A stretch of 64,000 nt of DNA from Smithellaceae bacterium. Its GTDB lineage: Bacteria > Desulfobacterota > Syntrophia > Syntrophales > Smithellaceae. A program made the translations under genes and the position numbers. Shown in pieces: positions 1 through 64,000 of this stretch (position 1 is its first letter; every line of letters starts with the position of its first letter). The notes beneath the pieces were generated by a model, which worked only from the letters and a program-made list of their open reading frames with translations, had not been told where the DNA came from and did not search any database. The stretch covers positions 23,436 through 87,435 of the forward strand of contig OY820932.1 in the NCBI GenBank assembly GCA_963682015.1, given 5' to 3'.

Positions 1-654
1 TTCTTTATCAGATTGCAGCTCTCTCGCCTGTTCTTCAATCTTTCTTGATTTCATCCAGCTTGCATAACGCATTCTGTCGAGAAGATAGATGAAGATAACC
101 GCTACAAAAGTAGCGCTGAACAGATTCTGCAGGCTGTACTGTGCGTCCACCTTTTTAAAGGATACCCCATTGAAATAACCGACAAGAAAAAATATTATGA
201 GAGAAGCGGTAAGCACGAGCAGGGCGTCTCTTCTTTTTACGGGCACAACCGCAAGAAGTGTCATGATGAAGACATGCCCTCCCAGATAAACTGGATCGGC
301 CTTGGTTAATGCGGTGATGAGTCCGGAGGATACGGCAAGGTAGGCACCGATAATATTCAAAAAAAGCAGATTGCATTCGAGATACTTCCGGGAAATGTGC
401 AGGATAAATATTGTCAGGCTGATGACGGACAAACCTACCCGGATGAGTATAAGAATCGGCTCATCAGGATGCAGTCTGTTGTCCAGCGGAATGTATGGAA
501 GCCATGCGATTGTCGTGATCAAGGAGGCAAATAAAAGAATACGCCCGCACTGATAATTGAGGTGTTTCGCAAATGTCGGCGCTGACTCTGCGCCTTCAAA
601 TTCTGGTATTGTGAATAATTTTGTTTTTTCCAGCAGATGTCGAATAACAGCCAC
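1..654 (-). CDS. Polytopic membrane protein, N-terminal part only (gene continues past the left window edge). Probably the membrane module of a signalling protein.
   Basis: Absent from the ORF track because it has no stop in the window. My translation of the minus strand from GTG (652-654), preceded by a GGAGA RBS, gives 218 stop-free codons starting VAVIRHLLEKTKLF. It has about 6 hydrophobic helices (e.g. ILLFASLITTIAWLPYIPL, ILILIRVGLSVISLTIFILHI, LLFLNIIGAYLAVSSGLITAL). A charged linker RKIEEQARELQSDKE lies at the edge. Confidence 0.55.
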   Translation of the reverse strand, partial: MAVIRHLLEKTKLFTIPEFEGAESAPTFAKHLNYQCGRILLFASLITTIAWLPYIPLDNRLHPDEPILILIRVGLSVISLTIFILHISRKYLECNLLFLNIIGAYLAVSSGLITALTKADPVYLGGHVFIMTLLAVVPVKRRDALLVLTASLIIFFLVGYFNGVSFKKVDAQYSLQNLFSATFVAVIFIYLLDRMRYASWMKSRKIEEQARELQSDKE

Positions 655-903
655 ACGATTCTCCTTCCTGATCTTTAATGATCAGATCGAAGACAGCGTT
701 ATGTAAAAAGAGCTGTGGTTTCGCTGTCGAAATCTTGCATTAATTTTTTATTTATAGATCATGGCATACATGTATTGTGTGTTATCATAATACAATATTG
801 CCAATAAAAACAGTACGAAATGGTTGATGTGCCCGATCAATCATCGTGCACATCCGCAGCCTGAGAACCTGATCGTCCAACATTCGAATGGGTAAACAAC
901 CCT

Positions 904-2937
904 TCAAGCCTTATTGTATTCTGCAAATATCATAGTAAAGACGGCACGCCCCTGTGTGGCGGAACGCAGATCTGTGGAATAACCAAACATGGCCTTCAGC
1001 GGTACTTTGGCCTTGATTTCAGAGACGGGTCCTTTCGGATTAACTGCCTGAATTTCGCCGCGCCGCGCGTTGATGTCTCCGATAACATCACCCATAAACT
1101 CACTGGGAGTAATGATATCCACCATCATGATCGGTTCCAGCATGACCGGATCTGCAGCGAGACAACCCTCGCGAAATGCCGTTGAGGCTGCAATCTTATA
1201 GCCCTGTGCCGACGATTCTCCTTCGCGATACGCCCCTCCAATCAAGCGTATGCTTACATCGATTACCGGATAGCCGCTGATTGCACCGCTGGCCATGGCT
1301 TCCCGGATTCCTTCTTCGATCGGCTCATGATACTCAGCGGGAATCATTACTTCGGAAAGCTGATTGATAATTTCATTCCCCGCTCCGCGCTTGCGGGGCG
1401 CAAGTTCCAGGCGGATGTCACCGTGATGCTTTTTCTCACCCAGTTCTTTCTCAAACACACCTTCCATTTCAACGGACTTCTGAATGGTTTCCCGATACAC
1501 AACGCGCGGACGACCAACATTGACCCGGGCATTAAATTCCCGGAGCAGCCGATCCACAATAATTTCCAGATGAAGCTCGCCCATACCGGATATTACTGTC
1601 TGGGCGGTTTCATCCTCATATTTTACCCGCAGTGTCGGGTCTTCCTCGGAAAGCTTGATGAGAGCGGCAGACAGTTTTTCCTGGTCGGCGGGTGTTTTAG
1701 CTTCAATAGCCTGACTGATCACCGGCTCATAAAATTCCATCTGTTCCAGCACGATCGGATGCGCCTCATCACTTAGAGTATCTCCGGTCGTAGTGTCCTT
1801 CAATCCCAGAACGGCAACCAGATCGCCCGCGGACGCCCTTTCAATTCTTTCACGCTTATTGGAATGCATTTGTAAAAGACGGGCAATTTTTTCTCTCTTT
1901 TTCTTAATAACGTTGTAAACCTCGCCATTGGCGGAAATCTGTCCGGAGTAAATACGCAAATAAGTGAGTTTTCGTCCTTCATCCAGCTGGATTTTGAAAG
2001 CCAGAGCCGCCAGCGGCTCTTTTTCTGAAGAGTAACGTATTTCTTCCAGTTTTGTTTTTGGATTGATTCCCTTAACCGGCGGAATATCTTCCGGAGAAGG
2101 TAGATAATTGACCACCGCGTCCAGAACGGGCTGAATCCCCTTATTCCGTAACGCCGCACCGCACAGTACCGGAACGATTTTTAAGGAGATAGTCGCCTTG
2201 CGCAATGCAATGTTAATTTGCGCCACCGTCAATTCTTCTCCAGCAAGATATTGCTCAGCAAGATCATCGTCATAATCTGCCAGCGTCTCTATCATCTTTT
2301 CTCGTTCATGTGTCGCTGTTTGGATCATTTCTTCCGGAATCTCCGTCACCGCATATTCCGATCCCTGCGAATTGTCATTCCAGATCAGCATTTTTCTATT
2401 GATCAGATCAATGACTCCACGAAAGGTGTCTTCACCGCCAACCGGAATCTGGACGGGAACAGGAATGGAATGGAAACGCTCACGCATCATATTGATCACA
2501 TGAAAATAATCCGCACCGATGCGATCCATCTTATTAACAAAGGCAACCTTGGGTACTCCGTATTTATCCGCCTGATGCCAGACGGTTTCTGATTGTGGTT
2601 CAACTCCTGCTACAGCACAAAAAACAACTACAGCGCCATCCAGAACGCGCAGTGATCTCTCGACTTCTATGGTGAAATCCACATGACCAGGTGTATCAAT
2701 TATGTGAATCTCCGTATTTTTCCAAGTACAGGTGGTTACGGCAGAGGTAATGGTGATTCCTCGTTCCTGTTCCTGTGGCATCCAGTCCATCACCGCTTCG
2801 CCGTCATGCACTTCTCCCATTTTATATGATTTTCCGGTATAAAAAAGAATTCTTTCACTGACGGTTGTCTTGCCTGCGTCAATGTGGGCGACAATTCCAA
2901 TATTGCGTGTACGGGATATTTTAGATTTTGGTGCCAT
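904..2937 (-). CDS. fusA: Elongation factor G family GTPase. Stand-alone paralog, not in an rpsL-rpsG-fusA-tuf context.
   Basis: G1 motif [21 protein letters not shown] and full five-domain EF-G length. I place the start at [14 protein letters not shown] (2937) rather than the ORF-track start at 2973. Confidence 0.93.
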
Positions 2938-2944
2938 ATCGGTA

Positions 2945-3568
2945 TTAACCGTTTTCCTCTTTGACAGGCACAAGAAGATCCGGATCCGGTTTGAATGGAT
3001 TTATTGTAGACACATGGCCTTTAATAGACTGGATTTCTTTACCTTCAACCAGAATTTTCACCGCCTTTATAGCCGGAACATTGGCAGTCAAAGTATTCGT
3101 TAATGAATAGATCGTGACCATCTCCGCCGTGGAACCACCCGGATGATTCTTGCTCAGGTCCGCACTAAAGTTAACCAGGGCAATCCCGCCCTTGTCCAGT
3201 TTAATGTCTCTCAATGACACATTGACTGGAAATGTGTTGATATTTCCGGCTTTAGAACCGTCCAGAAGCGCTTTGACGATCTCCCTGGCCTGCTGAGCGG
3301 GATCGTCTTCTTTAAAGATATGGCGTTTTTCTGCGATCAAGGACCTTTCCTGAAGATCGGAAAAGTAAATCTCAGCAACCAGTTTTTCTTTCTTCTTCAA
3401 CGCCTCCATATCGACGGGGGGGAACAAGGCATCAAACAAAATGACGAAAAAAAGCACCAGCAATAGAACAACGCCGCCGATGATCGCGACGAGATAAGCT
3501 ATTCGTGTGGATTTCTTTTTCTGCCGATCTTTAAAATTTTCAGACCGGCGCTGTCTTTTGGTAGACAT
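2945..3568 (-). CDS. GerMN-domain protein with an N-terminal membrane anchor
   Basis: Basic N-terminus followed by one TM helix ([23 protein letters not shown]). The rest has a GerMN-like pattern (VAEIYF...ALLDG...VNFSADL...[10 protein letters not shown]...ILVEGKEI). Start ATG at 3568 has a GAGGAG RBS 9 nt upstream, whereas the ORF-track start at 3673 lacks one. The stop lies 7 nt from the EF-G start. Confidence 0.65.
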
Positions 3569-3684
3569 AGATTGCAACTCCTCTTGAAAAAACTGCGCCA
3601 ATCTAGGGTATTTTTCTTTTACTGTCAAGCACAACAAGCTTGATCTGTTAATGTCTGGCAGGTTCCCCGGCAATAACTTTTTCT

Positions 3685-3714
3685 AATAATAAAGCCCGCA
3701 CAAAACGTGCGGGC
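3685..3714 (-). terminator. Rho-independent terminator downstream of rubrerythrin
   Basis: GC-rich 8-bp stem GCCCGCAC/GTGCGGGC with a 5-nt loop, followed on the minus strand by TTTATTATT. It sits 34 nt after the rbr stop. Confidence 0.75.
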
Positions 3715-3747
3715 TTTATGGATGATTTCTCTTGCCAGTAATACGAA

Positions 3748-4326
3748 CTAATAATTTTCCGCCAGGACTTCATAATACGACTGCGGATGTTTGCAGGCAG
3801 GACATTCCTTTGGTGCTTCCTCTCCTTCATACACATAGCCACAGTTTATGCAGTGCCACTTGGTAACGTCTTTCTTCTTAAAGACATCGCCTTTGACCAG
3901 ATTATCAGCTAACTTCCGATATCTTTTTTCATGAAACATTTCCACTTTAGATATCTGTTCAAAAGAGCGCGCTACTTCCGGAAAACCTTCTTCCCGGGCT
4001 ACTCTGGCTGCCTCGGTATACAGAGTTGTCCATTCCATATTTTCGCCAGCGGCGGCAGCTTCCAGATTGCTTTTCGTATTGTCAATCACGCCTGACGGGA
4101 AAGCAGCGGTAATTTCAACTTCACCGCCCTCCAGGTATTTAAAGAATACTTTTGCATGCTCTTTCTCGTTTTCCGCCGTTTCCAGAAATAATCTGGAAAT
4201 CTGTTCATAACCTTCTTTCTTGGCGGCGCTCGCAAAAAATGTATATCGATTTCTTGCCTGGGACTCACCGGCAAACGCCGCTAATAAATTTTTCTCCGTT
4301 TTGGTTCCTTTAAGTGATTTTGCCAT
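3748..4326 (-). CDS. rbr: Rubrerythrin
   Basis: N-terminal diiron four-helix region (TEKNLLAAFAGESQARNRY...ENEKEHAK...) plus a C-terminal rubredoxin-like CINCGY...CPACKHP. Confidence 0.95.
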   Translation of the reverse strand: MAKSLKGTKTEKNLLAAFAGESQARNRYTFFASAAKKEGYEQISRLFLETAENEKEHAKVFFKYLEGGEVEITAAFPSGVIDNTKSNLEAAAAGENMEWTTLYTEAARVAREEGFPEVARSFEQISKVEMFHEKRYRKLADNLVKGDVFKKKDVTKWHCINCGYVYEGEEAPKECPACKHPQSYYEVLAENY

Positions 4327-4636
4327 TTTTCATCTCCTTTCCTGTTCATACTATTCTACAGATTATTATTTTTTCCTGACTGCTCAGATGTCATCCGGAT
4401 ATATTATATTTGCAAGATTATCTCTGCTTTCTGTCGCAAAGCTTGTTGAAGGCGCTTTCGGTATACCCTATCAATTATCTTCGCCTATTTTCATCAACAT
4501 AACAATGAAATTTTCCTTGTCAAATTCTATAAAAATAAGTTAATTTTTAAATAATATTGTAGTATGAAGAAAATCAAGATAGAGATTATGTCCTAACCGA
4601 TAAAGTTAATAAACACCATGAGGAGGAATCAAAATT

Positions 4637-4822
4637 ATGACGACAATCATGCCGGAAGGTGAAAATATTCAGAAAGCCATTAAATGGATATCGGGCAACA
4701 TAGAAGACGGTGGTTCACAGCCCATTCAAATGCTGATTGAAAAAGCCGTATTCAAATTTGATTTATCCCCTAAAGATACAGAATTTCTGATGGGATTCTT
4801 CCGTAATCGCAATAAGGCGTAA
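4637..4822 (+). CDS. Small hypothetical protein (61 aa)
   Basis: Strong GAGGAGGA RBS 7 nt upstream of the ATG. No family recognised. Confidence 0.55.
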   Translation: MTTIMPEGENIQKAIKWISGNIEDGGSQPIQMLIEKAVFKFDLSPKDTEFLMGFFRNRNKA

Positions 4823-4877
4823 GCGGGCATAACTGTATTTCCTGCGGACGGGGCCATATTCATCGGCTCCGCATCCG

Positions 4878-5927
4878 TCAGGGTATAAAACCGTTTATGT
4901 CAACCAGATCAATGCGATCGGGCTTCCATTTCGGTTGATCGTCGCGGTCAACCAGCCGGGCCCTGACCCCTTCTATGTAATCGGGGTGTCGTGTAATAAA
5001 TCCGGCGGCTTTCAGTTCGGTTTCAAATGCTTCTGCAATCTGCCGATTTTCATTATGACGCAGTAACTTTAATGTCAAAGCCAGGGCAGTGGGTGATCTT
5101 TCTGCAATGCTTGTAAAAACTTCCGAGCAACGCTCTTCCTGTTCATGACACAGGGACAAAGATTCCAAAATTCCTCCAATATCCGACTTCCCCGAAAAAT
5201 ATCGTTCCACCCACTGATCCAGATCATGATTGACAGGAATACGATCTTCAAAAAGACCGGATATCATGTCCATCAAGCGCTCCCGAATAGTCCATTTCCC
5301 GTCAATTCCCTGGAGTTCGGCATTTTCCAAAATGCTTTCCAGCTTTATGAGGTTTTCCGATGTCATAAAGTGAGTTGCGAAACCCAGCCGCACGCATTCT
5401 ATTCCATCCATATGATAACCGGTTAATCCCAGATATTCGGGATATCCTTTGGGACAACGTCTGAACATCCAGCCGGTCGCGCCAACGTCCGGAAAAAAAC
5501 CAATCCGGGTTTCAGGCATGGCCATACGCGTCCTTTCCGTGGCAATGCAAATGGAGGCCCCCGCCGCGATGCCCAATCCGCCACCCATGGTGATGCCGTC
5601 GGCTATGACGATAACCGTTTTGGGAAACTGATGGATTTTTAAATCCAGTCCGTATTCTTTACGGAAAAACGAATCGACTTTTTCGAAATGCTTCATGCTT
5701 CCCAGCCGCGCCAGCACTTTCATATCCCCGCCCGCGCAAAATCCTTTAGAACTGCTGCTGCAAAAAAGCACAAACCGGCACTGCTCATCGGCCTGTGCCT
5801 TGTCCAACAGAGTTTCGATTTGATCCAGCATTGCTTCGATCAGGCTGTTGATTGCCTTTGGTCGATTCAGAATAATGGACATACCCGATTTTAATTTTCG
5901 CGATAAAACATACTGACCGTCTGTCAT
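4878..5927 (-). CDS. Enoyl-CoA hydratase/isomerase superfamily protein, 3-hydroxyisobutyryl-CoA hydrolase-like (ECH_2)
   Basis: Crotonase motifs FCAGGDMK and GITMGGGLGIAAG...MPETRIGFFPDVG. The ~350 aa length with a C-terminal extension is typical of HIBCH-type members. Confidence 0.8.
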   Translation of the reverse strand: MTDGQYVLSRKLKSGMSIILNRPKAINSLIEAMLDQIETLLDKAQADEQCRFVLFCSSSSKGFCAGGDMKVLARLGSMKHFEKVDSFFRKEYGLDLKIHQFPKTVIVIADGITMGGGLGIAAGASICIATERTRMAMPETRIGFFPDVGATGWMFRRCPKGYPEYLGLTGYHMDGIECVRLGFATHFMTSENLIKLESILENAELQGIDGKWTIRERLMDMISGLFEDRIPVNHDLDQWVERYFSGKSDIGGILESLSLCHEQEERCSEVFTSIAERSPTALALTLKLLRHNENRQIAEAFETELKAAGFITRHPDYIEGVRARLVDRDDQPKWKPDRIDLVDINGFIP

Positions 5928-6137
5928 TATACCTCCTGATAAATCGCACCGGCTTGATTATTTACTGATTTTTCAATTGTTATGAGATCATTGAAAACAA
6001 AATAAGTCTTTCTCAGAAAATATCATAAACCAGTGTGAATCAAGATTCTTGTTAGAGAAATAGTCAACAGAGGATAAAGGCCGTGATGAGACCGGCATAG
6101 TTCGAAAGGATATTCCATGCAAGATTCGGAAAACTAC

Positions 6138-6175
6138 GACGGTGATCCGCTTTTTATCCCCATCGGATCACCGTC
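6138..6175 (-). terminator. Hairpin terminator downstream of mscL
   Basis: Perfect 12-bp inverted repeat GACGGTGATCCG / CGGATCACCGTC with a 14-nt loop, starting 9 nt after the mscL stop. It is followed on the minus strand by a partly T-rich tail (TAGTTTTCC). Confidence 0.6.
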
Positions 6176-6183
6176 CTGAATTT

Positions 6184-6582
6184 TCACTTTTTCAACAAAT
6201 CCCTGATTTCCATGAGCAGGGCTTGATCTTTGGTCGGAGGCGCCGGTGGAGCGTCTTTCTTACTCTTCATGATGATGCCCAGGAATTTTACAATAAAAAT
6301 ATATAAGGCAAGCGCAACAATCAGAAAGTTGACGATTTCACCTATAAAGAGTCCATATGGAACTTCCTTGCCGTTAATCACCCACTTCCAGGCCAGGTAT
6401 CCCTGTTCACCGGGAATAAGCAAACTGATCAATGGCATGAGAATGTGCTTTACCAGTGAATCGACGATTTTGCCAAATGCCGCTCCAATGACCACACCAA
6501 TGGCGAGGTCAACCACATTACCTTTCAGTGCAAAATTTTTGAATTCTTCCAGCATTGATGACATTTTAACTTTAGTTTCCAT
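6184..6582 (-). CDS. mscL: Large-conductance mechanosensitive channel
   Basis: LEEFKNFALKGNVVDLAIGVVIGAAFGKIV is the classic MscL N-terminus/TM1. Two TM helices and the expected ~130 aa length. Confidence 0.93.
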   Translation of the reverse strand: METKVKMSSMLEEFKNFALKGNVVDLAIGVVIGAAFGKIVDSLVKHILMPLISLLIPGEQGYLAWKWVINGKEVPYGLFIGEIVNFLIVALALYIFIVKFLGIIMKSKKDAPPAPPTKDQALLMEIRDLLKK

Positions 6583-6615
6583 ACCAGACCCCCTTTTGAC
6601 GGTTTTCTCACTACA

Positions 6616-7053
6616 CTACTGGGCTTTAGACATTTCTTCGTAAATTTTTATTTCGATTATGCCGAAAAACTTTTCATATTGTTCTTTTTCCAGCAGACGT
6701 AACATTTCCCACCCTTCTTTTGTTTTTTTCTCCGTCGTCACAAACAGAGTCAGTTCGCATTCTTTCCAGTTGAGCTGCCTCACACGCGCAGTAGTCTTCG
6801 TCCTCCAGTCGCCTGAAATGACGAAATCTGATTCGATACGACGATTCTGATAGTCGATCACAACATTGCTGCCGATTTCTTTTTCCCTGATCACTGCGGC
6901 AACCGCCCTGAGAACGGTTTTTTCTTTGGCTTCGTAAACTTTTTTATATTCGTCCGGTTGGGATATTTTCTTTGTTGCAAGATCATGTGTGCAGGATGCC
7001 AGAGCAATACCGACTAAAAGCATCATAGCCCAAAGAATTGTTTTTTTATTCAT
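6616..7053 (-). CDS. Hypothetical lipoprotein
   Basis: Signal peptide with lipobox (MNKKTILWAMMLLVGIALASC). No family recognised. Confidence 0.65.
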   Translation of the reverse strand: MNKKTILWAMMLLVGIALASCTHDLATKKISQPDEYKKVYEAKEKTVLRAVAAVIREKEIGSNVVIDYQNRRIESDFVISGDWRTKTTARVRQLNWKECELTLFVTTEKKTKEGWEMLRLLEKEQYEKFFGIIEIKIYEEMSKAQ

Positions 7054-7077
7054 ATAACCTCTTTCTGCAACGAATGA

Positions 7078-7653
7078 CTATCGATTGTTCCCATTAATCC
7101 ACCAGTCGCTTTTGTCTTTAAACCACCAGTTTGATGAATCCGTCTGGAGAATCTCATCCGCAAGCTTTTTGCCTTCCTCCGTGACTAGACGCTGTAAAGC
7201 GTATTTGATCCATTCTTCTGAATATTTATTGCCCAAATCGCCATACTCCTTAAGTTGCAGGATCAGAGCCAGTTGATCGGCATCGCGTACGATTCGGGCC
7301 TCCGCGGTTTCCTTATCGTTAAACTCATCAATAGCCCGACGAATATCCTCGCCAAAAAGAAGACCTTCTGTCAGCTCGCGGACGGCCTTTTCTTCATCCA
7401 CGGTCACATACTTTTTATTGACGTAGTTCATGTCGCCCGTGCGCGCTTCCGGAAGATCATGGAGAATACACATTTTCAATATGCGAAATTCATCCAGCTG
7501 CGGGTTGAGTTTACACAGGCAGTATCCGACAAAAACCGTTCGCAGGATATGCTCTGCGACTGATTCCCTGCCGCTTCCCAGAAACTGGTAACCGCTGCGC
7601 GGCGTCTTGCAGAGCATTCCTACCTCAAACAATAAATCAGCGATATTTTTCAT
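7078..7653 (-). CDS. HD-domain phosphohydrolase (YfbR-like 5'-nucleotidase family)
   Basis: H...HD...D metal motif (AEHILRT...LHDLPEARTGD...RDADQL), ~190 aa. Confidence 0.85.
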   Translation of the reverse strand: MKNIADLLFEVGMLCKTPRSGYQFLGSGRESVAEHILRTVFVGYCLCKLNPQLDEFRILKMCILHDLPEARTGDMNYVNKKYVTVDEEKAVRELTEGLLFGEDIRRAIDEFNDKETAEARIVRDADQLALILQLKEYGDLGNKYSEEWIKYALQRLVTEEGKKLADEILQTDSSNWWFKDKSDWWINGNNR

Positions 7654-7654
7654 T

Positions 7655-7876
7655 TCAGCTTCTTTTCAACACTTTGATGCGGTTTGTCATCATTTCCGAA
7701 ATTTTTCGGATTTGCATTTGAACGGATGCAATGCTGTCAGGTCTGGAATTTTCAATTTTATCCAGTTGTTCTTTCCAGTGCTCCAGAAGTGCGATCTCGT
7801 TTTCCCTCATTTTTTTTTCAAATCGCTCCTGATACTCTTTAATAAAGGCGGCAGAAGATGAATCCATGGTCGCCAT
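7655..7876 (-). CDS. Small hypothetical coiled-coil protein (73 aa)
   Basis: The stop abuts the HD-domain gene start (1-nt gap). The charged heptad-like sequence matches no family I recognise. Confidence 0.45.
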   Translation of the reverse strand: MATMDSSSAAFIKEYQERFEKKMRENEIALLEHWKEQLDKIENSRPDSIASVQMQIRKISEMMTNRIKVLKRS

Positions 7877-8048
7877 TTTTTTATCCTCCTTGCTTGATAT
7901 TCCTGAAATGATTGCGGGGTATTATATCATTCACGAACAAACATGCAACAAACATTTGCTAACAAACATTTGTTAAATGATAATTTGACAGTACGGTTTA
8001 AATACTATAAGAAAGCGCCACTATAAATAATTATGGCGTGAAGGGTTC

Positions 8049-8918
8049 ATGAGCTGCAAACCAAATTCAGATGATATCGCCGGCGGTCAGGCTATTCTAG
8101 AAGGCGTAATGATGCGCCACGGCACAAAAATCGCCGCTGCGGTAAGAAAACCGGACAAGGAAATCGTTATCCAGGAACGTGACTACGTTCCACTGACCAA
8201 GCGATATAAACCGTTGGGCTGGATGTTTATCCGTGGCACCATCAGTTTGTTCGAAATGATGATCATTGGTATTCAGTGTCTGATGTTTTCGGCGGAGGTT
8301 GCCCTGTCCGAGGAAGAAAAAAAACCTCAGGGCTGGGAAATGTATGTCTCATTAATCATCAGCTTTTCCATAGCGATTTTTTTCTTTGTCGTTGTGCCTG
8401 CTTTCTTCTTTACCAAGATTAAAATATATATAGACAGTCTGATCCTGTTGAACATTCTGGAAGGTTGTGTGCGCCTTGGCATCTTTCTCTGTTTTCTCTG
8501 CGCCACACTTCTTATGACGGATATGAGACGTGTTTATATGTATCATGGAGCAGAACATAAAACCGTCTTCGCCTGGGAGGACGGCCAGGATCTGACCATC
8601 GAAAATGTCAGAAAATACTCTACTCGACATCCTCGCTGCGGCACCAGTTTTATTCTTTTTGTAATGATAGTTTCCATCCTGGTTTTTTCCCTGCTGGGAA
8701 GACCGGACTTTTTACACCGGGTCATTTATAAAATCCTGCTGATGCCTGTTATAGCCGGCATTTCCTATGAAGCCATCCGTTTCACCGGTAAACACAAACG
8801 CTTCAAACTAGTGCAGATTTTAAGCTGGCCGGGCCTGGCTTTGCAACGGATTACCACCAGGGAGCCGGACGATGATCAAATTGAAGTCGCCATCGCTGCA
8901 ATGAAAAAAGTCGTCTGA
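8049..8918 (+). CDS. DUF1385-family membrane protein
   Basis: GGQAILEGVMMR near the N-terminus, YHGAEHKTV, and several TM helices, as I remember for DUF1385/YqhQ-like proteins. Confidence 0.8.
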   Translation: MSCKPNSDDIAGGQAILEGVMMRHGTKIAAAVRKPDKEIVIQERDYVPLTKRYKPLGWMFIRGTISLFEMMIIGIQCLMFSAEVALSEEEKKPQGWEMYVSLIISFSIAIFFFVVVPAFFFTKIKIYIDSLILLNILEGCVRLGIFLCFLCATLLMTDMRRVYMYHGAEHKTVFAWEDGQDLTIENVRKYSTRHPRCGTSFILFVMIVSILVFSLLGRPDFLHRVIYKILLMPVIAGISYEAIRFTGKHKRFKLVQILSWPGLALQRITTREPDDDQIEVAIAAMKKVV

Positions 8919-9063
8919 TTTTTTGCAGAGTCTAACAACTCATGCTTCTGCCACTCATGTTCAGCAACGGGTTTCAGCCTGATAACCATTGACTTTTCCA
9001 AATAGTTAAAGTAATGAATCTTATTTGTTTGATTCATTATTTCGCTTTCGGGGGCATTCGACG

Positions 9064-10830
9064 ATGCAAAAGACCTTTACGAGGTTTTTAATTTTCTGTT
9101 TTTTTTCAACCTTGTTTTTTTCTTCAACGGCTCTGGCCATTCAGGAAGACACTGCACAGATTACGTTCAGCAAAAATGCTGCTTCCAAAAAAAATGTTCA
9201 TCTTTACACCGTTCAGCAGGGAGAAATGCTTTCCGCGATTATCCGAAAATTGCCCGGCATCACGGAAAAAGATATTCCCCGATATTACCAGATGATCAAA
9301 GAGCTTAATCCAGGAATCAGTAATCTGGACAGACTATATGCAGGACAAAAGATTTTGCTCCCCGGAAAAGGCCAGAATGAATCTGAAATCGAACAATCCG
9401 GTTCACCGTCCGGAGCCAATGCTCAGGACAGCTCCGATACACGCGCTTATCGGATTAAAAGAGGTGACAGCCTTATCCACATTGTACACCACGAACTTCA
9501 AATAAAGTCCCGTACTCAAAAAACTCTGCTTTTAATCAAGTCCCTGAATCCCGGCATCAAGAATGTAGATAAGATTTATGCTGGTCAGACAATTCGTCTT
9601 CCGGAAAGGCAGGGCATCATAAAAGCAGTTCAGAGAGTTCACGAAACTCCTGCCGCCAAATTTACCTCCGTCCAGACAGCAACTCCATCTGAAGAAAAAG
9701 ATTCCATTGCTTTGCCTTCGCAGGAAGAGTCCGCCGTCCAGGAGGTAAAAACCGACGAGGCTAAAGAATCCATTGTTTTACCTCCTGCTGCACGTCTGGC
9801 GGTTATGAAACAGATCATCACCGAACTGAACGGCAACATGATCACGAGCGGAAACTATTATCTGCCGGTTTCCCGAACGGAGCAACTTACCATTGACTGT
9901 TCCATCATCCCTGTTGTGGAACTGGACGATCGAACAACAATCTTTCTGGATCTGGATAACCGATCAAGCAATAATTTAAAAAAAATGATCGCCGATCACT
10001 GGAGCAATTATCAGTTAATAAAAATTGACAAAAAAGACGACATTATCGTTATGTTGAAAAAAATATTCAGCAACAGCAAAACATACGAAATCATGAAAGC
10101 GCAAAGACCTCTTGCGATAGGATCAACACCTTCTTTGGAGGTAATGGTGGACTGGGTCATCGCCAAGAAAGGCCGCCCAGTGTCTTCCTCTAAAACACAG
10201 GGGCTGCGGATCGTTTATGAAAACAACCCTCTGTTGCCCAAAGCCCTTGTGAATGCCGCACGCACCAATTCCGTGGTCATTACGGAAATATCGCCTGAAA
10301 AAGGTCTTGTTGCCAAACCGGATGAGATCTATTCTCTTCCACCTTTAACCGTTTTACCGAAATCCTCCGCAAGGGAATTTTGCCATGCGCTTACCGCTTA
10401 TTTGAAAATTGAGGGAGAAAAGGATGCTGATGTTCAGGTCTTTAATCTTGAGCGGGATGGATTCAATCTTTCCATAAAAGCGGATATGATCGTAACTCGT
10501 GGAGAAAGGAAAACGGTCATCTTTTGCCGCAACCTTCCCCCTCAATTCGTCACGATTCTCCAAAAAGCCGGGAATGAACTAATTTTTCTTTCCGATCAGG
10601 ATGATCCTGTTAAAAACATGGAAAAAATTCTGCGTGGATTTCAATTCGTCTTTACCTCCGGTTATTTCACATTCTCAGGACCGGATAAGAATCAGCCGCC
10701 CTACACTGTAGGATTCAACGGAACCAAGATCAGAATGGATAAAGATGTTTACGTGGTGAATTTTGACTTCAACCAGGATGTACGGGGACTTCTACAGGAA
10801 ACCTGGTCGGCTAACATCGTACGGTATTAA
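9064..10830 (+). CDS. Secreted LysM-domain protein (two LysM repeats plus a large uncharacterised C-terminal region)
   Basis: Signal peptide (FLIFCFFSTLFFSSTALA). Two LysM-like units (YTVQQGEMLSAII...AGQKILLP and YRIKRGDSLIHIV...AGQTIRLP). I prefer the ATG at 9064 over the TTG at 9025. Confidence 0.8.
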   Translation: MQKTFTRFLIFCFFSTLFFSSTALAIQEDTAQITFSKNAASKKNVHLYTVQQGEMLSAIIRKLPGITEKDIPRYYQMIKELNPGISNLDRLYAGQKILLPGKGQNESEIEQSGSPSGANAQDSSDTRAYRIKRGDSLIHIVHHELQIKSRTQKTLLLIKSLNPGIKNVDKIYAGQTIRLPERQGIIKAVQRVHETPAAKFTSVQTATPSEEKDSIALPSQEESAVQEVKTDEAKESIVLPPAARLAVMKQIITELNGNMITSGNYYLPVSRTEQLTIDCSIIPVVELDDRTTIFLDLDNRSSNNLKKMIADHWSNYQLIKIDKKDDIIVMLKKIFSNSKTYEIMKAQRPLAIGSTPSLEVMVDWVIAKKGRPVSSSKTQGLRIVYENNPLLPKALVNAARTNSVVITEISPEKGLVAKPDEIYSLPPLTVLPKSSAREFCHALTAYLKIEGEKDADVQVFNLERDGFNLSIKADMIVTRGERKTVIFCRNLPPQFVTILQKAGNELIFLSDQDDPVKNMEKILRGFQFVFTSGYFTFSGPDKNQPPYTVGFNGTKIRMDKDVYVVNFDFNQDVRGLLQETWSANIVRY

Positions 10831-10856
10831 ACATTGAGTAATTTCAAAATCATCAG

Positions 10857-10895
10857 GCGCCGCGGTGCTCTCATTCCACGGCGCTTTTAATTTTT
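10857..10895 (+). terminator. Rho-independent terminator after the LysM gene
   Basis: Stem GCGCCGCGG/CCACGGCGC (9 bp, 1 mismatch), 10-nt loop, then TTTTAATTTTT. Confidence 0.7.
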
Positions 10896-10912
10896 CGACA
10901 GGTTTATCAAGC

Positions 10913-11884
10913 ATGCTCAAAGCAATTTCTCTCTTATCCGGCGGATTGGACAGCATTTTAGCCGTCAAACTGGTGCAAAAACAAAACATCGACGTGACCG
11001 GCTTGACCTTCACAACGCCCTTTTTCAGCGCCGACAAAGCACGGGCCGCCGCGCACCAAATTGATCTCCCACTGATCACAGAAGACATTACCGTTGAACA
11101 TTTGCAAATGCTCAAAGCACCCCGTTATGGTTTTGGCAAGAATATGAATCCCTGCATTGATTGTCATGCTCTGATGCTCAAAATCGCAGGACGGAAAATG
11201 GAAGAAACTGGTGCCGACTTTCTCATCACCGGCGAAGTTCTGGGACAGCGTCCGATGTCGCAAACCAAACAGTCACTTTACATTGTCGCGAAGAATTCAG
11301 GTTACGCCGACTATATTCTCAGGCCGCTTTCGGCGCAGTTACTTGAACCGATCAAGGCAGAGCGGGAAGGAAAAGTCGATCGTTCAAAACTTCTAAGTAT
11401 TTCCGGACGCGGGCGCAAAGACCAGATGCGTCTTGCCACGGAATTCAGTATTACAGAGTACCCGCCGCCTGCCGGTGGTTGTCTGCTGACCGATCCGATG
11501 TTCGCCCGTCGCCTCCGCGACCTCATGGAACATGGTGGAGACCGGCAAATCCGCGATTACGAACTTCTGAAGTACGGTCGACATTTTCGTAGCGATAGCG
11601 GCGAGAAAATTATTGTCGGAAGACACAACGCCGACAACAATTCCATTATGAACCTGACCATTGCAGAGGATCTGGTTTTTCACATGGCAAGCCATCCGGG
11701 CCCCTGTGTGCTTGTGCCTTATGGCAGCGGATCGTCGAAAGCGTTCGCCGCCGCGTTATGTGTCCGTTATTCCGATGCTCCGGATGATCGTGAAGCTGAC
11801 GTAATCTGCGACTTCCAGGGACGTACTTCCACTCTAAAAAGCAAAGCGGCTTCAAAAGAGGACTGCACTAAGTCGATTCTTTAG
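10913..11884 (+). CDS. PP-loop ATP pyrophosphatase family protein (ThiI/MnmA-like tRNA sulfurtransferase-type)
   Basis: SGGLDS PP-loop at the N-terminus (MLKAISLLSGGLDSILA), CIDCH, and GEVLGQRPMSQ. The start is moved to 10913 because the ORF-track start at 10865 lies inside the upstream terminator. Confidence 0.7.
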   Translation: MLKAISLLSGGLDSILAVKLVQKQNIDVTGLTFTTPFFSADKARAAAHQIDLPLITEDITVEHLQMLKAPRYGFGKNMNPCIDCHALMLKIAGRKMEETGADFLITGEVLGQRPMSQTKQSLYIVAKNSGYADYILRPLSAQLLEPIKAEREGKVDRSKLLSISGRGRKDQMRLATEFSITEYPPPAGGCLLTDPMFARRLRDLMEHGGDRQIRDYELLKYGRHFRSDSGEKIIVGRHNADNNSIMNLTIAEDLVFHMASHPGPCVLVPYGSGSSKAFAAALCVRYSDAPDDREADVICDFQGRTSTLKSKAASKEDCTKSIL

Positions 11885-13418
11885 AGCGTTTTTCCCTTCC
11901 TGCCGTATGTTGCGGACGCAGAAGATCGTACACGGTTTTCACCGGATTGAAAACGGCAAGGGGCAATTCTACAAATACCGTGTTCCAGTAAGCCATGCTC
12001 CCGTTCCAGAGTCCCGGCAATTCCTGCGCCAGAAGATTCCTTCCTTTCTCCGTTTTGGCACTGATCAGATAAGCCTCCCTGTCCACAAATTTATTCAAAT
12101 CAAATTTTTCCCCCCGATAATTTTTGATGCAGCATACCATATCCACTGGATTGAAATATTTCGCGCCGTGCCAGATATTCTTTTGTCCTGAATCTTTCAT
12201 GTTCACATGTCCCGATTCCACGATCTGCAACGACTGCGTACCATCTTTCTGATCAACCCAGAAAGGACCACCGCCCGGTTCACCTTCATTGCGCACCATT
12301 CCGCAGACTCGCAAAGGACGATTCAGAAAAGAGATGATTTTTTTCTTTTTTTGCGAAGGCGTCATTCGATCATAATCCGGCGGAAAAACAACATTAAGCG
12401 TTTTATGACAGAATGCTGAACAGGAATCGATTTCCTCTGCCGCCACCCTGCTTTTGTTCATCTCTCTCAGCATGGCAAAAATATTCTGCTGAATACTTAA
12501 CGCCAGCCCTCCCAGCATCTTTTTATAAGGAAGAATCTTATTCAGGTAGTTATCCGGAACGATATTGTCGATATTTTTAACAAAGATAAAATCGGCATCC
12601 AGTGATTCAAGATTTTGCAGGAGTGCTCCGTGACCTCCGGGACGAAACACCAGGCAACCGGCACTGTCCCGGAAAGGAGTCAGATCTTCATTGACGGCAA
12701 TGATGTTTGTTGAGGGCGATTGCACGGAATGATCAATTTTAATCCGAACCTGAAACTGATCATCATACTTGCTCTTTACTTCTCGAATCTTCGCCTTTAC
12801 TTTTTCAATATGCTCCTCCGAAAGTGTCACATGCAGACGGCATCGTCTGTCGGCATCACAAATATAGCTTGCCGCTTCGACCAGGTGCTCCTCCAGAGCG
12901 GTTCTTATATTTCCTTCGTAATAGGCATGAAAATGAATCAGGGCCTTGGGAAGCCAGCCGTAATGCAGACCTTCGTCCGTCAATATGTATTCCAGAAGGC
13001 TGGAAATATTTTTTTGTTGCAGATAACGACCGGCCGTTCGGTCCTGCTTTATCATTGAAAAAAAGGGCATTCTTTTCAGGTCCATGAGAAATAACCGGTC
13101 GGACTGTCTGTCGCCGAAACTTCCCTTCTCGGCAGCCGAGAACCAACTGGCAAACATTCGGCTGGCCGCTCCCGATGCTGGAATGAACTTCAGAAGCTTG
13201 TACCCGGCGGCTTCGGCTTCATACTTAGCAATTAATTTTCTTCTCTGCGCAGATTTTATGGGTAAAATACCATCCCCGGGCATACATGGCCGGTCGAGTT
13301 TTAAATAACTGGGGCCTTTGGCGTAAACCATCAGTTGTTTTTCCACATCCCGGGTCGTCAATCCCAGTGCCTTAATCAGCCTTACATCCTTTTTCGTAAA
13401 AATTGTTTCTTTCTTCAT
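11868..13418 (-). CDS. DUF4301-like protein (UDP-sugar pyrophosphorylase-like fold suspected), function unknown
   Basis: 516 aa. N-terminal ...KGPSYLKLDRPCMPGDGILP... and FIPASGAASRMF match my memory of DUF4301. The family name is less certain than the CDS itself. The 3' end overlaps the convergent PP-loop gene by 17 nt. Confidence 0.6.
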   Translation of the reverse strand: MKKETIFTKKDVRLIKALGLTTRDVEKQLMVYAKGPSYLKLDRPCMPGDGILPIKSAQRRKLIAKYEAEAAGYKLLKFIPASGAASRMFASWFSAAEKGSFGDRQSDRLFLMDLKRMPFFSMIKQDRTAGRYLQQKNISSLLEYILTDEGLHYGWLPKALIHFHAYYEGNIRTALEEHLVEAASYICDADRRCRLHVTLSEEHIEKVKAKIREVKSKYDDQFQVRIKIDHSVQSPSTNIIAVNEDLTPFRDSAGCLVFRPGGHGALLQNLESLDADFIFVKNIDNIVPDNYLNKILPYKKMLGGLALSIQQNIFAMLREMNKSRVAAEEIDSCSAFCHKTLNVVFPPDYDRMTPSQKKKKIISFLNRPLRVCGMVRNEGEPGGGPFWVDQKDGTQSLQIVESGHVNMKDSGQKNIWHGAKYFNPVDMVCCIKNYRGEKFDLNKFVDREAYLISAKTEKGRNLLAQELPGLWNGSMAYWNTVFVELPLAVFNPVKTVYDLLRPQHTAGREKRSKEST

Positions 13419-13641
13419 TTTTCCATTATGCCCATTATTCCATATAAACTGAAATATTTTGAAATGTTATCTACACCAATCCCTCTTTAAAATCAAAAAG
13501 AAATCAAACATGCCTTTACCTCATTCTCCTTTGTCCTTGAATCCTGTGTTACGTTCTTTGAATCTTCGTTTTCACTTCCATCTTGACGCAACTTTTCTTT
13601 TCAAGTAGTAGTTTTGCACCATTCTTTCAGGGAGTGACAAC

Positions 13642-14769
13642 ATGAAAAACAATATTCTTTTCCAATGGATTCCGGTTTTTATTTTCATCATCACTTTAAG
13701 TTTCATATCCCCGATTGGGGCTGCCGAGACGATCAAGATCGGAATCGCCGGCTCTCATACGGGCGACCTGGCTTCTTACGGCATTCCCACGGTGAAAGCC
13801 GCGGAACTGGTTGTCAAGGATGTTAACGCCAGGGGTGGTGTCCTCGGAAGAAAAGTCGAGCTCGTCGTAGAAGACGAAGCCTGCAAACCTGAACTGGCCA
13901 CCAATGTCGCCACAAAGCTTGTCTCGCAGAAAGTAACCGCCGTCATCGGTCACATCTGCAGCGGTGCCACCAAGGCGGCTCTGCGCACCTATAAAGATGC
14001 CAACATTATTGTCATATCGCCTTCCGCAACCAGTCCGGAGCTGACTCTGTCCGGTCAATACCCGAATTTCTTCAGAACGATAGGATCGGACGCCATGCAA
14101 GCCAGACTCGTGGCCGATTTCGCGCTCAACTCTCTGAGATTTACCAAATTCGCCGTCATTCATGACAAGGGCGATTACGGCAAGGGATTTGCCGAATATG
14201 CAAGAAAATATCTCGAGGAATCAAAAAAGGCTCAGGTAAAACTTTATGAAGGCGTTACCCCCGGCGCGGTAGATTATTCAGCGATTGTCCAGAAAATCAA
14301 ATACGCCAACGTTGATGCTGTTATTTACGGCGGCTATCATCCGGAAGCCGCATCCATCATTGGACAAATGCGCAAAAAAGGAATGAAAACCGTCTTTATT
14401 TCAGACGACGGTGTCAAAGACCAGACCTTCATCAAAGTCGCCGCCGCATCCGCAGAAGGTGTTTATGCCTCCGGGCCGAAAGACACTACCAGAAATCCGC
14501 TGGCAATTGCCGCCATCCGGGAACATAAAAAGACATATGGAACAGAACCGGGCGCTTTTTATTTGAATGCATACAGCGCTGTCCTTGCTGTTTTAAATGC
14601 CATCGATAAGGCGAAATCCACCGAGACGAAGTCCGTAACGAAAGTGATGCGCACCCACCTGGCGGATACCCCTCTGGGAAAAATCAAATTCAACAATCAG
14701 GGCGACGCCATTGGCGTGGACTTTTCGATGTATCAGGTGAAAAACGGGATATACGTGGAATTGAAATAA
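13642..14769 (+). CDS. livJ: Branched-chain amino acid ABC transporter substrate-binding protein
   Basis: Signal peptide, then the type-I periplasmic binding fold signature (IKIGIAGSHTGDLASYG...VNARGGVLGRKVELVVEDEACKP). First gene of a liv-type operon. Confidence 0.9.
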   Translation: MKNNILFQWIPVFIFIITLSFISPIGAAETIKIGIAGSHTGDLASYGIPTVKAAELVVKDVNARGGVLGRKVELVVEDEACKPELATNVATKLVSQKVTAVIGHICSGATKAALRTYKDANIIVISPSATSPELTLSGQYPNFFRTIGSDAMQARLVADFALNSLRFTKFAVIHDKGDYGKGFAEYARKYLEESKKAQVKLYEGVTPGAVDYSAIVQKIKYANVDAVIYGGYHPEAASIIGQMRKKGMKTVFISDDGVKDQTFIKVAAASAEGVYASGPKDTTRNPLAIAAIREHKKTYGTEPGAFYLNAYSAVLAVLNAIDKAKSTETKSVTKVMRTHLADTPLGKIKFNNQGDAIGVDFSMYQVKNGIYVELK

Positions 14770-14814
14770 ATGCAGGGAACGGTCACGACCGTTTTCTGCA
14801 CCAGGCCGGAAACA

Positions 14815-15717
14815 ATGAATTTTTTTTGGGACTTAATACTGGGAGGGATTACTCGCGGCAGCATTTATGCTTTGATCGCCCTGGGCTATACGATGGTTTA
14901 CGGCATTCTGCAGCTCATCAACTTCGCCCACGGAGAAATCTACATGATTGCCGCATTTACAGCTCTCATTTTTTCTTCCATCCTGGCCATGAAGGGACTC
15001 ACCGGCCTGTCGGTATTGATTCTTGCCGGCGTCGTTGCCATTGTGTATGCCTCGGCCTACGGCTTCACAGTTGAAAAAATCGCCTATAAACCATTGCGTC
15101 AGGCGTCTCGCCTTTCTCCGCTAATCAGCGCCATCGGCATGTCCATCTTTCTGCAAAACTATGTAATGCTGGCCCAGACATCCGATTTCCTTCCCTTCCC
15201 CAACCTGTTGCCGAAGCCTGCATTCCTGGACGGCATCAGTTCCTGGATCGGCCCGTCCGACTTTATCATCATTGTCACATCGGCTGTTGTGATGATTGGA
15301 CTTACCCTGCTTTTGAAATTCACCAAAATGGGCCGGGCCATGCGCGCTACGGCTCAGGATCAGGATATGGCGCTTCTGGTCGGCGTAAATGTCAACCGGA
15401 TCATTTCCCGGACATTCATCATCGGGTCAGCTCTTGCCGCCGCAGGCGGCATACTGATTGCCTCGCATGTCGGACGCATCAATTTTTACATCGGTTTCAA
15501 TGCAGGTATTAAAGCCTTTACGGCCGCGGTTCTTGGCGGCATCGGCAGTATTCCCGGCGCCATGCTGGGAGGCCTTGTGCTGGGACTAGCCGAAAGTTTC
15601 GGTACAGGCTACATCTCCAGCGATTATGAATCCGTTTTTGCTTTTGCGCTTCTGATCCTGATTTTGATTTTCAAACCTGACGGCATTCTGGGACGATCCT
15701 CCCAGCAGAAAGTTTAG
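14815..15717 (+). CDS. livH: Branched-chain amino acid ABC transporter permease
   Basis: GSIYALIALGYTMVYGILQLINFAHGE is the LivH signature. The start at 14815 gives the usual ~300 aa; the ORF-track start at 14770 is possible. Confidence 0.9.
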   Translation: MNFFWDLILGGITRGSIYALIALGYTMVYGILQLINFAHGEIYMIAAFTALIFSSILAMKGLTGLSVLILAGVVAIVYASAYGFTVEKIAYKPLRQASRLSPLISAIGMSIFLQNYVMLAQTSDFLPFPNLLPKPAFLDGISSWIGPSDFIIIVTSAVVMIGLTLLLKFTKMGRAMRATAQDQDMALLVGVNVNRIISRTFIIGSALAAAGGILIASHVGRINFYIGFNAGIKAFTAAVLGGIGSIPGAMLGGLVLGLAESFGTGYISSDYESVFAFALLILILIFKPDGILGRSSQQKV

Positions 15718-15726
15718 GAGGATGCC

Positions 15727-16938
15727 ATGAAGTTTGCTGAAGAATTGAAGCGCTCCATCATCATCGCCCTTTGGTTCATTTTACTGACTTTGCCGATCAT
15801 GGTCATCAAGGTCAATACTGTTGAAAACATTGTGGTATGGCGCTGCATGAATATTGCCGGAGTTGGTCTGTGTGTATTTTTGCTCTCATTGCTGTGGCAG
15901 TTATTCCTGCAAAGAAAATCGACAACAGCACAGACCTCGACAGGCAGACCGTCATTCCTTTATCATCTTATTGACGAACCGAAACTCCATCGCCCTGCTC
16001 TGATAATAGTCGGTGTTTTTACACTCGTCTTTCCATTTGTTTTCTCTCATTATCAGATCAACGTCATGACGACCGCACTGATCTATGTCATGCTGGGACT
16101 GGGATTAAATCTGGAAGTGGGACTCGCGGGACTTCTGGATCTCGGCTACGTCGCCTTTTACGCGGTAGGTGCCTACAGTTACGCATTACTGAACTATCAC
16201 TTCGGTCTGGGTTTTTGGATTCTCCTGCCGGTAGGAGCGCTTCTGGCCGCTATCTTCGGCATCCTGATCGGCTTCCCGGTTTTACGTTTGCGGGGCGATT
16301 ATCTGGCCATTGTTACGCTGGCTTTTGCAGAAATCATCCGTCTGGTGCTGGAAAACTGGAATTCTTTTTCCTTTGGCCCCAGCGGCATCTCCAACATTCC
16401 GCGTCCGGGATTTTTCGGAATAATACTCACACCGGAGCAATCTGGCATTTATATGTACTTTCTGCTGGTCGCGCTTTGCGCGCTGACAATCTTTGTCACG
16501 TATCGCCTCCAGCATTCCCGCATCGGTCGAGCCTGGGTGGCGCTTCGCGAAGATGAACTGGCATGCGAAGCAATGGGGATTGATAAAACCAGAGCCAAAC
16601 TTGCTGCCTTTGCTCTGGGTGCAACCTGGGCCGGCATGGCGGGCGTCCTGTTCGCCGCCAAGACCACTTTCATCAATCCGGCAAGTTTCACATTTATGGA
16701 ATCGGCCATGATTCTTTCCATTGTCGTCCTCGGCGGCATGGGATCAATCCCCGGCATCATCATTGCGGCACTGGCTATCATCCTGATTCCCGAATACATG
16801 CGGTTTCTGGGGGACTACCGGATGCTTCTGTTCGGCGCGGCCTTGATTCTCATGATGATTTTCCGTCCCGGCGGACTTCTGGCCGACCGGCGCAAACAAT
16901 ATGAATTTCATCAGACAAATGAGAAACAAAAATTGTGA
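15727..16938 (+). CDS. livM: Branched-chain amino acid ABC transporter permease
   Basis: LivM-type core (GLAGLLDLGYVAFYAVGAY...LRLRGDYLAIVTLAFAEI) with an N-terminal TM extension. Confidence 0.9.
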   Translation: MKFAEELKRSIIIALWFILLTLPIMVIKVNTVENIVVWRCMNIAGVGLCVFLLSLLWQLFLQRKSTTAQTSTGRPSFLYHLIDEPKLHRPALIIVGVFTLVFPFVFSHYQINVMTTALIYVMLGLGLNLEVGLAGLLDLGYVAFYAVGAYSYALLNYHFGLGFWILLPVGALLAAIFGILIGFPVLRLRGDYLAIVTLAFAEIIRLVLENWNSFSFGPSGISNIPRPGFFGIILTPEQSGIYMYFLLVALCALTIFVTYRLQHSRIGRAWVALREDELACEAMGIDKTRAKLAAFALGATWAGMAGVLFAAKTTFINPASFTFMESAMILSIVVLGGMGSIPGIIIAALAIILIPEYMRFLGDYRMLLFGAALILMMIFRPGGLLADRRKQYEFHQTNEKQKL

Positions 16939-17747
16939 ATGAGCGATCCATGGAAAATATCCTTGAAGTGAAAAATCTCACCATGAACTTCGGCGGACTG
17001 CGGGCGCTGGATAATGTCAGCCTCCACATCCGTCCGGGTGAAATTGCCGCGCTCATCGGACCCAATGGCGCCGGCAAAACGACACTGTTTAACTGTCTCA
17101 CCGGCATATACAAGCCAACGGCAGGGGATGTTCTGCTGAAGGGTCCGGACAGCAAAATAAGGCCGCTCAACGGATTGAAAATCAATGCCATTACAAAGCT
17201 GGGCGTAGCCAGAACCTTCCAGAACATCCGACTTTTCGGCGGCATGACCGTTTTGGAAAATGTCATGATCGGACGCCATGGCCGTTCACAGTCTGGCATT
17301 CTCGGCGCCATTTTCCGCCCACCGTCTGCACGTCATGAAGAGAAATCCATCGTCGACAAAAGCTATTCTCTTCTCGAATACATTGGTCTGACGCAACTGG
17401 TAAACGAACTGGCTAAAAATCTTCCATACGGAGCGCAGCGCCGCCTGGAAATTGCGCGCGCCCTGGCTACGGAACCACGGCTGCTTCTACTGGATGAGCC
17501 GGCCGCAGGTATGAATCCGCAGGAAACCAATGAACTGGATTCCCTGATTTCCCAATTGCAGAAGGATTTTTCACTTTCCATCCTGCTCATTGAACATGAC
17601 ATGAAACTGGTCATGAATCTGGCGCAGAATATCTTTGTGCTCGACTACGGAGAGGAAATCGCCAGGGGAACGCCGCAGGAAATCCGCTGCAACCCGCTGG
17701 TTATCAAAGCCTATCTTGGAGAGGACACCGATGCTGAAGCTCGTTGA
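16935..17747 (+). CDS. livG: Branched-chain amino acid ABC transporter ATP-binding protein
   Basis: Walker A GPNGAGKTT, signature LPYGAQRRLEIA, Walker B LLLLDEPAAG. The GTG start overlaps the livM stop (GTGA). Confidence 0.92.
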   Translation: MNERSMENILEVKNLTMNFGGLRALDNVSLHIRPGEIAALIGPNGAGKTTLFNCLTGIYKPTAGDVLLKGPDSKIRPLNGLKINAITKLGVARTFQNIRLFGGMTVLENVMIGRHGRSQSGILGAIFRPPSARHEEKSIVDKSYSLLEYIGLTQLVNELAKNLPYGAQRRLEIARALATEPRLLLLDEPAAGMNPQETNELDSLISQLQKDFSLSILLIEHDMKLVMNLAQNIFVLDYGEEIARGTPQEIRCNPLVIKAYLGEDTDAEAR

Positions 17748-18438
17748 TGTCGAAACCTGCTACGGAAACATCCGCGCGCTTAAAGGAGTATCACTTTCTG
17801 TCGCTCCCGGTGAAATTGTCGCGCTCATCGGCTCTAACGGCGCAGGAAAATCCACAACCCTGATGTCCATCTCCGGCATTACACCGTCTCGCAACGGACA
17901 AATCCTTTTCGACGGCCAGTCCATCGAAAAAACTCAACCGGATAAAATCGTGGCCATGGGCATCTGCCAGGTGCCCGAGGGGCGGCGAATCTTTCCGAAA
18001 CTTAGTGTTCTGGAAAACCTTGAAATGGGCGCTTTTTTACGCAGCGACCATCCGGAAATAAGAAAAGATCTGGCCTATATCTATGAGCTTTTTCCCATTC
18101 TTTATCGCCGACGGCATCAGCAGGGCGGCACTCTTTCCGGAGGCGAACAGCAGATGCTGGCCATCTCTCGCGCGCTGATGGCCCGACCGAAGCTGCTTTT
18201 GCTGGACGAACCCTCCCTGGGTTTGTCCCCTTTGATGACCAAAACGATTTTTTCAATGCTTTTTAGAATTAATACGGAACACCGCACCACCATTTTTCTT
18301 GTAGAGCAAAACGCCTTCATGGCTCTCAGACTGGCCCACCGCGCCTATGTTCTGGAAAATGGTGCCATCACGATGGAAGGCAAAGCCTCCGATCTCCTGC
18401 ATGATGAGAATGTAAAGAAGGCCTATCTGGGAATTTGA
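17731..18438 (+). CDS. livF: Branched-chain amino acid ABC transporter ATP-binding protein
   Basis: Walker A GSNGAGKST, LSGGEQQMLAI, LLLLDEPS. I place the start at MLKLVDVE (17731) rather than the ORF-track start at 17635. Confidence 0.92.
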   Translation: MLKLVDVETCYGNIRALKGVSLSVAPGEIVALIGSNGAGKSTTLMSISGITPSRNGQILFDGQSIEKTQPDKIVAMGICQVPEGRRIFPKLSVLENLEMGAFLRSDHPEIRKDLAYIYELFPILYRRRHQQGGTLSGGEQQMLAISRALMARPKLLLLDEPSLGLSPLMTKTIFSMLFRINTEHRTTIFLVEQNAFMALRLAHRAYVLENGAITMEGKASDLLHDENVKKAYLGI

Positions 18439-18585
18439 GAATGATCCTAACCATGGCGTATTAAAATAAGAGGTATCCCTGCACCAGCAGATACTGTCCG
18501 ACCAGGTAAAACCCCATGGTGAACAGCCATTCGAGTGGAATCTTTCTCTCAAATCTATTACAGGCATTATCGTCACTTTTTGTCT

Positions 18586-19287
18586 TTAGCGTTCGGCTTT
18601 CTCCAGATCTTTTTCCGCATTCCGCATAAAAGAGGCCGTAAGGTAATCCAGCGTTTTGGGCAGCGTCAGCTCCATGCTGAAAAATATTTGCAGACGGATG
18701 TCCAGACAAACCGGTTCGCAGCGTAAAAGATGACCGCCTGCGGTAAAGTCACTGTTGATAAAATGGAAATGGAATCCCGGAACACTGACTGAAGGAACAA
18801 ACGGCGGTGTATAAAATCCGACCAGATGTCCCTCGACATCCCTGAAATGCCTGATTTTCTGGTGTGCCGTCGCTTCCGATAACGGCTGATAGTTGTCTGT
18901 TCTCGGAACGGAACGGGTCTCGATCGCAGTAAATTTTCCTTTCATGTGAATTGCATAAAACATATTGTCCGACGGCAGCGTGAGTTTGAGATGTCTTTCA
19001 AATGATGCATACGACATCGGTGCCGCTATTGCTTCTTCCAGAAAAGGTTTGAAATGGCACATGGTGGCAAATGGCGTTTTCATATCGTCTTCCACGGGCC
19101 GGGCATCTCCATGCAGGTCGAGTTGATAGAAATGGCCTCCCAGTGCAATCATTTCGCCGTCAAGATTGTTGAACGTACCGATGCCGAAATCACCTTTGAC
19201 CTTCAATGTGTCTATGGTAATGTCGTCACGGTAAAGACCTTCCACAATGGCGTTGATGGGGCTGCTGATATACAGACTGGTATGCAT
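18586..19287 (-). CDS. budA: Alpha-acetolactate decarboxylase
   Basis: LYISSPINAIVEGLY...GDFGIGTFNNLDGEMIALGG.FYQ is characteristic of AlsD/BudA. Confidence 0.88.
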   Translation of the reverse strand: MHTSLYISSPINAIVEGLYRDDITIDTLKVKGDFGIGTFNNLDGEMIALGGHFYQLDLHGDARPVEDDMKTPFATMCHFKPFLEEAIAAPMSYASFERHLKLTLPSDNMFYAIHMKGKFTAIETRSVPRTDNYQPLSEATAHQKIRHFRDVEGHLVGFYTPPFVPSVSVPGFHFHFINSDFTAGGHLLRCEPVCLDIRLQIFFSMELTLPKTLDYLTASFMRNAEKDLEKAER

Positions 19288-19446
19288 AGTCCGCTCCGTT
19301 TCTGATTCAATTTCCCTTTTGCTTTTTCTTTACCAATAACACAATGATCGGAAAAACGATATACTGGAGAATAAATTGACAATCATTTTCCTTTTTGCCT
19401 ATAATGATCGCAAACAAAACGGCCATCAAATCCAGGGGGATGATTT

Positions 19447-20655
19447 TTGAACACATTAATGAACAGATTCGTCACGGGCAGTCTTTTGTTCCTGGTTATC
19501 GTATTATTACCGTCTTCAGGCCAGGCGCAGACGAAAGCCCCGTTCTCCATCGGTCAGTCCCTTCTGGATGCGATTAGAATCACGGAGCCAGTGTCATTTT
19601 GTGGAGAGCCCGTGCCTCTTTCCGATCCGGATGTAAAAGAACGCTTGGAAAGAGAAATGCTCGTCTCTCTGGACAACAGTGACGATATTATATTGTGGCT
19701 TAAACGCGCTAATCGCTACTTCCCCGAAATAGAAAAAATTCTAAAAACCAATTCGCTGCCGGACGATCTCAAATACATCACAATCGCGGAAAGCTCTCTC
19801 AGACCTCTGGCCTTCTCCAATAAAGGTGCTGTGGGATACTGGCAGTTTATCGAAGGAACAGGGACCAAATACGGTCTCCTGATCAATACGGATCTTGATG
19901 AAAGAAGAAACGTCTTTCGGGCAACGCAGGCCGCAACCCGTTACCTGAAAGATCTGTATACGATCTTTGGATCCTGGACACTGGCCGCTGCCGCCTACAA
20001 CATGGGCGAAGACGGGCTCAGGGCTGAAATCATGGTTCAGAAGGTGAATAATTATTATAATCTTTATTTGAACCAGGAAACGCAGAGATATGTATTCCGG
20101 ATTCTTGCGGCAAAGATCATCATGTCCAATCCGGCCAGATTTGGTTATTCCCTTTCCAAAGCCGATCTTTATCTACCCCGGCAGTTCGATATCGTCGAGA
20201 TAAAAGCCAGTCAGCCCATCCCGCTGCATGTGATCGCTCAGGCAGCCAAAACACAATTCAAATCAATCAAAGATCTGAATCCTCAGCTTAAGTACTATCA
20301 TCTTCCGGCCGGCACTCAGCAGATCAACATTCCTAAAGGATCGTCCGTCGGTTTTCCTGAACGATACGACAAGCTCGTTTCGGGCTGGTTGACCTCAAAA
20401 AATAATTTTTCTTACACGGTTAAAAAAGGAGATACCCTCAGCGGCATTGCTGCCCGTTTCAATGTGCCATACAGGGCTTTGATTATCTGGAACCGCATCG
20501 GCCAGGGCAAGAGAATCAGTCCCGGTGAAAAATTGTATATTTTCTCCGATGACTTTAAAAGACTCAACTCATCCCCGAGACTTGAAAAACCGGAGACACA
20601 GGAAAAGCAGGATATCATGGACACCCCCATTGATGCCGATGCCGCTTATCCATGA
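19447..20655 (+). CDS. Lytic transglycosylase (SLT domain) with a C-terminal LysM, MltD-like
   Basis: Signal peptide. SLT catalytic region (ITIAESSLRPLAFSNKGAVGYWQFIEGTG...AAAYNMGE). C-terminal LysM (YTVKKGDTLSGIAARFNV...PGEKLYIF). An alternative start lies at 19459. Confidence 0.85.
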   Translation: MNTLMNRFVTGSLLFLVIVLLPSSGQAQTKAPFSIGQSLLDAIRITEPVSFCGEPVPLSDPDVKERLEREMLVSLDNSDDIILWLKRANRYFPEIEKILKTNSLPDDLKYITIAESSLRPLAFSNKGAVGYWQFIEGTGTKYGLLINTDLDERRNVFRATQAATRYLKDLYTIFGSWTLAAAAYNMGEDGLRAEIMVQKVNNYYNLYLNQETQRYVFRILAAKIIMSNPARFGYSLSKADLYLPRQFDIVEIKASQPIPLHVIAQAAKTQFKSIKDLNPQLKYYHLPAGTQQINIPKGSSVGFPERYDKLVSGWLTSKNNFSYTVKKGDTLSGIAARFNVPYRALIIWNRIGQGKRISPGEKLYIFSDDFKRLNSSPRLEKPETQEKQDIMDTPIDADAAYP

Positions 20656-20677
20656 GAAGATTGGCCGTCTTCTTCCC

Positions 20678-21544
20678 TCAACGATGCCGTTTTCTGATTT
20701 TTCTTTGCTTTTTGGGGCTTTCCTCAGTGCTGCGAGCAGGTTTTTGAAAACCATAGTCCAGCAGCTTTATGGTCTGTGCCGAACGGATTTTCGGATTTTT
20801 AGCTCCCATGACCACTGCCATTAACCTTTGCTCGCTTCTTCTGACCGTCGCAACCACATGAAATCCTGCTGCGGCTACATATCCGGTCTTGAGTCCATCC
20901 GTCCCCGGATAGTTTTTCAAAAGGTCGTTCCTGTTGCTGAATGACTCATCATGAAAGGCAAAACTCTCTATGGAGTGAAGCTTCAGCATATTCGGAAATC
21001 GTTTTAAATATTCGCGCGACAGAATGCTGATATCCCGTGCGGTTGTTTTTTGTCGTTTATCAGACAGCCCGTGGGGATTGACAAAATGGGTGTTTTTCAT
21101 TCCCAGTTCTTTTGCTTTGGCGTTCATCCGGATGACAAACTGATCGACGCTGCCAGCGAAATGTTCTGCCAGAGCGACAGAAGCATCATTGGCTGAATGA
21201 ATCGCCATCCCCTTCATCAGGTCCAATAATTCATATTGTCCGCCAGGTTCATAAAGCATTTTAGAACCGCTTGTACGAACCGCATTTTCACTTGCTTTCA
21301 CCAGATCTGTATAAGCCGCTTTTTTTGCTTCAACATCTTCCGAGATTAAATACAGTGACATAATTTTTGTAAGGGACGCCGGTTGAATGATTTTATCAGC
21401 ATGATGCTGATACAGAATCTTTCCTGTATCGAGGTCCAACAGAATTGCCGCTTTAACGACAGGCATATCCATTTTCCTGCTCGCTGCGAATATTCCGGAT
21501 GGAATCATGAGCAGGCATAATAGAATTAATATTGTCTTTTTCAA
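20678..21544 (-). CDS. Serine-type D-Ala-D-Ala carboxypeptidase (PBP5/6 family)
   Basis: Signal peptide, SxxK (ASLTKIMS), SAND (SxN) and KTG (LKTGY) motifs. Confidence 0.88.
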   Translation of the reverse strand: MKKTILILLCLLMIPSGIFAASRKMDMPVVKAAILLDLDTGKILYQHHADKIIQPASLTKIMSLYLISEDVEAKKAAYTDLVKASENAVRTSGSKMLYEPGGQYELLDLMKGMAIHSANDASVALAEHFAGSVDQFVIRMNAKAKELGMKNTHFVNPHGLSDKRQKTTARDISILSREYLKRFPNMLKLHSIESFAFHDESFSNRNDLLKNYPGTDGLKTGYVAAAGFHVVATVRRSEQRLMAVVMGAKNPKIRSAQTIKLLDYGFQKPARSTEESPKKQRKIRKRHR

Positions 21545-21630
21545 ACTCCCCGGATTATCCTCTCGTCGTTTCCATGCATGATAGCAATTTGATCATTCAA
21601 ATTCAATGATTTGTACTTCAGCCATAATTC

Positions 21631-21679
21631 TTGACATTTTACTTTTTATGCTCTAATTACTACTAAGAAAATAGTAATT
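21631..21679 (+). promoter_or_regulatory. Putative sigma-70 promoter with an overlapping 25-bp palindromic operator upstream of the Rrf2 gene
   Basis: TTGACA (21631-21636), then 17 nt, then TAATTA (21654-21659). Perfect inverted repeat AATTACTA (21655-21662), 9-nt spacer, TAGTAATT (21672-21679). The repeat ends 13 nt before the GTG start. Confidence 0.45.
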
Positions 21680-21692
21680 GACGAGGATCATC

Positions 21693-22151
21693 GTGAAACT
21701 GTCAACCCGTTCCCGATATGGCGTCAGATTAATGATCGCTCTGGCCGCCGCGGGTAATGATAAATCATTGTTTTTAAAAGATATTGCCGCAAGTGAAGAT
21801 ATTTCCGAAAAATATCTTAGTCTGATCGTCATACCCCTGAGAGCCGCCGGGTTGATTCGTTCCATCCGAGGCGCCAGAGGTGGTTACGTTCTAGCCAAAG
21901 CTCCGAAGGATATCTCTGTATGTGATATCGTCGAGGCGGTGGAAGGAGATACCTGTCTGGTAAATTGCGTTAAAAACCCGGATATCTGCAAACGAACTCC
22001 CGTTTGCCCGAGCAGGGACATATGGACCCAGTTGACGAATACGATCAGAGAGGCCATGAGCCGTACTACACTGGCGCAACTGGTTTCCGGAAGAGAAGAC
22101 GGAAATACCATCATCCGGTTAAAAGCAAAAACGGTTTCAAAAGCTGAATAA
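21693..22151 (+). CDS. Rrf2-family transcriptional regulator with a Cys cluster (likely Fe-S binding)
   Basis: From GTG at 21693 the protein begins (M)KLSTRSRYGVRLM, the canonical Rrf2 N-terminus. The Cys group is CLVNCVKNPDICKRTPVC. The stop lies 9 nt before nadA. Confidence 0.88.
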   Translation: MKLSTRSRYGVRLMIALAAAGNDKSLFLKDIAASEDISEKYLSLIVIPLRAAGLIRSIRGARGGYVLAKAPKDISVCDIVEAVEGDTCLVNCVKNPDICKRTPVCPSRDIWTQLTNTIREAMSRTTLAQLVSGREDGNTIIRLKAKTVSKAE

Positions 22152-22160
22152 GAGTGCTGT

Positions 22161-23066
22161 ATGGACATAATAAAAGAAATTGAAAACCTGAAAAAAGAAA
22201 AAAACGCAGTCATTCTGGCTCACAACTATCAACTGCCGGAGGTGCAGGATGTCGCCGATTTCGTCGGTGATTCTCTGGGGCTGAGTATGAAAGCGGCTAA
22301 AACCGATGCGGACATTATCGTCTTTTGCGGAGTGCATTTTATGGCGGAAACGGCAAAAATCCTGTCGCCGTCTAAAACCGTACTTCTTCCGGATCCGAAA
22401 GCAGGCTGTCCGATGGCGGATATGATTGACGCAGAGAGTCTGACGAAACTAAAGGTTCTGTACCCTGACGCCGTCACACTTTGCTATGTCAACACGTCAG
22501 CTGAAGTAAAGGCACACTGCGACTACTGTTGCACATCCGGCAACGCCCTGAAAATGGTGCAGCACATTCTCAAGACACAAAACGAAATTATTTTCGTACC
22601 GGACAAGTACCTTGCCCGATGGGTTTCGGATCAGGTGAGTCGTTCATTTATCACCTGGAACGGTTTCTGCCCCACTCACGCACGGATCCTTCCGGAAGAT
22701 ATTCAACGCTCCAGACGTGATCATCCGGAAGCAAAAGTCCTGGTGCATCCGGAATGCAAACCGGAACTGACGGCGATGGGTGATGTGGTTGCCTCCACAG
22801 AAAAGATGTGCCGCTTTGTTTCCGATGATCGAGCCCGGGAATTCATCATCGGCACTGAACTGGGTATCATTCACCGAATGAAAAAAGAAAATCCGGACAA
22901 GCAGTTTTATCCGGTCTCTGACCGGGCTGTCTGCCCGAACATGAAGCGGATCAACCTGGAGAAAATCCTCTGGTCGCTGGAAGATATGACTTACGAAATA
23001 ACGGTGCCGCTGGAAACAGCGAATAAAGCGCGCACCTCCATTGAAAGAATGCTGGAGATTATTTAA
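22161..23066 (+). CDS. nadA: Quinolinate synthase
   Basis: ILAHNYQ..EVQD.ADFVGDSL, HFMAE, and conserved Cys positions for the 4Fe-4S cluster, ~300 aa. Confidence 0.93.
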   Translation: MDIIKEIENLKKEKNAVILAHNYQLPEVQDVADFVGDSLGLSMKAAKTDADIIVFCGVHFMAETAKILSPSKTVLLPDPKAGCPMADMIDAESLTKLKVLYPDAVTLCYVNTSAEVKAHCDYCCTSGNALKMVQHILKTQNEIIFVPDKYLARWVSDQVSRSFITWNGFCPTHARILPEDIQRSRRDHPEAKVLVHPECKPELTAMGDVVASTEKMCRFVSDDRAREFIIGTELGIIHRMKKENPDKQFYPVSDRAVCPNMKRINLEKILWSLEDMTYEITVPLETANKARTSIERMLEII

Positions 23067-23073
23067 ATCATCT

Positions 23074-23103
23074 GTAAGGGACGGTTTGCAAACCGTCCCT
23101 TAC
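23074..23103 (+). terminator. 30-bp perfect palindrome (strong hairpin) between nadA and metX. Possibly a terminator or attenuator.
   Basis: GTAAGGGACGGTTTGCAAACCGTCCCTTAC. No U-tract follows, so terminator function is uncertain. Confidence 0.4.
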
Positions 23104-23114
23104 AAGCCATCAGA

Positions 23115-24248
23115 ATGAACATTATGAAAAAAGACACTTTAGGAATTGTACATACACATCATTATACATTTGCCGGACCACCACACCCGCTTCAACTGCA
23201 ATCGGGCAGAACATTGGGACCGGTCACACTGGCTTATGAGACCTACGGGAAGCTCAACGCCGGTAAATCCAACGCCATTCTAGTCTGCCATGCGCTCTCC
23301 GGTGATGCGCATGCCGCAGGGCTTTCCGCTGAAGACAAAACGCCCGGCTGGTGGGATGATCTCATCGGCCCGGGAAAAGCGCTCGATACGCATCAATATT
23401 TTGTCATCTGCTCCAATGTGATTGGCGGCTGCAAAGGCAGCACCGGCCCTTCTTCCATCAACCCGGAAACGGGCAAACCTTATGCGCTGGATTTTCCGTT
23501 AATCACGGTTGCCGACATGGTGGAAGCACAGCGACACCTGATCGATCATGTGGGCGTTGAAAAGCTCCTGTGCGTTGTCGGCGGCTCCATGGGAGGCATG
23601 CAGGCGCTTCAGTGGGCGTCGTCCTATCCTGAACGCGTGCTATCCGTCATCCCTGTTGCCACTGCGCTCAAGCATTCTCCGCAACAGATCGCGTTTAACG
23701 AAGTAATCCGCCAATCCATCATGGCAGACCCGGCCTGGCGTAAAGGCTACTACTACGAACACGGACAACCGGAAAACGGCCTGGCCGTAGCGCGTATGAT
23801 CGGGCACATCACGTTCATGAGCGATCAGTCCATGGAGGATAAATTTTCCCGGCGCCTGAAAAATGATAACCTGAGTTTTCAGTTTACGGAAGACTTTGAA
23901 GTGGAGGGCTACCTGCGCTACCGCGGCTATAACTTTGTCAAACGTTTTGACGCCAACTCCTATCTTTACATCACCAAAGCGATGGACTACACGGACCTTT
24001 CGGGCGATCATTTTCTTCCGACAGTCAAACGAACATCCATCCGCTTTCTTGTGCTCTCTTTCAAGTCGGACTGGCTGTATCCGTCCTACCAATCGCAGGA
24101 AATTGTCCGGCTGCTCAAAAGGAAACACGCATATACCACCTATTTTGATCTTACCTCAACATACGGACACGATGCCTTCCTCATCGAGATTGAAGACGAA
24201 ACAAGACTCATTAAAAACTTTCTGGCAAATCTAATCCAGAATGGATGA
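23115..24248 (+). CDS. metX: Homoserine O-acetyltransferase
   Basis: Alpha/beta-hydrolase with the nucleophile elbow GGSMGGMQALQW and the typical MetX N-terminus (...LESG..L..V.LAYETYG.LN). Followed by metW. Confidence 0.92.
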   Translation: MNIMKKDTLGIVHTHHYTFAGPPHPLQLQSGRTLGPVTLAYETYGKLNAGKSNAILVCHALSGDAHAAGLSAEDKTPGWWDDLIGPGKALDTHQYFVICSNVIGGCKGSTGPSSINPETGKPYALDFPLITVADMVEAQRHLIDHVGVEKLLCVVGGSMGGMQALQWASSYPERVLSVIPVATALKHSPQQIAFNEVIRQSIMADPAWRKGYYYEHGQPENGLAVARMIGHITFMSDQSMEDKFSRRLKNDNLSFQFTEDFEVEGYLRYRGYNFVKRFDANSYLYITKAMDYTDLSGDHFLPTVKRTSIRFLVLSFKSDWLYPSYQSQEIVRLLKRKHAYTTYFDLTSTYGHDAFLIEIEDETRLIKNFLANLIQNG

Positions 24249-24264
24249 ATAAAAGAAGATAAAC

Positions 24265-24846
24265 ATGAAACCCGACCATCAAATTATTTCAGAAATCATT
24301 CATGAAGGCGCGCATGTTCTTGACCTGGGCTGTGGTGAAGGCGATCTGCTGGCTCATCTGCGTCAGACGAAAAAAGCCCAGGTACAGGGCATCGAACTGG
24401 ACGAAAACTGGATGCATGCCTGCGTGGAAAAAGGGCTCACCGTTTTGCAGGGCGACATCGAAAGCGGTCTGGTGGACTACCCCGATCACTGTTTTGATTA
24501 TGTGATTCTCAACCAGATCATGCAGGAAATCAAAAAGGCGGATTTTGTTGTCCAGGAGGCGCTGCGCGTGGGGCACAAAGTCATTATCGGTTTTCCCAAC
24601 TTCGCGCACATTAAGGCGCGCCTGACGCTTTTTTTCAAGGGTCGGACGCCCATCAACGAAGCGCTGCCCTACTACTGGTTCGAAACGCCCAATGTACGTT
24701 TTCTAACGATTGACGACTTTAAAGACTACTGCGCCAAGAAGAACATTACCATCGAGCAGGAGCATTACCTGGGCGCAAAAGGCAGAATCCCTTTTCTGCC
24801 CAATCTGCTTGCTCAAAACGCAATTTTTGTTCTAACTAAAAAATAA
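24265..24846 (+). CDS. metW: Methionine biosynthesis protein MetW
   Basis: VLDLGCGEGDLL SAM-MTase-like motif, ~195 aa, directly downstream of metX. Confidence 0.9.
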   Translation: MKPDHQIISEIIHEGAHVLDLGCGEGDLLAHLRQTKKAQVQGIELDENWMHACVEKGLTVLQGDIESGLVDYPDHCFDYVILNQIMQEIKKADFVVQEALRVGHKVIIGFPNFAHIKARLTLFFKGRTPINEALPYYWFETPNVRFLTIDDFKDYCAKKNITIEQEHYLGAKGRIPFLPNLLAQNAIFVLTKK

Positions 24847-24856
24847 GGATGAAGGT

Positions 24857-25231
24857 ATGGAAAAGAAGATTATCATGTCCAAAACCCTGTCTGCAGCGGG
24901 ACCTTACTCGCTCGCCGTTGAAGCGGGCGGCCTCATATTTATTTCAGGTCAGATTCCCCTCAATCCGGTAACCGGTGAAATCATCACCGACATTCAAGCG
25001 GCAACACGGCAGGTTTTAACCAACCTGAAAACGCTTCTTGTCGAAAACGGACTGTCCCTGGAGAATATTGTCAAAACAACCATCTTTCTGAAAAACATAT
25101 CGGACTTCACCGGGGTGAACGAAATTTACGCCGGCTTCTTCTCCGGCTCTGCACCCGCACGATCTACCGTTGAAGTCTCGGATCTCCCCAAAGGCGCCCC
25201 GCTGGAAATTGAAGCGATTGCTGTCAGGTAA
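24857..25231 (+). CDS. ridA: RidA/YjgF-family reactive-intermediate deaminase
   Basis: AAGPYSLAVEAGGLIFISGQIP...IVKTTIFL...ARSTVEVS.LPKGA.LEIE signature. Confidence 0.9.
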   Translation: MEKKIIMSKTLSAAGPYSLAVEAGGLIFISGQIPLNPVTGEIITDIQAATRQVLTNLKTLLVENGLSLENIVKTTIFLKNISDFTGVNEIYAGFFSGSAPARSTVEVSDLPKGAPLEIEAIAVR

Positions 25232-25241
25232 ATAAAATACT

Positions 25242-25697
25242 ATGGGAAAAATTCTTTCGGTAAACATCAGCGGGAAAAAAGGCGAGAAAAAACACAATAT
25301 CGGAAGTGCGCGCGCTCTGATCAATCAGGGGCTGGAAAATGACGCCCACATCGGGATGGAAATCCGGCAGATCAGCCTGCTTGCGTCCGAAAGCATCGAA
25401 AAGATCCGGCAGAAAGGTTTAAATGTCAGTTACGGCGATTTTGCCGAAAACCTGACAACAGAAGGCATTGAGCTTTTTACACTCCCCCTGGGCACAAAAC
25501 TTCAGGTGGGAGGCAATGTCCTTCTTGAGGTCACCCAGATCGGTAAAACCTGTCTGGCGCCCTGCGCCATTTATCATTCGGTAGGCGATTGCGTAATGCC
25601 GAAGGAAGGTATTTTTGTCCGCGTGCTGACCGAAGGATTGGTTGCAGTGGGTGATTCTATCATCATCTTAGCTCCTCCTTCACATAAGGAAGATTAA
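25242..25697 (+). CDS. MOSC-domain protein
   Basis: ~150 aa. ILSVNIS..KGEKK......A.L...GLE.DAH and a conserved Cys region (GKTCLAPCAIY), as in stand-alone MOSC proteins. Confidence 0.75.
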   Translation: MGKILSVNISGKKGEKKHNIGSARALINQGLENDAHIGMEIRQISLLASESIEKIRQKGLNVSYGDFAENLTTEGIELFTLPLGTKLQVGGNVLLEVTQIGKTCLAPCAIYHSVGDCVMPKEGIFVRVLTEGLVAVGDSIIILAPPSHKED

Positions 25698-26542
25698 AGG
25701 CCCAGATAGGGACGTAGCACCGCGGGAACAAAATCAGCGAGTCTGCGGGTCAGCAATCGGGAGAGTTTATTGGATAAACCATGAGGGATAAACTTGGATA
25801 ATCCGAGATATAAAATCTGATTGCGCAAACCGGGAACATATCGTTCCTTGCCCCGTATAAAAGCTTTTACTCCAGCCACCGTAACTTCCTTCACATCCAT
25901 GAAAGACATTTTAATGGGGATGTAGTCTGAAGGAAACCCGGCATCGTCAATCAGACGCGTCCTGGTAAAAGGCGGGTTGAGCGTCGATACCGTCACTTTA
26001 CTTCCTGCGGGAAGCTCAGCCCGTACCGCCTCGGTCAGGCTCTGCGTGAAGGCCTTGGTGGCGGCATAAAGCCCAAGGGTCGGCACTGGCTGGAATGCCG
26101 AAACCGAAGAAATATTCAGAACTCCTCCATAATTGCGTTTGATCATGGCGGGAAGAAAGAGGCGGGTCATTTTGGCATAGGCAAGGCAGTTGAGCAGGAT
26201 CATGCCGGACAGTCTGTCCAGAGGCATGTCCGAATACCGACCAAACCAGCAGACTCCGGCATTGTTCACCAATACGTGGGCTTCTCCCACCTGTTGTGTA
26301 ATCTGCTCATGTAACTGTTCGGGACCGTTAGATCCTGTAAGGTCTGCGTAAAAGGTCCATGTCTTTATTTGAAAGGTTTTTTGAAGCTCCGCAGCCCAGT
26401 CCTCAAGATTTTTTTTCTGCTCGGGAAGATCCACCAGAATGATGTTTGCTCCCTGTCGTGCAAAACATTCCGATAATCCCTTGCCAATGCCCATGGCGGA
26501 ACCTGTAACAAGCACGTTCTTCCCCTTCAGTCTTAGCCCCAC
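25694..26542 (-). CDS. Classical short-chain dehydrogenase/reductase (last gene of the acyl-CoA operon)
   Basis: TGSAMGIGKG (TGxxxGxG), NNAG, Ser...YAATK catalytic set. GTG start with an AAAGGAG RBS. Confidence 0.88.
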   Translation of the reverse strand: MGLRLKGKNVLVTGSAMGIGKGLSECFARQGANIILVDLPEQKKNLEDWAAELQKTFQIKTWTFYADLTGSNGPEQLHEQITQQVGEAHVLVNNAGVCWFGRYSDMPLDRLSGMILLNCLAYAKMTRLFLPAMIKRNYGGVLNISSVSAFQPVPTLGLYAATKAFTQSLTEAVRAELPAGSKVTVSTLNPPFTRTRLIDDAGFPSDYIPIKMSFMDVKEVTVAGVKAFIRGKERYVPGLRNQILYLGLSKFIPHGLSNKLSRLLTRRLADFVPAVLRPYLGL

Positions 26543-26594
26543 TTTAATCTCCTTTTATTCATGAATCCTCTTTTGGGATCATTCATATGACTGG

Positions 26595-27554
26595 TTAAGC
26601 CTGCAGGATTCCCGATAACTTCACATAGCGCGCAAAATCCTCAAAGGCCTCGCTGGTCGTGTATCTGAAACGGTATCCCAGCTCCTTTTTGACCTTGGCG
26701 TTGCTCACGATCCACGGATAACGAATCATGTTCAGGCAAGGACTGGGAAACTCGGTCATAAAGGACAAACGAAGATGCCACATCAAGTTGTTCAATGGCC
26801 ACAAAAGCCTAGCAGGTACTTTCAGGGGATATCCGCCGAGGATGCGGATCATTTCATCGAAGGTCATGGTTCCGTCCGCAGCCAGATTGTATATGCCTTT
26901 CTTTCTCTTTTTCAGCAGGTGGTACATGATATCCACCAGGTCATCTTCATGGATGTATTGGAAAGGCGCTGTTTTAGACGGCAGGATGCAGATCTTTTTG
27001 CAGAGATGCCGCGCCAGCGGGTTGGTGAAACCCGGCCCCACCACAAAGCATGGGCGGATTGTCGTTAGAAGGATATCAGGATGCTCCTTCTCGAAGTCCT
27101 TCATCCACACCTCAATTTCCTTTTTGTTTTTGGCATAAGTGAAATCGTCGTTACCCCTCAGCGGACTTTCCTCGACCAGGTATTCGGGATTATCAGGATG
27201 AAACCCGTAAGCGGTACTTGAAGAACAATCGAGAATCTGCCCAACGCCATGGGCAGCGGCTGTCTTCAGGACATTTTTTGTACCATTCACATTGATGTCT
27301 TCCATCAGGATCTTGTCGTGGATAGGCGGCAGGATATAAGCGGTGTGAATCACACAGTCTATCCTCTCGCCACTGAACACCTCCTTCAGATCAGCCCTGA
27401 TATCGCTTTTGATAAATGACAGCTTGGGCGAATGGAACGCGGGTGGTTTGATGTCAATCCCGCATATGCGTTCAATTTCATTTTTATTCGCAAAAAAAGA
27501 TACAAGCTTTTGCCCAAAATATCCTGAAACACCGGTGATCAGAATGTTCTTCAT
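26595..27554 (-). CDS. Extended SDR / NAD-dependent epimerase-dehydratase (3-beta-HSD-like) family protein
   Basis: N-terminal ITGVSGYFG (GxxGxxG), YAKNK (YxxxK), ~320 aa. Confidence 0.82.
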   Translation of the reverse strand: MKNILITGVSGYFGQKLVSFFANKNEIERICGIDIKPPAFHSPKLSFIKSDIRADLKEVFSGERIDCVIHTAYILPPIHDKILMEDINVNGTKNVLKTAAAHGVGQILDCSSSTAYGFHPDNPEYLVEESPLRGNDDFTYAKNKKEIEVWMKDFEKEHPDILLTTIRPCFVVGPGFTNPLARHLCKKICILPSKTAPFQYIHEDDLVDIMYHLLKKRKKGIYNLAADGTMTFDEMIRILGGYPLKVPARLLWPLNNLMWHLRLSFMTEFPSPCLNMIRYPWIVSNAKVKKELGYRFRYTTSEAFEDFARYVKLSGILQA

Positions 27555-27563
27555 AAAGCTGCC

Positions 27564-28697
27564 TTACGTAAGGTGTTCATTGATGAGAGCCAGTTTCTTG
27601 AGCGGAACCATGCCGAGGAGGGCCTGGACTTGCCTGGCGTCCCGGTAACGCTTCTCCTGACCATAATCTTTCATGTACCCGTAGCCACCCAGTAACTGAA
27701 CGCCATCGGTAACGACCTCGCAGGCAAGATCATGGACGTGCAGTGCGGATGCAATGCTGATCCAGCCCCAGTCCTTGAGATTCTCGTCAATCGCCTTGCA
27801 GGTCTGAGTCACGCAAAGCTCGGCGGCCTTGGATTTGATCGCCATGTTGGACAGGAGCATCCTCACTTCCGACCAGTTGATCACCGGACGGCCGCCCTGC
27901 ATTCGCTCTTTTGTATACTCGATGGCTTCCTTGAGAGAACCTCTCATTATACCGGCATTGGTAGCAGCAGCGGCCACATGCATCATTCTGGAAGCAGCCT
28001 CGAAATACTTTGCCCCCTTGCCTTCCTCACCGATGATTTGGGCGCTGACATTGTTCAGGGTAACATCAACGATGGGGCTCGCATGGAGTCCGAGACTGAT
28101 GACGGGATTGCTTATCGAGACACCGCCGTCATTGAGGTTTACGAGGAAGAAGGAATAGCTTTTAGAGCCGGTGGCTCGGGCCGGGATGATTGCCCACTTC
28201 GAATAATTGCCAAGGGAGAGATAATCGAGTTTTCCCGTAAGCACGTAGCCTTTGCCGGAGGATATCGCGTTCGGCAGGATCCTCGACTGACCGGGATCCG
28301 TAAATGACGGGAAAGCGACGAGGTACTCCTGGGCAGTCTCAGCGCTTAAATAAACCTTTTCAGCTATTTCTTCTGCGCCGGCTTTCAGAATGATCTGCTG
28401 CGAGAGCGCACTCGTGAAAATGTTCAAACAATAGGAAGCGTCAACCTCTGCGACGTGGCCCAGCATCATGCAAAGGACGCTGATCCCCTGGCCGATACCG
28501 GCGTATTTTTCCGGCAACATGATACCCAGGAAACCCAATTCGTAGATCTTACGAAAACTCGTTTCGATGACATCGACATCAAGGCTCCCGTATGGATATC
28601 TGTCGTGTTCCTCGATGCTAGGCTTAAGGTCGCTCTTTGCATAGGATGTAATGAGATCCTCAAATGGCTTCAGGTCTTTGTTCAATGCAGTCAGCAT
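27564..28697 (-). CDS. Acyl-CoA dehydrogenase-fold protein lacking the catalytic Glu (putative non-catalytic beta subunit)
   Basis: ACAD-like throughout (...LLGGYGYMKDYGQEKRYRDAR...). Where ACADs carry (I/L)YEGT(S/N)EIQ it has QALLGMVPLKK. The TEPxAGSD-type region reads FPSFTDPGQSR. Confidence 0.75.
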   Translation of the reverse strand: MLTALNKDLKPFEDLITSYAKSDLKPSIEEHDRYPYGSLDVDVIETSFRKIYELGFLGIMLPEKYAGIGQGISVLCMMLGHVAEVDASYCLNIFTSALSQQIILKAGAEEIAEKVYLSAETAQEYLVAFPSFTDPGQSRILPNAISSGKGYVLTGKLDYLSLGNYSKWAIIPARATGSKSYSFFLVNLNDGGVSISNPVISLGLHASPIVDVTLNNVSAQIIGEEGKGAKYFEAASRMMHVAAAATNAGIMRGSLKEAIEYTKERMQGGRPVINWSEVRMLLSNMAIKSKAAELCVTQTCKAIDENLKDWGWISIASALHVHDLACEVVTDGVQLLGGYGYMKDYGQEKRYRDARQVQALLGMVPLKKLALINEHLT

Positions 28698-28711
28698 AGT
28701 CTCCTCCTTCC

Positions 28712-30220
28712 TTATTCTTCAAAAAATGCCGCGCCGGGACTGGCTTGGGGGCTAATGAGAGATTTAAACAGGTTGATTCGATTGAGCTGGTTGGTTCCTT
28801 CATAAATCTGAAGCAGTTTGGCATCCCGCAGAACTTTTTCCGCGCCGCTGTCATGCCTGAGCCCCGCCCTTCCCATAAGCTCGAGGGCCATCTGACAGTT
28901 CCTGACTCCGAAATCCGTGCAGGAAAATTTGGCCATGGAAGCCAGGCCCGTGGTCAGATGCTGGTCTTCCGGTTTTTGCCAGTCGAGGTACCACTTGCTC
29001 ATGAACCAGTTCACCATGCGCGAGTTCAGCAGGGGCGTAACGAACATTTTGAAATACATCACCGGCAGATACTTCGAATAGTAGTAGATGGGTTTCATCT
29101 GGAGAAGATTGTAGGCCCCCCGGTGCTGATTGGCCAGGTTGGACTCCATATAGGCAAGTCTGCCGAGTCTGACGTTGGCATACATTTCAGCCAGTCTGCA
29201 TTGCACCCACTCATAGTCGACCATGGGTTTGCCGTCGATCTCGGTCTCATTGGCATATTTCAAGGCAATCTCAAAGGCTCCGCGCGCAGCGCCGATTCCG
29301 AATGAGCCGACCCCCGCCCGGGAAAGAGAAAAGACATAATCAATGTGACGCATGTTGATGTCGCGGGGAGACTGTTTCGTGAATGATTTTAGCAAGTCAG
29401 GGTTGAGTACCACCAGTTCGTCGGGAACAAAACAGTCCTCGAAAATGAGCACGCTGGCCGGGCAGGCCCTCTGTCCCATTTTATTCTCGTGTCTGCCGAA
29501 GGAAAATCCTTTCATGCCTGTCCTCACCATCAGAGCCACCTTGGTATCAGCGCCCCTTTTCAGGTCGCCATAGGCATAGACTGTATGCCACGTTGAAAGA
29601 TGCCCGTTGGAGATGAATACCTTGCTGCCATTGAGGATATAGCCGCCATCGACCTTCCTGGCATGACATACGAGCCTGCCTCTTGCTTCCAGATCCACCT
29701 CCTCAACATCGGTACCCGCCGCAGGCTCGGTGATAGCATAAGAAATGAGGCATGGATTGCCGGTCTCCTCGCCGGCAACAACATCGCCCAATACCTTCTT
29801 CATAATCCTTGTGTTGCCTAACATCATGACTGCCGCCATGCCAAGATAATGCACGCCAATCAAATTCGCAAAACCAAGGCAGACCGATCCGACCTCCTCA
29901 TTGAAAAATGACAGGGAAGGCATGTTGTACCCCTTGCCGCCAAACATCTTCGGTATCCACAAAGTGTAAAGGCCCCATTCATTCGCTTTCCGAACAACTT
30001 CCGCGGGAATGTAGTCCAGGTCTTCATGGGTTTTCCGGTCGAGATCTAGATACAGAGGCCGTACCACTTCTTCTTTGAACTTGCGTGCCAGAGCGACCAC
30101 CTCCTCGGTTTCCTTGATCATGGCCTTGGGCATCCGCGGCCCGTAATACATCGAAAGTGTATTGTCTTCGAACCGGGGAAACTGAGATATGAATGATTTT
30201 ACCTCTGATCTCTTCAACAT
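28712..30220 (-). CDS. Acyl-CoA dehydrogenase (putative catalytic alpha subunit) with a C-terminal-domain insertion
   Basis: YAITEPAAGTDV, FISNG, and RDAKLLQIYEGTNQLNR (catalytic Glu present). The start at 30220 (MLKRSEV) has an AAGGAG RBS 6 nt upstream; the ORF-track start is 30241. Confidence 0.85.
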   Translation of the reverse strand: MLKRSEVKSFISQFPRFEDNTLSMYYGPRMPKAMIKETEEVVALARKFKEEVVRPLYLDLDRKTHEDLDYIPAEVVRKANEWGLYTLWIPKMFGGKGYNMPSLSFFNEEVGSVCLGFANLIGVHYLGMAAVMMLGNTRIMKKVLGDVVAGEETGNPCLISYAITEPAAGTDVEEVDLEARGRLVCHARKVDGGYILNGSKVFISNGHLSTWHTVYAYGDLKRGADTKVALMVRTGMKGFSFGRHENKMGQRACPASVLIFEDCFVPDELVVLNPDLLKSFTKQSPRDINMRHIDYVFSLSRAGVGSFGIGAARGAFEIALKYANETEIDGKPMVDYEWVQCRLAEMYANVRLGRLAYMESNLANQHRGAYNLLQMKPIYYYSKYLPVMYFKMFVTPLLNSRMVNWFMSKWYLDWQKPEDQHLTTGLASMAKFSCTDFGVRNCQMALELMGRAGLRHDSGAEKVLRDAKLLQIYEGTNQLNRINLFKSLISPQASPGAAFFEE

Positions 30221-30323
30221 AGGTTCTCCTTTCCCAATCATCGTATTTTCTTTAAATTTGTCTGGCTCATTGAAAAAGGGTCCGGTTGACCGTCATGGAC
30301 CACCGGGCGCCGATTATCTCCTG

Positions 30324-31928
30324 TTATCCAAGAGAAATGATATTAGGCGCATTGGGCCGGAATTCCTCCCGCAGGAGTCTGTCCAGGTTCTTCTCCGACG
30401 CGGTTTTGGGAATCTCGGACACGATCTGAAGATAGGAAGGAATTGAATTTTTCTCCAAGATCTTCCCCAGTTCCACGGATATTCTCTTTGCATCAATGGC
30501 CCCGTTTCCATTGGCGGGTACAATGGCCGCCACAATGTCACTCTCTCCGGGTGCGCCGGTGCTGGCAGGAATGCCATAGACACAGACATCGTTCACTTCG
30601 GGAAGATCGGCCAGGGCCTTCTCGACATATTCGGGTAAAATGAAATCGCCGTGACGGCGAAGCCCGCCGCCTTTGCGGAAATCAAAATACAACCAGCCGT
30701 TGGCATCCCGGTGGCACATATCGCCCGTGCGCAACCAGCCGCCGCGCGTCTTCGCCTCTGAGGCATCCTTTTTGCCATGGTATTCCACTTCCTCTTTTTT
30801 GGCGCCAACCATCCGGCAGATCAATTCTCCAATTTCACCCGGTTTGCACTCCGTGTCGTCTTGATGAACGACTTTCATCTCCATGATTCCTTCAATCGGT
30901 TTGCCGAATGATCCGAGGGGGCCGGTGCCGGGTTCATTGTGGGCAAATCCTCCCTCCACGGCGCCATACCATTCGTGAATCTTGACATTGAAGCGCTCTT
31001 CAAAATCTTTCCAGATCGGCAGAGGCGTGCCGGCGCTGAGCACCTTGCGGACCGGATTATCCCCGTCGCTTTCCTTTTTCTTTTCACTGTAGATACCCAT
31101 CATCATGCCGCCCAGGAGTGAAAAGCTGGTCACACCATACTTGCGGCAGATGTCCCACAAACGGCTCTTGGTAAATGAACGACTGACAACAGCAGACATA
31201 CCGAGAAGAAGGGCCGGGCTCAAAGTCACAGACTGGGCGTTGCCGTGGGTCATGGAAAGTCCCGTGTACAGAACATCATCGTTGTTGTATTGCCAGATGA
31301 GCTGGGCAAGCAGTTTGAACATGGAAAGACGGTTGGACTTGACGACGACGCCCTTGGGATCCCCCGTGGTCCCTGAAGTGTAAATGATTTCGAACGGTGA
31401 TTGGGGATCGCGGTTGCGGTCAGCGGGAGGATCGATCTTCGGACCATCCAGGGTGGAGGCCAGATCCGGGTACTGATCACGGCGCGGCGTTTCGAAGCCG
31501 GGTTTGTACAATATCCCGATAACTTTCACATGGGGAAATTCCGCCAGAGTTTTTTCCACTTCTCCCGCATATTCGTTGCTGAAGATGATTCCTTTGGAAT
31601 TGGAATCCCGGACCTGATAGGTCAGCTTGTTTCCTTTCGACCGGGGATCGATGGGAACAATGACAGCGCCAATCAGCGAAGCTGCCATCATGCAATAAAC
31701 GAATTCCGGATGATTCTTCATCACGACACTGAACCGGTCGCCGTTGCCGATGCCTGCCTTCCGGAGGGCGGATGCCAGCTTGCACCCTTTCAGAAAGATG
31801 TCCGCATAGGTAACTGTTTCATCGGGCCAATCACCATTTTCAAATGTCAACACCTTGAAATCCGGTTTCTCTTCATATTTTGCCTCTATCTCATAGGAAA
31901 ATAATCCCTGTACCATTTCTCCCTGCAT
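30324..31928 (-). CDS. AMP-forming acyl-CoA synthetase/ligase
   Basis: AMP-binding motif IIYTSGTTGDPKGV, plus YGAVEGG, WLRTGD and a C-terminal lysine region (IPKTASEK). The ATG at 31928 has a GGAGG RBS; the ATG at 31940 is an alternative. Confidence 0.88.
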   Translation of the reverse strand: MQGEMVQGLFSYEIEAKYEEKPDFKVLTFENGDWPDETVTYADIFLKGCKLASALRKAGIGNGDRFSVVMKNHPEFVYCMMAASLIGAVIVPIDPRSKGNKLTYQVRDSNSKGIIFSNEYAGEVEKTLAEFPHVKVIGILYKPGFETPRRDQYPDLASTLDGPKIDPPADRNRDPQSPFEIIYTSGTTGDPKGVVVKSNRLSMFKLLAQLIWQYNNDDVLYTGLSMTHGNAQSVTLSPALLLGMSAVVSRSFTKSRLWDICRKYGVTSFSLLGGMMMGIYSEKKKESDGDNPVRKVLSAGTPLPIWKDFEERFNVKIHEWYGAVEGGFAHNEPGTGPLGSFGKPIEGIMEMKVVHQDDTECKPGEIGELICRMVGAKKEEVEYHGKKDASEAKTRGGWLRTGDMCHRDANGWLYFDFRKGGGLRRHGDFILPEYVEKALADLPEVNDVCVYGIPASTGAPGESDIVAAIVPANGNGAIDAKRISVELGKILEKNSIPSYLQIVSEIPKTASEKNLDRLLREEFRPNAPNIISLG

Positions 31929-32010
31929 GCTAGCCTCCATTTAGTACGCTTAAATACTCGTTTGATATTCCGTTTTTACATCAATCGAAGTAAAGGTTTT
32001 TCAATTCATA

Positions 32011-33252
32011 TTATTTTACTTTTCCCAGGATGTGGATGCCCATGGCCGCCTCTTCCACACCAATGTTGCCTCCACCGTTTTCCGCCAGTCCGATTCTGGC
32101 CCCTTCCACCTGCCGTTTTCCGGCATCGCCCCGGAGCTGCGTCACCAGTTCATGAATCTGGGAGAGGCCGGAAGCACCTATGGGGTGTCCCTTACACTCC
32201 AGGCCGCCACTTGTGTTGATGGGTTTTTTACCCCCAAGTTTTGTTGCCCCGGATTGGGCAAACGGTCCGCCTTCTCCCATGGGGCAAAATCCCATAGACT
32301 CTGTCTGATGGAGTTCACCCCAGGATGTCGCATCGTGCAGTTCGGCGAAGTCGATGTCTTCCGGACCAATGCCCGCCGCATCGTAAGCCTGCTTGGCCAG
32401 ACGTTCTCCGATATCCGGCGCGTTGATATCACGGTCCGTGCCGGTGCCGAGAATCGAGGCCATAATCCGGACCGGCCGTGCGTTTACCAGTTTTTTCAGA
32501 TATTTTTTCGAACAGATGATTGCTGCGGCAGCCCCGTCGCCGACTGGCGCGCACATCGAACGCGTCAACGGGTAGGCAACGGCCTTGTCCGCCAGAACCT
32601 CCTCCACAGTCATTGTATGCTGATACTGAGCCAGCGGATTTAGCGATCCATGAAAATGGTTCTTGGAGCAGATTACAGCCAGCTGATGCTGATTTGAGCC
32701 GAAACGGCTCATATGCCAGCGTGCACCCAGCGCATAAGCGTCCATGAAAATGCTTCGCCCTTCCCCCGGCGCCGACTGATCCTCCGGAAGCTTCACTGTG
32801 AAGGTTCTGCTCAGCTCCATGATATTGTTGATGTGCTTTTCAAAGTTGCCCACATCCATGCATGTGGCATAAGCTCCAAGGGAAAGGGACTTGTTCGGAT
32901 TTGTAATTTTTTCCGAACCCATGGCGAGGGCCACATCATACATTCCAGCCCTGATCCCCGTGCAGGCCATATGCAGCGCTGTTGATCCACCCGCGCAGGC
33001 ATTTTCCACATTAGTGATGGGGATTCTTCCAACTCCCATATTCCGCATAACCACCTCGCCGCGGATGGAATGCTGATTATCGAACATTCCCCAGAAGGTA
33101 TTGGCAAAGAATACCGCTTCCATGTCTTCCTTCGCCAGTCCCGCGTCTTCCAAAGCCAGTTCAATGGCTTCGTGCGCCATGGTTTGCACCGTCTTATCGG
33201 GATATTTTCCAAACCGGATCATCCCGACACCGATAATGTAAATGTTTTCCAT
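32011..33252 (-). CDS. SCP-x / nonspecific-lipid-transfer-type thiolase
   Basis: MENIYIIGVGMIRFGK..., active-site NACAGGSTAL, and a C-terminal GGLECKGHPIGASG...ENGGG pattern typical of SCP2-type thiolases. AGGAGA RBS. Confidence 0.85.
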   Translation of the reverse strand: MENIYIIGVGMIRFGKYPDKTVQTMAHEAIELALEDAGLAKEDMEAVFFANTFWGMFDNQHSIRGEVVMRNMGVGRIPITNVENACAGGSTALHMACTGIRAGMYDVALAMGSEKITNPNKSLSLGAYATCMDVGNFEKHINNIMELSRTFTVKLPEDQSAPGEGRSIFMDAYALGARWHMSRFGSNQHQLAVICSKNHFHGSLNPLAQYQHTMTVEEVLADKAVAYPLTRSMCAPVGDGAAAAIICSKKYLKKLVNARPVRIMASILGTGTDRDINAPDIGERLAKQAYDAAGIGPEDIDFAELHDATSWGELHQTESMGFCPMGEGGPFAQSGATKLGGKKPINTSGGLECKGHPIGASGLSQIHELVTQLRGDAGKRQVEGARIGLAENGGGNIGVEEAAMGIHILGKVK

Positions 33253-33307
33253 CTTATCTATCCTTTCTCCTGTTTTTAAAAATCATGGATGCCCATGATG
33301 ATTTTAA

Positions 33308-35755
33308 TCATTTCACCCAGACGACCTTGGGAAACTCTCTCTCTACAACGCAATCCATTCTCACCGCCGGGTAGCCAACCGTGATGATCTCCGCCACGGT
33401 TGCATATGGCCAGACAACACCAAGACGTTCTTTGTATTTCTTCATCTTCGGATCCATATTCAGAACGGAAGTGGCAAATCCCACGTAGCAGGTGCCCAGC
33501 CCCAGAGAATGTGCTGCCAGAACAATGTTCTGTCCGCACACGCCGGTTCCAAAAGCCATATCGGATATGTATTGCTTGTGACCGAGAATGAGGATGGCCG
33601 TAGGGGCATTGAAAAAGACGCTTTGCGGCTCTTTCCCGTACTTGGGTGTCATCAGGGCCTGAATGGCCAGCATGGGCCTCTGGTCGATGGCTTCGGGCTT
33701 CATGATGGCCAACGTATTTTTCAACAAGGTGCGGGGAAGACTTTTGCCCTGGTAGAGTTTGGAAAAGGTGTGCAGGAACTTCCTTGTTCCATCGCTGATC
33801 TCATCCATCAAAGCCCGGTCTTGAAGCACGCTGAATTTCCATCCCTGGCAGTTTCCCGCCGAAGGGGCAAAACGTCCCGCCTCCAGAATCCGGTGGATCA
33901 TATCATCAGGAACCTGGTCCGGCTTATAGATTCGAGTGGATCTCCGCTGGTAGATCACCTTTTCCGTCTCGGTCAGTTGGGAGGCAATGGAACTGAATTC
34001 CGGCACCTCAGCAGCCCGGAGGGGATTGGGATACCCGCCTCCCGTTTTCCTGGGGTAATCGAATTCATAACGCCAGCGACCGTTTTCAACGGAGTAAAAA
34101 TGAGGGAAACGAAGGGCCTGATTCGGGCAGACCGCTTCACAATTGCGGCAGGCCAGACAGATTTTCCCGAAATAGGGCATGCCGACAAATGATGATTTTG
34201 AACTTCCGCAGCGAATGCACCGCCTGGCTTCCACAAGGACCTGATCGGCATGAATCGGCAGATGAACCTCCGTGTCCATATTCCTGAGGCGTTCGGCAAC
34301 GGACATCAGAGAACAGCTGTTGCGGGGAATTTTTTCGTATTCGTTAAAGGGCATGCCCTTGTATGAAATTTCGAGTTTCCTGCTGTCTTTGAATTGCCTG
34401 CTTTTGATATGGGCGACAATCGCGGCAGCCGCCCTGCGTCCGGCACCGATTGCCGCCGTCACCGTTGCCGGACCTGAGACGACATCTCCACCGGCAAAAA
34501 CGCCTTTCATCGTGGTCGCACAGCTTCCGCCGGCCTCGATGATTCCCTTTCCGTTGATCAGACTCTCAAATCCTTCCGCCACAATGACCTGGCCGATAGC
34601 CGATATCACCGCATCAGCGGCTACAGTGAATTCACTGCCGTCAACGGGAACGGGTTGCGCCCTTCCTGATTTGTCTTTTTCTCCCGGTTTCATTTTGATG
34701 CAGGTCATGGTGAGGGATGTTTGGTTTCTCTTGATTCCGACAGGGGCGCATAGACCCTGTATGGCGATGCCTTCCTCCTGCGCCTCGGCAATCTCCGATT
34801 CATGGGCTGGCATATCTTCCAGCGACCGTCGGTAAAAAATGGTCACATTGGACCCCAGACGTCTCAATGAACGGGCCGTATCAATGGCCGTGTTGCCGCC
34901 GCCGATGACAATGACCTTTTGTCCCGGAGCATCTTTACGCCCCTGCGCGACTTTCTTCAGAAATTCCAGGCCGGAGTGAATGAGGTCTTCCTTTTCTCCG
35001 TCGATCCCGAGCTTGCCCGTGTCCTGGCAGCCAATCGCTACATAGACCGCTTTGAAATCCTTTCGGAGCTCTTCAAGCGCCACGGACCTGCCAACTTCTA
35101 CATTGCATCGAATATCAACACCCAGGTCGGCGATTCTTTGGATTTCTTCATCCAGAACGGGTCTGGGTAGACGATAGGAAGGGATGGCATAGCGCAGCAT
35201 CCCGCCGGGCTGAGGCCGGGATTCAAATATGGTCACGGAATATCCCGCAAGCGACAGGTGATAGGCGCAGGACAAGCCCGAAGGTCCCGACCCGATGACC
35301 GCCACTTTGTTATCGGACAATGGATTCTTTCTTTGAAAACGAAGTTCCTTTTCTATGGCATAGTCCCCGATAAACCACTCGACGCCATGGATACCCAGAG
35401 ACTCGTCAACATTGCTCCGATTGCAGCCTGATTCGCAGGGATGCGGACAAACTCTTCCGGTGATGGCAGGCAGGGGATTGGCTTCCGTAATGACTTTCCA
35501 CGCATCTTCAAAAGACCCGCCATGGGTGAGGAGATGAAGGTAACGCCGGACATCGATCCCGGCAGGACATTGATGCTGGCAGGCCGGTTCCTGATATTTC
35601 GACGGTTCACGATCCACCATTCCGATCGTTTGAGCGGGGCATTGTTTGACGCACATGCCGCAGCCGATACACTTGTCCTCGTCCAGGATGATGTTCCAGG
35701 GAGCACCCTTCACAGGGGGATCACTGAGATTGCTCCATTTACTGTTTGCAGCCAT
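33308..35755 (-). CDS. Multi-domain Fe-S flavoprotein: ferredoxin-like + GltD/NfnB-like NAD(P)H:FAD oxidoreductase + ferredoxin-like + nitroreductase-family domain
   Basis: CIGCGMCVKQCP; CQHQCPAG and RVCPHPCESGC (GltD-type N-terminal clusters); VAVIGSGPSGLSCA (FAD); VIVIGGGNTAIDTA (NAD(P)H); GVFAGGDV; CIRCGS...CLACRNCEAVCP. The C-terminal ~230 aa has RRSTRIYK...APSAGNCQGWKF (nitroreductase fold). The start at 35755 has an AAGGAG RBS. Confidence 0.85.
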   Translation of the reverse strand: MAANSKWSNLSDPPVKGAPWNIILDEDKCIGCGMCVKQCPAQTIGMVDREPSKYQEPACQHQCPAGIDVRRYLHLLTHGGSFEDAWKVITEANPLPAITGRVCPHPCESGCNRSNVDESLGIHGVEWFIGDYAIEKELRFQRKNPLSDNKVAVIGSGPSGLSCAYHLSLAGYSVTIFESRPQPGGMLRYAIPSYRLPRPVLDEEIQRIADLGVDIRCNVEVGRSVALEELRKDFKAVYVAIGCQDTGKLGIDGEKEDLIHSGLEFLKKVAQGRKDAPGQKVIVIGGGNTAIDTARSLRRLGSNVTIFYRRSLEDMPAHESEIAEAQEEGIAIQGLCAPVGIKRNQTSLTMTCIKMKPGEKDKSGRAQPVPVDGSEFTVAADAVISAIGQVIVAEGFESLINGKGIIEAGGSCATTMKGVFAGGDVVSGPATVTAAIGAGRRAAAAIVAHIKSRQFKDSRKLEISYKGMPFNEYEKIPRNSCSLMSVAERLRNMDTEVHLPIHADQVLVEARRCIRCGSSKSSFVGMPYFGKICLACRNCEAVCPNQALRFPHFYSVENGRWRYEFDYPRKTGGGYPNPLRAAEVPEFSSIASQLTETEKVIYQRRSTRIYKPDQVPDDMIHRILEAGRFAPSAGNCQGWKFSVLQDRALMDEISDGTRKFLHTFSKLYQGKSLPRTLLKNTLAIMKPEAIDQRPMLAIQALMTPKYGKEPQSVFFNAPTAILILGHKQYISDMAFGTGVCGQNIVLAAHSLGLGTCYVGFATSVLNMDPKMKKYKERLGVVWPYATVAEIITVGYPAVRMDCVVEREFPKVVWVK

Positions 35756-36261
35756 ACGATCATGCTCCTTTCCAGCTAAAAAGATAAGCCATCCATCTCT
35801 GTTCACATGTTCATGTTGCCTCATTTTCTTGTGTATGCTTCAATATCAGGCGGGATGACTCAAAACAATATTGCCGGGGGGTCATTTCATTTGTGAGCTG
35901 CGGTCACAAAGGTGTCCGCTGTCTGGAGACCTCACTATTCCATGAAAGTTAAAATAAATTTTAGATGAATGATTAAATTGAGTTTCAAGGGTGATTTTCA
36001 GTGCGGAAAAATCATTGCCTGGCACCGGTCGATGGTCAAATTCATTGACCCGTGACCGCAAATCACAATATATATGGCCTTAAATCATATTCTCTATTAC
36101 AGGAATAAATTGTATAGTAAAATGAATTCAGCAGCACGTTGCTTTATGGATGGAAAAGTTTTTAATATAGAGGCCGCATTTTAGATGAAGTAGACTCGAC
36201 AATTCTTTGTTCAAGGACTCCTGGATTGTAGAAACGGTGAACACCATAAGGATGATTGCTT

Positions 36262-37311
36262 ATGAAACAGTCTGAAGACCTCAGCAGGATTCATCTTAAA
36301 TCAACGGATCGTTTGCAACTTAAGCGTTCCATCTACAGCGTGAGAATACTGGTCGATTATGCAAAGAAGTTCAACATTCCGGCTGAGGTCCTGTTGTATG
36401 GCAGCACGATCAAACCCGGCGATCTCGCTGATCCTGAGATGTTTATCACCCCTGAAGAAGAACTGAAGATCTTCAGGAGATCGATCCTGCTGATCCCTGA
36501 CTCGAAACTCGGTTTGGAAATAGGCAGGCTGCACAATGCCAGCGCCATGAGCCGGGTTGCCATACCGGCCATGTTTTGTGAAACGGCCCTTGATGCATTC
36601 CGTATCATGTTCAAGTATATTGATCTCACACAGACTTATTGTCAATACGATCTTATTGTCAAAGACGATCTTGCCATCCTGAGCTGCAAGGAACTGATCG
36701 TGTTCGGAGATCTGAGGCGCTTTCTATGCGAGCGTGATTTGGCGTCAAACTATATTTTAAGCCGTACTGCACTGGGCGGTCCTTTTATTCTGAAAGGAAT
36801 AACGCTGACGTATCCACGGCCTGAATACACCAGGGCATATCAGGATATGTTCAATTGCCCCATCACCTTCAATACGGACAAGTTTCAGGTTTTTTTCGAC
36901 AAAAACTATTTAAACGCCCGTCTGCCTCTGGCCAATGCCCTGACCAGGGATATCTATGAAAAAGAGTGTAAACGTGCCTATGCACGCCTGCATGAAAAAA
37001 AGTCCACATTGGACAAGATACAGGAGGAACTGTTGTTTCCTCAGGCTGAGTCCCCTTGTTTCGATCAACTGGCCCGCCGGATGAACATGTCAGCGCGGAC
37101 ACTGAGGCGCCACCTGTCCGCCGAGGGCATATCCTACAAAAATCTATCAAATGAGATTCGGAAAAAAAAGGCTCTCGAACTGCTTACTTCAACGAGTCTG
37201 TCCATAGAAAAAATTGCAACTGAACTCGGATATCAAAATGTGGCGAATTTCTATCATGCCTTTAAACTCTGGACGGGCGCAACGCCCAGCAGCTATCGGA
37301 AGACCAAGTGA
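36262..37311 (+). CDS. AraC-family transcriptional regulator (N-terminal AraC-binding-like domain plus C-terminal dual HTH)
   Basis: The C-terminus LARRMNMSARTLRRHL...IATELGYQNVANFYHAFKLWTGATPSSYR is the AraC/XylS HTH_18 signature. Divergent from the acyl-CoA operon. ATG at 36262 with an AAGGA RBS. Confidence 0.9.
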   Translation: MKQSEDLSRIHLKSTDRLQLKRSIYSVRILVDYAKKFNIPAEVLLYGSTIKPGDLADPEMFITPEEELKIFRRSILLIPDSKLGLEIGRLHNASAMSRVAIPAMFCETALDAFRIMFKYIDLTQTYCQYDLIVKDDLAILSCKELIVFGDLRRFLCERDLASNYILSRTALGGPFILKGITLTYPRPEYTRAYQDMFNCPITFNTDKFQVFFDKNYLNARLPLANALTRDIYEKECKRAYARLHEKKSTLDKIQEELLFPQAESPCFDQLARRMNMSARTLRRHLSAEGISYKNLSNEIRKKKALELLTSTSLSIEKIATELGYQNVANFYHAFKLWTGATPSSYRKTK

Positions 37312-37574
37312 CCCTGTCTTGACTTTGAACAACCTATGCAAGCGCTTGATTACTGCATGCTTGAAAAGCGATTGTTATCAAAATCATTCAGCCATCAAAA
37401 TCGGATAAAGAAAATGAAATAGCCAGTGCGATCTCCTGCCCTCCATGGATCGGACGTGATTATTTTCACACCGCTCAACGGTCTGACCTCTTGCGCAAGG
37501 ACCGGAATCGTGAATTTTGCAGCCGCGGCGGCTGGAATGAGCCGCCAAACCGGCCTTATCTTTGGGGTTGAAGT

Positions 37575-38687
37575 CTATCCGGTTTTTTTACAGGTGAAAA
37601 GCAAGACCGGTTTAATCGTTGTCCCCAGAAGAGAATCTTTTATGGCACGATTAATCTGCCTGAAATTATAAAATTTGATCAGCCGGTCAAAAGGAAATTT
37701 TCCGGCTTTATACCATCGAATCATGCGCGGGATGAATTTCTGCGGAACGGAATCTCCCGCAATCACCGACACGACTTTCCGGCCCGGGGGCGCCAAATCA
37801 GGCCCCCCGTCGCCTGTAAAATACGCCGCAGTACCACCTTTTTTCAGCACGTCAACAGCCATTTGCATGATCGTGGAACAGCCGGTGGTTTCCAGCGAAT
37901 AATCGATGCCACCCGGCGCAATCTCCCGGATGGCCGCTGCAATATCGGATCTTCGGCCGTCCACGAAGTGCGTCGCACCCAGTTCCAGGGCCAGTTTCAG
38001 GCGGGATGGCCTGATGTCCACTGCTATGACAGGCGCTGCACCGATCATATGGCCGGCCATTACGGCGGAAAGCCCCACCGCGCCTGATCCGAAAACAACC
38101 ATGCTTTCTTTTTTCCGTATTTTCAACTGATTCATGACAGCCCCTGCGCCCGCCTGTATACCGCATCCCAGAGGCGCCAGAAGGGAAAGAGGCAGAGTCC
38201 TGTCAACCTTGACCATGTTGCGTTCGGTAGTCAGCATGTGCGTGGCAAACGAAGACTGGCCGAAGAAATGCCCCCTCACGCCGCTTGCCGCGAATCCGTT
38301 AGTCCCGTCCGCACGCCGGAATCCGAAATTCAGATCATAAAATATCCGGCATTTTGTCGGCCGCCCGCTCCTGCAACTTGCACAGATGCCGCAGGATTGA
38401 AAAGACAGAATCACATGGTCGCCGGGGCGAAACCTCTTCACTTTACTGCCGACTTCTTCTACAATCCCGGCGCCTTCATGCCCCAGCACCTGCGGGCCGT
38501 CCGCCTCGTCCCAGTAATGCAACATACTGATGTCTGTATGGCATACACCTGTTGCCACGGTTCGTACCAGTACTTCATCATTCCGCGGATGTTCTATCCG
38601 GAGTTTTTCAATCCGGAGCGGTCCATCTTTTCGCCGCACAACCGCCGCCTGAACGCTCCTGACTTCTGAACTCTTTCTGACAGCCAT
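37575..38687 (-). CDS. Zinc-dependent NAD(P) alcohol dehydrogenase (aryl/benzyl-alcohol dehydrogenase-like)
   Basis: GVCHTD, GHEGAGIVEEVG, structural-Zn Cys cluster (CGICASCRSGRPTKC), GSGAVGLSA Rossmann motif, and a C-terminal FPFDRLI...IKPVL as in XylB-type enzymes. Confidence 0.88.
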   Translation of the reverse strand: MAVRKSSEVRSVQAAVVRRKDGPLRIEKLRIEHPRNDEVLVRTVATGVCHTDISMLHYWDEADGPQVLGHEGAGIVEEVGSKVKRFRPGDHVILSFQSCGICASCRSGRPTKCRIFYDLNFGFRRADGTNGFAASGVRGHFFGQSSFATHMLTTERNMVKVDRTLPLSLLAPLGCGIQAGAGAVMNQLKIRKKESMVVFGSGAVGLSAVMAGHMIGAAPVIAVDIRPSRLKLALELGATHFVDGRRSDIAAAIREIAPGGIDYSLETTGCSTIMQMAVDVLKKGGTAAYFTGDGGPDLAPPGRKVVSVIAGDSVPQKFIPRMIRWYKAGKFPFDRLIKFYNFRQINRAIKDSLLGTTIKPVLLFTCKKTG

Positions 38688-38814
38688 CCGGCGCCTTTCT
38701 GTTCTTTTTTAACGCATTTTACCATGAACATAATTGCTTTGCATTCCGGAGATGAGGGAATATAATAAAAAAACGGTTCAACCGGTTTACCCGATTTTTT
38801 CAGGAGGCGCCTGC

Positions 38815-39384
38815 ATGAAAGCTTTCATCGATCCGCCCAAACGCATCCCCTTTTATTTGCGCATCGGTATCTGGATATCCAAGTTGGTTACAGGACGAGA
38901 CCTTCTTCCGGGAAGGCTCCTGGCCTGGTATCCTAAAACAGCCATCAGCTCCGGCATCATGGAAGTACTGGTGGCTCACAAGGATAAAACGCTTGATAAA
39001 CGCATTCTCAAACTGGTCCGTATTCAAGCTTCATTCAGCGTGGCCTGCCCGTTCTGCATTGACATGAATTCTTATGACTTTGATCAGTTCGATATTACGC
39101 CTCAGGAGCTTGCAGCACTGCAGAAACAGATGAACCTTGAATCCGTCGGGACATTTTCTCCGCGTGAAATACTTGCAATGGAGTATGCCTCGCTGATTTC
39201 CAGCGCTCCTCTTTATTTTCCATCGGATTTTATCAGCCGTCTGAAAGCCCGCTTTACCGAGCGTGAAATCGTCATTCTGGCGTCAACCGTCGCTCAAGTC
39301 AACTACTGGGCCAGACTTCTTCAGGCTCTTGGTGTACCCCCCGCTGGCTTTTCAAACCAGTGCAGCATGCAAATAACTGAATAA
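38815..39384 (+). CDS. Carboxymuconolactone decarboxylase / AhpD-like family protein
   Basis: VACPFCIDMN (CxxC in an AhpD-like core), ~190 aa. ATG at 38815 with a CAGGAGG RBS; the ORF-track start at 38734 is unlikely. Confidence 0.7.
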   Translation: MKAFIDPPKRIPFYLRIGIWISKLVTGRDLLPGRLLAWYPKTAISSGIMEVLVAHKDKTLDKRILKLVRIQASFSVACPFCIDMNSYDFDQFDITPQELAALQKQMNLESVGTFSPREILAMEYASLISSAPLYFPSDFISRLKARFTEREIVILASTVAQVNYWARLLQALGVPPAGFSNQCSMQITE

Positions 39385-39396
39385 CAAGACCTGTAC

Positions 39397-40335
39397 TTAG
39401 ATATTTTTATCGTTTGTGGGCTTCATTTTTCTGTAATATGTCCATAATCGTTTATTCGGCATGAAAAACCGTACATTGCGTTTTTCTGTCTGAAAGCCAA
39501 GCCGTTTGGTAAACTTATACCACCATTCATCGAAACGCGTGGGTTGCCAGCTGCCGGCCCAATGAACCAGGAAAACAGGAGTTTGCTGAAAATAAATTCT
39601 CCCTTTATAGGCAATGCCGATTGATTCACCACCCCATTTTTCAAACTTGATATCCACGCAACCGGTCAGCCATGAAATAACCACCAGACTGGTATAACGA
39701 CAATCAGAAGTTATGAAATAATAATTTAATAAAGGTTGTTCCATGCATGCTAGTTCCATATGCGGCCGGAGTTCCTCAGCAGCAGACAGTTTTTCCGTCA
39801 TCATTTTCAGATTAAAGGCTGATTTTTTTGAAACAATAAATCCCGTGTTGGCTGAAAATTCGATCTGTTCCTTTGTGAGCTTATTGGTCTCAAAAATGCT
39901 GTTTTTCCAGACCCATTGCTGTAAGTTCGGATAGTTTGAATGGGATGTAATCACATCGTAATTTAGCAGAAATTGAAATACAAAATTGATATTGGCCAGA
40001 ACAACCATATCGACGTCAATGTAAACGAACTCATCGAATATCCCGTCCCACATGGCTAATTTGCGATAAGCGCCACAGGTATGCTCATGAAATTTCCTGC
40101 TGATTTCATCACAAGCCTCCAGAGTCCTGGAATCATCCCAGATTGTAAACCGGTACCTCTCCGACAACGCTTTGATCTTTTGCGAATCGTCGTCAAACGG
40201 AATCATGCATAAAGCGATTTCGGGATTATAGCATCGGAAACTATTTAAGAATGCAATTGTCAATTCGAAAGTCGTATCATTGGCTAAAAAATATATTCCT
40301 CTTTTCGTCCGTTTGCTGTTGTCAATCGAGTTCAT
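39397..40335 (-). CDS. Hypothetical protein, possibly a GT8-like nucleotide-sugar transferase (DxD motif)
   Basis: 312 aa. RGIYFLANDTTFELTIAFLNSFR... and YIDVDMVV (DxD-like) resemble GT-A/GT8 enzymes. Noticeably more AT-rich than its neighbours in my spot counts. The family assignment is tentative. Confidence 0.45.
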   Translation of the reverse strand: MNSIDNSKRTKRGIYFLANDTTFELTIAFLNSFRCYNPEIALCMIPFDDDSQKIKALSERYRFTIWDDSRTLEACDEISRKFHEHTCGAYRKLAMWDGIFDEFVYIDVDMVVLANINFVFQFLLNYDVITSHSNYPNLQQWVWKNSIFETNKLTKEQIEFSANTGFIVSKKSAFNLKMMTEKLSAAEELRPHMELACMEQPLLNYYFITSDCRYTSLVVISWLTGCVDIKFEKWGGESIGIAYKGRIYFQQTPVFLVHWAGSWQPTRFDEWWYKFTKRLGFQTEKRNVRFFMPNKRLWTYYRKMKPTNDKNI

Positions 40336-40377
40336 TTTTTATTCCTTGTTTGAAAATTGACTTCCTCCCGGACGATC

Positions 40378-40411
40378 AAAAAAAAGGAGCCATACATAAC
40401 GTACAACTCCT
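40378..40411 (-). terminator. Putative terminator downstream of tRNA-Pro
   Basis: On the minus strand, AGGAG...CTCCT (5-bp stem, long loop) is followed by T8. The stem is weak. Confidence 0.4.
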
Positions 40412-40420
40412 GTTTCTGAC

Positions 40421-40497
40421 TGGTCGGGGCGAGAGGATTTGAACCTCCGGCATCTTGGTCCCAAACCAAGCGCGCTACCAGGCTGCGCTACGCCCCG
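40421..40497 (-). tRNA. tRNA-Pro (anticodon UGG)
   Basis: The reverse complement CGGGGCGTAGCGCAGCCTGGTAGCGCGCTTGGTTTGGGACCAAGATGCCGGAGGTTCAAATCCTCTCGCCCCGACCA folds by hand. Acceptor 7 bp, D stem GCGC/GCGC, anticodon stem CTTGG/CCAAG with loop TTTGGGA, T-loop TTCAAAT, encoded CCA. Confidence 0.95.
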
Positions 40498-40507
40498 AAT
40501 GATAATT

Positions 40508-41104
40508 CTATTTTCCACACAGATGGCTTTTCAGTTGTGCAAAAGCCTGTCCGCGGTGACTGATTTTGTTTTTAATCTCCGGCGGTAATTCCGCCGCCGT
40601 TTTATCCGACTGCGGATCCAGAAAAATCGGATCATATCCGAAACCGTTGCTTCCTCTGGCCTGGTCGATGATTCGTCCATGCCACGCCGCTTCAAAAGCC
40701 TGATAATGGCCATCCGGGCCATACAAAACAAGAGCACAACGAAAAGCCGCCGTTCTTTTCTCTTCCGGTGTGTTTTTTAACCTTGCCAGAAGCTTGGCGT
40801 TGTTTTTTTCATCTGTAGCTCTTTCGCCTGCGTATCGCGCGGAATAGATACCCGGTTCTCCACCCAGAACATCGACCTGCAATCCGGAATCATCCGCAAG
40901 AACCGTTTCTCCTGTAAATTCTGAAATAACTCTGGCTTTTTTCAAAGCATTTTCCAGATAGGTTTGGCCATCTTCCACAATTTCCGGCAACGATGAAAAC
41001 TGATTCAGCGATACCAATTCAATATCCGTCCGGTCCAGCATTTCGGTTATTTCTCTGACTTTTCCCTCATTTCGGGTAGCAAAGACAATTCTCATGATCG
41101 CCAA
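40508..41104 (-). CDS. rdgB: Non-canonical purine NTP pyrophosphatase (RdgB/HAM1)
   Basis: [52 protein letters not shown]. Confidence 0.92.
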
Positions 41105-41823
41105 TCGCCTAAAACTTCCTTCTGACAGGCAATAATTCCGGCGATACCTTTTCCGGCCAGAGTCGTCATTTTATCCAGTTGCTCTTTATCAAAAGGAATA
41201 TGTTCCGCAGTTCCCTGCACTTCTATAAACAAACCCGCGCCGGTCATGACAAAATTCATATCCACGTCCGCCCGGGAATCCTCCTCGTATTCCAGGTCAA
41301 GCAGTATTTCTCTCCGTACAATGCCGACACTGACAGCTGAAACAAAATCCGTAACGGGAATGCTGTGAATGATTCCTTGCTCCTTCATGTCTTTAAACAG
41401 ATCAACGAGGGCGACAAATGCTCCGGTAATGGATGCGGTTCTTGTTCCACCATCCGCTTGAATGACGTCGCAATCGATGTAAACGGTTCTTTCACCAAAG
41501 GCCGAAAGATCCGTCACCGCCCTCAGCGACCGGCCGATCAGTCTTTGAATTTCCTGTGTTCTTCCTCCAACTTTTCCTCTTGCCGCCTCCCGTGATGAAC
41601 GGGTGGGCGTGGACATGGGCAGCATGGAGTATTCCGCGGTCAGCCAACCTTTGCCGGTATTTTTCAGAAACGGCGCCGTCTTGTCATCCAAAGACGCAGC
41701 GCACAATACCTTGGTATTTCCGAATTCCACCAGAACGGAACCGGCAACGTTTCGCAAATAATGATTGGTGATCCGGATCGGACGAAGTTCATCCAGCTTC
41801 CTTTCGAAATTTCTGTTGAACAT
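41092..41823 (-). CDS. rph: Ribonuclease PH
   Basis: RP......N......[16 protein letters not shown] and [13 protein letters not shown]...DCDV.QADGGTR signatures. Overlaps rdgB by 13 nt. Confidence 0.93.
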
Positions 41824-41830
41824 GCTGCTC

Positions 41831-42523
41831 CTAAAAGAATGCTTTAATGCTTTTCGCCAGCGCTCTGGCGATTTCCGCCTGTGATTTCACAGAAGTCAGT
41901 TTTTTCTTCTCATCGGGATTCGTCGCGAAGCCTATTTCAACGATCAGTAGCGGAACGGACAATCCTTCAGCCAGCGGAACCCCCGCTTCACGCAGTCCTC
42001 TGTTCTTTCGAGGAAACAGGACATCAAGATTTTTCTGCACCAGGCGTGCCAGCTTCACTGCATCATTCAGGTACCTGGTTTCCTGTGCATTGCCCGCAGC
42101 GCCTCTGGCTTCCTTTGGCGTTGATTCAAGATTTTTAAAACCTGGATAATAAAGTTCATATCCGGACGATTTCTTGCCGAAACCGGCATTACAATGCAGG
42201 CTCAAAACCATGGCAGGATTCATCTTCGCGATATTTTTTCTACGTTCCTCCAGAGAAACGGTTTTGTCCGCATTTCTTGTCAGCACGACTTCCAGATTGC
42301 TTTCTTTTGCCAGTTCCTTTTGTACGAACAGGGCAATCGCCAGGGCAATCTCTTTTTCTTCCACTTTATCCGCACCGATAACGCCAATATCCGTTCCGCC
42401 ATGAGCAGGATCAATCACTACAAGATGTTTTGAAGACTGCGCCTGAACTGCTCCTCCACCCGTAAGGGATATCATGAATATGGTAATAAAAACGATTATA
42501 TATTTCTGATACTTCTGAAACAT
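41831..42523 (-). CDS. N-acetylmuramoyl-L-alanine amidase (Amidase_3)
   Basis: Signal/TM segment, then [13 protein letters not shown]...LTR..D....L..R......A...LSLH.N...GYELYY...VE.GF..N. ATG at 42523 with an AAGGTGA RBS. Confidence 0.85.
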
Positions 42524-42622
42524 TTGTTCACCTTTTTTAGAATTTGATACCCGTTTCGGGTTGCGCCTGCTTATAGCAGAGTGGACTGGTTTGTCAATAA
42601 CAAATGGAAGTAGCGGCAATTT

Positions 42623-44773
42623 TCAAGCTTTTCGTATCCTTTCGATGGAACGAACGATTTTTAACTGCCGGATCGCTGAAAAAATGGCATTGAGCTGCTG
42701 GGTATCGTAGACATCTATCACAAATTCACAGTTTGCAATCATGTCGGTTGTTTCAACCTGAGCATAACTGATGTTGACGTCATAGGAGGTAATCACTGAA
42801 CTGACTTCTGTGATGACTCCCTTGCGATCCGCGCAAACCACCTTGATATGCACCGGATAAGCATGCTTCTGGCGAACATCCCAGTTTACATCGACAATTC
42901 GCTCGGCATCAAGTCTCTGCAGATGAGGGCAGTTTTGCGTATGAACGGTAATACCCCTCCCGCGGGAAATATAACCCGATATCTCATCTCCTGGAATTGG
43001 ATTGCAGCACTTGGCAAATTTTACCATCACGTCGTCGATTCCCGTCAGACTGATTCCCAGCGTTGGAGAAGCAGCGGACTTTTTCTCTTTCTTTTCCTTT
43101 TCCGGAGATTTCTCTGTTTCTCTTGTCTCATCCTGACTCAGAAAATGATTGACTACCTGTTTTGGTGAAATGCGGCCGTATCCTACTTGAGAGATCAGAT
43201 CATCCAGCGAAAGAAGTGAATGTTCCGTTAGTATTTTCTTTATTTCGTCTGATTTTATAAGCGTGGAGAATTTGAGATTATTTCTTTTAAATTCCTTCTC
43301 CAGCAAGTCCTTGCCCAGGAGCATCGAACTGTTTTTTTCCTCCAGGTTTATCCAGTTGCGGATTTTCGAGATTGCACGGGAAGTTACTACAAACTTCAGC
43401 CAGTCTTTGCTGGGGTGATGGCCTGCCTGTGTGATGATGTCTATCTGGTCGCCGTTTTGCAGCTGGTATCGCAGCGGCACGATGTTCCGATTAACCTTGG
43501 CGCCAGTGCACTGATGCCCGACATCCGTGTGAATGCTGTAGGCAAAGTCAATAGGGGTTGCGCCTTTGGGAAAGGATTTGACATCTCCATGCGGTGTAAA
43601 AACATAAACTTCTTCAGGAAACAGTGCCAGTTTGAGATTGGACATGAATTCTTTCGGATTCTTGATTTCCTGCTGAATTTCCAGAGCTTCCCGGAGTTTT
43701 TTGATCTGATTGTCTTCGTGATTCTGAAATGATTTTCCTTCTTTATAGCGCCAGTGCGCAGCGATGCCTTTTTCCGCCCATTCATGCATGGCTCGAGTCC
43801 GAATTTGAATTTCAACTCTTTCTCCGTAAGGACCAATGACCGCTGTATGCAGAGATTGATAATTGTTGGCCTTGGGCATGGCGATATAATCCTTGAAGCG
43901 GCCGGGAATCGGCTTCCACAGGGCATGCACAATGCTGAGGGCTTCGTAACAGCTTTTATCCACATCTGAATCCAGTATAATGCGAAAAGCGATCACATCG
44001 TACACTTCATCGAAATTGATGTGCTGCTCATGCATTTTTTTGTAAATGCCGAATAAATGTTTCGCCCTTCCTTCTACGTAACCACTGACGGCGAATTTTT
44101 GAAGTTCCTGAAAAATGATACCTTTTACTTCGTCCGTATACCGGTTGCGCATTTCCTGTGATTTGGCAACTCGTGTTCCGATTTCCCTGTAGGCCTCAGG
44201 TGAAACGTATTGAAAGGACAGATCTTCCAGCTCCATCTTCATCCAGTTGATCCCCAACCGGTTGGCCAGAGGAGCGTAAACGTCCATGGTCTCCCGCGCG
44301 ATGTATATTCTTCGATCCGCCGTCTGGTACTGAAGGGTCCTCATGTTGTGAATTCGATCAGCCAGCCTAACCAGAAGAATGCGGATATCGGCCGACATCG
44401 CCAGGATCATCTTACGAAAATTTTCCGCCTGCCGTTCTTCCTGCGAACCAAAGGAAATGCGGCTCAGTTTGGTCAGTCCGCTCACAAGAAAAGCAACGTC
44501 TTTACCGAATTCGCTCTCGATTTGTTCTTTTGTAGTCAGAGTGTCTTCAATGGTGTCATGCAGAAGGCCGCTGATGATTGTCGCCGAATCCATCTTCATG
44601 TCCACCAGGATACCGGCGACTTCCATTGGATGTGTAAGGTACGGTTCCCCCGACAGACGAACCTGTCCCTGATGTACCGTCGCTGAATAAATATAGGCCT
44701 TTTGAATCATCTCCAGCTCATCGGCATCCAGGTAGCTTTGAGCTTTATCAAGAATATCGTTGATTCTTAACAT
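42623..44773 (-). CDS. relA: Bifunctional (p)ppGpp synthetase/hydrolase (RSH family)
   Basis: HD hydrolase domain (HPMEVAGIL...LLHDTIEDT) and synthetase domain (DYIA.PK.NNYQSLHT), plus TGS and ACT regions, 716 aa. Confidence 0.93.
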   Translation of the reverse strand: MLRINDILDKAQSYLDADELEMIQKAYIYSATVHQGQVRLSGEPYLTHPMEVAGILVDMKMDSATIISGLLHDTIEDTLTTKEQIESEFGKDVAFLVSGLTKLSRISFGSQEERQAENFRKMILAMSADIRILLVRLADRIHNMRTLQYQTADRRIYIARETMDVYAPLANRLGINWMKMELEDLSFQYVSPEAYREIGTRVAKSQEMRNRYTDEVKGIIFQELQKFAVSGYVEGRAKHLFGIYKKMHEQHINFDEVYDVIAFRIILDSDVDKSCYEALSIVHALWKPIPGRFKDYIAMPKANNYQSLHTAVIGPYGERVEIQIRTRAMHEWAEKGIAAHWRYKEGKSFQNHEDNQIKKLREALEIQQEIKNPKEFMSNLKLALFPEEVYVFTPHGDVKSFPKGATPIDFAYSIHTDVGHQCTGAKVNRNIVPLRYQLQNGDQIDIITQAGHHPSKDWLKFVVTSRAISKIRNWINLEEKNSSMLLGKDLLEKEFKRNNLKFSTLIKSDEIKKILTEHSLLSLDDLISQVGYGRISPKQVVNHFLSQDETRETEKSPEKEKKEKKSAASPTLGISLTGIDDVMVKFAKCCNPIPGDEISGYISRGRGITVHTQNCPHLQRLDAERIVDVNWDVRQKHAYPVHIKVVCADRKGVITEVSSVITSYDVNISYAQVETTDMIANCEFVIDVYDTQQLNAIFSAIRQLKIVRSIERIRKA

Positions 44774-44800
44774 GAAGATTCCCAGTTCTGTGCCCCGATA

Positions 44801-46525
44801 TCAGCTTACCTCTTTCAATTCTGCTGCAATGATGCTCTGAACTTCGCGGACGACATCTCCCGTTTTGTAAAGCTTGCTCTCTCCGGTTTTTCGGACTTTC
44901 AACTCGACCTGTCCATCCTTCAGATTCTTGGGTCCCACTACAATCCGCAGCGGAATCCCGATCAGATCGGCATCCTTGAATTTTACTCCGGCCCGTTCAT
45001 CGCGGTCATCCAGAATGACTTCCATCCCGCAAGACTGCAACTGTTTGTATATATCCTCTGATGTTTTCATCAAATCCGGTTCGTTGATATTCACGGGTGT
45101 CACAATAACCTGATAGGGTGCCATCGGCATGGGCCAGATAATGCCATTGGCATCGAAGTTCTGCTCAATGCATGCAGCCACGGTCCTGCCGACACCGATT
45201 CCATAGCAACCCATAATCATGGTTTTTTCCTTGCCGTCGCGATCAAGATAAACGGCCCTCATGGCCTTGCTGTATTTTGTTCCAAGTTTAAATACATGTC
45301 CGACTTCAATTCCGCGTACAAACTGGATAGCGGCTCCGCATCGGGGACAGGAATCACCGGGTTGAACAACGCGCAGATCGGCAAAAGACTCCACTTTAAA
45401 ATCGCGATCGATATTTACGTTCCTTAAATGATAATCTTCTTTGTTTGCCCCGGTCACCAGGTTGACCAGATTCATGATGGAATAGTCTGCAATCACTCTG
45501 ACTTTAATACCCATCGCACCGGCAAAGCCGCGCGGCGCGCCGGTTGCTTTCAGAATCATTTCGTCATCGGCCAGCTCCAGTTCCGCTGCGCCCAGAACAT
45601 TCTTTACCTTTATTTCGTTAACCTCATGGTCACCCCGGATCAGGACGGCAACTGGCTTCCCGTCCGCGTTAAAGATCAGGGTTTTAACGATCTGCTGCGG
45701 AGGCACATTCAAAAATGCGCTGACTTCTTCAATTGTTCGTACGCAGGGCGTTTCGACACTTTCCACCGGCTGCCAGTTGTTTTCCATGCCTGCCGATTTT
45801 TGTGGCCTTGCAATTTCCGCTTTTTCCAGATTGGCCGCGTAGTTGCACTTTTCGCAAAAGACAATGGCATCCTCTCCCGATTCGGCCATCACCATGAACT
45901 CATGGGAAAAGCTTCCGCCAATACTTCCCGAATCCGCTTCCACCGGACGGAATCTCAATCCACACCGCCGGAAAATGTTCTTATAGGCCGTAAACATTTT
46001 TTCATAGCTTTTCTCCGCTCCTGCTTCATCAGCATCAAAACTGTATGCGTCCTTCATACCAAATTCGCGGCAACGCATCACACCAAAGCGCGGCCGCACT
46101 TCGTCGCGGAATTTTGTCTGAATCTGATACAGATTGCGTGGCAATTGACGATACGTTTTTATGTCGTTGCGAATCAGATCCGTAATGACTTCTTCATGAG
46201 TCGGTCCCAGACAGTAGTCGCGATCATTTCGGTCGCGAAAACGCAAAAGTTCCTTGCCATAATAAGTCCACCGTCCGGACTCCTGCCATAGTTCCGCGGG
46301 CTGAACCATCGGCATGTGGACTTCCTGTGCGCCCGCCCGATTCATTTCTTCACGGATAATCTGTTCCACTTTACGAATCACACGATAACCCAGCGGCAGA
46401 TAGGAATAAATTCCGCTGGTCAATTTACGAATCATTCCTGCCCGAATCATGAGTTGGTTGCTGACCACTTCAGCATCTGAGGGAACCTCTCTTCCCGTGG
46501 GCAGGTGCATTTCCAAATAACGCAT
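44801..46525 (-). CDS. proS: Prolyl-tRNA synthetase (bacterial type with editing insertion)
   Basis: Class II motifs (FRDE.RPRFG..R.REF.MKDAYSF; GCYGIGV.R), 574 aa. Confidence 0.95.
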
Positions 46526-47608
46526 TCATCCTCCTTGTTTTTCGCTGTCCAGGGACCTGATCTCTTCGAGCAAAACCCCGACAAAATCTTTTTCTTCGAC
46601 TTTCTTATAGGCTACGCCTTTCTTAAACATCATTCCGAAACCCTGTCCGCCGGCAATACCGATGTCCGCATCCGCTGCTTCACCGGGACCGTTCACGACG
46701 CATCCCATCAGAGCCACTTTGATATAATCTTTTCTTGAGGCCAGCGCTTTTTCAACCTTCTCCACCAACCCCGTTAAATCAATCTGGCAACGCCCGCATG
46801 TGGGACAGGAAATGATTTCTGGACCTACTTTCCGGATTTTAAGAGCTCGTAATATGCCGTAAGCAATTGGTATCTCCTGAACCGGATCACCGGTTACCGA
46901 TACCCGGATGGTGTCACCGATTCCTTCATAGAGCAGCATGCCGATACCCAGCGACGATTTAATTGCGGCATTCACCAGCGTCCCCGCTTCAGTAACCCCC
47001 AGGTGTAGAGGGTAGTCGGTTTGTGCGGCAATTTTTCTGTATGCTTCTACCATCATCGGAACATCGGACGATTTAAGAGATATTTTGATGAGATCAAAGC
47101 CCATGTTTTCAAACATTTCAATTTTACTCATGGCGCTCTGGCAAAGAGCCTCGGCGGTCACGCCGCCGTGCTCCAGAATCAGATCCTTCTGTAACGATCC
47201 GGCATTGACACCGATGCGAATGACCGTCTGGTGTTCTTTGGCAACTTTGACAATTTCTTCGATTTTTTCTTTTACGATGTTGCCGGGGTTGATCCGAATG
47301 CCGTCAGCCCCGTTTTTGATGGCTTCGATGGCCAATTTGTAGTGAAAGTGAATATCGGCGATCAATGGAATACTGATCCCCTTTTTTATAGACCTCAAAG
47401 CCTCTGCCGCCTCTTCATCCGGAACGGCTACCCTGGCAATTTCACATCCTGCGCGTTGCATGGCATTGATTTGCTTTACCGTCGCCTCAATATTTCTCGT
47501 ATCCGTGTTGGTCATGGATTGGACGGAAACAGGCTCATCTCCCCCGATTTTGACTGATCCGATGTTGATGATTCTGGATTTTCTTCTCCTTTTTATCCCA
47601 TCATTCAT
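46526..47608 (-). CDS. ispG: 4-hydroxy-3-methylbut-2-en-1-yl diphosphate synthase
   Basis: RRKSR.I.IGSVKIGGD.PV.VQSMTNT, CPTCGRC, and GCVVNGPGEA Fe-S ligands. The start is uncertain, between 47608 (ATG) and 47668 (TTG). The stop abuts the proS start. Confidence 0.9.
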   Translation of the reverse strand: MNDGIKRRRKSRIINIGSVKIGGDEPVSVQSMTNTDTRNIEATVKQINAMQRAGCEIARVAVPDEEAAEALRSIKKGISIPLIADIHFHYKLAIEAIKNGADGIRINPGNIVKEKIEEIVKVAKEHQTVIRIGVNAGSLQKDLILEHGGVTAEALCQSAMSKIEMFENMGFDLIKISLKSSDVPMMVEAYRKIAAQTDYPLHLGVTEAGTLVNAAIKSSLGIGMLLYEGIGDTIRVSVTGDPVQEIPIAYGILRALKIRKVGPEIISCPTCGRCQIDLTGLVEKVEKALASRKDYIKVALMGCVVNGPGEAADADIGIAGGQGFGMMFKKGVAYKKVEEKDFVGVLLEEIRSLDSEKQGG

Positions 47609-47792
47609 ATAATCCCGTCTCACACCTATTTTTTTAATTTTTATAACATGTGTATTCATCGCGGGCAATGGCTAATTTGGCCTGGAGAAACTGCCATATT
47701 TTTCCTAAAAAAATGGCAGTTACAGGTATATTATAATAATCATTCCTGCCAACTGCCATTTAATCATTAAAATCTTCGGGTTTGACTGAATA

Positions 47793-49196
47793 TTACTTCC
47801 CCAGCCAGCAATGGAGACACAATTGATCAGCGGGAAGACCGATTGCCGCAATCATGTCTTCGATGGTCATGTATTTCAGGGATGTAACATTCAGGTCCTT
47901 CCGAATCCAGTCAATCATCGACTGATGCTTGGATGACGTTGTATCCAGATATTCCGATGGATCCTCCAGATCTTTCCCTTCCATCGCCCGCATGGCCTTG
48001 CGGCATGCCAGTTCTGATGTAGATCGGGTTGAAGAGGCATAAATACAGGGAAACATTAATGGCGGACAGGCGGGACGAATATGTATTTCCTTGGCCCCAT
48101 TGTCCCATAATTTTTTTACCGTTAAATTTTTTAATTGTGTTCCTCGCACAATGGAGTCATCACAAATGATCATCCGGTTTCCGTTAATCACATCCCTCAC
48201 TGCAACAAGTTTCATGGTGGCCACCAGATCACGAATTTCCTGTGTTGGCGGTGTATAACTTCGTCCGTAACCGGGAGTGTATTTTACCAGGGGGCGTCGG
48301 TAGGGAATACCGGACTCCATTGCGTAACCGATGGCATGCCCGACCCCGGAATCAGGTACACCAGCTACAAAATCCGCCTCGACATTATCACGCTTGGCGA
48401 GATAGCTTCCACAGCGCTCACGGGTTCTTTCGACACTGATGTCTTCATAAATGGACGAAGGGGAACCAGTATAGATCCAGAGGAAAGAACATATTTTTTT
48501 CTGATTTCCCTCCGGTTTAAGTTGTTTGATGCCCTCCGGAGACATCAAGACAATTTCCCCCGGCCCGAGAAATCTTTTCAGCTCATATCCGAGATTTTCA
48601 AAAGAACTTGCTTCCGTGGCAACGACATATGATTTTCTACCCTGATCTTTGCACTGCCCGAGAGCCAGCGGAAAACGCCCGAATTTGTCACGGGCGGCGT
48701 ATATCCCTTCCGGTGTCAGTACCAGGACACAGATAGACCCCTCAATAATCCCTCGCATGGATGCAATGCCTTCAACAATATTATCGCCCCGGTTGATCAG
48801 GAAAGCGACAACTTCAGCATTGTTAACGCCTCCGCCAGCCATTTCTGTAAAGGAAGCCCCTTCATTCAGAAGCTCGTTTACCAGCTCATTTTTATTGCTG
48901 ATCAGACCCGCCGCCACAACTGCATAGATCCCGAACTTGGAGCGGAAAATCAGTGGTTGCGGTGATTCATCATCGATAGCTCCAATTCCGAAGCACCCTT
49001 CCAGCTTTTTATAATCATCGACAAATCGGGATTTGAATTGCGCCTGCGATATCCCATGAATCGTGTTATAAAATCCTTTGGAACCGTATACAGCCATGCC
49101 TCCGTGTTCGGTTCCCAGATGAGAATGGTAATCCGTTCCGTAAAACAGTGTTTGAACACAATTATCTTGAGTAACTACTCCAAAAAGACCTCCCAT
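47793..49196 (-). CDS. Amidophosphoribosyltransferase-like protein (PurF family fold) lacking the N-terminal catalytic Cys
   Basis: PRTase motif MIICDDSIVRGTQL and PurF-like Cys positions (CSFLWIY; PPLMFPC; LCLHCWLG). The N-terminus is MGGLFGV instead of MCG(I/V)xG. The start is well defined by a GGAAGGAAGGA RBS and lies 17 nt after the coaD stop. Confidence 0.8.
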   Translation of the reverse strand: MGGLFGVVTQDNCVQTLFYGTDYHSHLGTEHGGMAVYGSKGFYNTIHGISQAQFKSRFVDDYKKLEGCFGIGAIDDESPQPLIFRSKFGIYAVVAAGLISNKNELVNELLNEGASFTEMAGGGVNNAEVVAFLINRGDNIVEGIASMRGIIEGSICVLVLTPEGIYAARDKFGRFPLALGQCKDQGRKSYVVATEASSFENLGYELKRFLGPGEIVLMSPEGIKQLKPEGNQKKICSFLWIYTGSPSSIYEDISVERTRERCGSYLAKRDNVEADFVAGVPDSGVGHAIGYAMESGIPYRRPLVKYTPGYGRSYTPPTQEIRDLVATMKLVAVRDVINGNRMIICDDSIVRGTQLKNLTVKKLWDNGAKEIHIRPACPPLMFPCIYASSTRSTSELACRKAMRAMEGKDLEDPSEYLDTTSSKHQSMIDWIRKDLNVTSLKYMTIEDMIAAIGLPADQLCLHCWLGK

Positions 49197-49213
49197 GGTA
49201 TCCTTCCTTCCGG

Positions 49214-49729
49214 TTACTTCCTGTTACTTGCAATATTGAATTTTTCCATTAATTTCTGATAGACATTCTCCGGCACAAGACCTTTGACCGTTCCGCCCAG
49301 ACTGGCCACTTCCTTGATCAGTTTGGAACTGGTATAAAACCACCTGTATCCGCTCATTAAAAAAACCGTTTCTATATTCTTCGTCTGTCGCCGGTTCATC
49401 AAAGCCATTTGAAATTCATATTCAAAATCAGAAAGAGCGCGCATGCCTCGTAAAATCGTGCTGGCGCCGGAACTTTTAAGATATTCAATTAAAAGGCCAT
49501 CATGAGAATCCACCCGGATTCCTTCATGCCCCTGAAAGATGTCCCGGATAAATTGACACCGTTCCTCCACTGTAAATAAAGATGATTTGTTCGGGTTATA
49601 AGCTACCAGAACAATAATTTCATCGAAAATTCTGCTCCCTCTTTTGATAATATCCACGTGACCATTGGTGATTGGATCAAATGAACCAGGATAAATTGCA
49701 ATTTTATTATCGAATTTCTCTTGTATCAT
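49214..49729 (-). CDS. coaD: Pantetheine-phosphate adenylyltransferase
   Basis: AIYPGSFDPITNGHVDII (HxGH-type), ISSS/TSS motif, ~165 aa. Confidence 0.93.
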   Translation of the reverse strand: MIQEKFDNKIAIYPGSFDPITNGHVDIIKRGSRIFDEIIVLVAYNPNKSSLFTVEERCQFIRDIFQGHEGIRVDSHDGLLIEYLKSSGASTILRGMRALSDFEYEFQMALMNRRQTKNIETVFLMSGYRWFYTSSKLIKEVASLGGTVKGLVPENVYQKLMEKFNIASNRK

Positions 49730-50280
49730 TCAATGCCCATCCTTATGAAAGTTAATAAATTGTCTCCGTACTTTCTCTGATCCGACAGGAACCAGCCATC
49801 CGCCAGTTCGTTCAACTGTTCTCTGACGGAATGTTGCAGCACAAGCAAACCATTTTTTTGCAATACAGGATTTTCATACAATGTCTTCAACGTCTCTCCT
49901 ATAAATCCCTCATTATAGGGGGGATCTGCAAAGATCACATCAAACATGCTTTTTTTACGGCTTAGACTACTCAGAGCCGAATGAACATCAGCCTGCATAA
50001 TTACGCATTTTTCATCATAACCGCATACAGAAACATTCTGGCGAAGAACTGCAATAAGGGTTTTACTCTTTTCTACAAAAGTAACCTTATGTGCGCCCCG
50101 GCTCGCAGCCTCCAGACCGACAGCCCCGGATCCGGCAAACAAGTCCAGAAAGTTTTGATCCGGTTGCAGTCGCAATACGTTAAAAAGAGCTTCCCTCAAA
50201 AAATCGGTAGTCGGTCTTTGTGCGCATCGCGCTGGAAAATTCAATGTCCTTCCCTTTGCTTCACCTCCGGAAATTCGCAT
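49726..50280 (-). CDS. rsmD: 16S rRNA (guanine966-N2)-methyltransferase
   Basis: RI.GG..KGR.L.......RPT.D..REALFN, DLFAGSGA.GLEA.SRGA, and DPPY. Overlaps coaD by 4 nt. Confidence 0.9.
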   Translation of the reverse strand: MRISGGEAKGRTLNFPARCAQRPTTDFLREALFNVLRLQPDQNFLDLFAGSGAVGLEAASRGAHKVTFVEKSKTLIAVLRQNVSVCGYDEKCVIMQADVHSALSSLSRKKSMFDVIFADPPYNEGFIGETLKTLYENPVLQKNGLLVLQHSVREQLNELADGWFLSDQRKYGDNLLTFIRMGIE

Positions 50281-50303
50281 ATCATTTCCACGTATTGAGT
50301 CCG

Positions 50304-51077
50304 TTATGAAGGAACCTGGCTTCCCTGGTCATTCTGACGCGGTTTTTTTAATAATTTCAAGACCCACCAGACAGGGCCGGATATTGCGTATCCGGTCATG
50401 ATAACAAACGCCATGATTTCCGGTTTATAATAAATGATTAACACGATCCCGATAACGGCAACCAGTATTTTAAAAGGCATCCGTGAGCGAAGATTCATTT
50501 TTTTAAAACTGTAGTACTTGATACTGCTGACCATCAGCAGCGATAAAACCACCGTAAGAATCAGAATAATGTGGTAAGGATCATGCAATGTTCCTTCAAA
50601 GCCGATATGGTCAAAAAAAATCACAGTTGTGGCAATCACGCATGCGGCCGCGGGAATGGGCAAACCGTTGAATACGCTGCTGTCAATAAGTCCGATTTGA
50701 ATGTTATACCGCGCCAGTCGCAGCGCCCCGCAGGTAACAAAGAGAAAACCGGCAATCAGGCCTGCTTTTCCGTCAAACGTCATGGCCCAGTTGAATGCCA
50801 GCAGAGACGGTGCTACACCAAAGGCAACCAAATCTGCCAAAGAATCATATTCGGCTCCAAATTTACTGGTGGTATTTGTCATCCGGGCGATTCTCCCATC
50901 CAGTCCGTCAAATATCAGGGAGACGATGATGGCAATGGCCGCCGGATAGAATTTCTCCTGAATAGAAGAAATGATCGAAAAAAAGCCCATGAATAAACTG
51001 GCGGAGGTGAAAAGATTTGGTAAAACGAATATGCCTTTTTTGATTCGGATATTCTTAATTCGATGTTCTTGATTCAT
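50304..51077 (-). CDS. pssA: CDP-diacylglycerol--serine O-phosphatidyltransferase
   Basis: CDP-alcohol phosphatidyltransferase motif DGLDGRIAR....S.FG.EYDSLADLV, multiple TM helices. Confidence 0.92.
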   Translation of the reverse strand: MNQEHRIKNIRIKKGIFVLPNLFTSASLFMGFFSIISSIQEKFYPAAIAIIVSLIFDGLDGRIARMTNTTSKFGAEYDSLADLVAFGVAPSLLAFNWAMTFDGKAGLIAGFLFVTCGALRLARYNIQIGLIDSSVFNGLPIPAAACVIATTVIFFDHIGFEGTLHDPYHIILILTVVLSLLMVSSIKYYSFKKMNLRSRMPFKILVAVIGIVLIIYYKPEIMAFVIMTGYAISGPVWWVLKLLKKPRQNDQGSQVPS

Positions 51078-51715
51078 GAGAGATATCCCAAGTGTGTTTG
51101 TCCTGCTCTGACTTTATCACCCAGTTTTACATCAATTCGGGAATCCGTAGGTAAAAAGATCTCAACGCGAGACCCAAACCGAATCAGGCCGAACCTCTCT
51201 CCTTTGTCCATTTTGGCGCCTTCCTGCGTCCAGCAGACAATTCTTCTGGCGATAAGCCCGGCGATTTGAACAACCCAAATCGCTCGCCCGTCCTGGGTGC
51301 GAATCATTAATTCATTACGTTCATTCTCCGCTGATGCCTTATCCAGATTGGCCGAGAGAAATTTCCCCTTGTGATAACAAATTTTTTCAATCGTTCCCTT
51401 GTAAGGAGTCCGGTTCACATGAACATTGAAAACATTCATAAAGATACTGATTTTTTTAAATTGACCTGTTATTGTCCCCTGCACATCCACATCTTCGATC
51501 CGGATTACCTTACCGTCGGCGGGAGAGATGATCAGCTTGTCTTCGTCGATAAACGGCCTTTCCGGATTCCGGAAAAAGCAGATGATAAATACCGTTATTG
51601 CGGCCAGAATGATTGCCAGCCAGAGGATATCGAAAAAAAAGGCAAGGATTGTGAGGATAAGGGAAAGGATGATGAAAGGAAAACCTTCTTGAGCAATAAT
51701 ACTATTATGTTTCAT
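51074..51715 (-). CDS. psd: Phosphatidylserine decarboxylase (short, PSD-C/archaetidylserine-type)
   Basis: N-terminal TM helices, SPADG, and the GxS-type cleavage region (FGSR: RFGLIRFGSRVEIFLP). Overlaps pssA by 4 nt. Confidence 0.88.
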   Translation of the reverse strand: MKHNSIIAQEGFPFIILSLILTILAFFFDILWLAIILAAITVFIICFFRNPERPFIDEDKLIISPADGKVIRIEDVDVQGTITGQFKKISIFMNVFNVHVNRTPYKGTIEKICYHKGKFLSANLDKASAENERNELMIRTQDGRAIWVVQIAGLIARRIVCWTQEGAKMDKGERFGLIRFGSRVEIFLPTDSRIDVKLGDKVRAGQTHLGYLS

Positions 51716-51865
51716 ACAGTATTTTTTCTTTCCTCAAATGAGGTTTTGTTGATATATGAATTGAGAGCGCTTGTCAATAAATCTTTGCCTGATAATCCGG
51801 ACTATATGCTTGACATTACAGACCCAAAATATATATTTAGCGAAAAAATGATGGGGGACTAAAAA

Positions 51866-52120
51866 ATGGCCAATAAAGTAAAAATGTATACCCTGAGCAC
51901 ATGTAGCCATTGCAAAGCGGCTAAAAAGTTTTTGAATGATCATCATGTCGTTTTTGACGCAACAGATGTCGATCTGTTGCAGGGCGCAGCAAGGGAAGCC
52001 ACTTTAAACGAAGTTGTTCAATATAACCCCCAGCGTTCTTTTCCGACGATTATTATCGGTGAAAAAATAATTATCGGGTTTAGAGAAGACGTTATTCGTG
52101 AGGCTCTCGGACTTTCATGA
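51866..52120 (+). CDS. Glutaredoxin-like small redox protein (CxxC = CSHC)
   Basis: 84 aa thioredoxin-fold pattern: VKMYTLSTCSHCKAAKKFL...FPTIIIGEKIIIGF. Its stop overlaps the next start (ATGA). Confidence 0.85.
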   Translation: MANKVKMYTLSTCSHCKAAKKFLNDHHVVFDATDVDLLQGAAREATLNEVVQYNPQRSFPTIIIGEKIIIGFREDVIREALGLS

Positions 52121-52449
52121 CATCTTCTGAACTTTATGACTTGCTAAAGAAAGCCCAGGAACCGAAAGGTTATTTTTTCAATAAAGATAAAGACTGGGTG
52201 CTTTCCATCCTGTCTGATCTTCTGATCAACAAGGAACGATACGGTTACACTTCCTGTCCCTGCCGACTGGCATCGGGCAATCGCGATCATGACCGTGATA
52301 TCATGTGCCCCTGTGTTTACAGAACCGAAGATGTAAAAGAATACGGAAGCTGCTACTGCAATTTATACGTTTCGCAGGACTGGAATGAAGATAAGATTCC
52401 ACACCGGTATGTCCCGGAAAGAAGATCACCGGATAAAATATTTTTTTGA
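52117..52449 (+). CDS. Ferredoxin:thioredoxin reductase catalytic-subunit homolog (variant CPC...CPC...CYC)
   Basis: SCPCRLASGNRDHDRDIMCPCVYRTEDVKEYGSCYCNLY, 110 aa. Translationally coupled to the Grx-like gene. Confidence 0.85.
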   Translation: MTSSELYDLLKKAQEPKGYFFNKDKDWVLSILSDLLINKERYGYTSCPCRLASGNRDHDRDIMCPCVYRTEDVKEYGSCYCNLYVSQDWNEDKIPHRYVPERRSPDKIFF

Positions 52450-52527
52450 TTTCTAATCATACTGCTTTAATCATGAGCAAAAGATTTCATTGAAACCCGA
52501 GCGGGGCTAATATTTTTATCTTATTTA

Positions 52528-52556
52528 TTGACAAAATATTAAAGTAACAATAAGTT
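52528..52556 (+). promoter_or_regulatory. Putative sigma-70 promoter for the small region-4 protein gene
   Basis: TTGACA (52528-52533), then 17 nt, then TAAGTT (52551-52556), 33 nt before the ATG. A short GTAAC/GTTAC inverted repeat overlaps the -10. Confidence 0.4.
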
Positions 52557-52589
52557 ACGCCCGATTTAACACTGCGAAAGGATCATTTC

Positions 52590-52874
52590 ATGATTAACCA
52601 ATATATTTGCAAGAAAAAAGGGAGTTTAATAGCGGAAATTTGCACGGATACTACCTGTGAGTGGCGTCTGAAAAATGAATCGTTTTTAAATTGCACCTGG
52701 GTAGCCTGTAATTACGGACCTTTCACTCTTGAAGAAGTCGGCGATATGATGGGTGTCACCAGAGAAAGAATTCGTCAAATTGAAGCTAAAGCTCTTAAAA
52801 AGCTCCAACATAAAAAAAGGCGGGATCAACTCAAAGATTTCGCCGCTCCCGGAAACGACTGGGATAACCTGTAA
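52590..52874 (+). CDS. Small Cys-rich protein with a sigma-70 region-4-type HTH only
   Basis: The C-terminal half [29 protein letters not shown] is a textbook sigma-70 region 4.2 HTH. The N-terminal 40 aa carries 5 Cys (C7, C18, C22, C35, C40). No region 2 or 3 is present. Confidence 0.7.
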
Positions 52875-52954
52875 ATTCAACAATTTTCAGATTATAGTTG
52901 ATGCTGATTTATCACTGCTGGCAAATGTTGCGTTTTAATTGAACGGTGATTTTG

Positions 52955-53728
52955 CTATTTCTGTTTTTTCTTGCGCAGCTTTTCCAGGAATAGAACTTCA
53001 TTCATGTAAATCTTGCGTTCATCACGCGCAAACAGCATGCCACCAATAGACAATTCCATATCCAGCGCGGCAATTTTGTCCATCCTGGGAACCACTGAGC
53101 AGATATTTTTAAGCTCTTCCAAGGCTTTTGTTGAACGATTAGACAGGGTTTCCGCCATTTTTTCGGCTTCCTGCATAAACTTTTCGGGGGGCGCAACTTT
53201 GTTCACCAGTCCGATTCTTTCCGCTTCATTCGCACCTATCGGTTCACCCAGCATGACAATTTCTTTTGCTTTGGTTACACCGACAATCTGGCTTAACGGA
53301 TAAAAGAGCGGACTCAAACCGAATTTTAATTCCGGATGACAAAAAATAGCGCTTTCCGAAGCGACAATCAGGTCACAAACCGTAACGATATTGAAGCCGC
53401 CTCCCAGAGCAATACCTCCTACAGCGGCAATGACCGGTTTTGAATAGGAATAAATCTTCTTCAGATATCTTTTCATCGACTCGAAATAATCATCAATCTC
53501 CACATTCGACAGAGAAGACATTTCCTTAATATCCATTCCAGCTGAGAAAACATACTCTCCGCCGGTGATCACCAGAGCTTTCATCTGAGTGTCATTTTCC
53601 ACATCCAGAAGCGCATGATTAAATTCCAGTCTCATTTCCTTGGACAGCGCATTCATTTCATGCGCGCGATTGAATTTAATTATGGCGTAAGCTTTGTTCT
53701 TTTCAACAATGATGTTTTTATAGTTCAT
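52955..53728 (-). CDS. Enoyl-CoA hydratase/isomerase (crotonase family)
   Basis: FSAGMDIKEM, VIAAVGGIALGGGFN....CDL..AS..A.F..PE...GL. The start overlaps the ihfB stop (ATGA). Confidence 0.88.
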   Translation of the reverse strand: MNYKNIIVEKNKAYAIIKFNRAHEMNALSKEMRLEFNHALLDVENDTQMKALVITGGEYVFSAGMDIKEMSSLSNVEIDDYFESMKRYLKKIYSYSKPVIAAVGGIALGGGFNIVTVCDLIVASESAIFCHPELKFGLSPLFYPLSQIVGVTKAKEIVMLGEPIGANEAERIGLVNKVAPPEKFMQEAEKMAETLSNRSTKALEELKNICSVVPRMDKIAALDMELSIGGMLFARDERKIYMNEVLFLEKLRKKKQK

Positions 53729-54009
53729 CTTTTTTCGTCAACCTTTAAACGGAGATCTTTGCCAGTTTTGAAAAAAGGAACTCTTCTGTCACCGAGTTCG
53801 ACCAAAGCTCCTGACTTTGGATTGCGCCCCATTCTGGGTTTCCTTGCTCTCACGGTAAATGTGCCAAACCCTCTTACTTCGACGCGTTGATCATTTTTCA
53901 TTGCATCGACCATGGAATTAAAAATCGTCTGTATGGCCAAAGCGATGTCTTTTTGAGAATATGTTTTAAATTGTTCCTGTGTTTTCCGGACTAATTCATT
54001 TCTGGTCAT
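53725..54009 (-). CDS. ihfB: Integration host factor beta subunit / HU-family DNA-binding protein
   Basis: MTRNELV......F......D...A...IF..M......RVE.RGFG.F.VR.R..R.GRNP..G..V....R.VPFFK.GK.LR. Sits downstream of rpsA as in enterobacteria. Confidence 0.88.
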   Translation of the reverse strand: MTRNELVRKTQEQFKTYSQKDIALAIQTIFNSMVDAMKNDQRVEVRGFGTFTVRARKPRMGRNPKSGALVELGDRRVPFFKTGKDLRLKVDEKR

Positions 54010-54033
54010 AAAATAAACATTGCCTACCGGCGG

Positions 54034-54933
54034 TCAGGGATTATAAAGATAACTGATCCCGCTCCATCTTCTCTCAGCCTTCTGCATCACTGCCCGGCTG
54101 AACTGATTTGCGGCGCTTTCAAACATGTAATCAAAAATGGATGGATGTTTCTTTTGAGGGTAAACCAGATCGTATTTTCCGCTGCTGCCGGCCAGTTCAC
54201 TGGCCAGTTTCGCCGCAGACGCCAGATCGCCAAGTTGATCGACCAGACCATACTCTTTTGCTTTGCGCCCCGAGAAAACACGTCCATCGCCTATCGCAAC
54301 AACCCGCTCTCGCGGAATTTTTCGATCCCGAACAATTACATCAATAAACTGATTGTAAATATCATCCACCAGTTCCTGGATAATGACGCGTTCTTCCGGC
54401 GTCATCTCCCGCATCGGCGAACCGATATCCTTATACTGACCGCTCTTGACAACGGACGACTTGACGCCGACTTTTTTCAGGAGTTCTTCCACATTGGCAA
54501 ACTGCATAATGGCTGAGATGCTGCCGGTAATGGTTCCCGGATTGGCAACGATTTTGTTACCCGCACAGGCTATTAAAAGACCTCCGGACGCGGCAACTGA
54601 TCCCATTGATACAACCACTTTTTTCTTTTTCTTGAGTTCAACAATTGCATCATAAATTTCCTGGGATGCGGCAACGCCGCCACCAGGTGAATCAATGCGG
54701 ACAACTACAGCCACAATGGAATCGTCTTTTAAAAAATCGTCAATATATCCGTTTATCTCCATTGAATCAGCAATTACACCTTCAACAGGGACCACGCCTA
54801 TTTTATCATTGAGAGAAAAGCTTTGTGTACCCTTATTTCCGGCATGAACTCCTGCACGATAGAAGAAAAAATAGAGAACAACGCCCAGAGCGATCAGTAT
54901 AACCAATCCCAAGATAACCGGATGCTTCCTCAT
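54034..54933 (-). CDS. sppA: Signal peptide peptidase SppA (36 kDa type)
   Basis: N-terminal TM, IDSPGG, catalytic Ser region MGSVAASGG, and Lys region (SGQYKD), ~300 aa. Confidence 0.9.
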   Translation of the reverse strand: MRKHPVILGLVILIALGVVLYFFFYRAGVHAGNKGTQSFSLNDKIGVVPVEGVIADSMEINGYIDDFLKDDSIVAVVVRIDSPGGGVAASQEIYDAIVELKKKKKVVVSMGSVAASGGLLIACAGNKIVANPGTITGSISAIMQFANVEELLKKVGVKSSVVKSGQYKDIGSPMREMTPEERVIIQELVDDIYNQFIDVIVRDRKIPRERVVAIGDGRVFSGRKAKEYGLVDQLGDLASAAKLASELAGSSGKYDLVYPQKKHPSIFDYMFESAANQFSRAVMQKAERRWSGISYLYNP

Positions 54934-54934
54934 T

Positions 54935-56710
54935 TTATTCCTTTGCCTGGCCCCCGATTTTCACATCTGCCAGAGCCTGCGCAAGATTCGATCCGATATT
55001 TTCACGGTTATTAATATACTGACTCGACGCATTTGCAGGAGCAGGAGCCGGTGCTTCCATCTCTTTGATGCTCAAACGGATTTTCTTTGTTTTCACATCA
55101 ATGCTTTTCACAATTGCGGAAACCGTGTCGCCAATATTGTACAATTCTGCGGATGACTTCACACGTTTGGAACTGATTTCTGAAATATGCACAAGGCCTT
55201 CAATTCCGTCTTCTATTTCAACAAAAATTCCAAAATCGGTAAAGTTAGTTATTTTTCCGGTAACCACGCTGCCCGGCGCATATTTCTGCGGCAATTCTTC
55301 CCAGGGATTCTTTTCAATTTGCTTAATGCCCAGTGAGAACTTCTCATTGTCAACGTCTATGTTCAACACAACAGCTTCGACTTCCTGCCCTTTTTTGAAA
55401 TATTCGGAAGGATGGGTAACTCTGTGTTTCCATGAAATATCGGACACATGAACCAACCCGTCAATTCCGTCTTCAATTCCAATAAATACTCCAAAATTCG
55501 TTATATTGCGTACGAGGCCCTTGACCACCGTGCCAACCGGATACTTTTCTTTGAGCTTTTCCCATGGATTGGCTGTAGTCTGCTTCAGACTCAGGGACAC
55601 GCGTTTCGCTTCAGGATTGACTTCCAGTACGACCACATTCAGCGTATCGCCTACGTTTAACACTTTGGAGGGATGTTTAATTTCTCTGGTCCAGTACATC
55701 TCCGATATATGAACAAGTCCTTCCACTCCCGGTTCCAGTTCAATAAAAACACCGTAATCCGTCAGATTGACCACTTTTCCCTGAACCAGCGCTCCTACCG
55801 GATACTTTTCTGAAATATGTTCCCAGGGATTTTCATGAAGCTGTTTCAATCCCAGAGACACTCTTTCTTTTTCTCTGTCAAACGAAAGGATCTTTACTGT
55901 AATTTTTTCACCTTTATGAAACAGCTCCGAAGGCTTTGCTATTCTTCCCCAGGAGATATCCGTCACATGGAGCAATCCGTCAATTCCGCCCAAGTCAATA
56001 AATATTCCGTAATCCGTAATATTCTTGATGACGCCCTCGACAATGCTGCCTTCTGCGATATTGTTCAGAGTGTCTTTTTTCTCATTCTCTCTTTCACTGG
56101 CCACAATAGAACGCCTGGACAAAACGACATTGTTACGTTTGCGGTCATATTTCAAGATATGAAAATCCATTGTCTGGCCAATGAACTGATCCAGATCCTT
56201 GACGGGCCGGACGTCGATCTGGGATCCGGGCAGAAAAGCGATAATCCCGATATCAACGGAAAGACCGCCTTTTACCTTCTCTACAACAGTCCCTTTAATC
56301 GTGAGATTGTTTTCACTGACATGCTTGATTTCATCCCAGACTTTCAGTTTAGCCGCTTTCTCACGGGATAAAACCAGATTTCCTTCTGAATCTCTTTTGT
56401 CGATAAATACTTCTATATTGTCACCCACGGAAATATTTACATTTCCCTGAGCATCTTTAATTTCCCGGATCGGAATAAAACCTTCCGTTTTCCAGCCCAC
56501 ATCCACCATGACGATATCCGATGTGATCTGCACAACTTTGCCACGGGCAATGTCTCCATACTGCAACTGGTTCAGACTTTGCTCGTAAAGTTCCTTAAAA
56601 CCCATATCTTCTTCTTTGGACAGGCCAGACAAGTTGGATGAGCCGGAAATCGAAGAGTCGGCTTTAGCCTCCTTTTCATTTTTTAAGTTCGTGTTGTTAT
56701 TGTTAACCAT
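54935..56710 (-). CDS. rpsA: 30S ribosomal protein S1
   Basis: Six S1 repeats (recurrent G..V.G.V..I...G.FV....G..GL.H.SE patterns), 591 aa, in a cmk-rpsA context. Confidence 0.95.
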   Translation of the reverse strand: MVNNNNTNLKNEKEAKADSSISGSSNLSGLSKEEDMGFKELYEQSLNQLQYGDIARGKVVQITSDIVMVDVGWKTEGFIPIREIKDAQGNVNISVGDNIEVFIDKRDSEGNLVLSREKAAKLKVWDEIKHVSENNLTIKGTVVEKVKGGLSVDIGIIAFLPGSQIDVRPVKDLDQFIGQTMDFHILKYDRKRNNVVLSRRSIVASERENEKKDTLNNIAEGSIVEGVIKNITDYGIFIDLGGIDGLLHVTDISWGRIAKPSELFHKGEKITVKILSFDREKERVSLGLKQLHENPWEHISEKYPVGALVQGKVVNLTDYGVFIELEPGVEGLVHISEMYWTREIKHPSKVLNVGDTLNVVVLEVNPEAKRVSLSLKQTTANPWEKLKEKYPVGTVVKGLVRNITNFGVFIGIEDGIDGLVHVSDISWKHRVTHPSEYFKKGQEVEAVVLNIDVDNEKFSLGIKQIEKNPWEELPQKYAPGSVVTGKITNFTDFGIFVEIEDGIEGLVHISEISSKRVKSSAELYNIGDTVSAIVKSIDVKTKKIRLSIKEMEAPAPAPANASSQYINNRENIGSNLAQALADVKIGGQAKE

Positions 56711-56816
56711 TTACCTAATACCCCCTAAGTTTTCTGAAGCGATTTTTAATCGTTGATGCCTAACATACGGAAAATTAAATAGCAAGACAAATCAGGCACT
56801 AATTGAATATCGTCCA

Positions 56817-57491
56817 TTACGCCTTCAGAGGCTTCTGCCGGATATATTCAAGAATTTTTTCAAGGACCTCCCGAATGCTCAGAAAGGTCGAATCGATAAT
56901 AATCGCATCCGTTGTTGGCGATAATGGCGCAATTTTTCTCCGGGAATCCTGATCATCTCTTGTTTTCATATCCCTGGAAATATCCTCCCTGGCGGCGTTT
57001 TTTTTCTTATCGATGAGTTCTGCATGGCGTCTTCTGACTCTCTCATCGATATTGGCATCCAGAAAAAATTTGAAATCCGCATGCGGAAAAACAACCGATC
57101 CCATATCTCGCCCTTCCGCCACGATGCCCCCGTTTGAACCTGCGTTTCGTTGCACAGAAAGTAATTTTTCCCTGACCACGGGAAAAGCGGAGATGGTAGA
57201 AGCAGCCAGGCCGACTTCTTCCGTTCGAATTTTCCCGCTAACCTCTTCGCCATCAACATAAACATTCATCTGGCCGGCAACCATCCGCAGATTCACTTCC
57301 GTTTTGGAGCATAGTCTCCGGAGCTGATCAGGATCATTCACATCCAAACCGTTTTTCAGTGCTTTGTAAGCTATCGCACGATAAAGCGCTCCCGTGTCGA
57401 GGTAAAGATACTGCAGCTTCGCAGCTAACGCTTTGCTTACAGTGCTTTTTCCTGCACCCGCCGGTCCGTCGATGGTAATCACTTTATTCAT
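56817..57491 (-). CDS. cmk: Cytidylate kinase
   Basis: ITIDGPAGAGKST P-loop and LDTGALYRA. I place the start at MNKVITIDG (57491) rather than the ORF-track start at 57518. Confidence 0.92.
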   Translation of the reverse strand: MNKVITIDGPAGAGKSTVSKALAAKLQYLYLDTGALYRAIAYKALKNGLDVNDPDQLRRLCSKTEVNLRMVAGQMNVYVDGEEVSGKIRTEEVGLAASTISAFPVVREKLLSVQRNAGSNGGIVAEGRDMGSVVFPHADFKFFLDANIDERVRRRHAELIDKKKNAAREDISRDMKTRDDQDSRRKIAPLSPTTDAIIIDSTFLSIREVLEKILEYIRQKPLKA

Positions 57492-57562
57492 ACTTTCAGC
57501 TTCCTTTTTTCTTAACATATCTTCTTGAAGGAAAACTTGCCTAAAGCCAATAAAGGAGGTAT

Positions 57563-59119
57563 ATGTTCACCAAAAATACTTTGTCATCAACTATGTATAA
57601 AACGATACAAAATCAATGTTTTTCTTTTGCTCTTCTTTTCATTCTCTTTTTATTGGGAACACAGCATGCCTTTGCCGCTTTTACAATCGATGATGAAAAG
57701 AAATTGGGAAAAGAAATTTATGACAAGCTCGAAAAAAATAATTTTCTTCTCCACGACAAAATACTGAACACATACGTGATGAATATTGGCAATCGTTTGC
57801 TGAACCACAGCAATAAAGCGCCTTTCGATTTTACTTTCTGTATTTTCAACAGCTCGGGTATCAATGCGTTTGCCACACCCGGCGGTTATATTTACGTGAA
57901 CAAGGGGCTGATTACAGCCGTGGAAAACGAAGCGCAGCTGGCCGGTGTTATTGCGCATGAAATCGCGCATGCCAATTCCAGGCATGTGGCCAGTATCATC
58001 GAAAAATCACAAAAACTGAATATTGCAATGCTGGCAGCTATCATTGCCGGCGCTTTTCTCGGTGGAGGAGGAGAGGCCACCGCTGCCATTGCCGCTTTTT
58101 CCATGGCCGGCGCCACATCCATGCAACTCAAATACACCCGGGAACATGAGGAAGAGGCGGATCGGTTGGGAATTATATACCTGGTGGATTCCGGATATTA
58201 TCCGGCTGCCATGGTTGATTTTCTCAAAATCATCAAACAGTATGAGTACTACTCAAAAACCATTCCTTCTTACCTCAGGACTCATCCGGGAACCGATGAT
58301 CGTATTTTTTACCTGGACAGCCTCTTGCAAACCCAGTATCGTCGCACCAAAGGTGACGAAAATATCGTCGGGAATTTTGTAAGAATGCAGGCGCTGGTCA
58401 TTCTTGATGAGGACAATCTGGATAAGCATCGCAGGCAGCTTACGGAAGCCCTGCGGAAGGATCCGCGCAATGTTGATCTTCTCTACGCGCTGGCTCTGAT
58501 GGAGAATCAACAGGGACAGACCGGCGCCGCTCTCGAACATCTCAATAAAGCATTGACTGTGGCGCCGCGGGATGAAGATGTTTTAAAGAACATCGGTTTG
58601 CTTTACCTGAAAGCAAACAACCCTGGACAAGCCTGTATTCACCTTCAGAAAGCATTTGAAATCAATCCAGGCAATAATCAAATCACCCTGGCCCTGGGGA
58701 AAGCCTATTTTGCGATGGGCGATTTCAAAAACGCTCTCGTTTACTTTTTAAAAATTCCGGATACAACATTCAATGACCAGGTAAGGCCGTTACCGCCACC
58801 GGATTTTCCGAAATCACAGGAAAAACCATCGGATAATGTTGATATCAACTACTATATTGCCATGTCCTACGGCCGATTAAATCAACACGGCGAATCCCAT
58901 TATTATTTTGGCCGGTATTTTAAAAATGAAGGGAAACTTGAAAGCTCTCTTTTTCATTTCAATAAAGCCCTCGAATATTATCCTCAGGGTTCTTCGCGGG
59001 CAATTGCGATTTCCGAAATCGTCAAGGAACTGAATATTGAAAAAAAGAAAAAACCGGAAAAGAAACCGGGTTCACCTCAAAGCCCCCGTAATAAATATCA
59101 TTTGATAACAAGCAATTAA
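57563..59119 (+). CDS. M48-family zinc metalloprotease with C-terminal TPR repeats (BepA-like)
   Basis: Signal peptide, HEIAHANSRH (HExxH), EEEADRLG, and TPR-like repeats in the C-terminal half. AAAGGAGG RBS. Confidence 0.88.
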   Translation: MFTKNTLSSTMYKTIQNQCFSFALLFILFLLGTQHAFAAFTIDDEKKLGKEIYDKLEKNNFLLHDKILNTYVMNIGNRLLNHSNKAPFDFTFCIFNSSGINAFATPGGYIYVNKGLITAVENEAQLAGVIAHEIAHANSRHVASIIEKSQKLNIAMLAAIIAGAFLGGGGEATAAIAAFSMAGATSMQLKYTREHEEEADRLGIIYLVDSGYYPAAMVDFLKIIKQYEYYSKTIPSYLRTHPGTDDRIFYLDSLLQTQYRRTKGDENIVGNFVRMQALVILDEDNLDKHRRQLTEALRKDPRNVDLLYALALMENQQGQTGAALEHLNKALTVAPRDEDVLKNIGLLYLKANNPGQACIHLQKAFEINPGNNQITLALGKAYFAMGDFKNALVYFLKIPDTTFNDQVRPLPPPDFPKSQEKPSDNVDINYYIAMSYGRLNQHGESHYYFGRYFKNEGKLESSLFHFNKALEYYPQGSSRAIAISEIVKELNIEKKKKPEKKPGSPQSPRNKYHLITSN

Positions 59120-59217
59120 CAGAATACTGCCGGTCAATATTTATCGTTGCGAAAAATCAGGCAATACATTATAAGGGGCGTGGATTAAACCATTTTTCTG
59201 AAAGGAGTTTGTATAAA

Positions 59218-59892
59218 GTGAATATTTTGATATTTGGCCCCAATGGCAGCGGCAAAGGTACGCAGGGAGCGATCGTACAGAAGAAATACGGTGTTCCGCA
59301 CATTGAAACCGGTGTGATTTTCCGCCAGAATATTTCCAAGAAAACCCCGCTTGGAGAAAAAGCAAAAGCTTTCATCGACCGCGGCGAACTGGTGCCCGAT
59401 GATATCACCATTCCCATGATTCTGGACCGCCTGAAAGAAGATGACGCGAAAAAAGGATGGCTGCTGGACGGATTTCCCCGTAACCTGGCTCAGGCTGAAG
59501 CTCTCTGGGCCGCTCTTCAGAAGGAGAACATCAAACTGGACATCGTCATTGAAATCGACCTGGACCGCGAAACATCTAAAAACCGCATCATGGGCCGCAG
59601 ACTCTGCAAGATCGACAACAACCATCCCAACAATATTTTCATCGACGCCATCAAGCCCCATACGCATGACGGAAAGACTGTTTGCCGCGTGTGCGGTTGT
59701 GAAGAACTTTCGGCCCGCGCCGACGATCAGGATACCGCCGCCATCGACAAACGTCACGGCATATACTATGACACGAAAACCGGAACGCTGGCCGCCGTGA
59801 ATTACTTCAAAGACAGAACAAAAGTTATCATTGTTAACGGCAAACCCGGCGTGAAAGAGGTCTCCGAAGATTTGATGAAACAACTCGGATAA
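59218..59892 (+). CDS. adk: Adenylate kinase (long-lid, Cys/His metal-site type)
   Basis: (M)NILIFGPNGSGKGTQG P-loop, LLDGFPR, and lid CKIDNNH...CRVCG...RADD. I prefer the GTG at 59218 (10 nt after GGAG) to the TTG at 59209, which abuts the RBS. Confidence 0.9.
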   Translation: MNILIFGPNGSGKGTQGAIVQKKYGVPHIETGVIFRQNISKKTPLGEKAKAFIDRGELVPDDITIPMILDRLKEDDAKKGWLLDGFPRNLAQAEALWAALQKENIKLDIVIEIDLDRETSKNRIMGRRLCKIDNNHPNNIFIDAIKPHTHDGKTVCRVCGCEELSARADDQDTAAIDKRHGIYYDTKTGTLAAVNYFKDRTKVIIVNGKPGVKEVSEDLMKQLG

Positions 59893-59916
59893 TTGCATCC
59901 GGAAAGATTTTAGGAT

Positions 59917-59949
59917 AAAAGCCCCCCAGAACATTTGGAGGGCTTTTTT
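59917..59949 (+). terminator. Rho-independent terminator after adk
   Basis: AAAAGCCCCCC...GGAGGGCTTTTTT: 7-bp GC stem with one mismatch, followed by T6. Confidence 0.7.
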
Positions 59950-59957
59950 AACACCCC

Positions 59958-61754
59958 ATGGAAAATATTAGAAACTTCAGCATTATTGCCCATATTGATC
60001 ATGGAAAGTCCACGCTGGCGGACCGTTTGATTCAATATACCGGCGTCTGCAATGAAAGAAACTTTCAGGATCAAATGCTGGACAATATGGATATCGAGAG
60101 AGAACGCGGTATCACCATTAAAAGCAACGCGATCTCCCTGCCCTATCGTGCCAGAGATGGCAAAAATTACATTCTCAACCTGATCGATACGCCGGGCCAT
60201 GTTGATTTTTCATACGAAGTCTCGCGCTCGCTGGCTTCCTGCGAAGGCGTGCTGCTTTTGATTGACGCCGCCCAGGGCGTGCAGGCCCAGACCCTTGCCA
60301 ATCTATATCTGGCGATGGAGCATAATCTGGAAATCATCCCGATCATCAACAAAATCGATCTGCCTTCCGCTGATGTGGACCGTGTGCTGGAGGAAATCGA
60401 TTCCGAACTGGGTCTTGATCCGGATACGCATATCAAAGCTTCCGCCAAGGAAGGTATTGGCATTGAGGAAATTCTGGAAGCCATCGTGGAACGCATTCCG
60501 CCACCGAAAGGCAGCGAAGAAAATCCGCTGGCGGCGCTGATTTTTGACGCCAAATACGACGCCTACCGGGGAACCATTATCCACTGCCGGGTCTTTGAAG
60601 GCTCCGTTAAGGCGGGTAACATCATCCGGTTCATGTCCAGCGGAGCCATTTATAAAGTGGAAGAAGTCGGCCATTTTCTTCTGCAGCGCTCAAAGCGCGA
60701 TAAACTCTCCGCCGGCGAAGTCGGATACATTATTGCGGGCGTGAAAACGGTCTCCGATGTCCGCACGGGTGACACCATCACTCATCAGGACAGGTCCTGC
60801 ACTCAGCCTCTGCCCGGTTTCAAGGAAGTCAAACCGGTTGTGTTTGCCTCCATCTATCCCATTGCTTCCGACGACTATCAGGACCTTGCCGACTCTCTGG
60901 AAAAGTACAAACTAAACGATGCATCTTTTATATACGAGAAAGACTCCTCGGCGGCACTGGGACAGGGATTCCGCTGCGGTTTTCTGGGCCTTTTGCATCT
61001 GGATATCGTACAGGAGCGTATTGAAAGAGAGTATGATTTATCGATCATCCTTTCAGTTCCCAGCGTCCGATACCGGTTCTCGCTCAAAGACGGAAGCGTG
61101 CTCTACGTCGACAATCCGACGCACTATCCCGACCCGGTCAGCGTCGCCAGAGGTGAAGAGCCATTCATTCGCGCTTCCATGATGCTGCCGGAACGTTACC
61201 TGGGTACAGTCATGAAACTGTGCATGGAAAAGCGCGGCGTCAATTCCACCATGAATTATACCGGCCCCGGACGCGTCGAGTTATCCTACGAAATGCCGCT
61301 GGCTGAAGTGATTTTTGATTTTTATGATCGCTTCAAATCCGTCACGCAGGGTTACGGATCATTTGATTATGACATGATTGATTACCGGGAAAGCAATCTC
61401 GTCCTGATGGATATTCTGGTCAACGGGGAAAAAGTGGACGCTTTATCCCAGATCGTTCATCGTGATCGGGCCCGCGCACGGGCTCTGATTGCCTGTGATC
61501 GTCTCAAGGAAGAAATCCCGCGTCAGATGTATAAGATCGCCATCCAGGGGGCCATTGGAGGCGAAATCATCGCCCGGAGCACCATCAGCGCATTCCGCAA
61601 AGACGTAACAGCCAAGTGCTACGGTGGCGATATCACGCGCAAGAGAAAACTGCTGGAAAAGCAGAAAGAAGGCAAAAAGCGCATGAAGATGATTGGATCC
61701 GTCAGCATTCCGCAGAGTGCATTTCTGGCCGTGTTAAAATCAGATAATGACTAG
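59958..61754 (+). CDS. lepA: Translation elongation factor 4
   Basis: [32 protein letters not shown], and the LepA-specific C-terminus (...YGGDITRKRKLLEKQKEGKKRMK). Confidence 0.96.
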   Translation: MENIRNFSIIAHIDHGKSTLADRLIQYTGVCNERNFQDQMLDNMDIERERGITIKSNAISLPYRARDGKNYILNLIDTPGHVDFSYEVSRSLASCEGVLLLIDAAQGVQAQTLANLYLAMEHNLEIIPIINKIDLPSADVDRVLEEIDSELGLDPDTHIKASAKEGIGIEEILEAIVERIPPPKGSEENPLAALIFDAKYDAYRGTIIHCRVFEGSVKAGNIIRFMSSGAIYKVEEVGHFLLQRSKRDKLSAGEVGYIIAGVKTVSDVRTGDTITHQDRSCTQPLPGFKEVKPVVFASIYPIASDDYQDLADSLEKYKLNDASFIYEKDSSAALGQGFRCGFLGLLHLDIVQERIEREYDLSIILSVPSVRYRFSLKDGSVLYVDNPTHYPDPVSVARGEEPFIRASMMLPERYLGTVMKLCMEKRGVNSTMNYTGPGRVELSYEMPLAEVIFDFYDRFKSVTQGYGSFDYDMIDYRESNLVLMDILVNGEKVDALSQIVHRDRARARALIACDRLKEEIPRQMYKIAIQGAIGGEIIARSTISAFRKDVTAKCYGGDITRKRKLLEKQKEGKKRMKMIGSVSIPQSAFLAVLKSDND

Positions 61755-62877
61755 TAATGAATTGCCAGGTCTTTACATTCACGTCCCGTTTTGCCTGAGT
61801 AAATGCCGGTATTGCAGCTTTTACTCGGTTTCGTCACCTGAACTGATTCCTGAATTTGTAAAAAACGTTGTGCGGGAAATTTCGTTTTATAAAGCCGCAT
61901 TTCACTCCTTTGACACGATTTATCTGGGCGGCGGAACCCCTTCCCTTCTCTGCCTCGAACAGATTGATGAAATTCTCGATACAGTCCGCCAATCATTCGA
62001 AGTTGACGGAAAGGCGGAAATCACCATCGAAGTGAATCCCGGTGATATTTCGCATGAATATTTAAAAGCCCTGCGTGCAGCGGGAATAAACCGCCTCAAC
62101 ATCGGCGTCCAGGCTTTCGATGATCACATTCTGAAGTTTCTGGGCCGCAGGCATACGGCCAGAGAAGCTGCAACATCTCTTGATGCGGCACGAAAAGCCT
62201 GTTTTGAGAATATCGGGATTGATTTGATCTACGGCGTCCGCGGGCAGGATATTCTTTCCTGGCGGCAAACATTAAAAAAAACTGTCTCCCTTGCTCCGGA
62301 ACACCTCTCCTGCTACCAGCTTTCGCTCGATCCCCAAACGCCTCTCTATCATCATTACCGGCAAGAGGGTTTCTCCTTGCCGGCTGAAGATGAGGCGCTG
62401 GAATTTTTTATGACGACATCGCAAGTGTTAACGGATGCAGGCTATATTCATTACGAAGTGTCCAACTTTGCCCGTTCAGATGCATTCAAATCCCGCCACA
62501 ATCTGAAATACTGGCGACACCTTCCCTATCTTGGTCTGGGTCCCGCCGCACACTCCTTCAAAGATCGTAATCGCTGGTGGAATCTTGCCAACGTTGATGC
62601 ATACGTAAAGAACGTTTCTGAAAACCGCACTCCGGTTGAGCAAACCGAAAATCTCTCGATCGAACAACTGTCGCTGGAAGCACTTTTTCTGGGCCTGCGC
62701 ACAAAAGGGGGAATCGATCTGACGCAATACAGAAACTGTTACAGTGTAGACCTGCTTTCCGAGAAAAAGCAAACCATCGATGAGTTGATTAAAAACAAGC
62801 TGGTGGAGTTAAAAAAAGGCCGCCTTGTTCCAACGCTTGCCGGAATGGCAGTGGCGGACAGCTTGGCGCTCATTTGA
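61747..62877 (+). CDS. hemW: Radical SAM heme chaperone HemW (HemN-like, oxygen-independent coproporphyrinogen oxidase family)
   Basis: YIHVPFCLSKCRYCSF (CxxxCxxC), GGGTPS, ~375 aa, directly after lepA (8-nt overlap), a common arrangement. Confidence 0.9.
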   Translation: MTSNELPGLYIHVPFCLSKCRYCSFYSVSSPELIPEFVKNVVREISFYKAAFHSFDTIYLGGGTPSLLCLEQIDEILDTVRQSFEVDGKAEITIEVNPGDISHEYLKALRAAGINRLNIGVQAFDDHILKFLGRRHTAREAATSLDAARKACFENIGIDLIYGVRGQDILSWRQTLKKTVSLAPEHLSCYQLSLDPQTPLYHHYRQEGFSLPAEDEALEFFMTTSQVLTDAGYIHYEVSNFARSDAFKSRHNLKYWRHLPYLGLGPAAHSFKDRNRWWNLANVDAYVKNVSENRTPVEQTENLSIEQLSLEALFLGLRTKGGIDLTQYRNCYSVDLLSEKKQTIDELIKNKLVELKKGRLVPTLAGMAVADSLALI

Positions 62878-62921
62878 TAATTTTTTTCGTCCTGATCCCT
62901 ACTTTACACGGCATACAATCT

Positions 62922-64000
62922 TCAGATGACATATGGATAATATTTGGCATCCTCTACGTACATATGCTCTGACACAACATCAAAAGCAAGGAAGTTGAAC
63001 AATTCGTCTATTTTCAATTCGTTGCGATGATATTTTCCAACAAACTCTTCCGCTTTTCTAATTAATTCCTTATGTTTTTTTCGATGATCCTCCGCAAGGG
63101 GATACGATTTGGAAAATAACATTTCCTCTTCATCATGAAAATGTTCAACGGTTTCATCTAAAAGACGGGCTATTAAAGATAAACTCTCTTCCCGGGCGCA
63201 TCCCTCGATTAAAGCCGAGAGGACTTTGTTGGATGTATCAAATAATCTTTGATGCTGTTGATCGATGGTTGCAATACCGCATTCATTTTTCTTCTCCCAG
63301 ACAAGTTGAATGAACCCTTTTCCATTCTTTGTTACACCCGTTTTTAATTTTACTTCATCCGAAGCAATCTCAAGCCGATTACGCCCTTTCTTTTTAGCTC
63401 GATACAGTGCACCATCGGCCATTTCCAGCAACTGTTCGGGGCTGTCTTTTCTGGAAGGCCATACTGTTGTTACACCCAGGCTGATCGTGACATAGGGAGC
63501 GGTTCCGGAGCAATCGTGAGGGATGGCGAGTCCTTCAATTGCTTTACGAAGTTGCTCCCCGACTCTTTTCGCCCCATCCTCCAGCGTATCCGGTAAAATG
63601 GCTACAAATTCTTCACCACCATACCTCGCCAGAACATCGGACGGCCGCTTGACCACATTTTGGAGAGCAACGGCTACTGTACGCAGACACTCATCCCCGG
63701 CTATATGGCCATATCGGTCATTGTATTTCTTAAAATAATCAATATCCATAAGGATCAATGACAGCGGCATGCTGTTACGCCTCAGCTGGAAAAATTCTCT
63801 GCGGAGAGAATCGTCAAAATACCGTCGATTCATGATTCCGGTCAGTCCATCGATACGCGCGCTTTTCAGAGCATGATCCTTTTCAACTTCCAGCCGGCGG
63901 ATCAGCTCTTCTATAAGCCGATCAGCCCGTTTACTCTTCGTGACGTCCAGAAGAGTCCCGGCTGCCGCGATTCGTCCCTTATAAATGCTTAACGAACCGT
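62922..64000 (-). CDS. Diguanylate cyclase (GGDEF) with a C-terminal hemerythrin-like domain. The N-terminal part (probably a PAS/sensor) lies beyond the right window edge.
   Basis: GGEEF active site with an RPSD I-site 5 aa upstream. The C-terminal ~135 aa has hemerythrin His/Asp/Glu spacing (IDQQHQRLF...VEHFHDEEEML...HRKKHKEL...VSEHMYVEDAKY). The frame stays open upstream of the ORF-track ATG (63833). I read ...LLDVTKSKRADRLIEELIRRLEVEKDHALKSARIDGLTGIMNRRYF up to position 63998. Confidence 0.85.
   Translation of the reverse strand, partial: GSLSIYKGRIAAAGTLLDVTKSKRADRLIEELIRRLEVEKDHALKSARIDGLTGIMNRRYFDDSLRREFFQLRRNSMPLSLILMDIDYFKKYNDRYGHIAGDECLRTVAVALQNVVKRPSDVLARYGGEEFVAILPDTLEDGAKRVGEQLRKAIEGLAIPHDCSGTAPYVTISLGVTTVWPSRKDSPEQLLEMADGALYRAKKKGRNRLEIASDEVKLKTGVTKNGKGFIQLVWEKKNECGIATIDQQHQRLFDTSNKVLSALIEGCAREESLSLIARLLDETVEHFHDEEEMLFSKSYPLAEDHRKKHKELIRKAEEFVGKYHRNELKIDELFNFLAFDVVSEHMYVEDAKYYPYVI

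Follow-up and report, generated by a model that had tools for sequence, protein, structure and literature searches.

A candidate inducible beta-oxidation-type operon led by an FeS-flavin-nitroreductase fusion protein in a Smithellaceae bacterium

The described systems closest to the operon reported here include both beta-oxidation pathways and redox enzymes. The former are the bbs operon for benzylsuccinate beta-oxidation (BbsEF, BbsG, BbsH, BbsCD, BbsAB), the steroid side-chain beta-oxidation of actinobacteria and proteobacteria (FadD17/19, ChsE1-E2/ChsE4-E5, ChsH, Hsd4A, Ltp2/Sal/FadA5, 3-beta-HSD) and the peroxisomal beta-oxidation of branched-chain and bile acids (FATP2/VLCS, ACOX2, MFE-2, SCPx with SCP2). 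Thiolases of the SCP-x/BbsB type tolerate 2-substituted or bulky 3-oxoacyl-CoAs. The redox enzymes are 2,4-dienoyl-CoA reductase FadH of the E. coli type with the related Fe-S flavoenzymes BaiCD/BaiH, and dihydropyrimidine dehydrogenase (DPD), the glutamate synthase small subunit GltD and NfnABC/StnABC; in NfnABC, a module homologous to one found here takes electrons from NADPH and passes them singly to a distal flavin site (PMC11829005). Full-text literature searches found no characterised pathway with the gene set described below and no description of it, in agreement with the preliminary description of this DNA, which had matched it to no bbs-, bam-, ass/mas- or thn-type anaerobic cluster.

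The operon, its products and its control region

The window analysed, a stretch of 64,000 nucleotides (64 kb), contains seven minus-strand genes and a divergent AraC-family gene across a 506-nt control region, all of them laid out as first described. The ORF layout reproduces gaps of 55, 14, 9 and 52 nt exactly; those given earlier as about 82 and about 103 nt match internal Met starts. Domains were called by Pfam and NCBIfam profile searches on the operon products and the AraC protein, and the features are as follows.

33308..35755 (ORF to 35824), minus strand: fusion redox protein, 815 aa from ATG 35755 (ORF 838 aa)
32011..33252, minus strand: SCP-x/BbsB-type thiolase, 413 aa (Pfam Thiolase_N and Thiolase_C_1)
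30324..31940, minus strand: AMP-forming acyl-CoA ligase, 538-aa ORF (Pfam AMP-binding and AMP-binding_C)
28712..30241, minus strand: ACADL, large acyl-CoA dehydrogenase (ACAD) subunit, about 502 aa from Met 30220 (Pfam, PDB alignment)
27564..28697, minus strand: ACADS, small ACAD-fold partner, 377 aa (Pfam)
26595..27554, minus strand: extended SDR, epimerase/3-beta-HSD type, 319 aa (Pfam Epimerase, 3Beta_HSD)
25694..26542, minus strand: classical SDR, 282 aa (Pfam adh_short)
35756..36261, no strand: divergent control region, 506 nt, 39% GC, two conserved blocks
35892..35908, no strand: operator-like site 1, TGTGACCGCAGCTCACA, palindromic, TGTGA-N7-TCAC, kept in relatives
36052..36067: operator-like site 2, TGTGATTTGCGGTCAC read on the minus strand, inverted relative to site 1
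36256/36262..37311, plus strand: AraC-family regulator, about 349 aa from ATG 36262 (Arabinose_bd and HTH_18)
4878-5927 and 52955-53728: orphan crotonase genes, stand-alone, elsewhere in the 64-kb window

Profile searches and alignments uphold every domain assignment made earlier, including the pairing of a catalytic with a Glu-less ACAD. No terminator-like site stronger than chance was found inside the operon, which forms a GC-rich island (51.8% vs 46%) amid housekeeping genes and was most likely acquired horizontally. The ADH and AhpD/CMD-like genes beyond the regulator, once considered for the same accessory block, are conserved with the cluster in no relative and are not part of the operon unit. 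At the other end, the stop of the classical SDR gene overlaps the end of a convergent MOSC gene by 4 nt.

The leading gene almost certainly starts at ATG 35755, giving 815 rather than 838 aa, because AAAGGAG stands 9 nt upstream and all homologues have 812-822 aa. From N to C terminus its product joins a ferredoxin-like [4Fe-4S] domain, an NfnB/GltD-like module (Fer4_20 with FAD/NADPH), a second Cys-rich FeS segment and a nitroreductase-fold FMN domain (Pfam order Fer4, Fer4_20, Pyr_redox_2, Fer4, Nitroreductase), and it matches PRK12771 in NCBIfam with 539 bits, over the cut-off. By PDB and Foldseek comparison the N-terminal module is closest to the NADPH/FAD entry module of NfnABC/StnABC (34-39% identity), followed by NfnB, GltD (32-33%) and DPD (about 25%). 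The nitroreductase domain matches uncharacterised nitroreductases only and no characterised subgroup, and its structure model is of low confidence (pLDDT 30-70).

The thiolase has its nucleophile, Cys86, as well as the His and Asn, and carries the motif HDAT, SCP2-thiolases being HDCF in the motif classification of thiolases (PMC12329534). It scores 136.6 bits with Pfam Thiolase_C_1, and in the PDB it matches BbsB (7pxp_C) and the SCP2-thiolase 6hsj best, each at about 201 bits. The ligase, which may start at Met 31928, scores 197.6 bits with Pfam AMP-binding; long-chain fatty-acid-CoA ligase families rank top in NCBIfam, all below their cut-offs, and the best solved relative is FATP2, the very-long-chain acyl-CoA synthetase (5e-35). 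ACADL, whose start at 30220 agrees with an aligned Spirochaetota orthologue, keeps the catalytic Glu (YEG, within IYEGTNQ), has an aromatic/hydrophobic insertion of about 45 aa in its C-terminal domain and belongs to a widespread family of about 500 aa. ACADS begins 14 nt past it, has lost the catalytic Glu (QALLG replaces QIYEG) and is without the TEPxxGxD motif. The motifs of both SDRs are intact: GxxGxxG and YxxxK in the extended enzyme (Pfam Epimerase 89.4 bits, 3Beta_HSD 45.1 bits; PDB relatives weak only), and TGxxxGIG, NNAG and YxxxK in the classical one (adh_short 138 bits), whose best NCBIfam match, mycolate reductase-like, falls below the cut-off.

Within the 64 kb, TGTGA-N7-TCAC occurs only in this intergenic region, with 3 strand-matches against 0.43 expected. 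Site 1 lies about 137-153 nt upstream of the operon start codon, 144 nt separate the extended arms of the two sites, and site 1 and two blocks are conserved in an alignment of the control region with four related loci. AraC-linked loci with gene order A or C have such site pairs too, and the earlier proposal of divergent AraC control is supported. The regulator has QhpR/CypR/GliR-like matches in NCBIfam, every one below its cut-off, and 12 related loci have an orthologue of it (57-89% identity) divergent to their operon.

Conservation and variation in related loci

That the cluster is a conserved unit is borne out by gene neighbourhoods: about 50 independent loci have the same gene set, arranged in six or more gene orders, and this recurrence goes beyond chance. 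The recurring core comprises the fusion, the SCP-x/BbsB-type thiolase (67-92% identity), the FATP-like CoA ligase, an ACAD, the extended SDR (63-88% identity) and an SDR. The core genes recur in dozens of other anaerobes, every time with an unusual, uncharacterised FeS/flavin enzyme of the nitroreductase fold. The leading redox protein, which had been called dedicated to the operon, is instead a hallmark of this wider cluster family. Its FeS-nitroreductase half can be a stand-alone protein, still near ligase, thiolase and ACAD genes (16, 15 and 14, respectively, of the 21 well-flanked loci of a second scan); it adjoins the ACAD pair in L096, L098, L103 and L088, and overlaps it, start on stop, in L087. 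In L170 the FeS domain is fused to the ligase instead of the nitroreductase, and in four related loci a FadH/BaiCD-like OYE-FeS-FAD reductase adjoins the fusion. The insertion-bearing ACADL family was found with nitroreductase, thiolase and ligase in two of three further contexts sampled.

The regulators of related clusters are AraC proteins or sigma54 two-component systems made up of a PAS histidine kinase and a sigma54 regulator. An SCP2 lipid-carrier gene is present in 16 related loci and is a separate gene in the commonest related gene order; none was found in the 64-kb window. Some loci have MMPL/DUF1302/DUF1329 or Mla-type transporters, 5 of 130 co-directional genes scanned next to fusion-containing clusters, outside the core, are MCP chemoreceptors, and a gene of about 547-553 aa follows the cluster's SDR in L004, L020 and L021. 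The ligase can be swapped for a butyryl-CoA:acetate CoA-transferase-like gene, and this interchange shows the step to be CoA-thioester formation. Minimal clusters of thiolase, nitroreductase and ligase, with neither ACAD nor SDR, were found in L044, L100 and L117, and L039 has a 2-hydroxyacyl-CoA dehydratase instead of an ACAD. Sewage digesters are the source of many related loci, and metagenomes of deep groundwater, mines and sediments contain such clusters too.

The operon contains no hydratase and no ETF, as had been noted, but for the hydratase this does not extend to the window, where the two orphan crotonases lie. Crotonase, MaoC and ETF genes are absent from almost all related clusters, ETF from all of the approximately 120 examined; one distant variant, L169, has ECH_1 and 3HCDH in cis, right behind the ACAD pair.

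Possible function and alternative readings

On the best reading, the operon would be AraC-controlled and inducible by its substrate, a lipophilic carboxylic acid, perhaps unsaturated, branched or alicyclic, that is processed as a CoA thioester. We hold only tentatively, with a confidence somewhat short of even, that it is a beta-oxidation-type pathway in which the fusion acts as an ene/dienoyl-CoA reductase with electron flow from NADPH through FAD and [4Fe-4S] to FMN. The FATP-like ligase would form the acyl-CoA, and the heteromeric ACAD (catalytic large subunit with Glu-less partner) would make the 2,3 double bond; after hydration, for which a stand-alone crotonase would presumably act in trans, the hydroxyl would be oxidised to the 3-oxo group by the classical SDR, the extended SDR or both, and the thiolase would release acetyl- or propionyl-CoA. 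In the fusion, hydride from NADPH would reduce the FAD of the NfnB/GltD-like module, the [4Fe-4S] clusters would hand single electrons on to the FMN in the nitroreductase-fold domain, and the FMN would reduce a C=C of the CoA-bound substrate. This double bond, conjugated dienoyl/enoyl or other, would be one that stands in the way of beta-oxidation unless it is reduced.

Regulators, enzyme families and hosts lead us to infer an anaerobic catabolic pathway. Both regulator types (AraC with its operator pair, PAS kinase with sigma54) look like the inducible catabolic kind, and so does the presence of chemoreceptors, while the SCP2 gene, the FATP2-like ligase and the MMPL/DUF1302/DUF1329 or Mla-type transporters hint at a lipophilic substrate. 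Hydration could be of the classical kind, as L169 and the orphan crotonases indicate. The acyl-CoA/enoyl-CoA couple has a potential of about -10 mV and NADP+/NADPH one of -320 mV; where a pathway is oxidative, an enzyme linked to NADPH must therefore run reductively. Several points count against this reading. It is surprising that a C=C reductase should be the constant partner of thiolase and ligase even in minimal clusters, and a pathway with ordinary hydration would not usually lack crotonase, MaoC and ETF genes in almost every cluster; the character of the nitroreductase domain, outside any characterised subgroup and modelled with low confidence, also weighs against it.

The FeS-nitroreductase abutting the ACAD pair fits a role as redox partner at least as well. 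Such a module, an ETF substitute or internal shuttle rather than a substrate reductase, seems to us unlikely overall. In one variant, the module would supply the ACAD with electrons from NADPH or ferredoxin, and the two together would reduce enoyl-CoA without ETF; the extra N-terminal FeS domain might then allow flavin-based bifurcation to ferredoxin. In another, the module would take electrons from the ACAD straight to a second double bond in the same substrate, so that a round of beta-oxidation would be redox-neutral and the syntroph would be spared reverse electron transport. The missing ETF genes, the adjoining or overlapping ACAD genes and the company kept by the insertion-bearing ACADL all agree with this role, the N-terminal module has its nearest relatives among the subunits of bifurcating complexes, and the FeS domain's exchange of nitroreductase for ligase suggests a multi-enzyme complex. 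Yet the fusion or nitroreductase persists where the ACAD is missing (L039, L044, L100, L117), and in NfnABC the homologous module is the NADPH entry site only, not the site of bifurcation (PMC11829005). Acyl-CoA oxidation with reduction of NADP+ or ferredoxin is strongly endergonic, so the first variant could work only reductively, a direction that sits badly with the thiolase, the SDRs and the catabolic-type regulators. We know of no nitroreductase-fold protein that docks on an ACAD.

Degradation of the side chain of a steroid, bile acid or other polycyclic or isoprenoid acid, by an anaerobic counterpart of the FadD17/19, ChsE (heteromeric ACAD), Hsd4A, Ltp/FadA5 and 3-beta-HSD set with the fusion as a BaiCD/BaiH-like ene-reductase for the ring or side chain, appears improbable. 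Each operon family does have a steroid-pathway counterpart: the ACAD with its Glu-less partner (a Thermomonospora ChsE-type chain is among the PDB matches), a thiolase of the SCP-x family of C-C cleaving enzymes, a ligase matching FadD17 and the steroid-22-oyl-CoA synthetase CasI in NCBIfam, and a 3Beta_HSD-type SDR, to which related loci add the SCP2 sterol-carrier gene, in some cases a BaiCD-like OYE beside the fusion, and their frequent origin in sewage digesters. However, all matches are far below the curated family cut-offs and thus reflect shared superfamilies, not orthology. The MaoC/ChsH hydratase and the DUF35 partner are missing, the thiolase keeps its Cys nucleophile and HDAT in place of the aldolase motifs YDHF/YDCY, one variant has a butyryl-CoA:acetate-type CoA-transferase, and bile acids are unlikely in deep groundwater, mines and sediments.

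A reductive or biosynthetic role (chain elongation, reverse beta-oxidation or lipid modification), in which the thiolase would condense, the SDR reduce the 3-oxo group, and ACAD and fusion use NADPH to reduce the enoyl-CoA, either as an electron sink or for a special lipid, is very improbable. In its favour, an NADPH-linked partner of the ACAD runs more easily, in thermodynamic terms, towards reduction, acryloyl-CoA reductase AcrC is the best NCBIfam match of both ACADs, caffeyl-CoA reductase CarC and Bcd are among their PDB matches, the best matches of the SDR are 3-oxoacyl reductases, and L039 with its dehydratase recalls reductive Stickland branches. Against it, a dehydratase is missing as much as a hydratase, the regulators are substrate-responsive, of the catabolic kind and accompanied by chemoreceptors, uptake of an external acid is indicated by the ligase/CoA-transferase interchange and by the SCP2 carrier, and the ECH and NAD-type 3HCDH of L169 are typical of degradation.

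Comparison with known systems

Like the steroid side-chain system, the operon has adjacent catalytic and Glu-less ACADs, an acyl-CoA ligase, a C-C cleaving enzyme of the SCP-x family and two SDRs, one classical and one of the 3-beta-HSD type. Unlike that system, the operon has no MaoC hydratase, DUF35 partner, oxygenases or KstR-type regulators, its thiolase has an intact Cys and HDAT and no aldolase motif, its host is a strict anaerobe, and its matches stay below orthologue cut-offs. From the bbs operon comes BbsB, joint-best solved relative of the thiolase; both have lost the cysteine of HDCF (HDAF in BbsB, HDAT here) and both sets comprise an ACAD and two SDR genes, but the operon is without BbsA (DUF35), the BbsH hydratase and the succinyl-CoA transferase, has a CoA ligase instead, and includes one extended-type SDR and the extra FeS-flavin fusion. 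The peroxisomal pathway has in common with it a FATP-like ligase, an SCP-x thiolase and an SDR-type dehydrogenase, and its SCP2 carrier has a counterpart in a separate gene of the commonest related order, whereas the operon is bacterial and anaerobic, with ACADs in place of oxidases, no hydratase-2 domain and an additional reductase.

As in DPD, GltD and NfnABC, a homologous Fer4_20 and FAD/NADPH module of the fusion feeds an FeS wire to a second flavin. In contrast to those enzymes, the terminal flavin domain is of the nitroreductase fold and fused in cis, the operon has no DHODH-like, glutamate-synthase or HydB-like partner, and the genomic context is acyl-CoA metabolism. From FadH and BaiCD the fusion differs in its catalytic FMN domain, which has the nitroreductase fold and not an OYE TIM barrel, and in its NADPH module, which is NfnB/GltD-like with several extra FeS clusters. 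The electron path predicted for it, from NADPH through FAD, [4Fe-4S] and FMN to the C=C of a CoA thioester, is nevertheless like that of E. coli-type FadH and BaiCD/BaiH, and FadH, as an auxiliary enzyme of beta-oxidation, works in the same metabolic setting.

Layout and boundaries of the operon

The seven minus-strand genes of the preliminary description, and the AraC-type gene said to diverge from them, were all found as open reading frames in the window, and every one of its domain calls was confirmed by Pfam and NCBIfam:

33308-35824, minus strand, fusion protein (FeS domain, NfnB/GltD-like FAD/NADPH module, second FeS domain, nitroreductase-fold FMN domain)
32011-33252, minus strand, thiolase
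30324-31940, minus strand, CoA ligase
28712-30241, minus strand, ACADL, the large catalytic acyl-CoA dehydrogenase-fold (ACAD) protein
27564-28697, minus strand, ACADS, the small Glu-less ACAD-fold protein
26595-27554, minus strand, extended SDR
25694-26542, minus strand, classical SDR
36256-37311, divergent to the operon, AraC-type regulator

The intergenic distances of 55, 14, 9 and 52 nt proved exact, as did the 506-nt control region, given ATG codons at 35755 for the fusion and 36262 for the AraC gene; the distances that had been offered as approximate agree with internal Met starts. The fusion almost certainly begins at ATG 35755 (815 aa), since AAAGGAG lies 9 nt upstream and all homologues measure 812-822 aa, and the ACADL start at 30220 matches that of an aligned Spirochaetota orthologue. 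In translation, the ligase, the SDRs and the thiolase have intact motifs. No terminator-like sites above chance level were found within the operon, and the stop of its last gene, the classical SDR, overlaps by 4 nt (25694-25697) a convergent MOSC-domain gene (25242-25697), which leaves no terminator space between the two.

Housekeeping genes flank the cluster on both sides (nadA, metX/metW, ridA and the MOSC gene on one; rdgB, rph, an amidase gene, spoT, proS, ispG, rpsA and lepA on the other), and GC content is 51.8% in the seven genes (25694-35755) versus about 46% on either flank. None of the window's flanking genes stands next to the cluster in its relatives, and this includes the ADH and CMD-like genes that had been proposed as part of the same block, neither of which adjoins the cluster in any relative. 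Because the flanking genes are unshared and the GC content contrasts, the unit is the AraC gene plus the seven genes, with ADH and CMD outside it; judged from sequence, the operon looks like a horizontally acquired island. Elsewhere in the window, a Liv-type ABC transporter operon (Peripla_BP_6, two permeases, ATPases; 13642-18438, plus strand) is separated from the cluster by about 7 kb, and a Liv-like transporter is also found beside the AraC gene in the related locus L001. Genes for a GGDEF-hemerythrin fusion (62922-63833, minus strand), possibly an O2- or NO-sensing diguanylate cyclase, and for an alpha-acetolactate decarboxylase (18586-19287, minus strand) are unrelated to the operon.

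The cluster family and its regulation

Members of the fusion family occur commonly in Syntrophia, in Desulfobacterium-like MAGs, in the isolate Desulfocicer niacini, whose variant is L005, and in Spirochaetota and Leptospirales. Its members closest to the window's protein come from Smithella and Smithellaceae MAGs (80-86% identity), and the 90% cluster of the window's thiolase has members named Smithellaceae. After duplicate removal, 51 loci carrying related clusters remained, with a full-length fusion homologue in 50, a thiolase in 49, an ACAD in 39, a ligase in 37, a classical SDR in 36 and an extended SDR in 25. A PAS histidine kinase was present in 19, a sigma54 regulator in 16, a 127-aa SCP2 protein in 16 (identified by Pfam in two examples) and an AraC gene in 12. 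Several gene orders recur.

Gene orders among loci with related clusters
Order A (window): AraC (divergent), fusion-thiolase-ligase-ACADL-ACADS-extended SDR-SDR
Order B (commonest): HK-RR-SCP2-ligase-single ACAD-thiolase-fusion-extended SDR-SDR, followed by a chemoreceptor gene in some loci
Order C: AraC (divergent), ligase-thiolase-fusion-ACADL-ACADS
Order D (L026, L043, L048): ACADS-ACADL-SDR-(210-258-aa protein, no Pfam match)-thiolase-ligase-fusion
Order E (Spirochaetota): butyryl-CoA:acetate CoA-transferase-like gene in place of the ligase
Order F: 2-hydroxyacyl-CoA dehydratase instead of ACAD (L039), or no ACAD (L044)

Across orders A-C the thiolase, ligase and SDRs share 58-92% identity, the fusion only 52-57%; the lone ACAD of order B, at about 25% identity, is not an orthologue. 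In the Smithella variant L039 (2817-8488), which is without an ACAD, a thiolase-fusion-ligase-nitroreductase series is accompanied by two HGD-D subunits of a 2-hydroxyacyl-CoA dehydratase-type radical enzyme, an alpha/beta-hydrolase and an SDR; a 262-aa ORF there may encode the dehydratase activator, and BcrAD_BadFG gave a single match among 130 neighbours pooled over fusion loci. A family of 210-219 aa with no Pfam match (L012 13730-14389, L016 7221-7880, L043 5152-5784, L048 6286-6924) occurs in only six loci and is marked by a GDW(K/Q)xKAF motif, a C-terminal PW(V/I)GPD and, in some members, an N-terminal hydrophobic segment. In L004, which has a sigma54-controlled order, an MCP gene (16919-18562; 547 aa, HAMP and MCPsignal) directly follows the SDR gene, and ORFs of 547 and 553 aa occupy the same position in L020 (14610-16253) and L021 (14390-16051). 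MCPsignal matched in 5 of the 130 neighbours scanned, and these MCP genes hint at chemotaxis toward the pathway substrate.

The window's regulator joins an N-terminal PF12625 (Arabinose_bd) domain (95.5 bits) to a C-terminal double HTH (75.5 bits) in Pfam, and attained the cut-off of no NCBIfam equivalog family. Alignment of the control region with four relatives revealed two conserved blocks, each containing one 16-bp site of the form TGTGA-NN-TGCGGTCAC, in inverted orientation and with 144 nt between extended arms:

35892-35908, control region, operator-like site
36052-36067, control region, operator-like site

Within the 64 kb, TGTGA-N7-TCAC gives three strand-matches versus 0.43 expected, and none falls outside the control-region sites. 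A degenerate form of the site is found in AraC-operon intergenic regions of orders A and C, paired in most, and 12 of the 14 loci with a match have an AraC gene. The paired sites are most simply read as a putative AraC operator pair. A sigma54 promoter was considered for the control region and rejected, the GG-N10 element having TTTT where GC is required; sigma70-like matches there are no more frequent than in shuffles.

The nitroreductase part of the fusion also exists on its own. When the whole library was searched with the C-terminal half, only 32 clusters at the 50% identity level matched at E<=1e-30, among them proteins of about 335-350 aa with a full 2x[4Fe-4S] ferredoxin and a nitroreductase domain. 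For 21 such stand-alone FeS-nitroreductase genes in sediment metagenomes, each flanked by 4 kb or more in either direction, we scored neighbours within 7 kb: a CoA ligase was near 16 of the 21, an SCP-x thiolase near 15, an ACAD near 14, an SDR near only 4 and a crotonase near 1. In L087 there is an overlap between the stand-alone gene and the stop of the small ACAD gene. In two Desulfobacteraceae-type loci (L170 6776-8851, L169 5811-7945) the 2x[4Fe-4S] domain is instead fused to the N-terminus of the ligase, with a 249-aa nitroreductase alone just upstream and an ACADL 55-56% identical to that of the window, so the FeS domain shifts between partners across the cluster family. Given the surroundings of the stand-alone genes and the L170 and L169 forms, the evolutionary core is FeS-nitroreductase, ligase and thiolase, usually with an ACAD, and the NADPH module is an addition in the lineage that includes the window's fusion. 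In four sediment loci (L096 5073-6572, L098 4045-5598, L103 6054-7607, L107 2285-3808) a family of 500-517 aa, for which no PDB relative was found, comes after nitroreductase-ACAD-ACAD, and a PaaK-like ligase gene stands ahead of the nitroreductase gene.

Encoded enzymes and a proposed pathway

The adjoining ACAD genes, 14 nt apart in the window, are kept as a pair in L006, L008, L010, L032, L035, L050 and L168-L171. ACADL retains the catalytic Glu motif IYEGTNQ and YAITEPAAGTD (TEPxxGxD); ACADS has QALLGMVP at the catalytic position and SFTDPGQSR where the TEP motif has been lost. An insertion of roughly 45 aa rich in Tyr, Phe, Trp and Met (PIYYYSKYLPVMYFKMFVTPLLNSRMVNWFMSKWYLDW) lies in the C-terminal domain of ACADL (residues about 380-425; window 28900-29100); it is present in the Spirochaetota orthologue too, is a hallmark of a large family of ACADs of roughly 500 aa, and could be a lipid- or membrane-binding lid or a partner-docking surface.

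The thiolase has a Thiolase_N plus Thiolase_C_1 fold in Pfam, and alignments and translation show NACAGGS with Cys86, GHPIGASG and NTSGG. Its acid/base motif is HDAT, where BbsB has HDAF and zebrafish SCP2-thiolase HDCF; having HDAT instead of HDCF groups it with the BbsB-like subtype, and motif classes that include the steroid aldolase forms YDHF and YDCY have been described (PMC12329534). With gaps of only 9-103 nt, the operon holds no ORF for a DUF35 (Zn-ribbon/OB) partner, and in the related loci DUF35 occurs only beside the second thiolase of L006. The BbsB equivalog of NCBIfam scores 223.9, against a cut-off of 750.

Pfam finds no crotonase, MaoC or ETF domain in the operon, in line with the preliminary description, which saw neither hydratase nor ETF there. 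Of the families found more than once or twice in 130 co-directional genes around the fusion, core genes left aside, none is a crotonase, MaoC or ETF domain, and the outcome was the same for 130 neighbours of the stand-alone form; neither tblastn with the window's own crotonases nor a PhaJ probe of approximate sequence matched in L001-L085. A hydratase hidden in the related loci was considered and discarded, as crotonase and MaoC matches are lacking and the recurrent 127-aa protein is an SCP2. Two orphan crotonases lie amid housekeeping genes of the window, an ECH_2-type protein of 349 aa (4878-5927, minus strand) and an ECH_1-type protein of 257 aa (52955-53728, minus strand) whose translation, on inspection, shows the catalytic glutamates, and these could be the source of the hydratase absent from the operon. 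In L169, 3HCDH and ECH_1 follow straight after the ACAD pair.

In the fusion, Pfam places Fer4_20 (76.8 bits) ahead of Pyr_redox_2 (104.7 bits), and PRK12771 scores 539 bits, over its cut-off of 516. By sequence and Foldseek, the stretch from about residue 55 to 520 shares 34-39% identity with the NfnB-like NADPH/FAD domain of NfnABC and StnABC (Foldseek E 1e-49 to NfnABC), with lower similarity to NfnB, GltD and DPD. GltD and DPD work in the same mode as the NADPH-entry domain of NfnABC. In NfnABC, NADPH enters at this domain and single electrons pass via FeS clusters to a distal flavin site, bifurcation occurring elsewhere in the complex (PMC11829005). The C-terminal 250 residues have the nitroreductase fold (PF00881, 99.6 bits) with the RxSxR FMN-phosphate motif; RRSTR and GLGTC are kept in all homologues, and no characterised nitroreductase subgroup matched this domain. 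Confidence in the AlphaFold model is confined to the GltD-like core, and the geometry of the nitroreductase domain is therefore left uninterpreted. The linker motif CxxC...CxxCxxCxxxCP was considered as a DUF35/Zn-ribbon and rejected in favour of a ferredoxin remnant, since stand-alone relatives show the full 2x[4Fe-4S] motif.

Several features suggest that a hydrophobic acid is taken up, activated with CoA and then shortened in the manner of beta-oxidation: the regulators, AraC or a PAS kinase paired with a sigma54 regulator, are of inducible types; chemoreceptor genes are present; a CoA-transferase can take the ligase's place; there is an SCP2 carrier; the ligase is FATP2-like; and some loci have lipid-type transporters. 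The potential of acyl-CoA/enoyl-CoA is near -10 mV and that of NADP+/NADPH is -320 mV, so that any NADPH-linked step of such a pathway has to run reductively. The closest functional analogue of the fusion is FadH, in which electrons pass from NADPH through FAD, [4Fe-4S] and FMN to dienoyl-CoA; in four loci the fusion has a true FadH/BaiCD-like gene as its neighbour, and nitroreductase-fold domains such as that of FbiB can reduce activated C=C bonds. For these reasons we tentatively favour, though short of calling it probable, a fusion that would act by analogy as an ene/dienoyl-CoA reductase for a specialised form of beta-oxidation, whose substrate would be an unsaturated, branched or alicyclic lipid acid and whose hydration step would be provided in trans.

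It is rather unlikely that the FeS-nitroreductase or the fusion serves instead as redox partner of the ACAD: stand-alone genes are tightly linked to ACAD pairs, the FeS domain is mobile and ETF is universally absent from the clusters, but the module persists in clusters that have no ACAD. A related and more doubtful proposal is that the module provides a new, ETF-independent handling of ACAD electrons in strict anaerobes. The heteromeric ACAD might be connected directly to another reducible bond in the lipid it oxidises, giving a redox-neutral round of beta-oxidation, or the enzyme might be an NADPH/ferredoxin-linked, possibly bifurcating, enoyl-CoA reductase. We retain this proposal because ETF is missing, FeS-nitroreductase genes abut or overlap ACAD pairs and the FeS domain migrates, its partners being the nitroreductase, the ligase and the NADPH module. 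Other chemistry, such as radical (de)hydration by an ACAD/FeS-flavin pair, takes what probability the remaining readings leave. Steroid or bile-acid degradation seems improbable, its parallels being at superfamily level alone and far under orthologue cut-offs, and a reductive or biosynthetic direction, with no dehydratase and a poor fit to the regulators, is very improbable.

Two further candidates were dismissed. The propionate C6-dismutation of Smithella does not suit an accessory GC-rich island with an inducible regulator, shared with Spirochaetota, that has lipid-type ligase and SCP2 features and no mutase. Ole or beta-lactone-type biosynthesis (thiolase, AMP-ligase and extended SDR) is at odds with a thiolase of SCP-x rather than FabH/OleA type and a ligase exchangeable for a CoA-transferase. 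A published limonene operon is a different one and includes a hydratase and ETF.

Significance and comparison with known systems

The enzyme families are ordinary, and overall we take this to be a beta-oxidation-type acyl-CoA operon. What appears to be undescribed is the conserved gene combination, together with the FeS-nitroreductase module, which in the window is joined to an NfnB-like NADPH domain; no description of the cluster was found in the full-text literature searched. In digester, sediment and subsurface habitats the module is widespread, both in Desulfobacterota (syntrophs and sulfate reducers) and in Spirochaetota and other groups. If the fusion is an NADPH-driven ene/dienoyl-CoA reductase on a nitroreductase fold, it would be a new catalytic scaffold for CoA-thioester reduction and could mark, in a genome, the anaerobic breakdown of unsaturated, branched or alicyclic lipid acids, a question that under methanogenic conditions concerns long-chain fatty, naphthenic and sterol-derived acids; if it is an ACAD redox partner, it has a bearing on the way in which syntrophs shed the high-potential electrons of acyl-CoA. 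In either case the AraC regulator and its putative operator pair offer a compact handle for finding the inducer.

Among known systems, a complete beta-oxidation operon encodes an enoyl-CoA hydratase, which this one does not, and the bbs operon encodes the BbsEF CoA-transferase, the hydratase BbsH and BbsA, none of whose domains occur here; BbsAB-type complexes moreover have the DUF35 subunit. The thiolase has the fold and the Cys, His and Asn of SCP-x/SCP2-type thiolases in common but is missing the acid/base cysteine of HDCF, and it differs from the steroid retro-aldolases Ltp2 and Sal (YDHF or YDCY) in having HDAT and keeping Cys86. Bifurcating enzymes (NfnSL, Bcd-EtfAB, CarCDE) possess a second nucleotide or acceptor subunit (NfnA/S or EtfAB), whereas neither the operon nor the 260 co-directional neighbouring genes scanned include an NfnA, HydB-like or ETF gene. 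FadH has an OYE-type TIM-barrel FMN domain and the fusion no Oxidored_FMN, so that their likeness is one of cofactor logic only. Other features are shared: the regulator shares both domains with AraC/XylS regulators bearing an Arabinose_bd sensor; the fusion, like the NfnB, GltD and DPD modules, has Fer4_20 followed by an FAD/NAD(P)H domain of two dinucleotide folds; and the ACAD pair, with its adjacent genes, one catalytic subunit and degenerate partner motifs, would fit the heteromeric alpha2beta2-type ACADs ChsE, FadE26-27 and PimCD.

Follow-up and report, generated by a model that had tools for sequence, protein, structure and literature searches.

What does a protein do that joins ferredoxin motifs, a GltD/NfnB-like flavoprotein, and a nitroreductase (NTR)-fold domain at the head of an acyl-CoA gene cluster, and is it the product of a single gene? 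The window analyzed here, a stretch of 64,000 nucleotides from a Smithellaceae bacterium (GCA_963682015.1 OY820932.1:23436-87435), encodes such a protein of 815 aa. Its gene is on the minus strand (Table 1), the plus-strand translation of the same interval being riddled with stops; the reading starts at an ATG inside a slightly longer open reading frame (33308..35824, minus strand), with a ribosome-binding site (GGAAAGGAG) ~8 nt 5' of the ATG at 35755. A scan for promoters and terminators gave counts indistinguishable from those in shuffled sequence. No record matched the protein exactly, and its five closest homologues are also exactly 815 aa long. The original prediction had raised the concern that two genes might have been joined by a sequencing error at 34150-34400. 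This is ruled out because the same full-length architecture is kept in at least 120 protein clusters (a lower bound, with clusters defined at 90% identity) sharing 45-86% identity, and across the junction itself (~residues 452-536) E509, R512, C513, C516, G517, C533, and C536 are invariant in 21 homologues. From its sequence, the product is predicted to be a GltD-inserted ferredoxin-nitroreductase (Fd-NTR) oxidoreductase.

Table 1. The fusion gene, the parts of its product, and the genes around it; positions are counted from the first nucleotide of the window.
Feature	Residues	Position	Strand	Basis
Whole gene, 815 aa plus stop codon		33308..35755	-	ORF, RBS, Pfam/NCBIfam matches, at least 120 full-length homologue clusters
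Fer4	22-61			Pfam
Ferredoxin half 1, C29xxC32xxC35xxxC39P	22-52	35600..35692	-	Fer4 match, invariant Cys, colinear with P0141 N terminus
Fer4_20 (PF14691)	55-137			Pfam, 1e-21, 76.9 bits
Fer4_20-like Fe-S domain of inserted GltD/NfnB-like module	55-137	35345..35593	-	PF14691, alignment to NfnB/StnC/9bov_A
Pyr_redox_2 (PF07992)	150-439			Pfam, 8e-30, score 104.8
FAD and NAD(P)H dinucleotide-binding domains	150-450	34406..35308	-	PF07992, NF009410, AF2 pLDDT ~90
Linker and permuted start of Fer4_20 domain	451-519	34199..34405	-	phmmer alignment, invariant residues
Ferredoxin half 2, C533xxC536xxC539xxxC543P	520-560	34076..34198	-	Fer4_7 match, colinear with second motif of stand-alone Fd-NTR proteins
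Fer4_7	533-553			Pfam
Nitroreductase-fold FMN domain	596-815	33311..33970	-	PF00881, Foldseek, invariant residues
Nitroreductase (PF00881)	601-795			Pfam, 3.3e-28, 99 bits versus cut-off 23.5
SCPx-type thiolase, 413 aa, Cys86 and GHP motif		32011..33252	-	Pfam; best PDB matches BbsB 7pxp_C, SCP2-thiolase 6hsj
AMP-forming acyl-CoA ligase, 538 aa		30324..31940	-	Pfam, NCBIfam
Acyl-CoA dehydrogenase large subunit, 509 aa		28712..30241	-	Catalytic 'IYEGTNQ' Glu; 60-aa hydrophobic insertion
Acyl-CoA dehydrogenase-like small subunit, 377 aa, without catalytic Glu motif		27564..28697	-	
Extended SDR, 3-beta-HSD/NAD-dependent epimerase family		26595..27554	-	Pfam; also in related loci
Classical short-chain dehydrogenase/reductase		25694..26542	-	
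AraC-family regulator (Arabinose_bd and HTH_18), divergent		36256..37311	+	Pfam

All of the motifs quoted earlier for the protein (VAVIGSGPSG, VIVIGGGNTAID, CIRCGS...CLACRNCEAVCP, RRSTRIYK, and SAGNCQGW) are found in the translation, and the functional residues are invariant across the 21 homologues. The NCBIfam model NF009410 (PRK12771 subfamily) matches residues 54-574 with 539.3 bits against a cut-off of 516. The dinucleotide-binding region (residues 150-450) carries the motifs GSGPSG, GGGNTAID, FYRR, and GGD, with G155, G157, G160, E178, G285-N288, A290, D292, and G422-D424 invariant; YRR aligns with that of NfnB, and the agreement with this NADPH-binding protein suggests that NADPH is probably preferred. 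Seven invariant cysteines are available to the GltD-type clusters, five in the Fer4_20-like domain (C59, C63, C103, C107, and C111) and the remaining two in 'EARRC513IRC516G', where R512 and G517 are also invariant; the ferredoxin domain has eight. The protein is predicted to bind FAD, four [4Fe-4S] clusters, and FMN. The nitroreductase fold is recognized by Foldseek (probability 1.00; TM 0.79-0.82 to 3pxv and 3ek3) in a domain modeled by AF2 with pLDDT 85, and the residues of its RRSxR FMN motif (R604, R605, S606, and R608) are invariant. Its identity to any solved NTR in Foldseek is ~25% or less, no close relative is in the PDB, and the closest solved relatives are uncharacterized 'nitroreductases' from anaerobes; a family-specific insertion ('LYQGK...IDQRPM') carries invariant D691 and R693. 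We infer that the protein is homodimeric. When the full-length monomer was modeled, its last 17 residues scored pLDDT <50, a low value that a swapped arm could explain, but the same residues reach 86-89 in the C-terminal model. Domains and motifs thus agree with the earlier view of a GltD/NfnB-like NAD(P)H module wired via Fe-S clusters to a fused nitroreductase-fold FMN domain.

The order of the parts is another matter. A chimera of residues 1-52 and 520-815 aligns end to end with the stand-alone Fd-NTR protein P0141 (348 aa; 59% identity, E 7e-161), spanning 343 of its 348 residues with all eight ferredoxin Cys present. Because stand-alone Fd-NTR proteins align colinearly with these two segments, the GltD/NfnB-like module (~residues 55-519) is an insert that separates the paired CxxCxxCxxxCP motifs of one and the same ferredoxin domain. 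All four modules that had been proposed are present, but not as a linear chain: the architecture is that of a two-domain Fd-NTR protein with an inserted, permuted GltD module, in which the supposed two ferredoxins are halves of a single domain and the CIRC pair belongs to the GltD-like module. Circular permutation of the module, as in StnC, is indicated by phmmer alignments of query residues 487-517, where the 'RRCxxCG' segment follows the flavin domains: they match residues 14-43, near the N terminus, in NfnB (4ylf_B), but the equivalent site on the C-terminal side in StnC 8oh5_C and 9bov_A. Both ends of the insert lie ~20 residues or less from a ferredoxin Cys, which implies that the clusters may form one contiguous Fe-S wire. 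In the full-length AF2 model, confidence is low for the linkers and for both halves of the ferredoxin, so the continuous chain of clusters is a deduction from sequence topology rather than from modeled structure.

Stand-alone Fd-NTR proteins of 330-350 aa (e.g., P0141 and P0243), an uncharacterized family, do without the ~465-residue GltD insert, and their electrons must therefore come from an external donor. They are colinear with the fusion at 40-62% identity outside the insert, and share with it both the NTR insertion and an 'LSDPPV' signature before the first ferredoxin half. Short and long forms also have the same gene cluster, with the short-form loci L087 and L088 syntenic with the fusion locus L083, and the same cluster present in L089 and L090. 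Phylogenetically, the short forms fall within the clade of the fusions, with bootstraps of 46/50 and 50/50 at 77% identity, a pattern of repeated gain or loss of the module. Taken with the shared gene cluster, this makes the GltD module an optional cassette for NAD(P)H input.

The fusion gene is the first of seven minus-strand genes with intergenic gaps of 55-70 bp, bearing out its placement at the start of an acyl-CoA operon, and the divergent AraC-family gene is likely the operon regulator; an AraC-type gene is also close to the homologous cluster in L081. Both acyl-CoA dehydrogenases (ACADs) have as best NCBIfam match the acryloyl-CoA reductase AcrC, which works with the electron-transfer flavoprotein (ETF). 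No ETF alpha or beta domains were found by Pfam in the fusion protein or the window's annotated ORFs, and the cluster has no enoyl-CoA hydratase.

How general this neighborhood is was determined from additional loci. A genome-contig scan with the full-length alignment returned mostly generic GltD homologues (GltD-like genomic relatives are 36-44% identical to the module) and only two full-length loci; further loci came from contigs encoding homologues and from a metagenome scan with the Fd-NTR alignment. Among the 29 loci with at least 5 kb on each side, the SCPx-type thiolase is the most constant neighbor of the NTR gene (26 loci), followed by the CoA ligase (22) and ACAD (19), and eight loci have a thiolase or ligase but no ACAD. 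Neither ETF (95 loci) nor hydratase families recur among the neighbors. The neighborhood with thiolase and ligase is kept in Thermodesulfobacteriota, Spirochaetota, and Myxococcota alike, over an identity range of 37% to 86%. In digesters, peat, and sediments, the cluster occurs in Syntrophales/Smithella, Desulfobacterales, Spirochaetota, and Myxococcota; most of its hosts are syntrophs and sulfate reducers, and the architecture is widespread in anaerobes. With a thiolase and an acyl-CoA-activating enzyme adjoining it, the Fd-NTR gene marks an unstudied CoA-ester pathway. SCP2-like lipid carriers in ~11 loci and MMPL, DUF1302, and DUF1329 genes in L085 point to a hydrophobic substrate, and the AraC, sigma-54, and TetR regulators and MCP chemoreceptor genes that adjoin the clusters suggest a catabolic role.

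The claim that no characterized enzyme has this architecture holds: Pfam and NCBIfam give generic families only and no curated family assigns a function to the four modules together, the PDB has no close NTR relative, and literature searches returned no paper on the architecture or the gene cluster. The predicted cofactor order is that of dihydropyrimidine dehydrogenase (DPD; mammalian, and bacterial PreT/PreA), in which electrons pass from NADPH to FAD, two GltD-type and two ferredoxin-type [4Fe-4S] clusters, and FMN for C=C reduction. The GltD-like parts are homologous (1gt8_A, 2.6e-33) and both enzymes are expected to be obligate dimers, but DPD chains align only to residues 55-453 of the fusion, and the DPD FMN domain is a DHODH-like TIM barrel, whereas the fusion has a nitroreductase fold and no PF01180-type match in Pfam or NCBIfam. 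In addition, the DPD ferredoxin domain is C-terminal rather than split around the GltD module, the DPD module is not permuted, and the gene context is pyrimidine rather than CoA-ester metabolism.

Closer relatives of the module itself are the NfnB/StnC/PRK12771-type chains 4ylf_B, 5jca_L, 8oh5_C, 9bov_A, and 9n5u_A (phmmer E 1e-105 to 1e-71), which have the same FAD and NADPH motifs and, in StnC and 9bov_A, the same permutation; an HdrL-like protein of L018 has the module within a Fer4 domain, as in the fusion. Unlike these systems, the fusion has no NfnA, HydBC-like, or formate-dehydrogenase-like partner domain, and its output is the nitroreductase-fold FMN. The 2,4-dienoyl-CoA reductase FadH and the OYE Fe-S flavoenzymes (NCR and BaiCD) offer a functional analogy, passing electrons from NADPH through FAD, [4Fe-4S], and FMN to an unsaturated CoA thioester as auxiliaries beside ACAD and thiolase, but the OYE TIM barrel (Oxidored_FMN) is absent from the fusion by Pfam, BaiCD and NCR match only its Rossmann region and weakly, and the fusion has four clusters to their one. 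A FadH-like gene adjoins the fusion gene in L083, so the two enzymes are not redundant. For the catalytic fold, the CLA-ER enone reductase of Lactobacillus plantarum is an NTR-fold enzyme that acts on the C=C of a lipid-like substrate. CLA-ER and TyzC share with the fusion the fold, the FMN cofactor, and hydride chemistry on activated C-C bonds of lipid-like molecules, although they have no Fe-S domains and NAD(P)H or O2 reacts directly at their FMN. To our knowledge, no NTR-fold enzyme uses CoA thioesters, and nitroreductases normally shun the flavin semiquinone, whereas Fe-S clusters supply single electrons. NTR-fold enzymes such as the TyzC desaturase perform C-C (de)saturation on lipid-like substrates (PMC10404671).

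From these observations we infer the direction of electron flow and the chemical class of the substrate. In the best reading, for which we see about an even chance, the protein is a homodimeric Fe-S flavoenzyme with an Fd-NTR core and an inserted NAD(P)H module, reducing a lipophilic acid or its CoA thioester that is made by the ligase and later cleaved by the thiolase. NAD(P)H, probably NADPH, would pass a hydride to FAD, from which electrons would travel one at a time to FMN by way of four [4Fe-4S] clusters, the GltD-type pair and then the pair in the re-joined ferredoxin domain. Reduction by FMNH2 would follow at an activated double bond (enoyl, dienoyl, or enone) in a lipophilic carboxylic acid or CoA thioester supplied by the adjacent CoA ligase, and the adjacent SCPx-type thiolase would subsequently cleave the carbon chain. 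Where the GltD cassette is absent, electrons would come from a soluble low-potential donor such as ferredoxin. Against this reading stand the catalytically competent, complete ACAD of most loci and the lack of a hydratase, which counts against its pathway logic, as well as the points made above on CoA thioesters, on the flavin semiquinone, and on the low model confidence at the ferredoxin halves. A bolder version, which we regard as conceivable but rather unlikely, proposes an unrecognized, hydratase-free anaerobic pathway for lipophilic carboxylic acids: its signature would be the Fd-NTR enzyme, with or without the NADPH cassette, fed at low potential and reducing a CoA thioester (e.g., enone, dienoyl, or ring) directly to the beta-ketoacyl-CoA used by the SCPx-type thiolase.

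The original prediction considered it equally plausible that the enzyme is the electron outlet of the ACADs, replacing ETF. In this role, the Fd-NTR protein would exchange electrons with the ACAD flavin, either driving ACAD as an enoyl-CoA reductase, with NAD(P)H as the source in the long form and ferredoxin in the short form, or accepting ACAD electrons. The frequency of ACAD in the well-flanked loci, the ETF dependence of AcrC, and the lack of ETF both in the window and as a recurrent neighbor speak for it, and two-component monooxygenases pair ACAD-fold enzymes with NTR-fold flavin reductases. Moreover, in L090 the small ACAD gene has its stop codon inside an overlap with the NTR gene (translational coupling), and in L091 the NTR gene adjoins a 611-aa ACAD without thiolase or ligase; together with the competent ACAD of most loci, these arrangements make a partnership with ACAD possible. 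However, the eight loci lacking an ACAD, in these cases within 8 kb, include L086, L117, L130, L142, and L092, whose protein has 84% identity in the Fd-NTR region (residues 500-815); the thiolase is the more faithful partner, and the ACADs of the loci fall in different subfamilies. Passage of electrons from acyl-CoA (~-10 mV) to NAD(P)+ (-320 mV) is also thermodynamically uphill by ~300 mV, and NTR enzymes bind their FMN where the two subunits meet, within a substrate pocket, with no docking onto other flavoproteins known to us. A direct reductase thus fits better than an ETF-replacing outlet, and we consider the ETF substitute doubtful.

Oxidative running of the enzyme, in which the NTR-fold FMN desaturates or aromatizes a low-potential substrate and the Fe-S wire delivers electrons to NAD(P)+ in the long form and to ferredoxin in the short form, has the precedents of the NTR-fold desaturases AlbA and SagB and of the reversibility of DPD-type wires, as in PreT/PreA. 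NTR-fold C-C desaturases also include TyzC (PMC10404671), and oxidative catabolism dominates in the syntroph and sulfate-reducer hosts. We nonetheless think this unlikely, in that neither NAD(P)+ nor ferredoxin can be reduced by ordinary thioester-adjacent C-C desaturation (~-10 mV), that this would take an unusual aromatizing or aldehyde-type oxidation, of which the cluster gives no hint, and that the ACAD and two SDRs already serve oxidations.

Electron bifurcation or confurcation, with the NfnB-like FAD sending one NADPH electron at high potential to FMN/substrate or ACAD and the other at low potential to external ferredoxin, is suggested by ancestry: the closest solved module relatives are subunits of bifurcating complexes (NfnB 4ylf_B/5jca_L, StnC 8oh5_C, and 9n5u NfnA), the same permuted module is in the HdrA-like giant protein of L018, and the host lineages depend on bifurcation. 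Yet nothing in the fusion indicates bifurcation. The sequence topology is of one chain rather than two branches, an NfnA domain (FNR-like FAD and [2Fe-2S]) is absent from protein and operon by Pfam, as is a second cluster path, NfnA-like partners are not among the recurrent neighbors in 95 loci, sister lineages dispense with the GltD module, and GltD and DPD use the same module without bifurcating; we thus give this reading very little weight. Equally improbable is a generic detoxifying nitro or quinone reductase lying beside a fatty-acid operon by chance, as might be proposed from the uncharacterized 'nitroreductases' nearest to the NTR domain and from the Giardia ferredoxin-nitroreductase fusions that reduce nitro drugs, given the neighborhood kept across three phyla, the operonic position, and the family-specific insertion with its invariant residues.

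Three known pathways were also considered. Ole-type olefin/beta-lactone biosynthesis (thiolase, AMP-ligase, 3-beta-HSD-type reductase, and alpha/beta-hydrolase, found together in L090) was set aside, as the thiolase is of the SCPx rather than the FabH/OleA type, the hydrolase is not recurrent, and the regulators and chemoreceptors speak for a catabolic role. Degradation of steroid or bile-acid side chains, considered for the heteromeric ACAD, the SCPx thiolase, the 3-beta-HSD, and weak CasI/FadD17 ligase matches, is not supported: the ACADs are nearest to generic MCAD-type structures, with no ChsE-type structure among the best 60 chains listed, and there is no MaoC hydratase. Broad taxonomic spread and lipid-carrier genes argue against the C6-dismutation pathway of Smithella propionate metabolism.

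An NAD(P)H:Fe-S module that sits midway in a ferredoxin domain and has left that domain intact is a readable case of modular enzyme evolution, in which gain or loss of the cassette would switch the enzyme between ferredoxin-dependent and pyridine-nucleotide-dependent operation, and re-creation of the DPD cofactor wire on a different catalytic fold would mean that a known design has been reached by convergence. A conserved and completely uncharacterized CoA-ester cluster is defined by the enzyme, in which a ligase, an SCPx-type thiolase, a heteromeric ACAD, and two SDRs are often joined by an SCP2 carrier, and identification of its substrate would fill a gap in anaerobic lipid and hydrocarbon-acid degradation and extend the chemistry of the nitroreductase superfamily. 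If the hydratase-free reading is true, this would be the first NTR-fold enzyme with CoA esters as substrates, and syntrophs and sulfate reducers would have a new auxiliary beta-oxidation route.

The gene for the fusion of ferredoxin, GltD/NfnB-like, and nitroreductase-fold (NTR) modules is read on the minus strand; on the plus strand the same interval is riddled with stops, which supplies the orientation that the original prediction of an 815-aa product had left out. The nearest homologues are also exactly 815 aa long, and all of the motifs quoted in that prediction are present in the translated protein. Over residues 54-574 it passes NCBIfam NF009410 (PRK12771, 'NAD(P)-binding protein'; 539 bits vs. 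a cut-off of 516); the nitroreductase part belongs to no curated NCBIfam family, its top match being BluB at 46 bits vs. a cut-off of 150. The possibility that two genes were joined by a sequencing error is ruled out, as a search of 5.8 billion proteins gives at least 120 clusters of same-domain homologues (806-875 aa, 45-86% identity, 99-100% coverage) from Smithella, Syntrophaceae, Desulfobacterium, Desulfocicer niacini, other Thermodesulfobacteriota, and Spirochaetota, and the junction contains invariant residues (E509, R512, C513, C516, G517, C533, and C536). On two metagenome contigs (L095 and L106) the GltD and NTR parts occupy separate ORFs that adjoin or overlap (129 + 291 aa and 552 + 290 aa); these are either truly split genes or the product of frameshift errors in short contigs.

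Features of the window, of the fusion protein, and of related loci
Feature	Location	Strand	Remarks
DUF4301 protein	window 11868-13418	-	516 aa
Liv-type ABC transporter	window 13642-18438	+	
Operon DNA	window 25700-36000		GC 0.51-0.53
Small ACAD-like	window 27564-28697	-	377 aa; 'QALLGM' for 'IYEGT'
Large ACAD	window 28712-30241	-	509 aa; catalytic 'IYEGTNQ' Glu
Insertion in large ACAD	window 28937-29116	-	residues 376-435; IYYYSKYLPVMYFKMFVTPLLNSRMVNWFMSKWYLDW
Listed ORF of fusion	window 33308-35824	-	
Fusion gene	window 33308-35755	-	815 aa; ATG 35755, ~8 nt downstream of GGAAAGGAG
Junction in fusion gene	window 34150-34400	-	residues ~452-536
Zn-alcohol dehydrogenase	window 37575-38687		
Predicted ORF	window 38734-39384	+	216 aa
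Predicted ORF	window 39397-40335	-	312 aa
tRNA-Pro(TGG)	window 40421-40497	-	
Fer4	fusion residues 22-61		Pfam
Fer4_20	fusion residues 55-137		Pfam
Pyr_redox_2	fusion residues 150-439		Pfam
Fer4_7	fusion residues 533-553		Pfam
Nitroreductase	fusion residues 601-795		Pfam, 3e-28
HdrA-like polyprotein	L018 9689-14116	+	1,475 aa
SCP2-like	L083 5140-5523	+	
SCP2-like	L122 6691-7101	+	
SCP2-like	L086 14237-14653	+	
Stand-alone nitroreductase family	L085 7512-8351	+	279 aa
Extended SDR-ferredoxin	L153 2665-4413	-	
Cluster-flanking genes	L090 1-1433, 9980-11830		

With the C-terminal 241 residues as query, 1,169 relatives were recovered, the nearest of which (40-62% identity) are proteins of 330-350 aa in which a 2x[4Fe-4S] ferredoxin domain precedes a nitroreductase domain of the same type (Fd-NTR, the short form). 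In alignments, their N-terminus, 'K(F/W)xxLSDPPV...DExKCxGCGxCVxQCP', matches that of the window protein exactly, and they run straight on into 'KPxFxG(L/M)PYFGKIC(I/L)AC(H/R)NCEAVCP', corresponding to window-protein residues 520-544. A chimera of residues 1-52 and 520-815 aligns end to end with a 348-aa short form (P0141; 59% identity, E 7e-161), and this colinearity indicates that the two ferredoxin segments are halves of one domain. All four modules originally proposed are thus present, but two of them are a single split domain, and rather than a chain, the alignments show an insertion of a GltD-like module of ~465 residues between its halves.

The 'CIRC' pair (C513 and C516), previously placed in the second ferredoxin, is part of the GltD module. 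In the phmmer alignment, residues 487-517 ('...EARRCIRCG') correspond to NfnB (4ylf_B) residues 14-43, which there stand upstream of the 'C..CP' matched by query residues 58-64. The equivalent segment is C-terminal in StnC (8oh5_C) and in a further solved GltD-like chain (9bov_A), as it is in the window protein, and this position indicates that the inserted GltD/NfnB module is circularly permuted and of the StnC/PRK12771 type. The module has seven invariant cysteines (59, 63, 103, 107, 111, 513, and 516), an equal number aligning in NfnB, and the split ferredoxin domain has eight (29, 32, 35, 39, 533, 536, 539, and 543). An HdrA-like polyprotein of Smithella sp. SCADC (L018) carries the same permuted module between a CxxCxxCxxxCP motif and RCLNCGICSECYQCVDAC, i.e., within a Fer4 domain, and a PRK12771-type protein (locus L002) bears it together with a complete C-terminal ferredoxin. 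The permuted module therefore acts as a recurrent plug-in, an NAD(P)H module spliced into the Fer4 domains of more than one protein family.

The gene cluster that holds the fusions can hold a short Fd-NTR protein instead. Loci L087 and L088 have the order ligase-ACAD-thiolase-FdNTR-epimerase-SDR (ACAD, acyl-CoA dehydrogenase), and L083 is syntenic with them, with a fusion in the FdNTR position, and the synteny extends to the sigma-54 regulators and arg genes on the flanks; L089 and L090 have the same cluster. In a neighbor-joining tree of the NTR domain (21 fusions and 22 short forms, 50 bootstraps), a basal all-short clade is split from the remainder in 50/50 bootstraps. Two groups of short forms lie inside the fusion clade: P0139, P0141, and P0142 with fusions P0024 and P0033 (46/50 bootstraps, 77% identity), and P0146, P0147, and P0150 with fusions P0042 and P0073 (50/50). 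This nesting shows that the GltD cassette has been lost or gained repeatedly. Because the cassette is optional, catalytic identity would reside in the Fd-NTR core, with the GltD module changing the electron source only.

As originally proposed, the fusion is the first gene of an acyl-CoA operon. This minus-strand cluster, whose genes lie no more than 55-80 bp apart, also includes an SCPx-type thiolase, an AMP-forming CoA ligase, the two ACAD genes, an extended SDR (3-beta-HSD/epimerase family), and a classical SDR. The thiolase has the nucleophilic Cys and GHP motif, and its nearest solved relatives are BbsB and an SCP2-thiolase. The large ACAD contains an aromatic/hydrophobic insertion of ~60 residues that is absent from MCAD-type structures and could be a membrane/lipid-contact or docking element. 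Since the small ACAD-like protein is without the catalytic Glu motif, the two products probably form a heteromer in which one subunit is catalytic; the same pairing (500 + 350-380 aa) recurs in L081, L089, L090, L104, and L107. A divergent AraC regulator adjoins the cluster, with housekeeping genes (relA/spoT, proS, ispG, nadA, and metXW) beyond. The flanking housekeeping DNA has a GC content of 0.44-0.48, lower than that of the operon, and a tRNA-Pro gene lies ~4.7 kb upstream of the operon's regulator, together a weak hint of horizontal acquisition. Two predicted ORFs between the Zn-alcohol dehydrogenase gene and this tRNA have no Pfam match at 1e-5. Elsewhere in the window, and unrelated to the fusion gene, a DUF4301 gene (611 bits, full length) adjoins a complete branched-chain amino acid transporter (binding protein, two permeases, and two ATPases).

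Homologues of 46-56% identity in five other lineages have the same neighbors. We gathered 95 loci and scored neighbors by BLAST; among the 29 flanked on each side by 5 kb or more of sequence, thiolase is present in 26, AMP-ligase in 22, ACAD in 19, classical SDR in 14, and extended SDR in 13. Most loci without the AMP-ligase bear a PaaK-like ligase or CoA-transferase instead. Unbiased clustering of all neighboring ORFs of the collected loci revealed no recurrent hydratase or ETF family; those that recur include regulators, PaaK-like ligases, an extended SDR-ferredoxin fusion, and an SCP2-like (sterol-carrier-type) protein of 127-138 aa, which is encoded just upstream of the ligase at ~11 loci and is missing from the window's cluster. 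The SCP2-like protein, the MMPL, DUF1302, and DUF1329 genes near the D. niacini fusion (L085), the hydrophobic ACAD insertion, and long-chain-type ligase matches point to a lipophilic substrate, and the AraC, TetR, and sigma-54 regulators with adjacent chemoreceptor genes point to catabolism.

The locus of D. niacini, a cultured carrier of the fusion, also has a stand-alone nitroreductase-family gene two genes upstream of the fusion, beside MMPL/DUF1302/DUF1329. At L153, as well as L133, L135, L138, L148, and L168, the extended SDR, a nicotinamide-dependent enzyme, bears a Cys-rich 2x[4Fe-4S] ferredoxin domain fused at its C-terminus (582-604 aa), and in this variant of the cluster the PaaK-like ligase replaces the usual AMP-ligase. 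In a Myxococcales MAG (L090), the genes flanking the cluster encode a 1,411-aa BcrAD_BadFG + DUF2229 protein, a 616-aa radical SAM protein, and an alpha/beta-hydrolase. The first of these has the domain arrangement known from plasmalogen synthase and from activators of 2-hydroxyacyl-CoA dehydratase, a hint that the cluster may be connected with lipid modification in this lineage.

The predicted cofactors of the fusion are FAD with an NAD(P)H site, four [4Fe-4S] clusters, and FMN, the complement also found in DPD (dihydropyrimidine dehydrogenase). Both ends of the insert lie within ~20 residues of ferredoxin cysteines, so the clusters should form one contiguous wire. The 'FYRR' motif aligns with 'VYRR' in NfnB, which binds NADPH, suggesting that NADPH is also the donor here. 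In AlphaFold2 models, the flavin module is confident (pLDDT ~90) and the ferredoxin halves, modeled cluster-free, are poor. Foldseek assigns the model of residues 500-815 (pLDDT 85) to the nitroreductase fold (probability 1.0, TM 0.8), with 20-24% identity to 3pxv, 3ek3, and 5j62, all uncharacterized structural-genomics targets. NTR-fold enzymes catalyze C-C (de)saturation on lipid-like molecules (PMC10404671).

The best-supported reading is NAD(P)H-driven C=C reduction by the NTR-domain FMN. Electrons would pass from NAD(P)H through FAD and the four clusters to this FMN, and the resulting FMNH2 would reduce an activated C=C, whether of enoyl, dienoyl, or enone type, in the acid or CoA ester on which the ligase and thiolase act. 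The reductive direction is favored because NAD(P)H (-320 mV) lies well below typical C=C couples (near 0 mV). The same electron-wire logic is used by DPD and FadH. The analysis demonstrates the modules and their motifs, the insertion, the optional cassette, and the gene neighborhood; we infer the direction of electron flow and the class of substrate, as well as dimerization. The original prediction gave equal weight to an electron outlet replacing ETF for the ACADs; this is possible, as the fusion is coupled with ACAD genes in L090 and L091 and ETF genes are absent, but 8 of the 29 loci have thiolase or ligase without ACAD and the thermodynamics are unfavorable in the outlet direction, leaving the reductase better supported. 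Electron bifurcation is unlikely, given only one wire and no branch resembling NfnA.

The fusion lacks the defining features of several known enzymes: DPD shares its predicted cofactor complement but has a TIM-barrel FMN domain that the fusion does not, NfnAB is excluded by the lack of NfnA, and the defining features of ETF and FadH/OYE are missing. The protein does have a GltD/NfnB-type module and groups with the nitroreductase superfamily and, once the insert is removed, with the uncharacterized Fd-NTR family. Public records name it only 'FAD-dependent oxidoreductase', 'NAD(P)-binding protein', or 'GltD-like oxidoreductase/nitroreductase', and, in line with the original prediction, which could name no characterized enzyme of this architecture, no family, structure, or paper assigning a function was found in the curated families, solved structures, and literature searched. 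The NTR subfamily is small, with 31 representatives at 50% clustering (E <=1e-30), about six of them long forms (fusions). The fusion belongs among the NAD(P)H-Fe-S-flavin reductases as a variant of these, and is noteworthy both for a conserved pathway without an assigned role and for its unusual and informative history of domain insertion.
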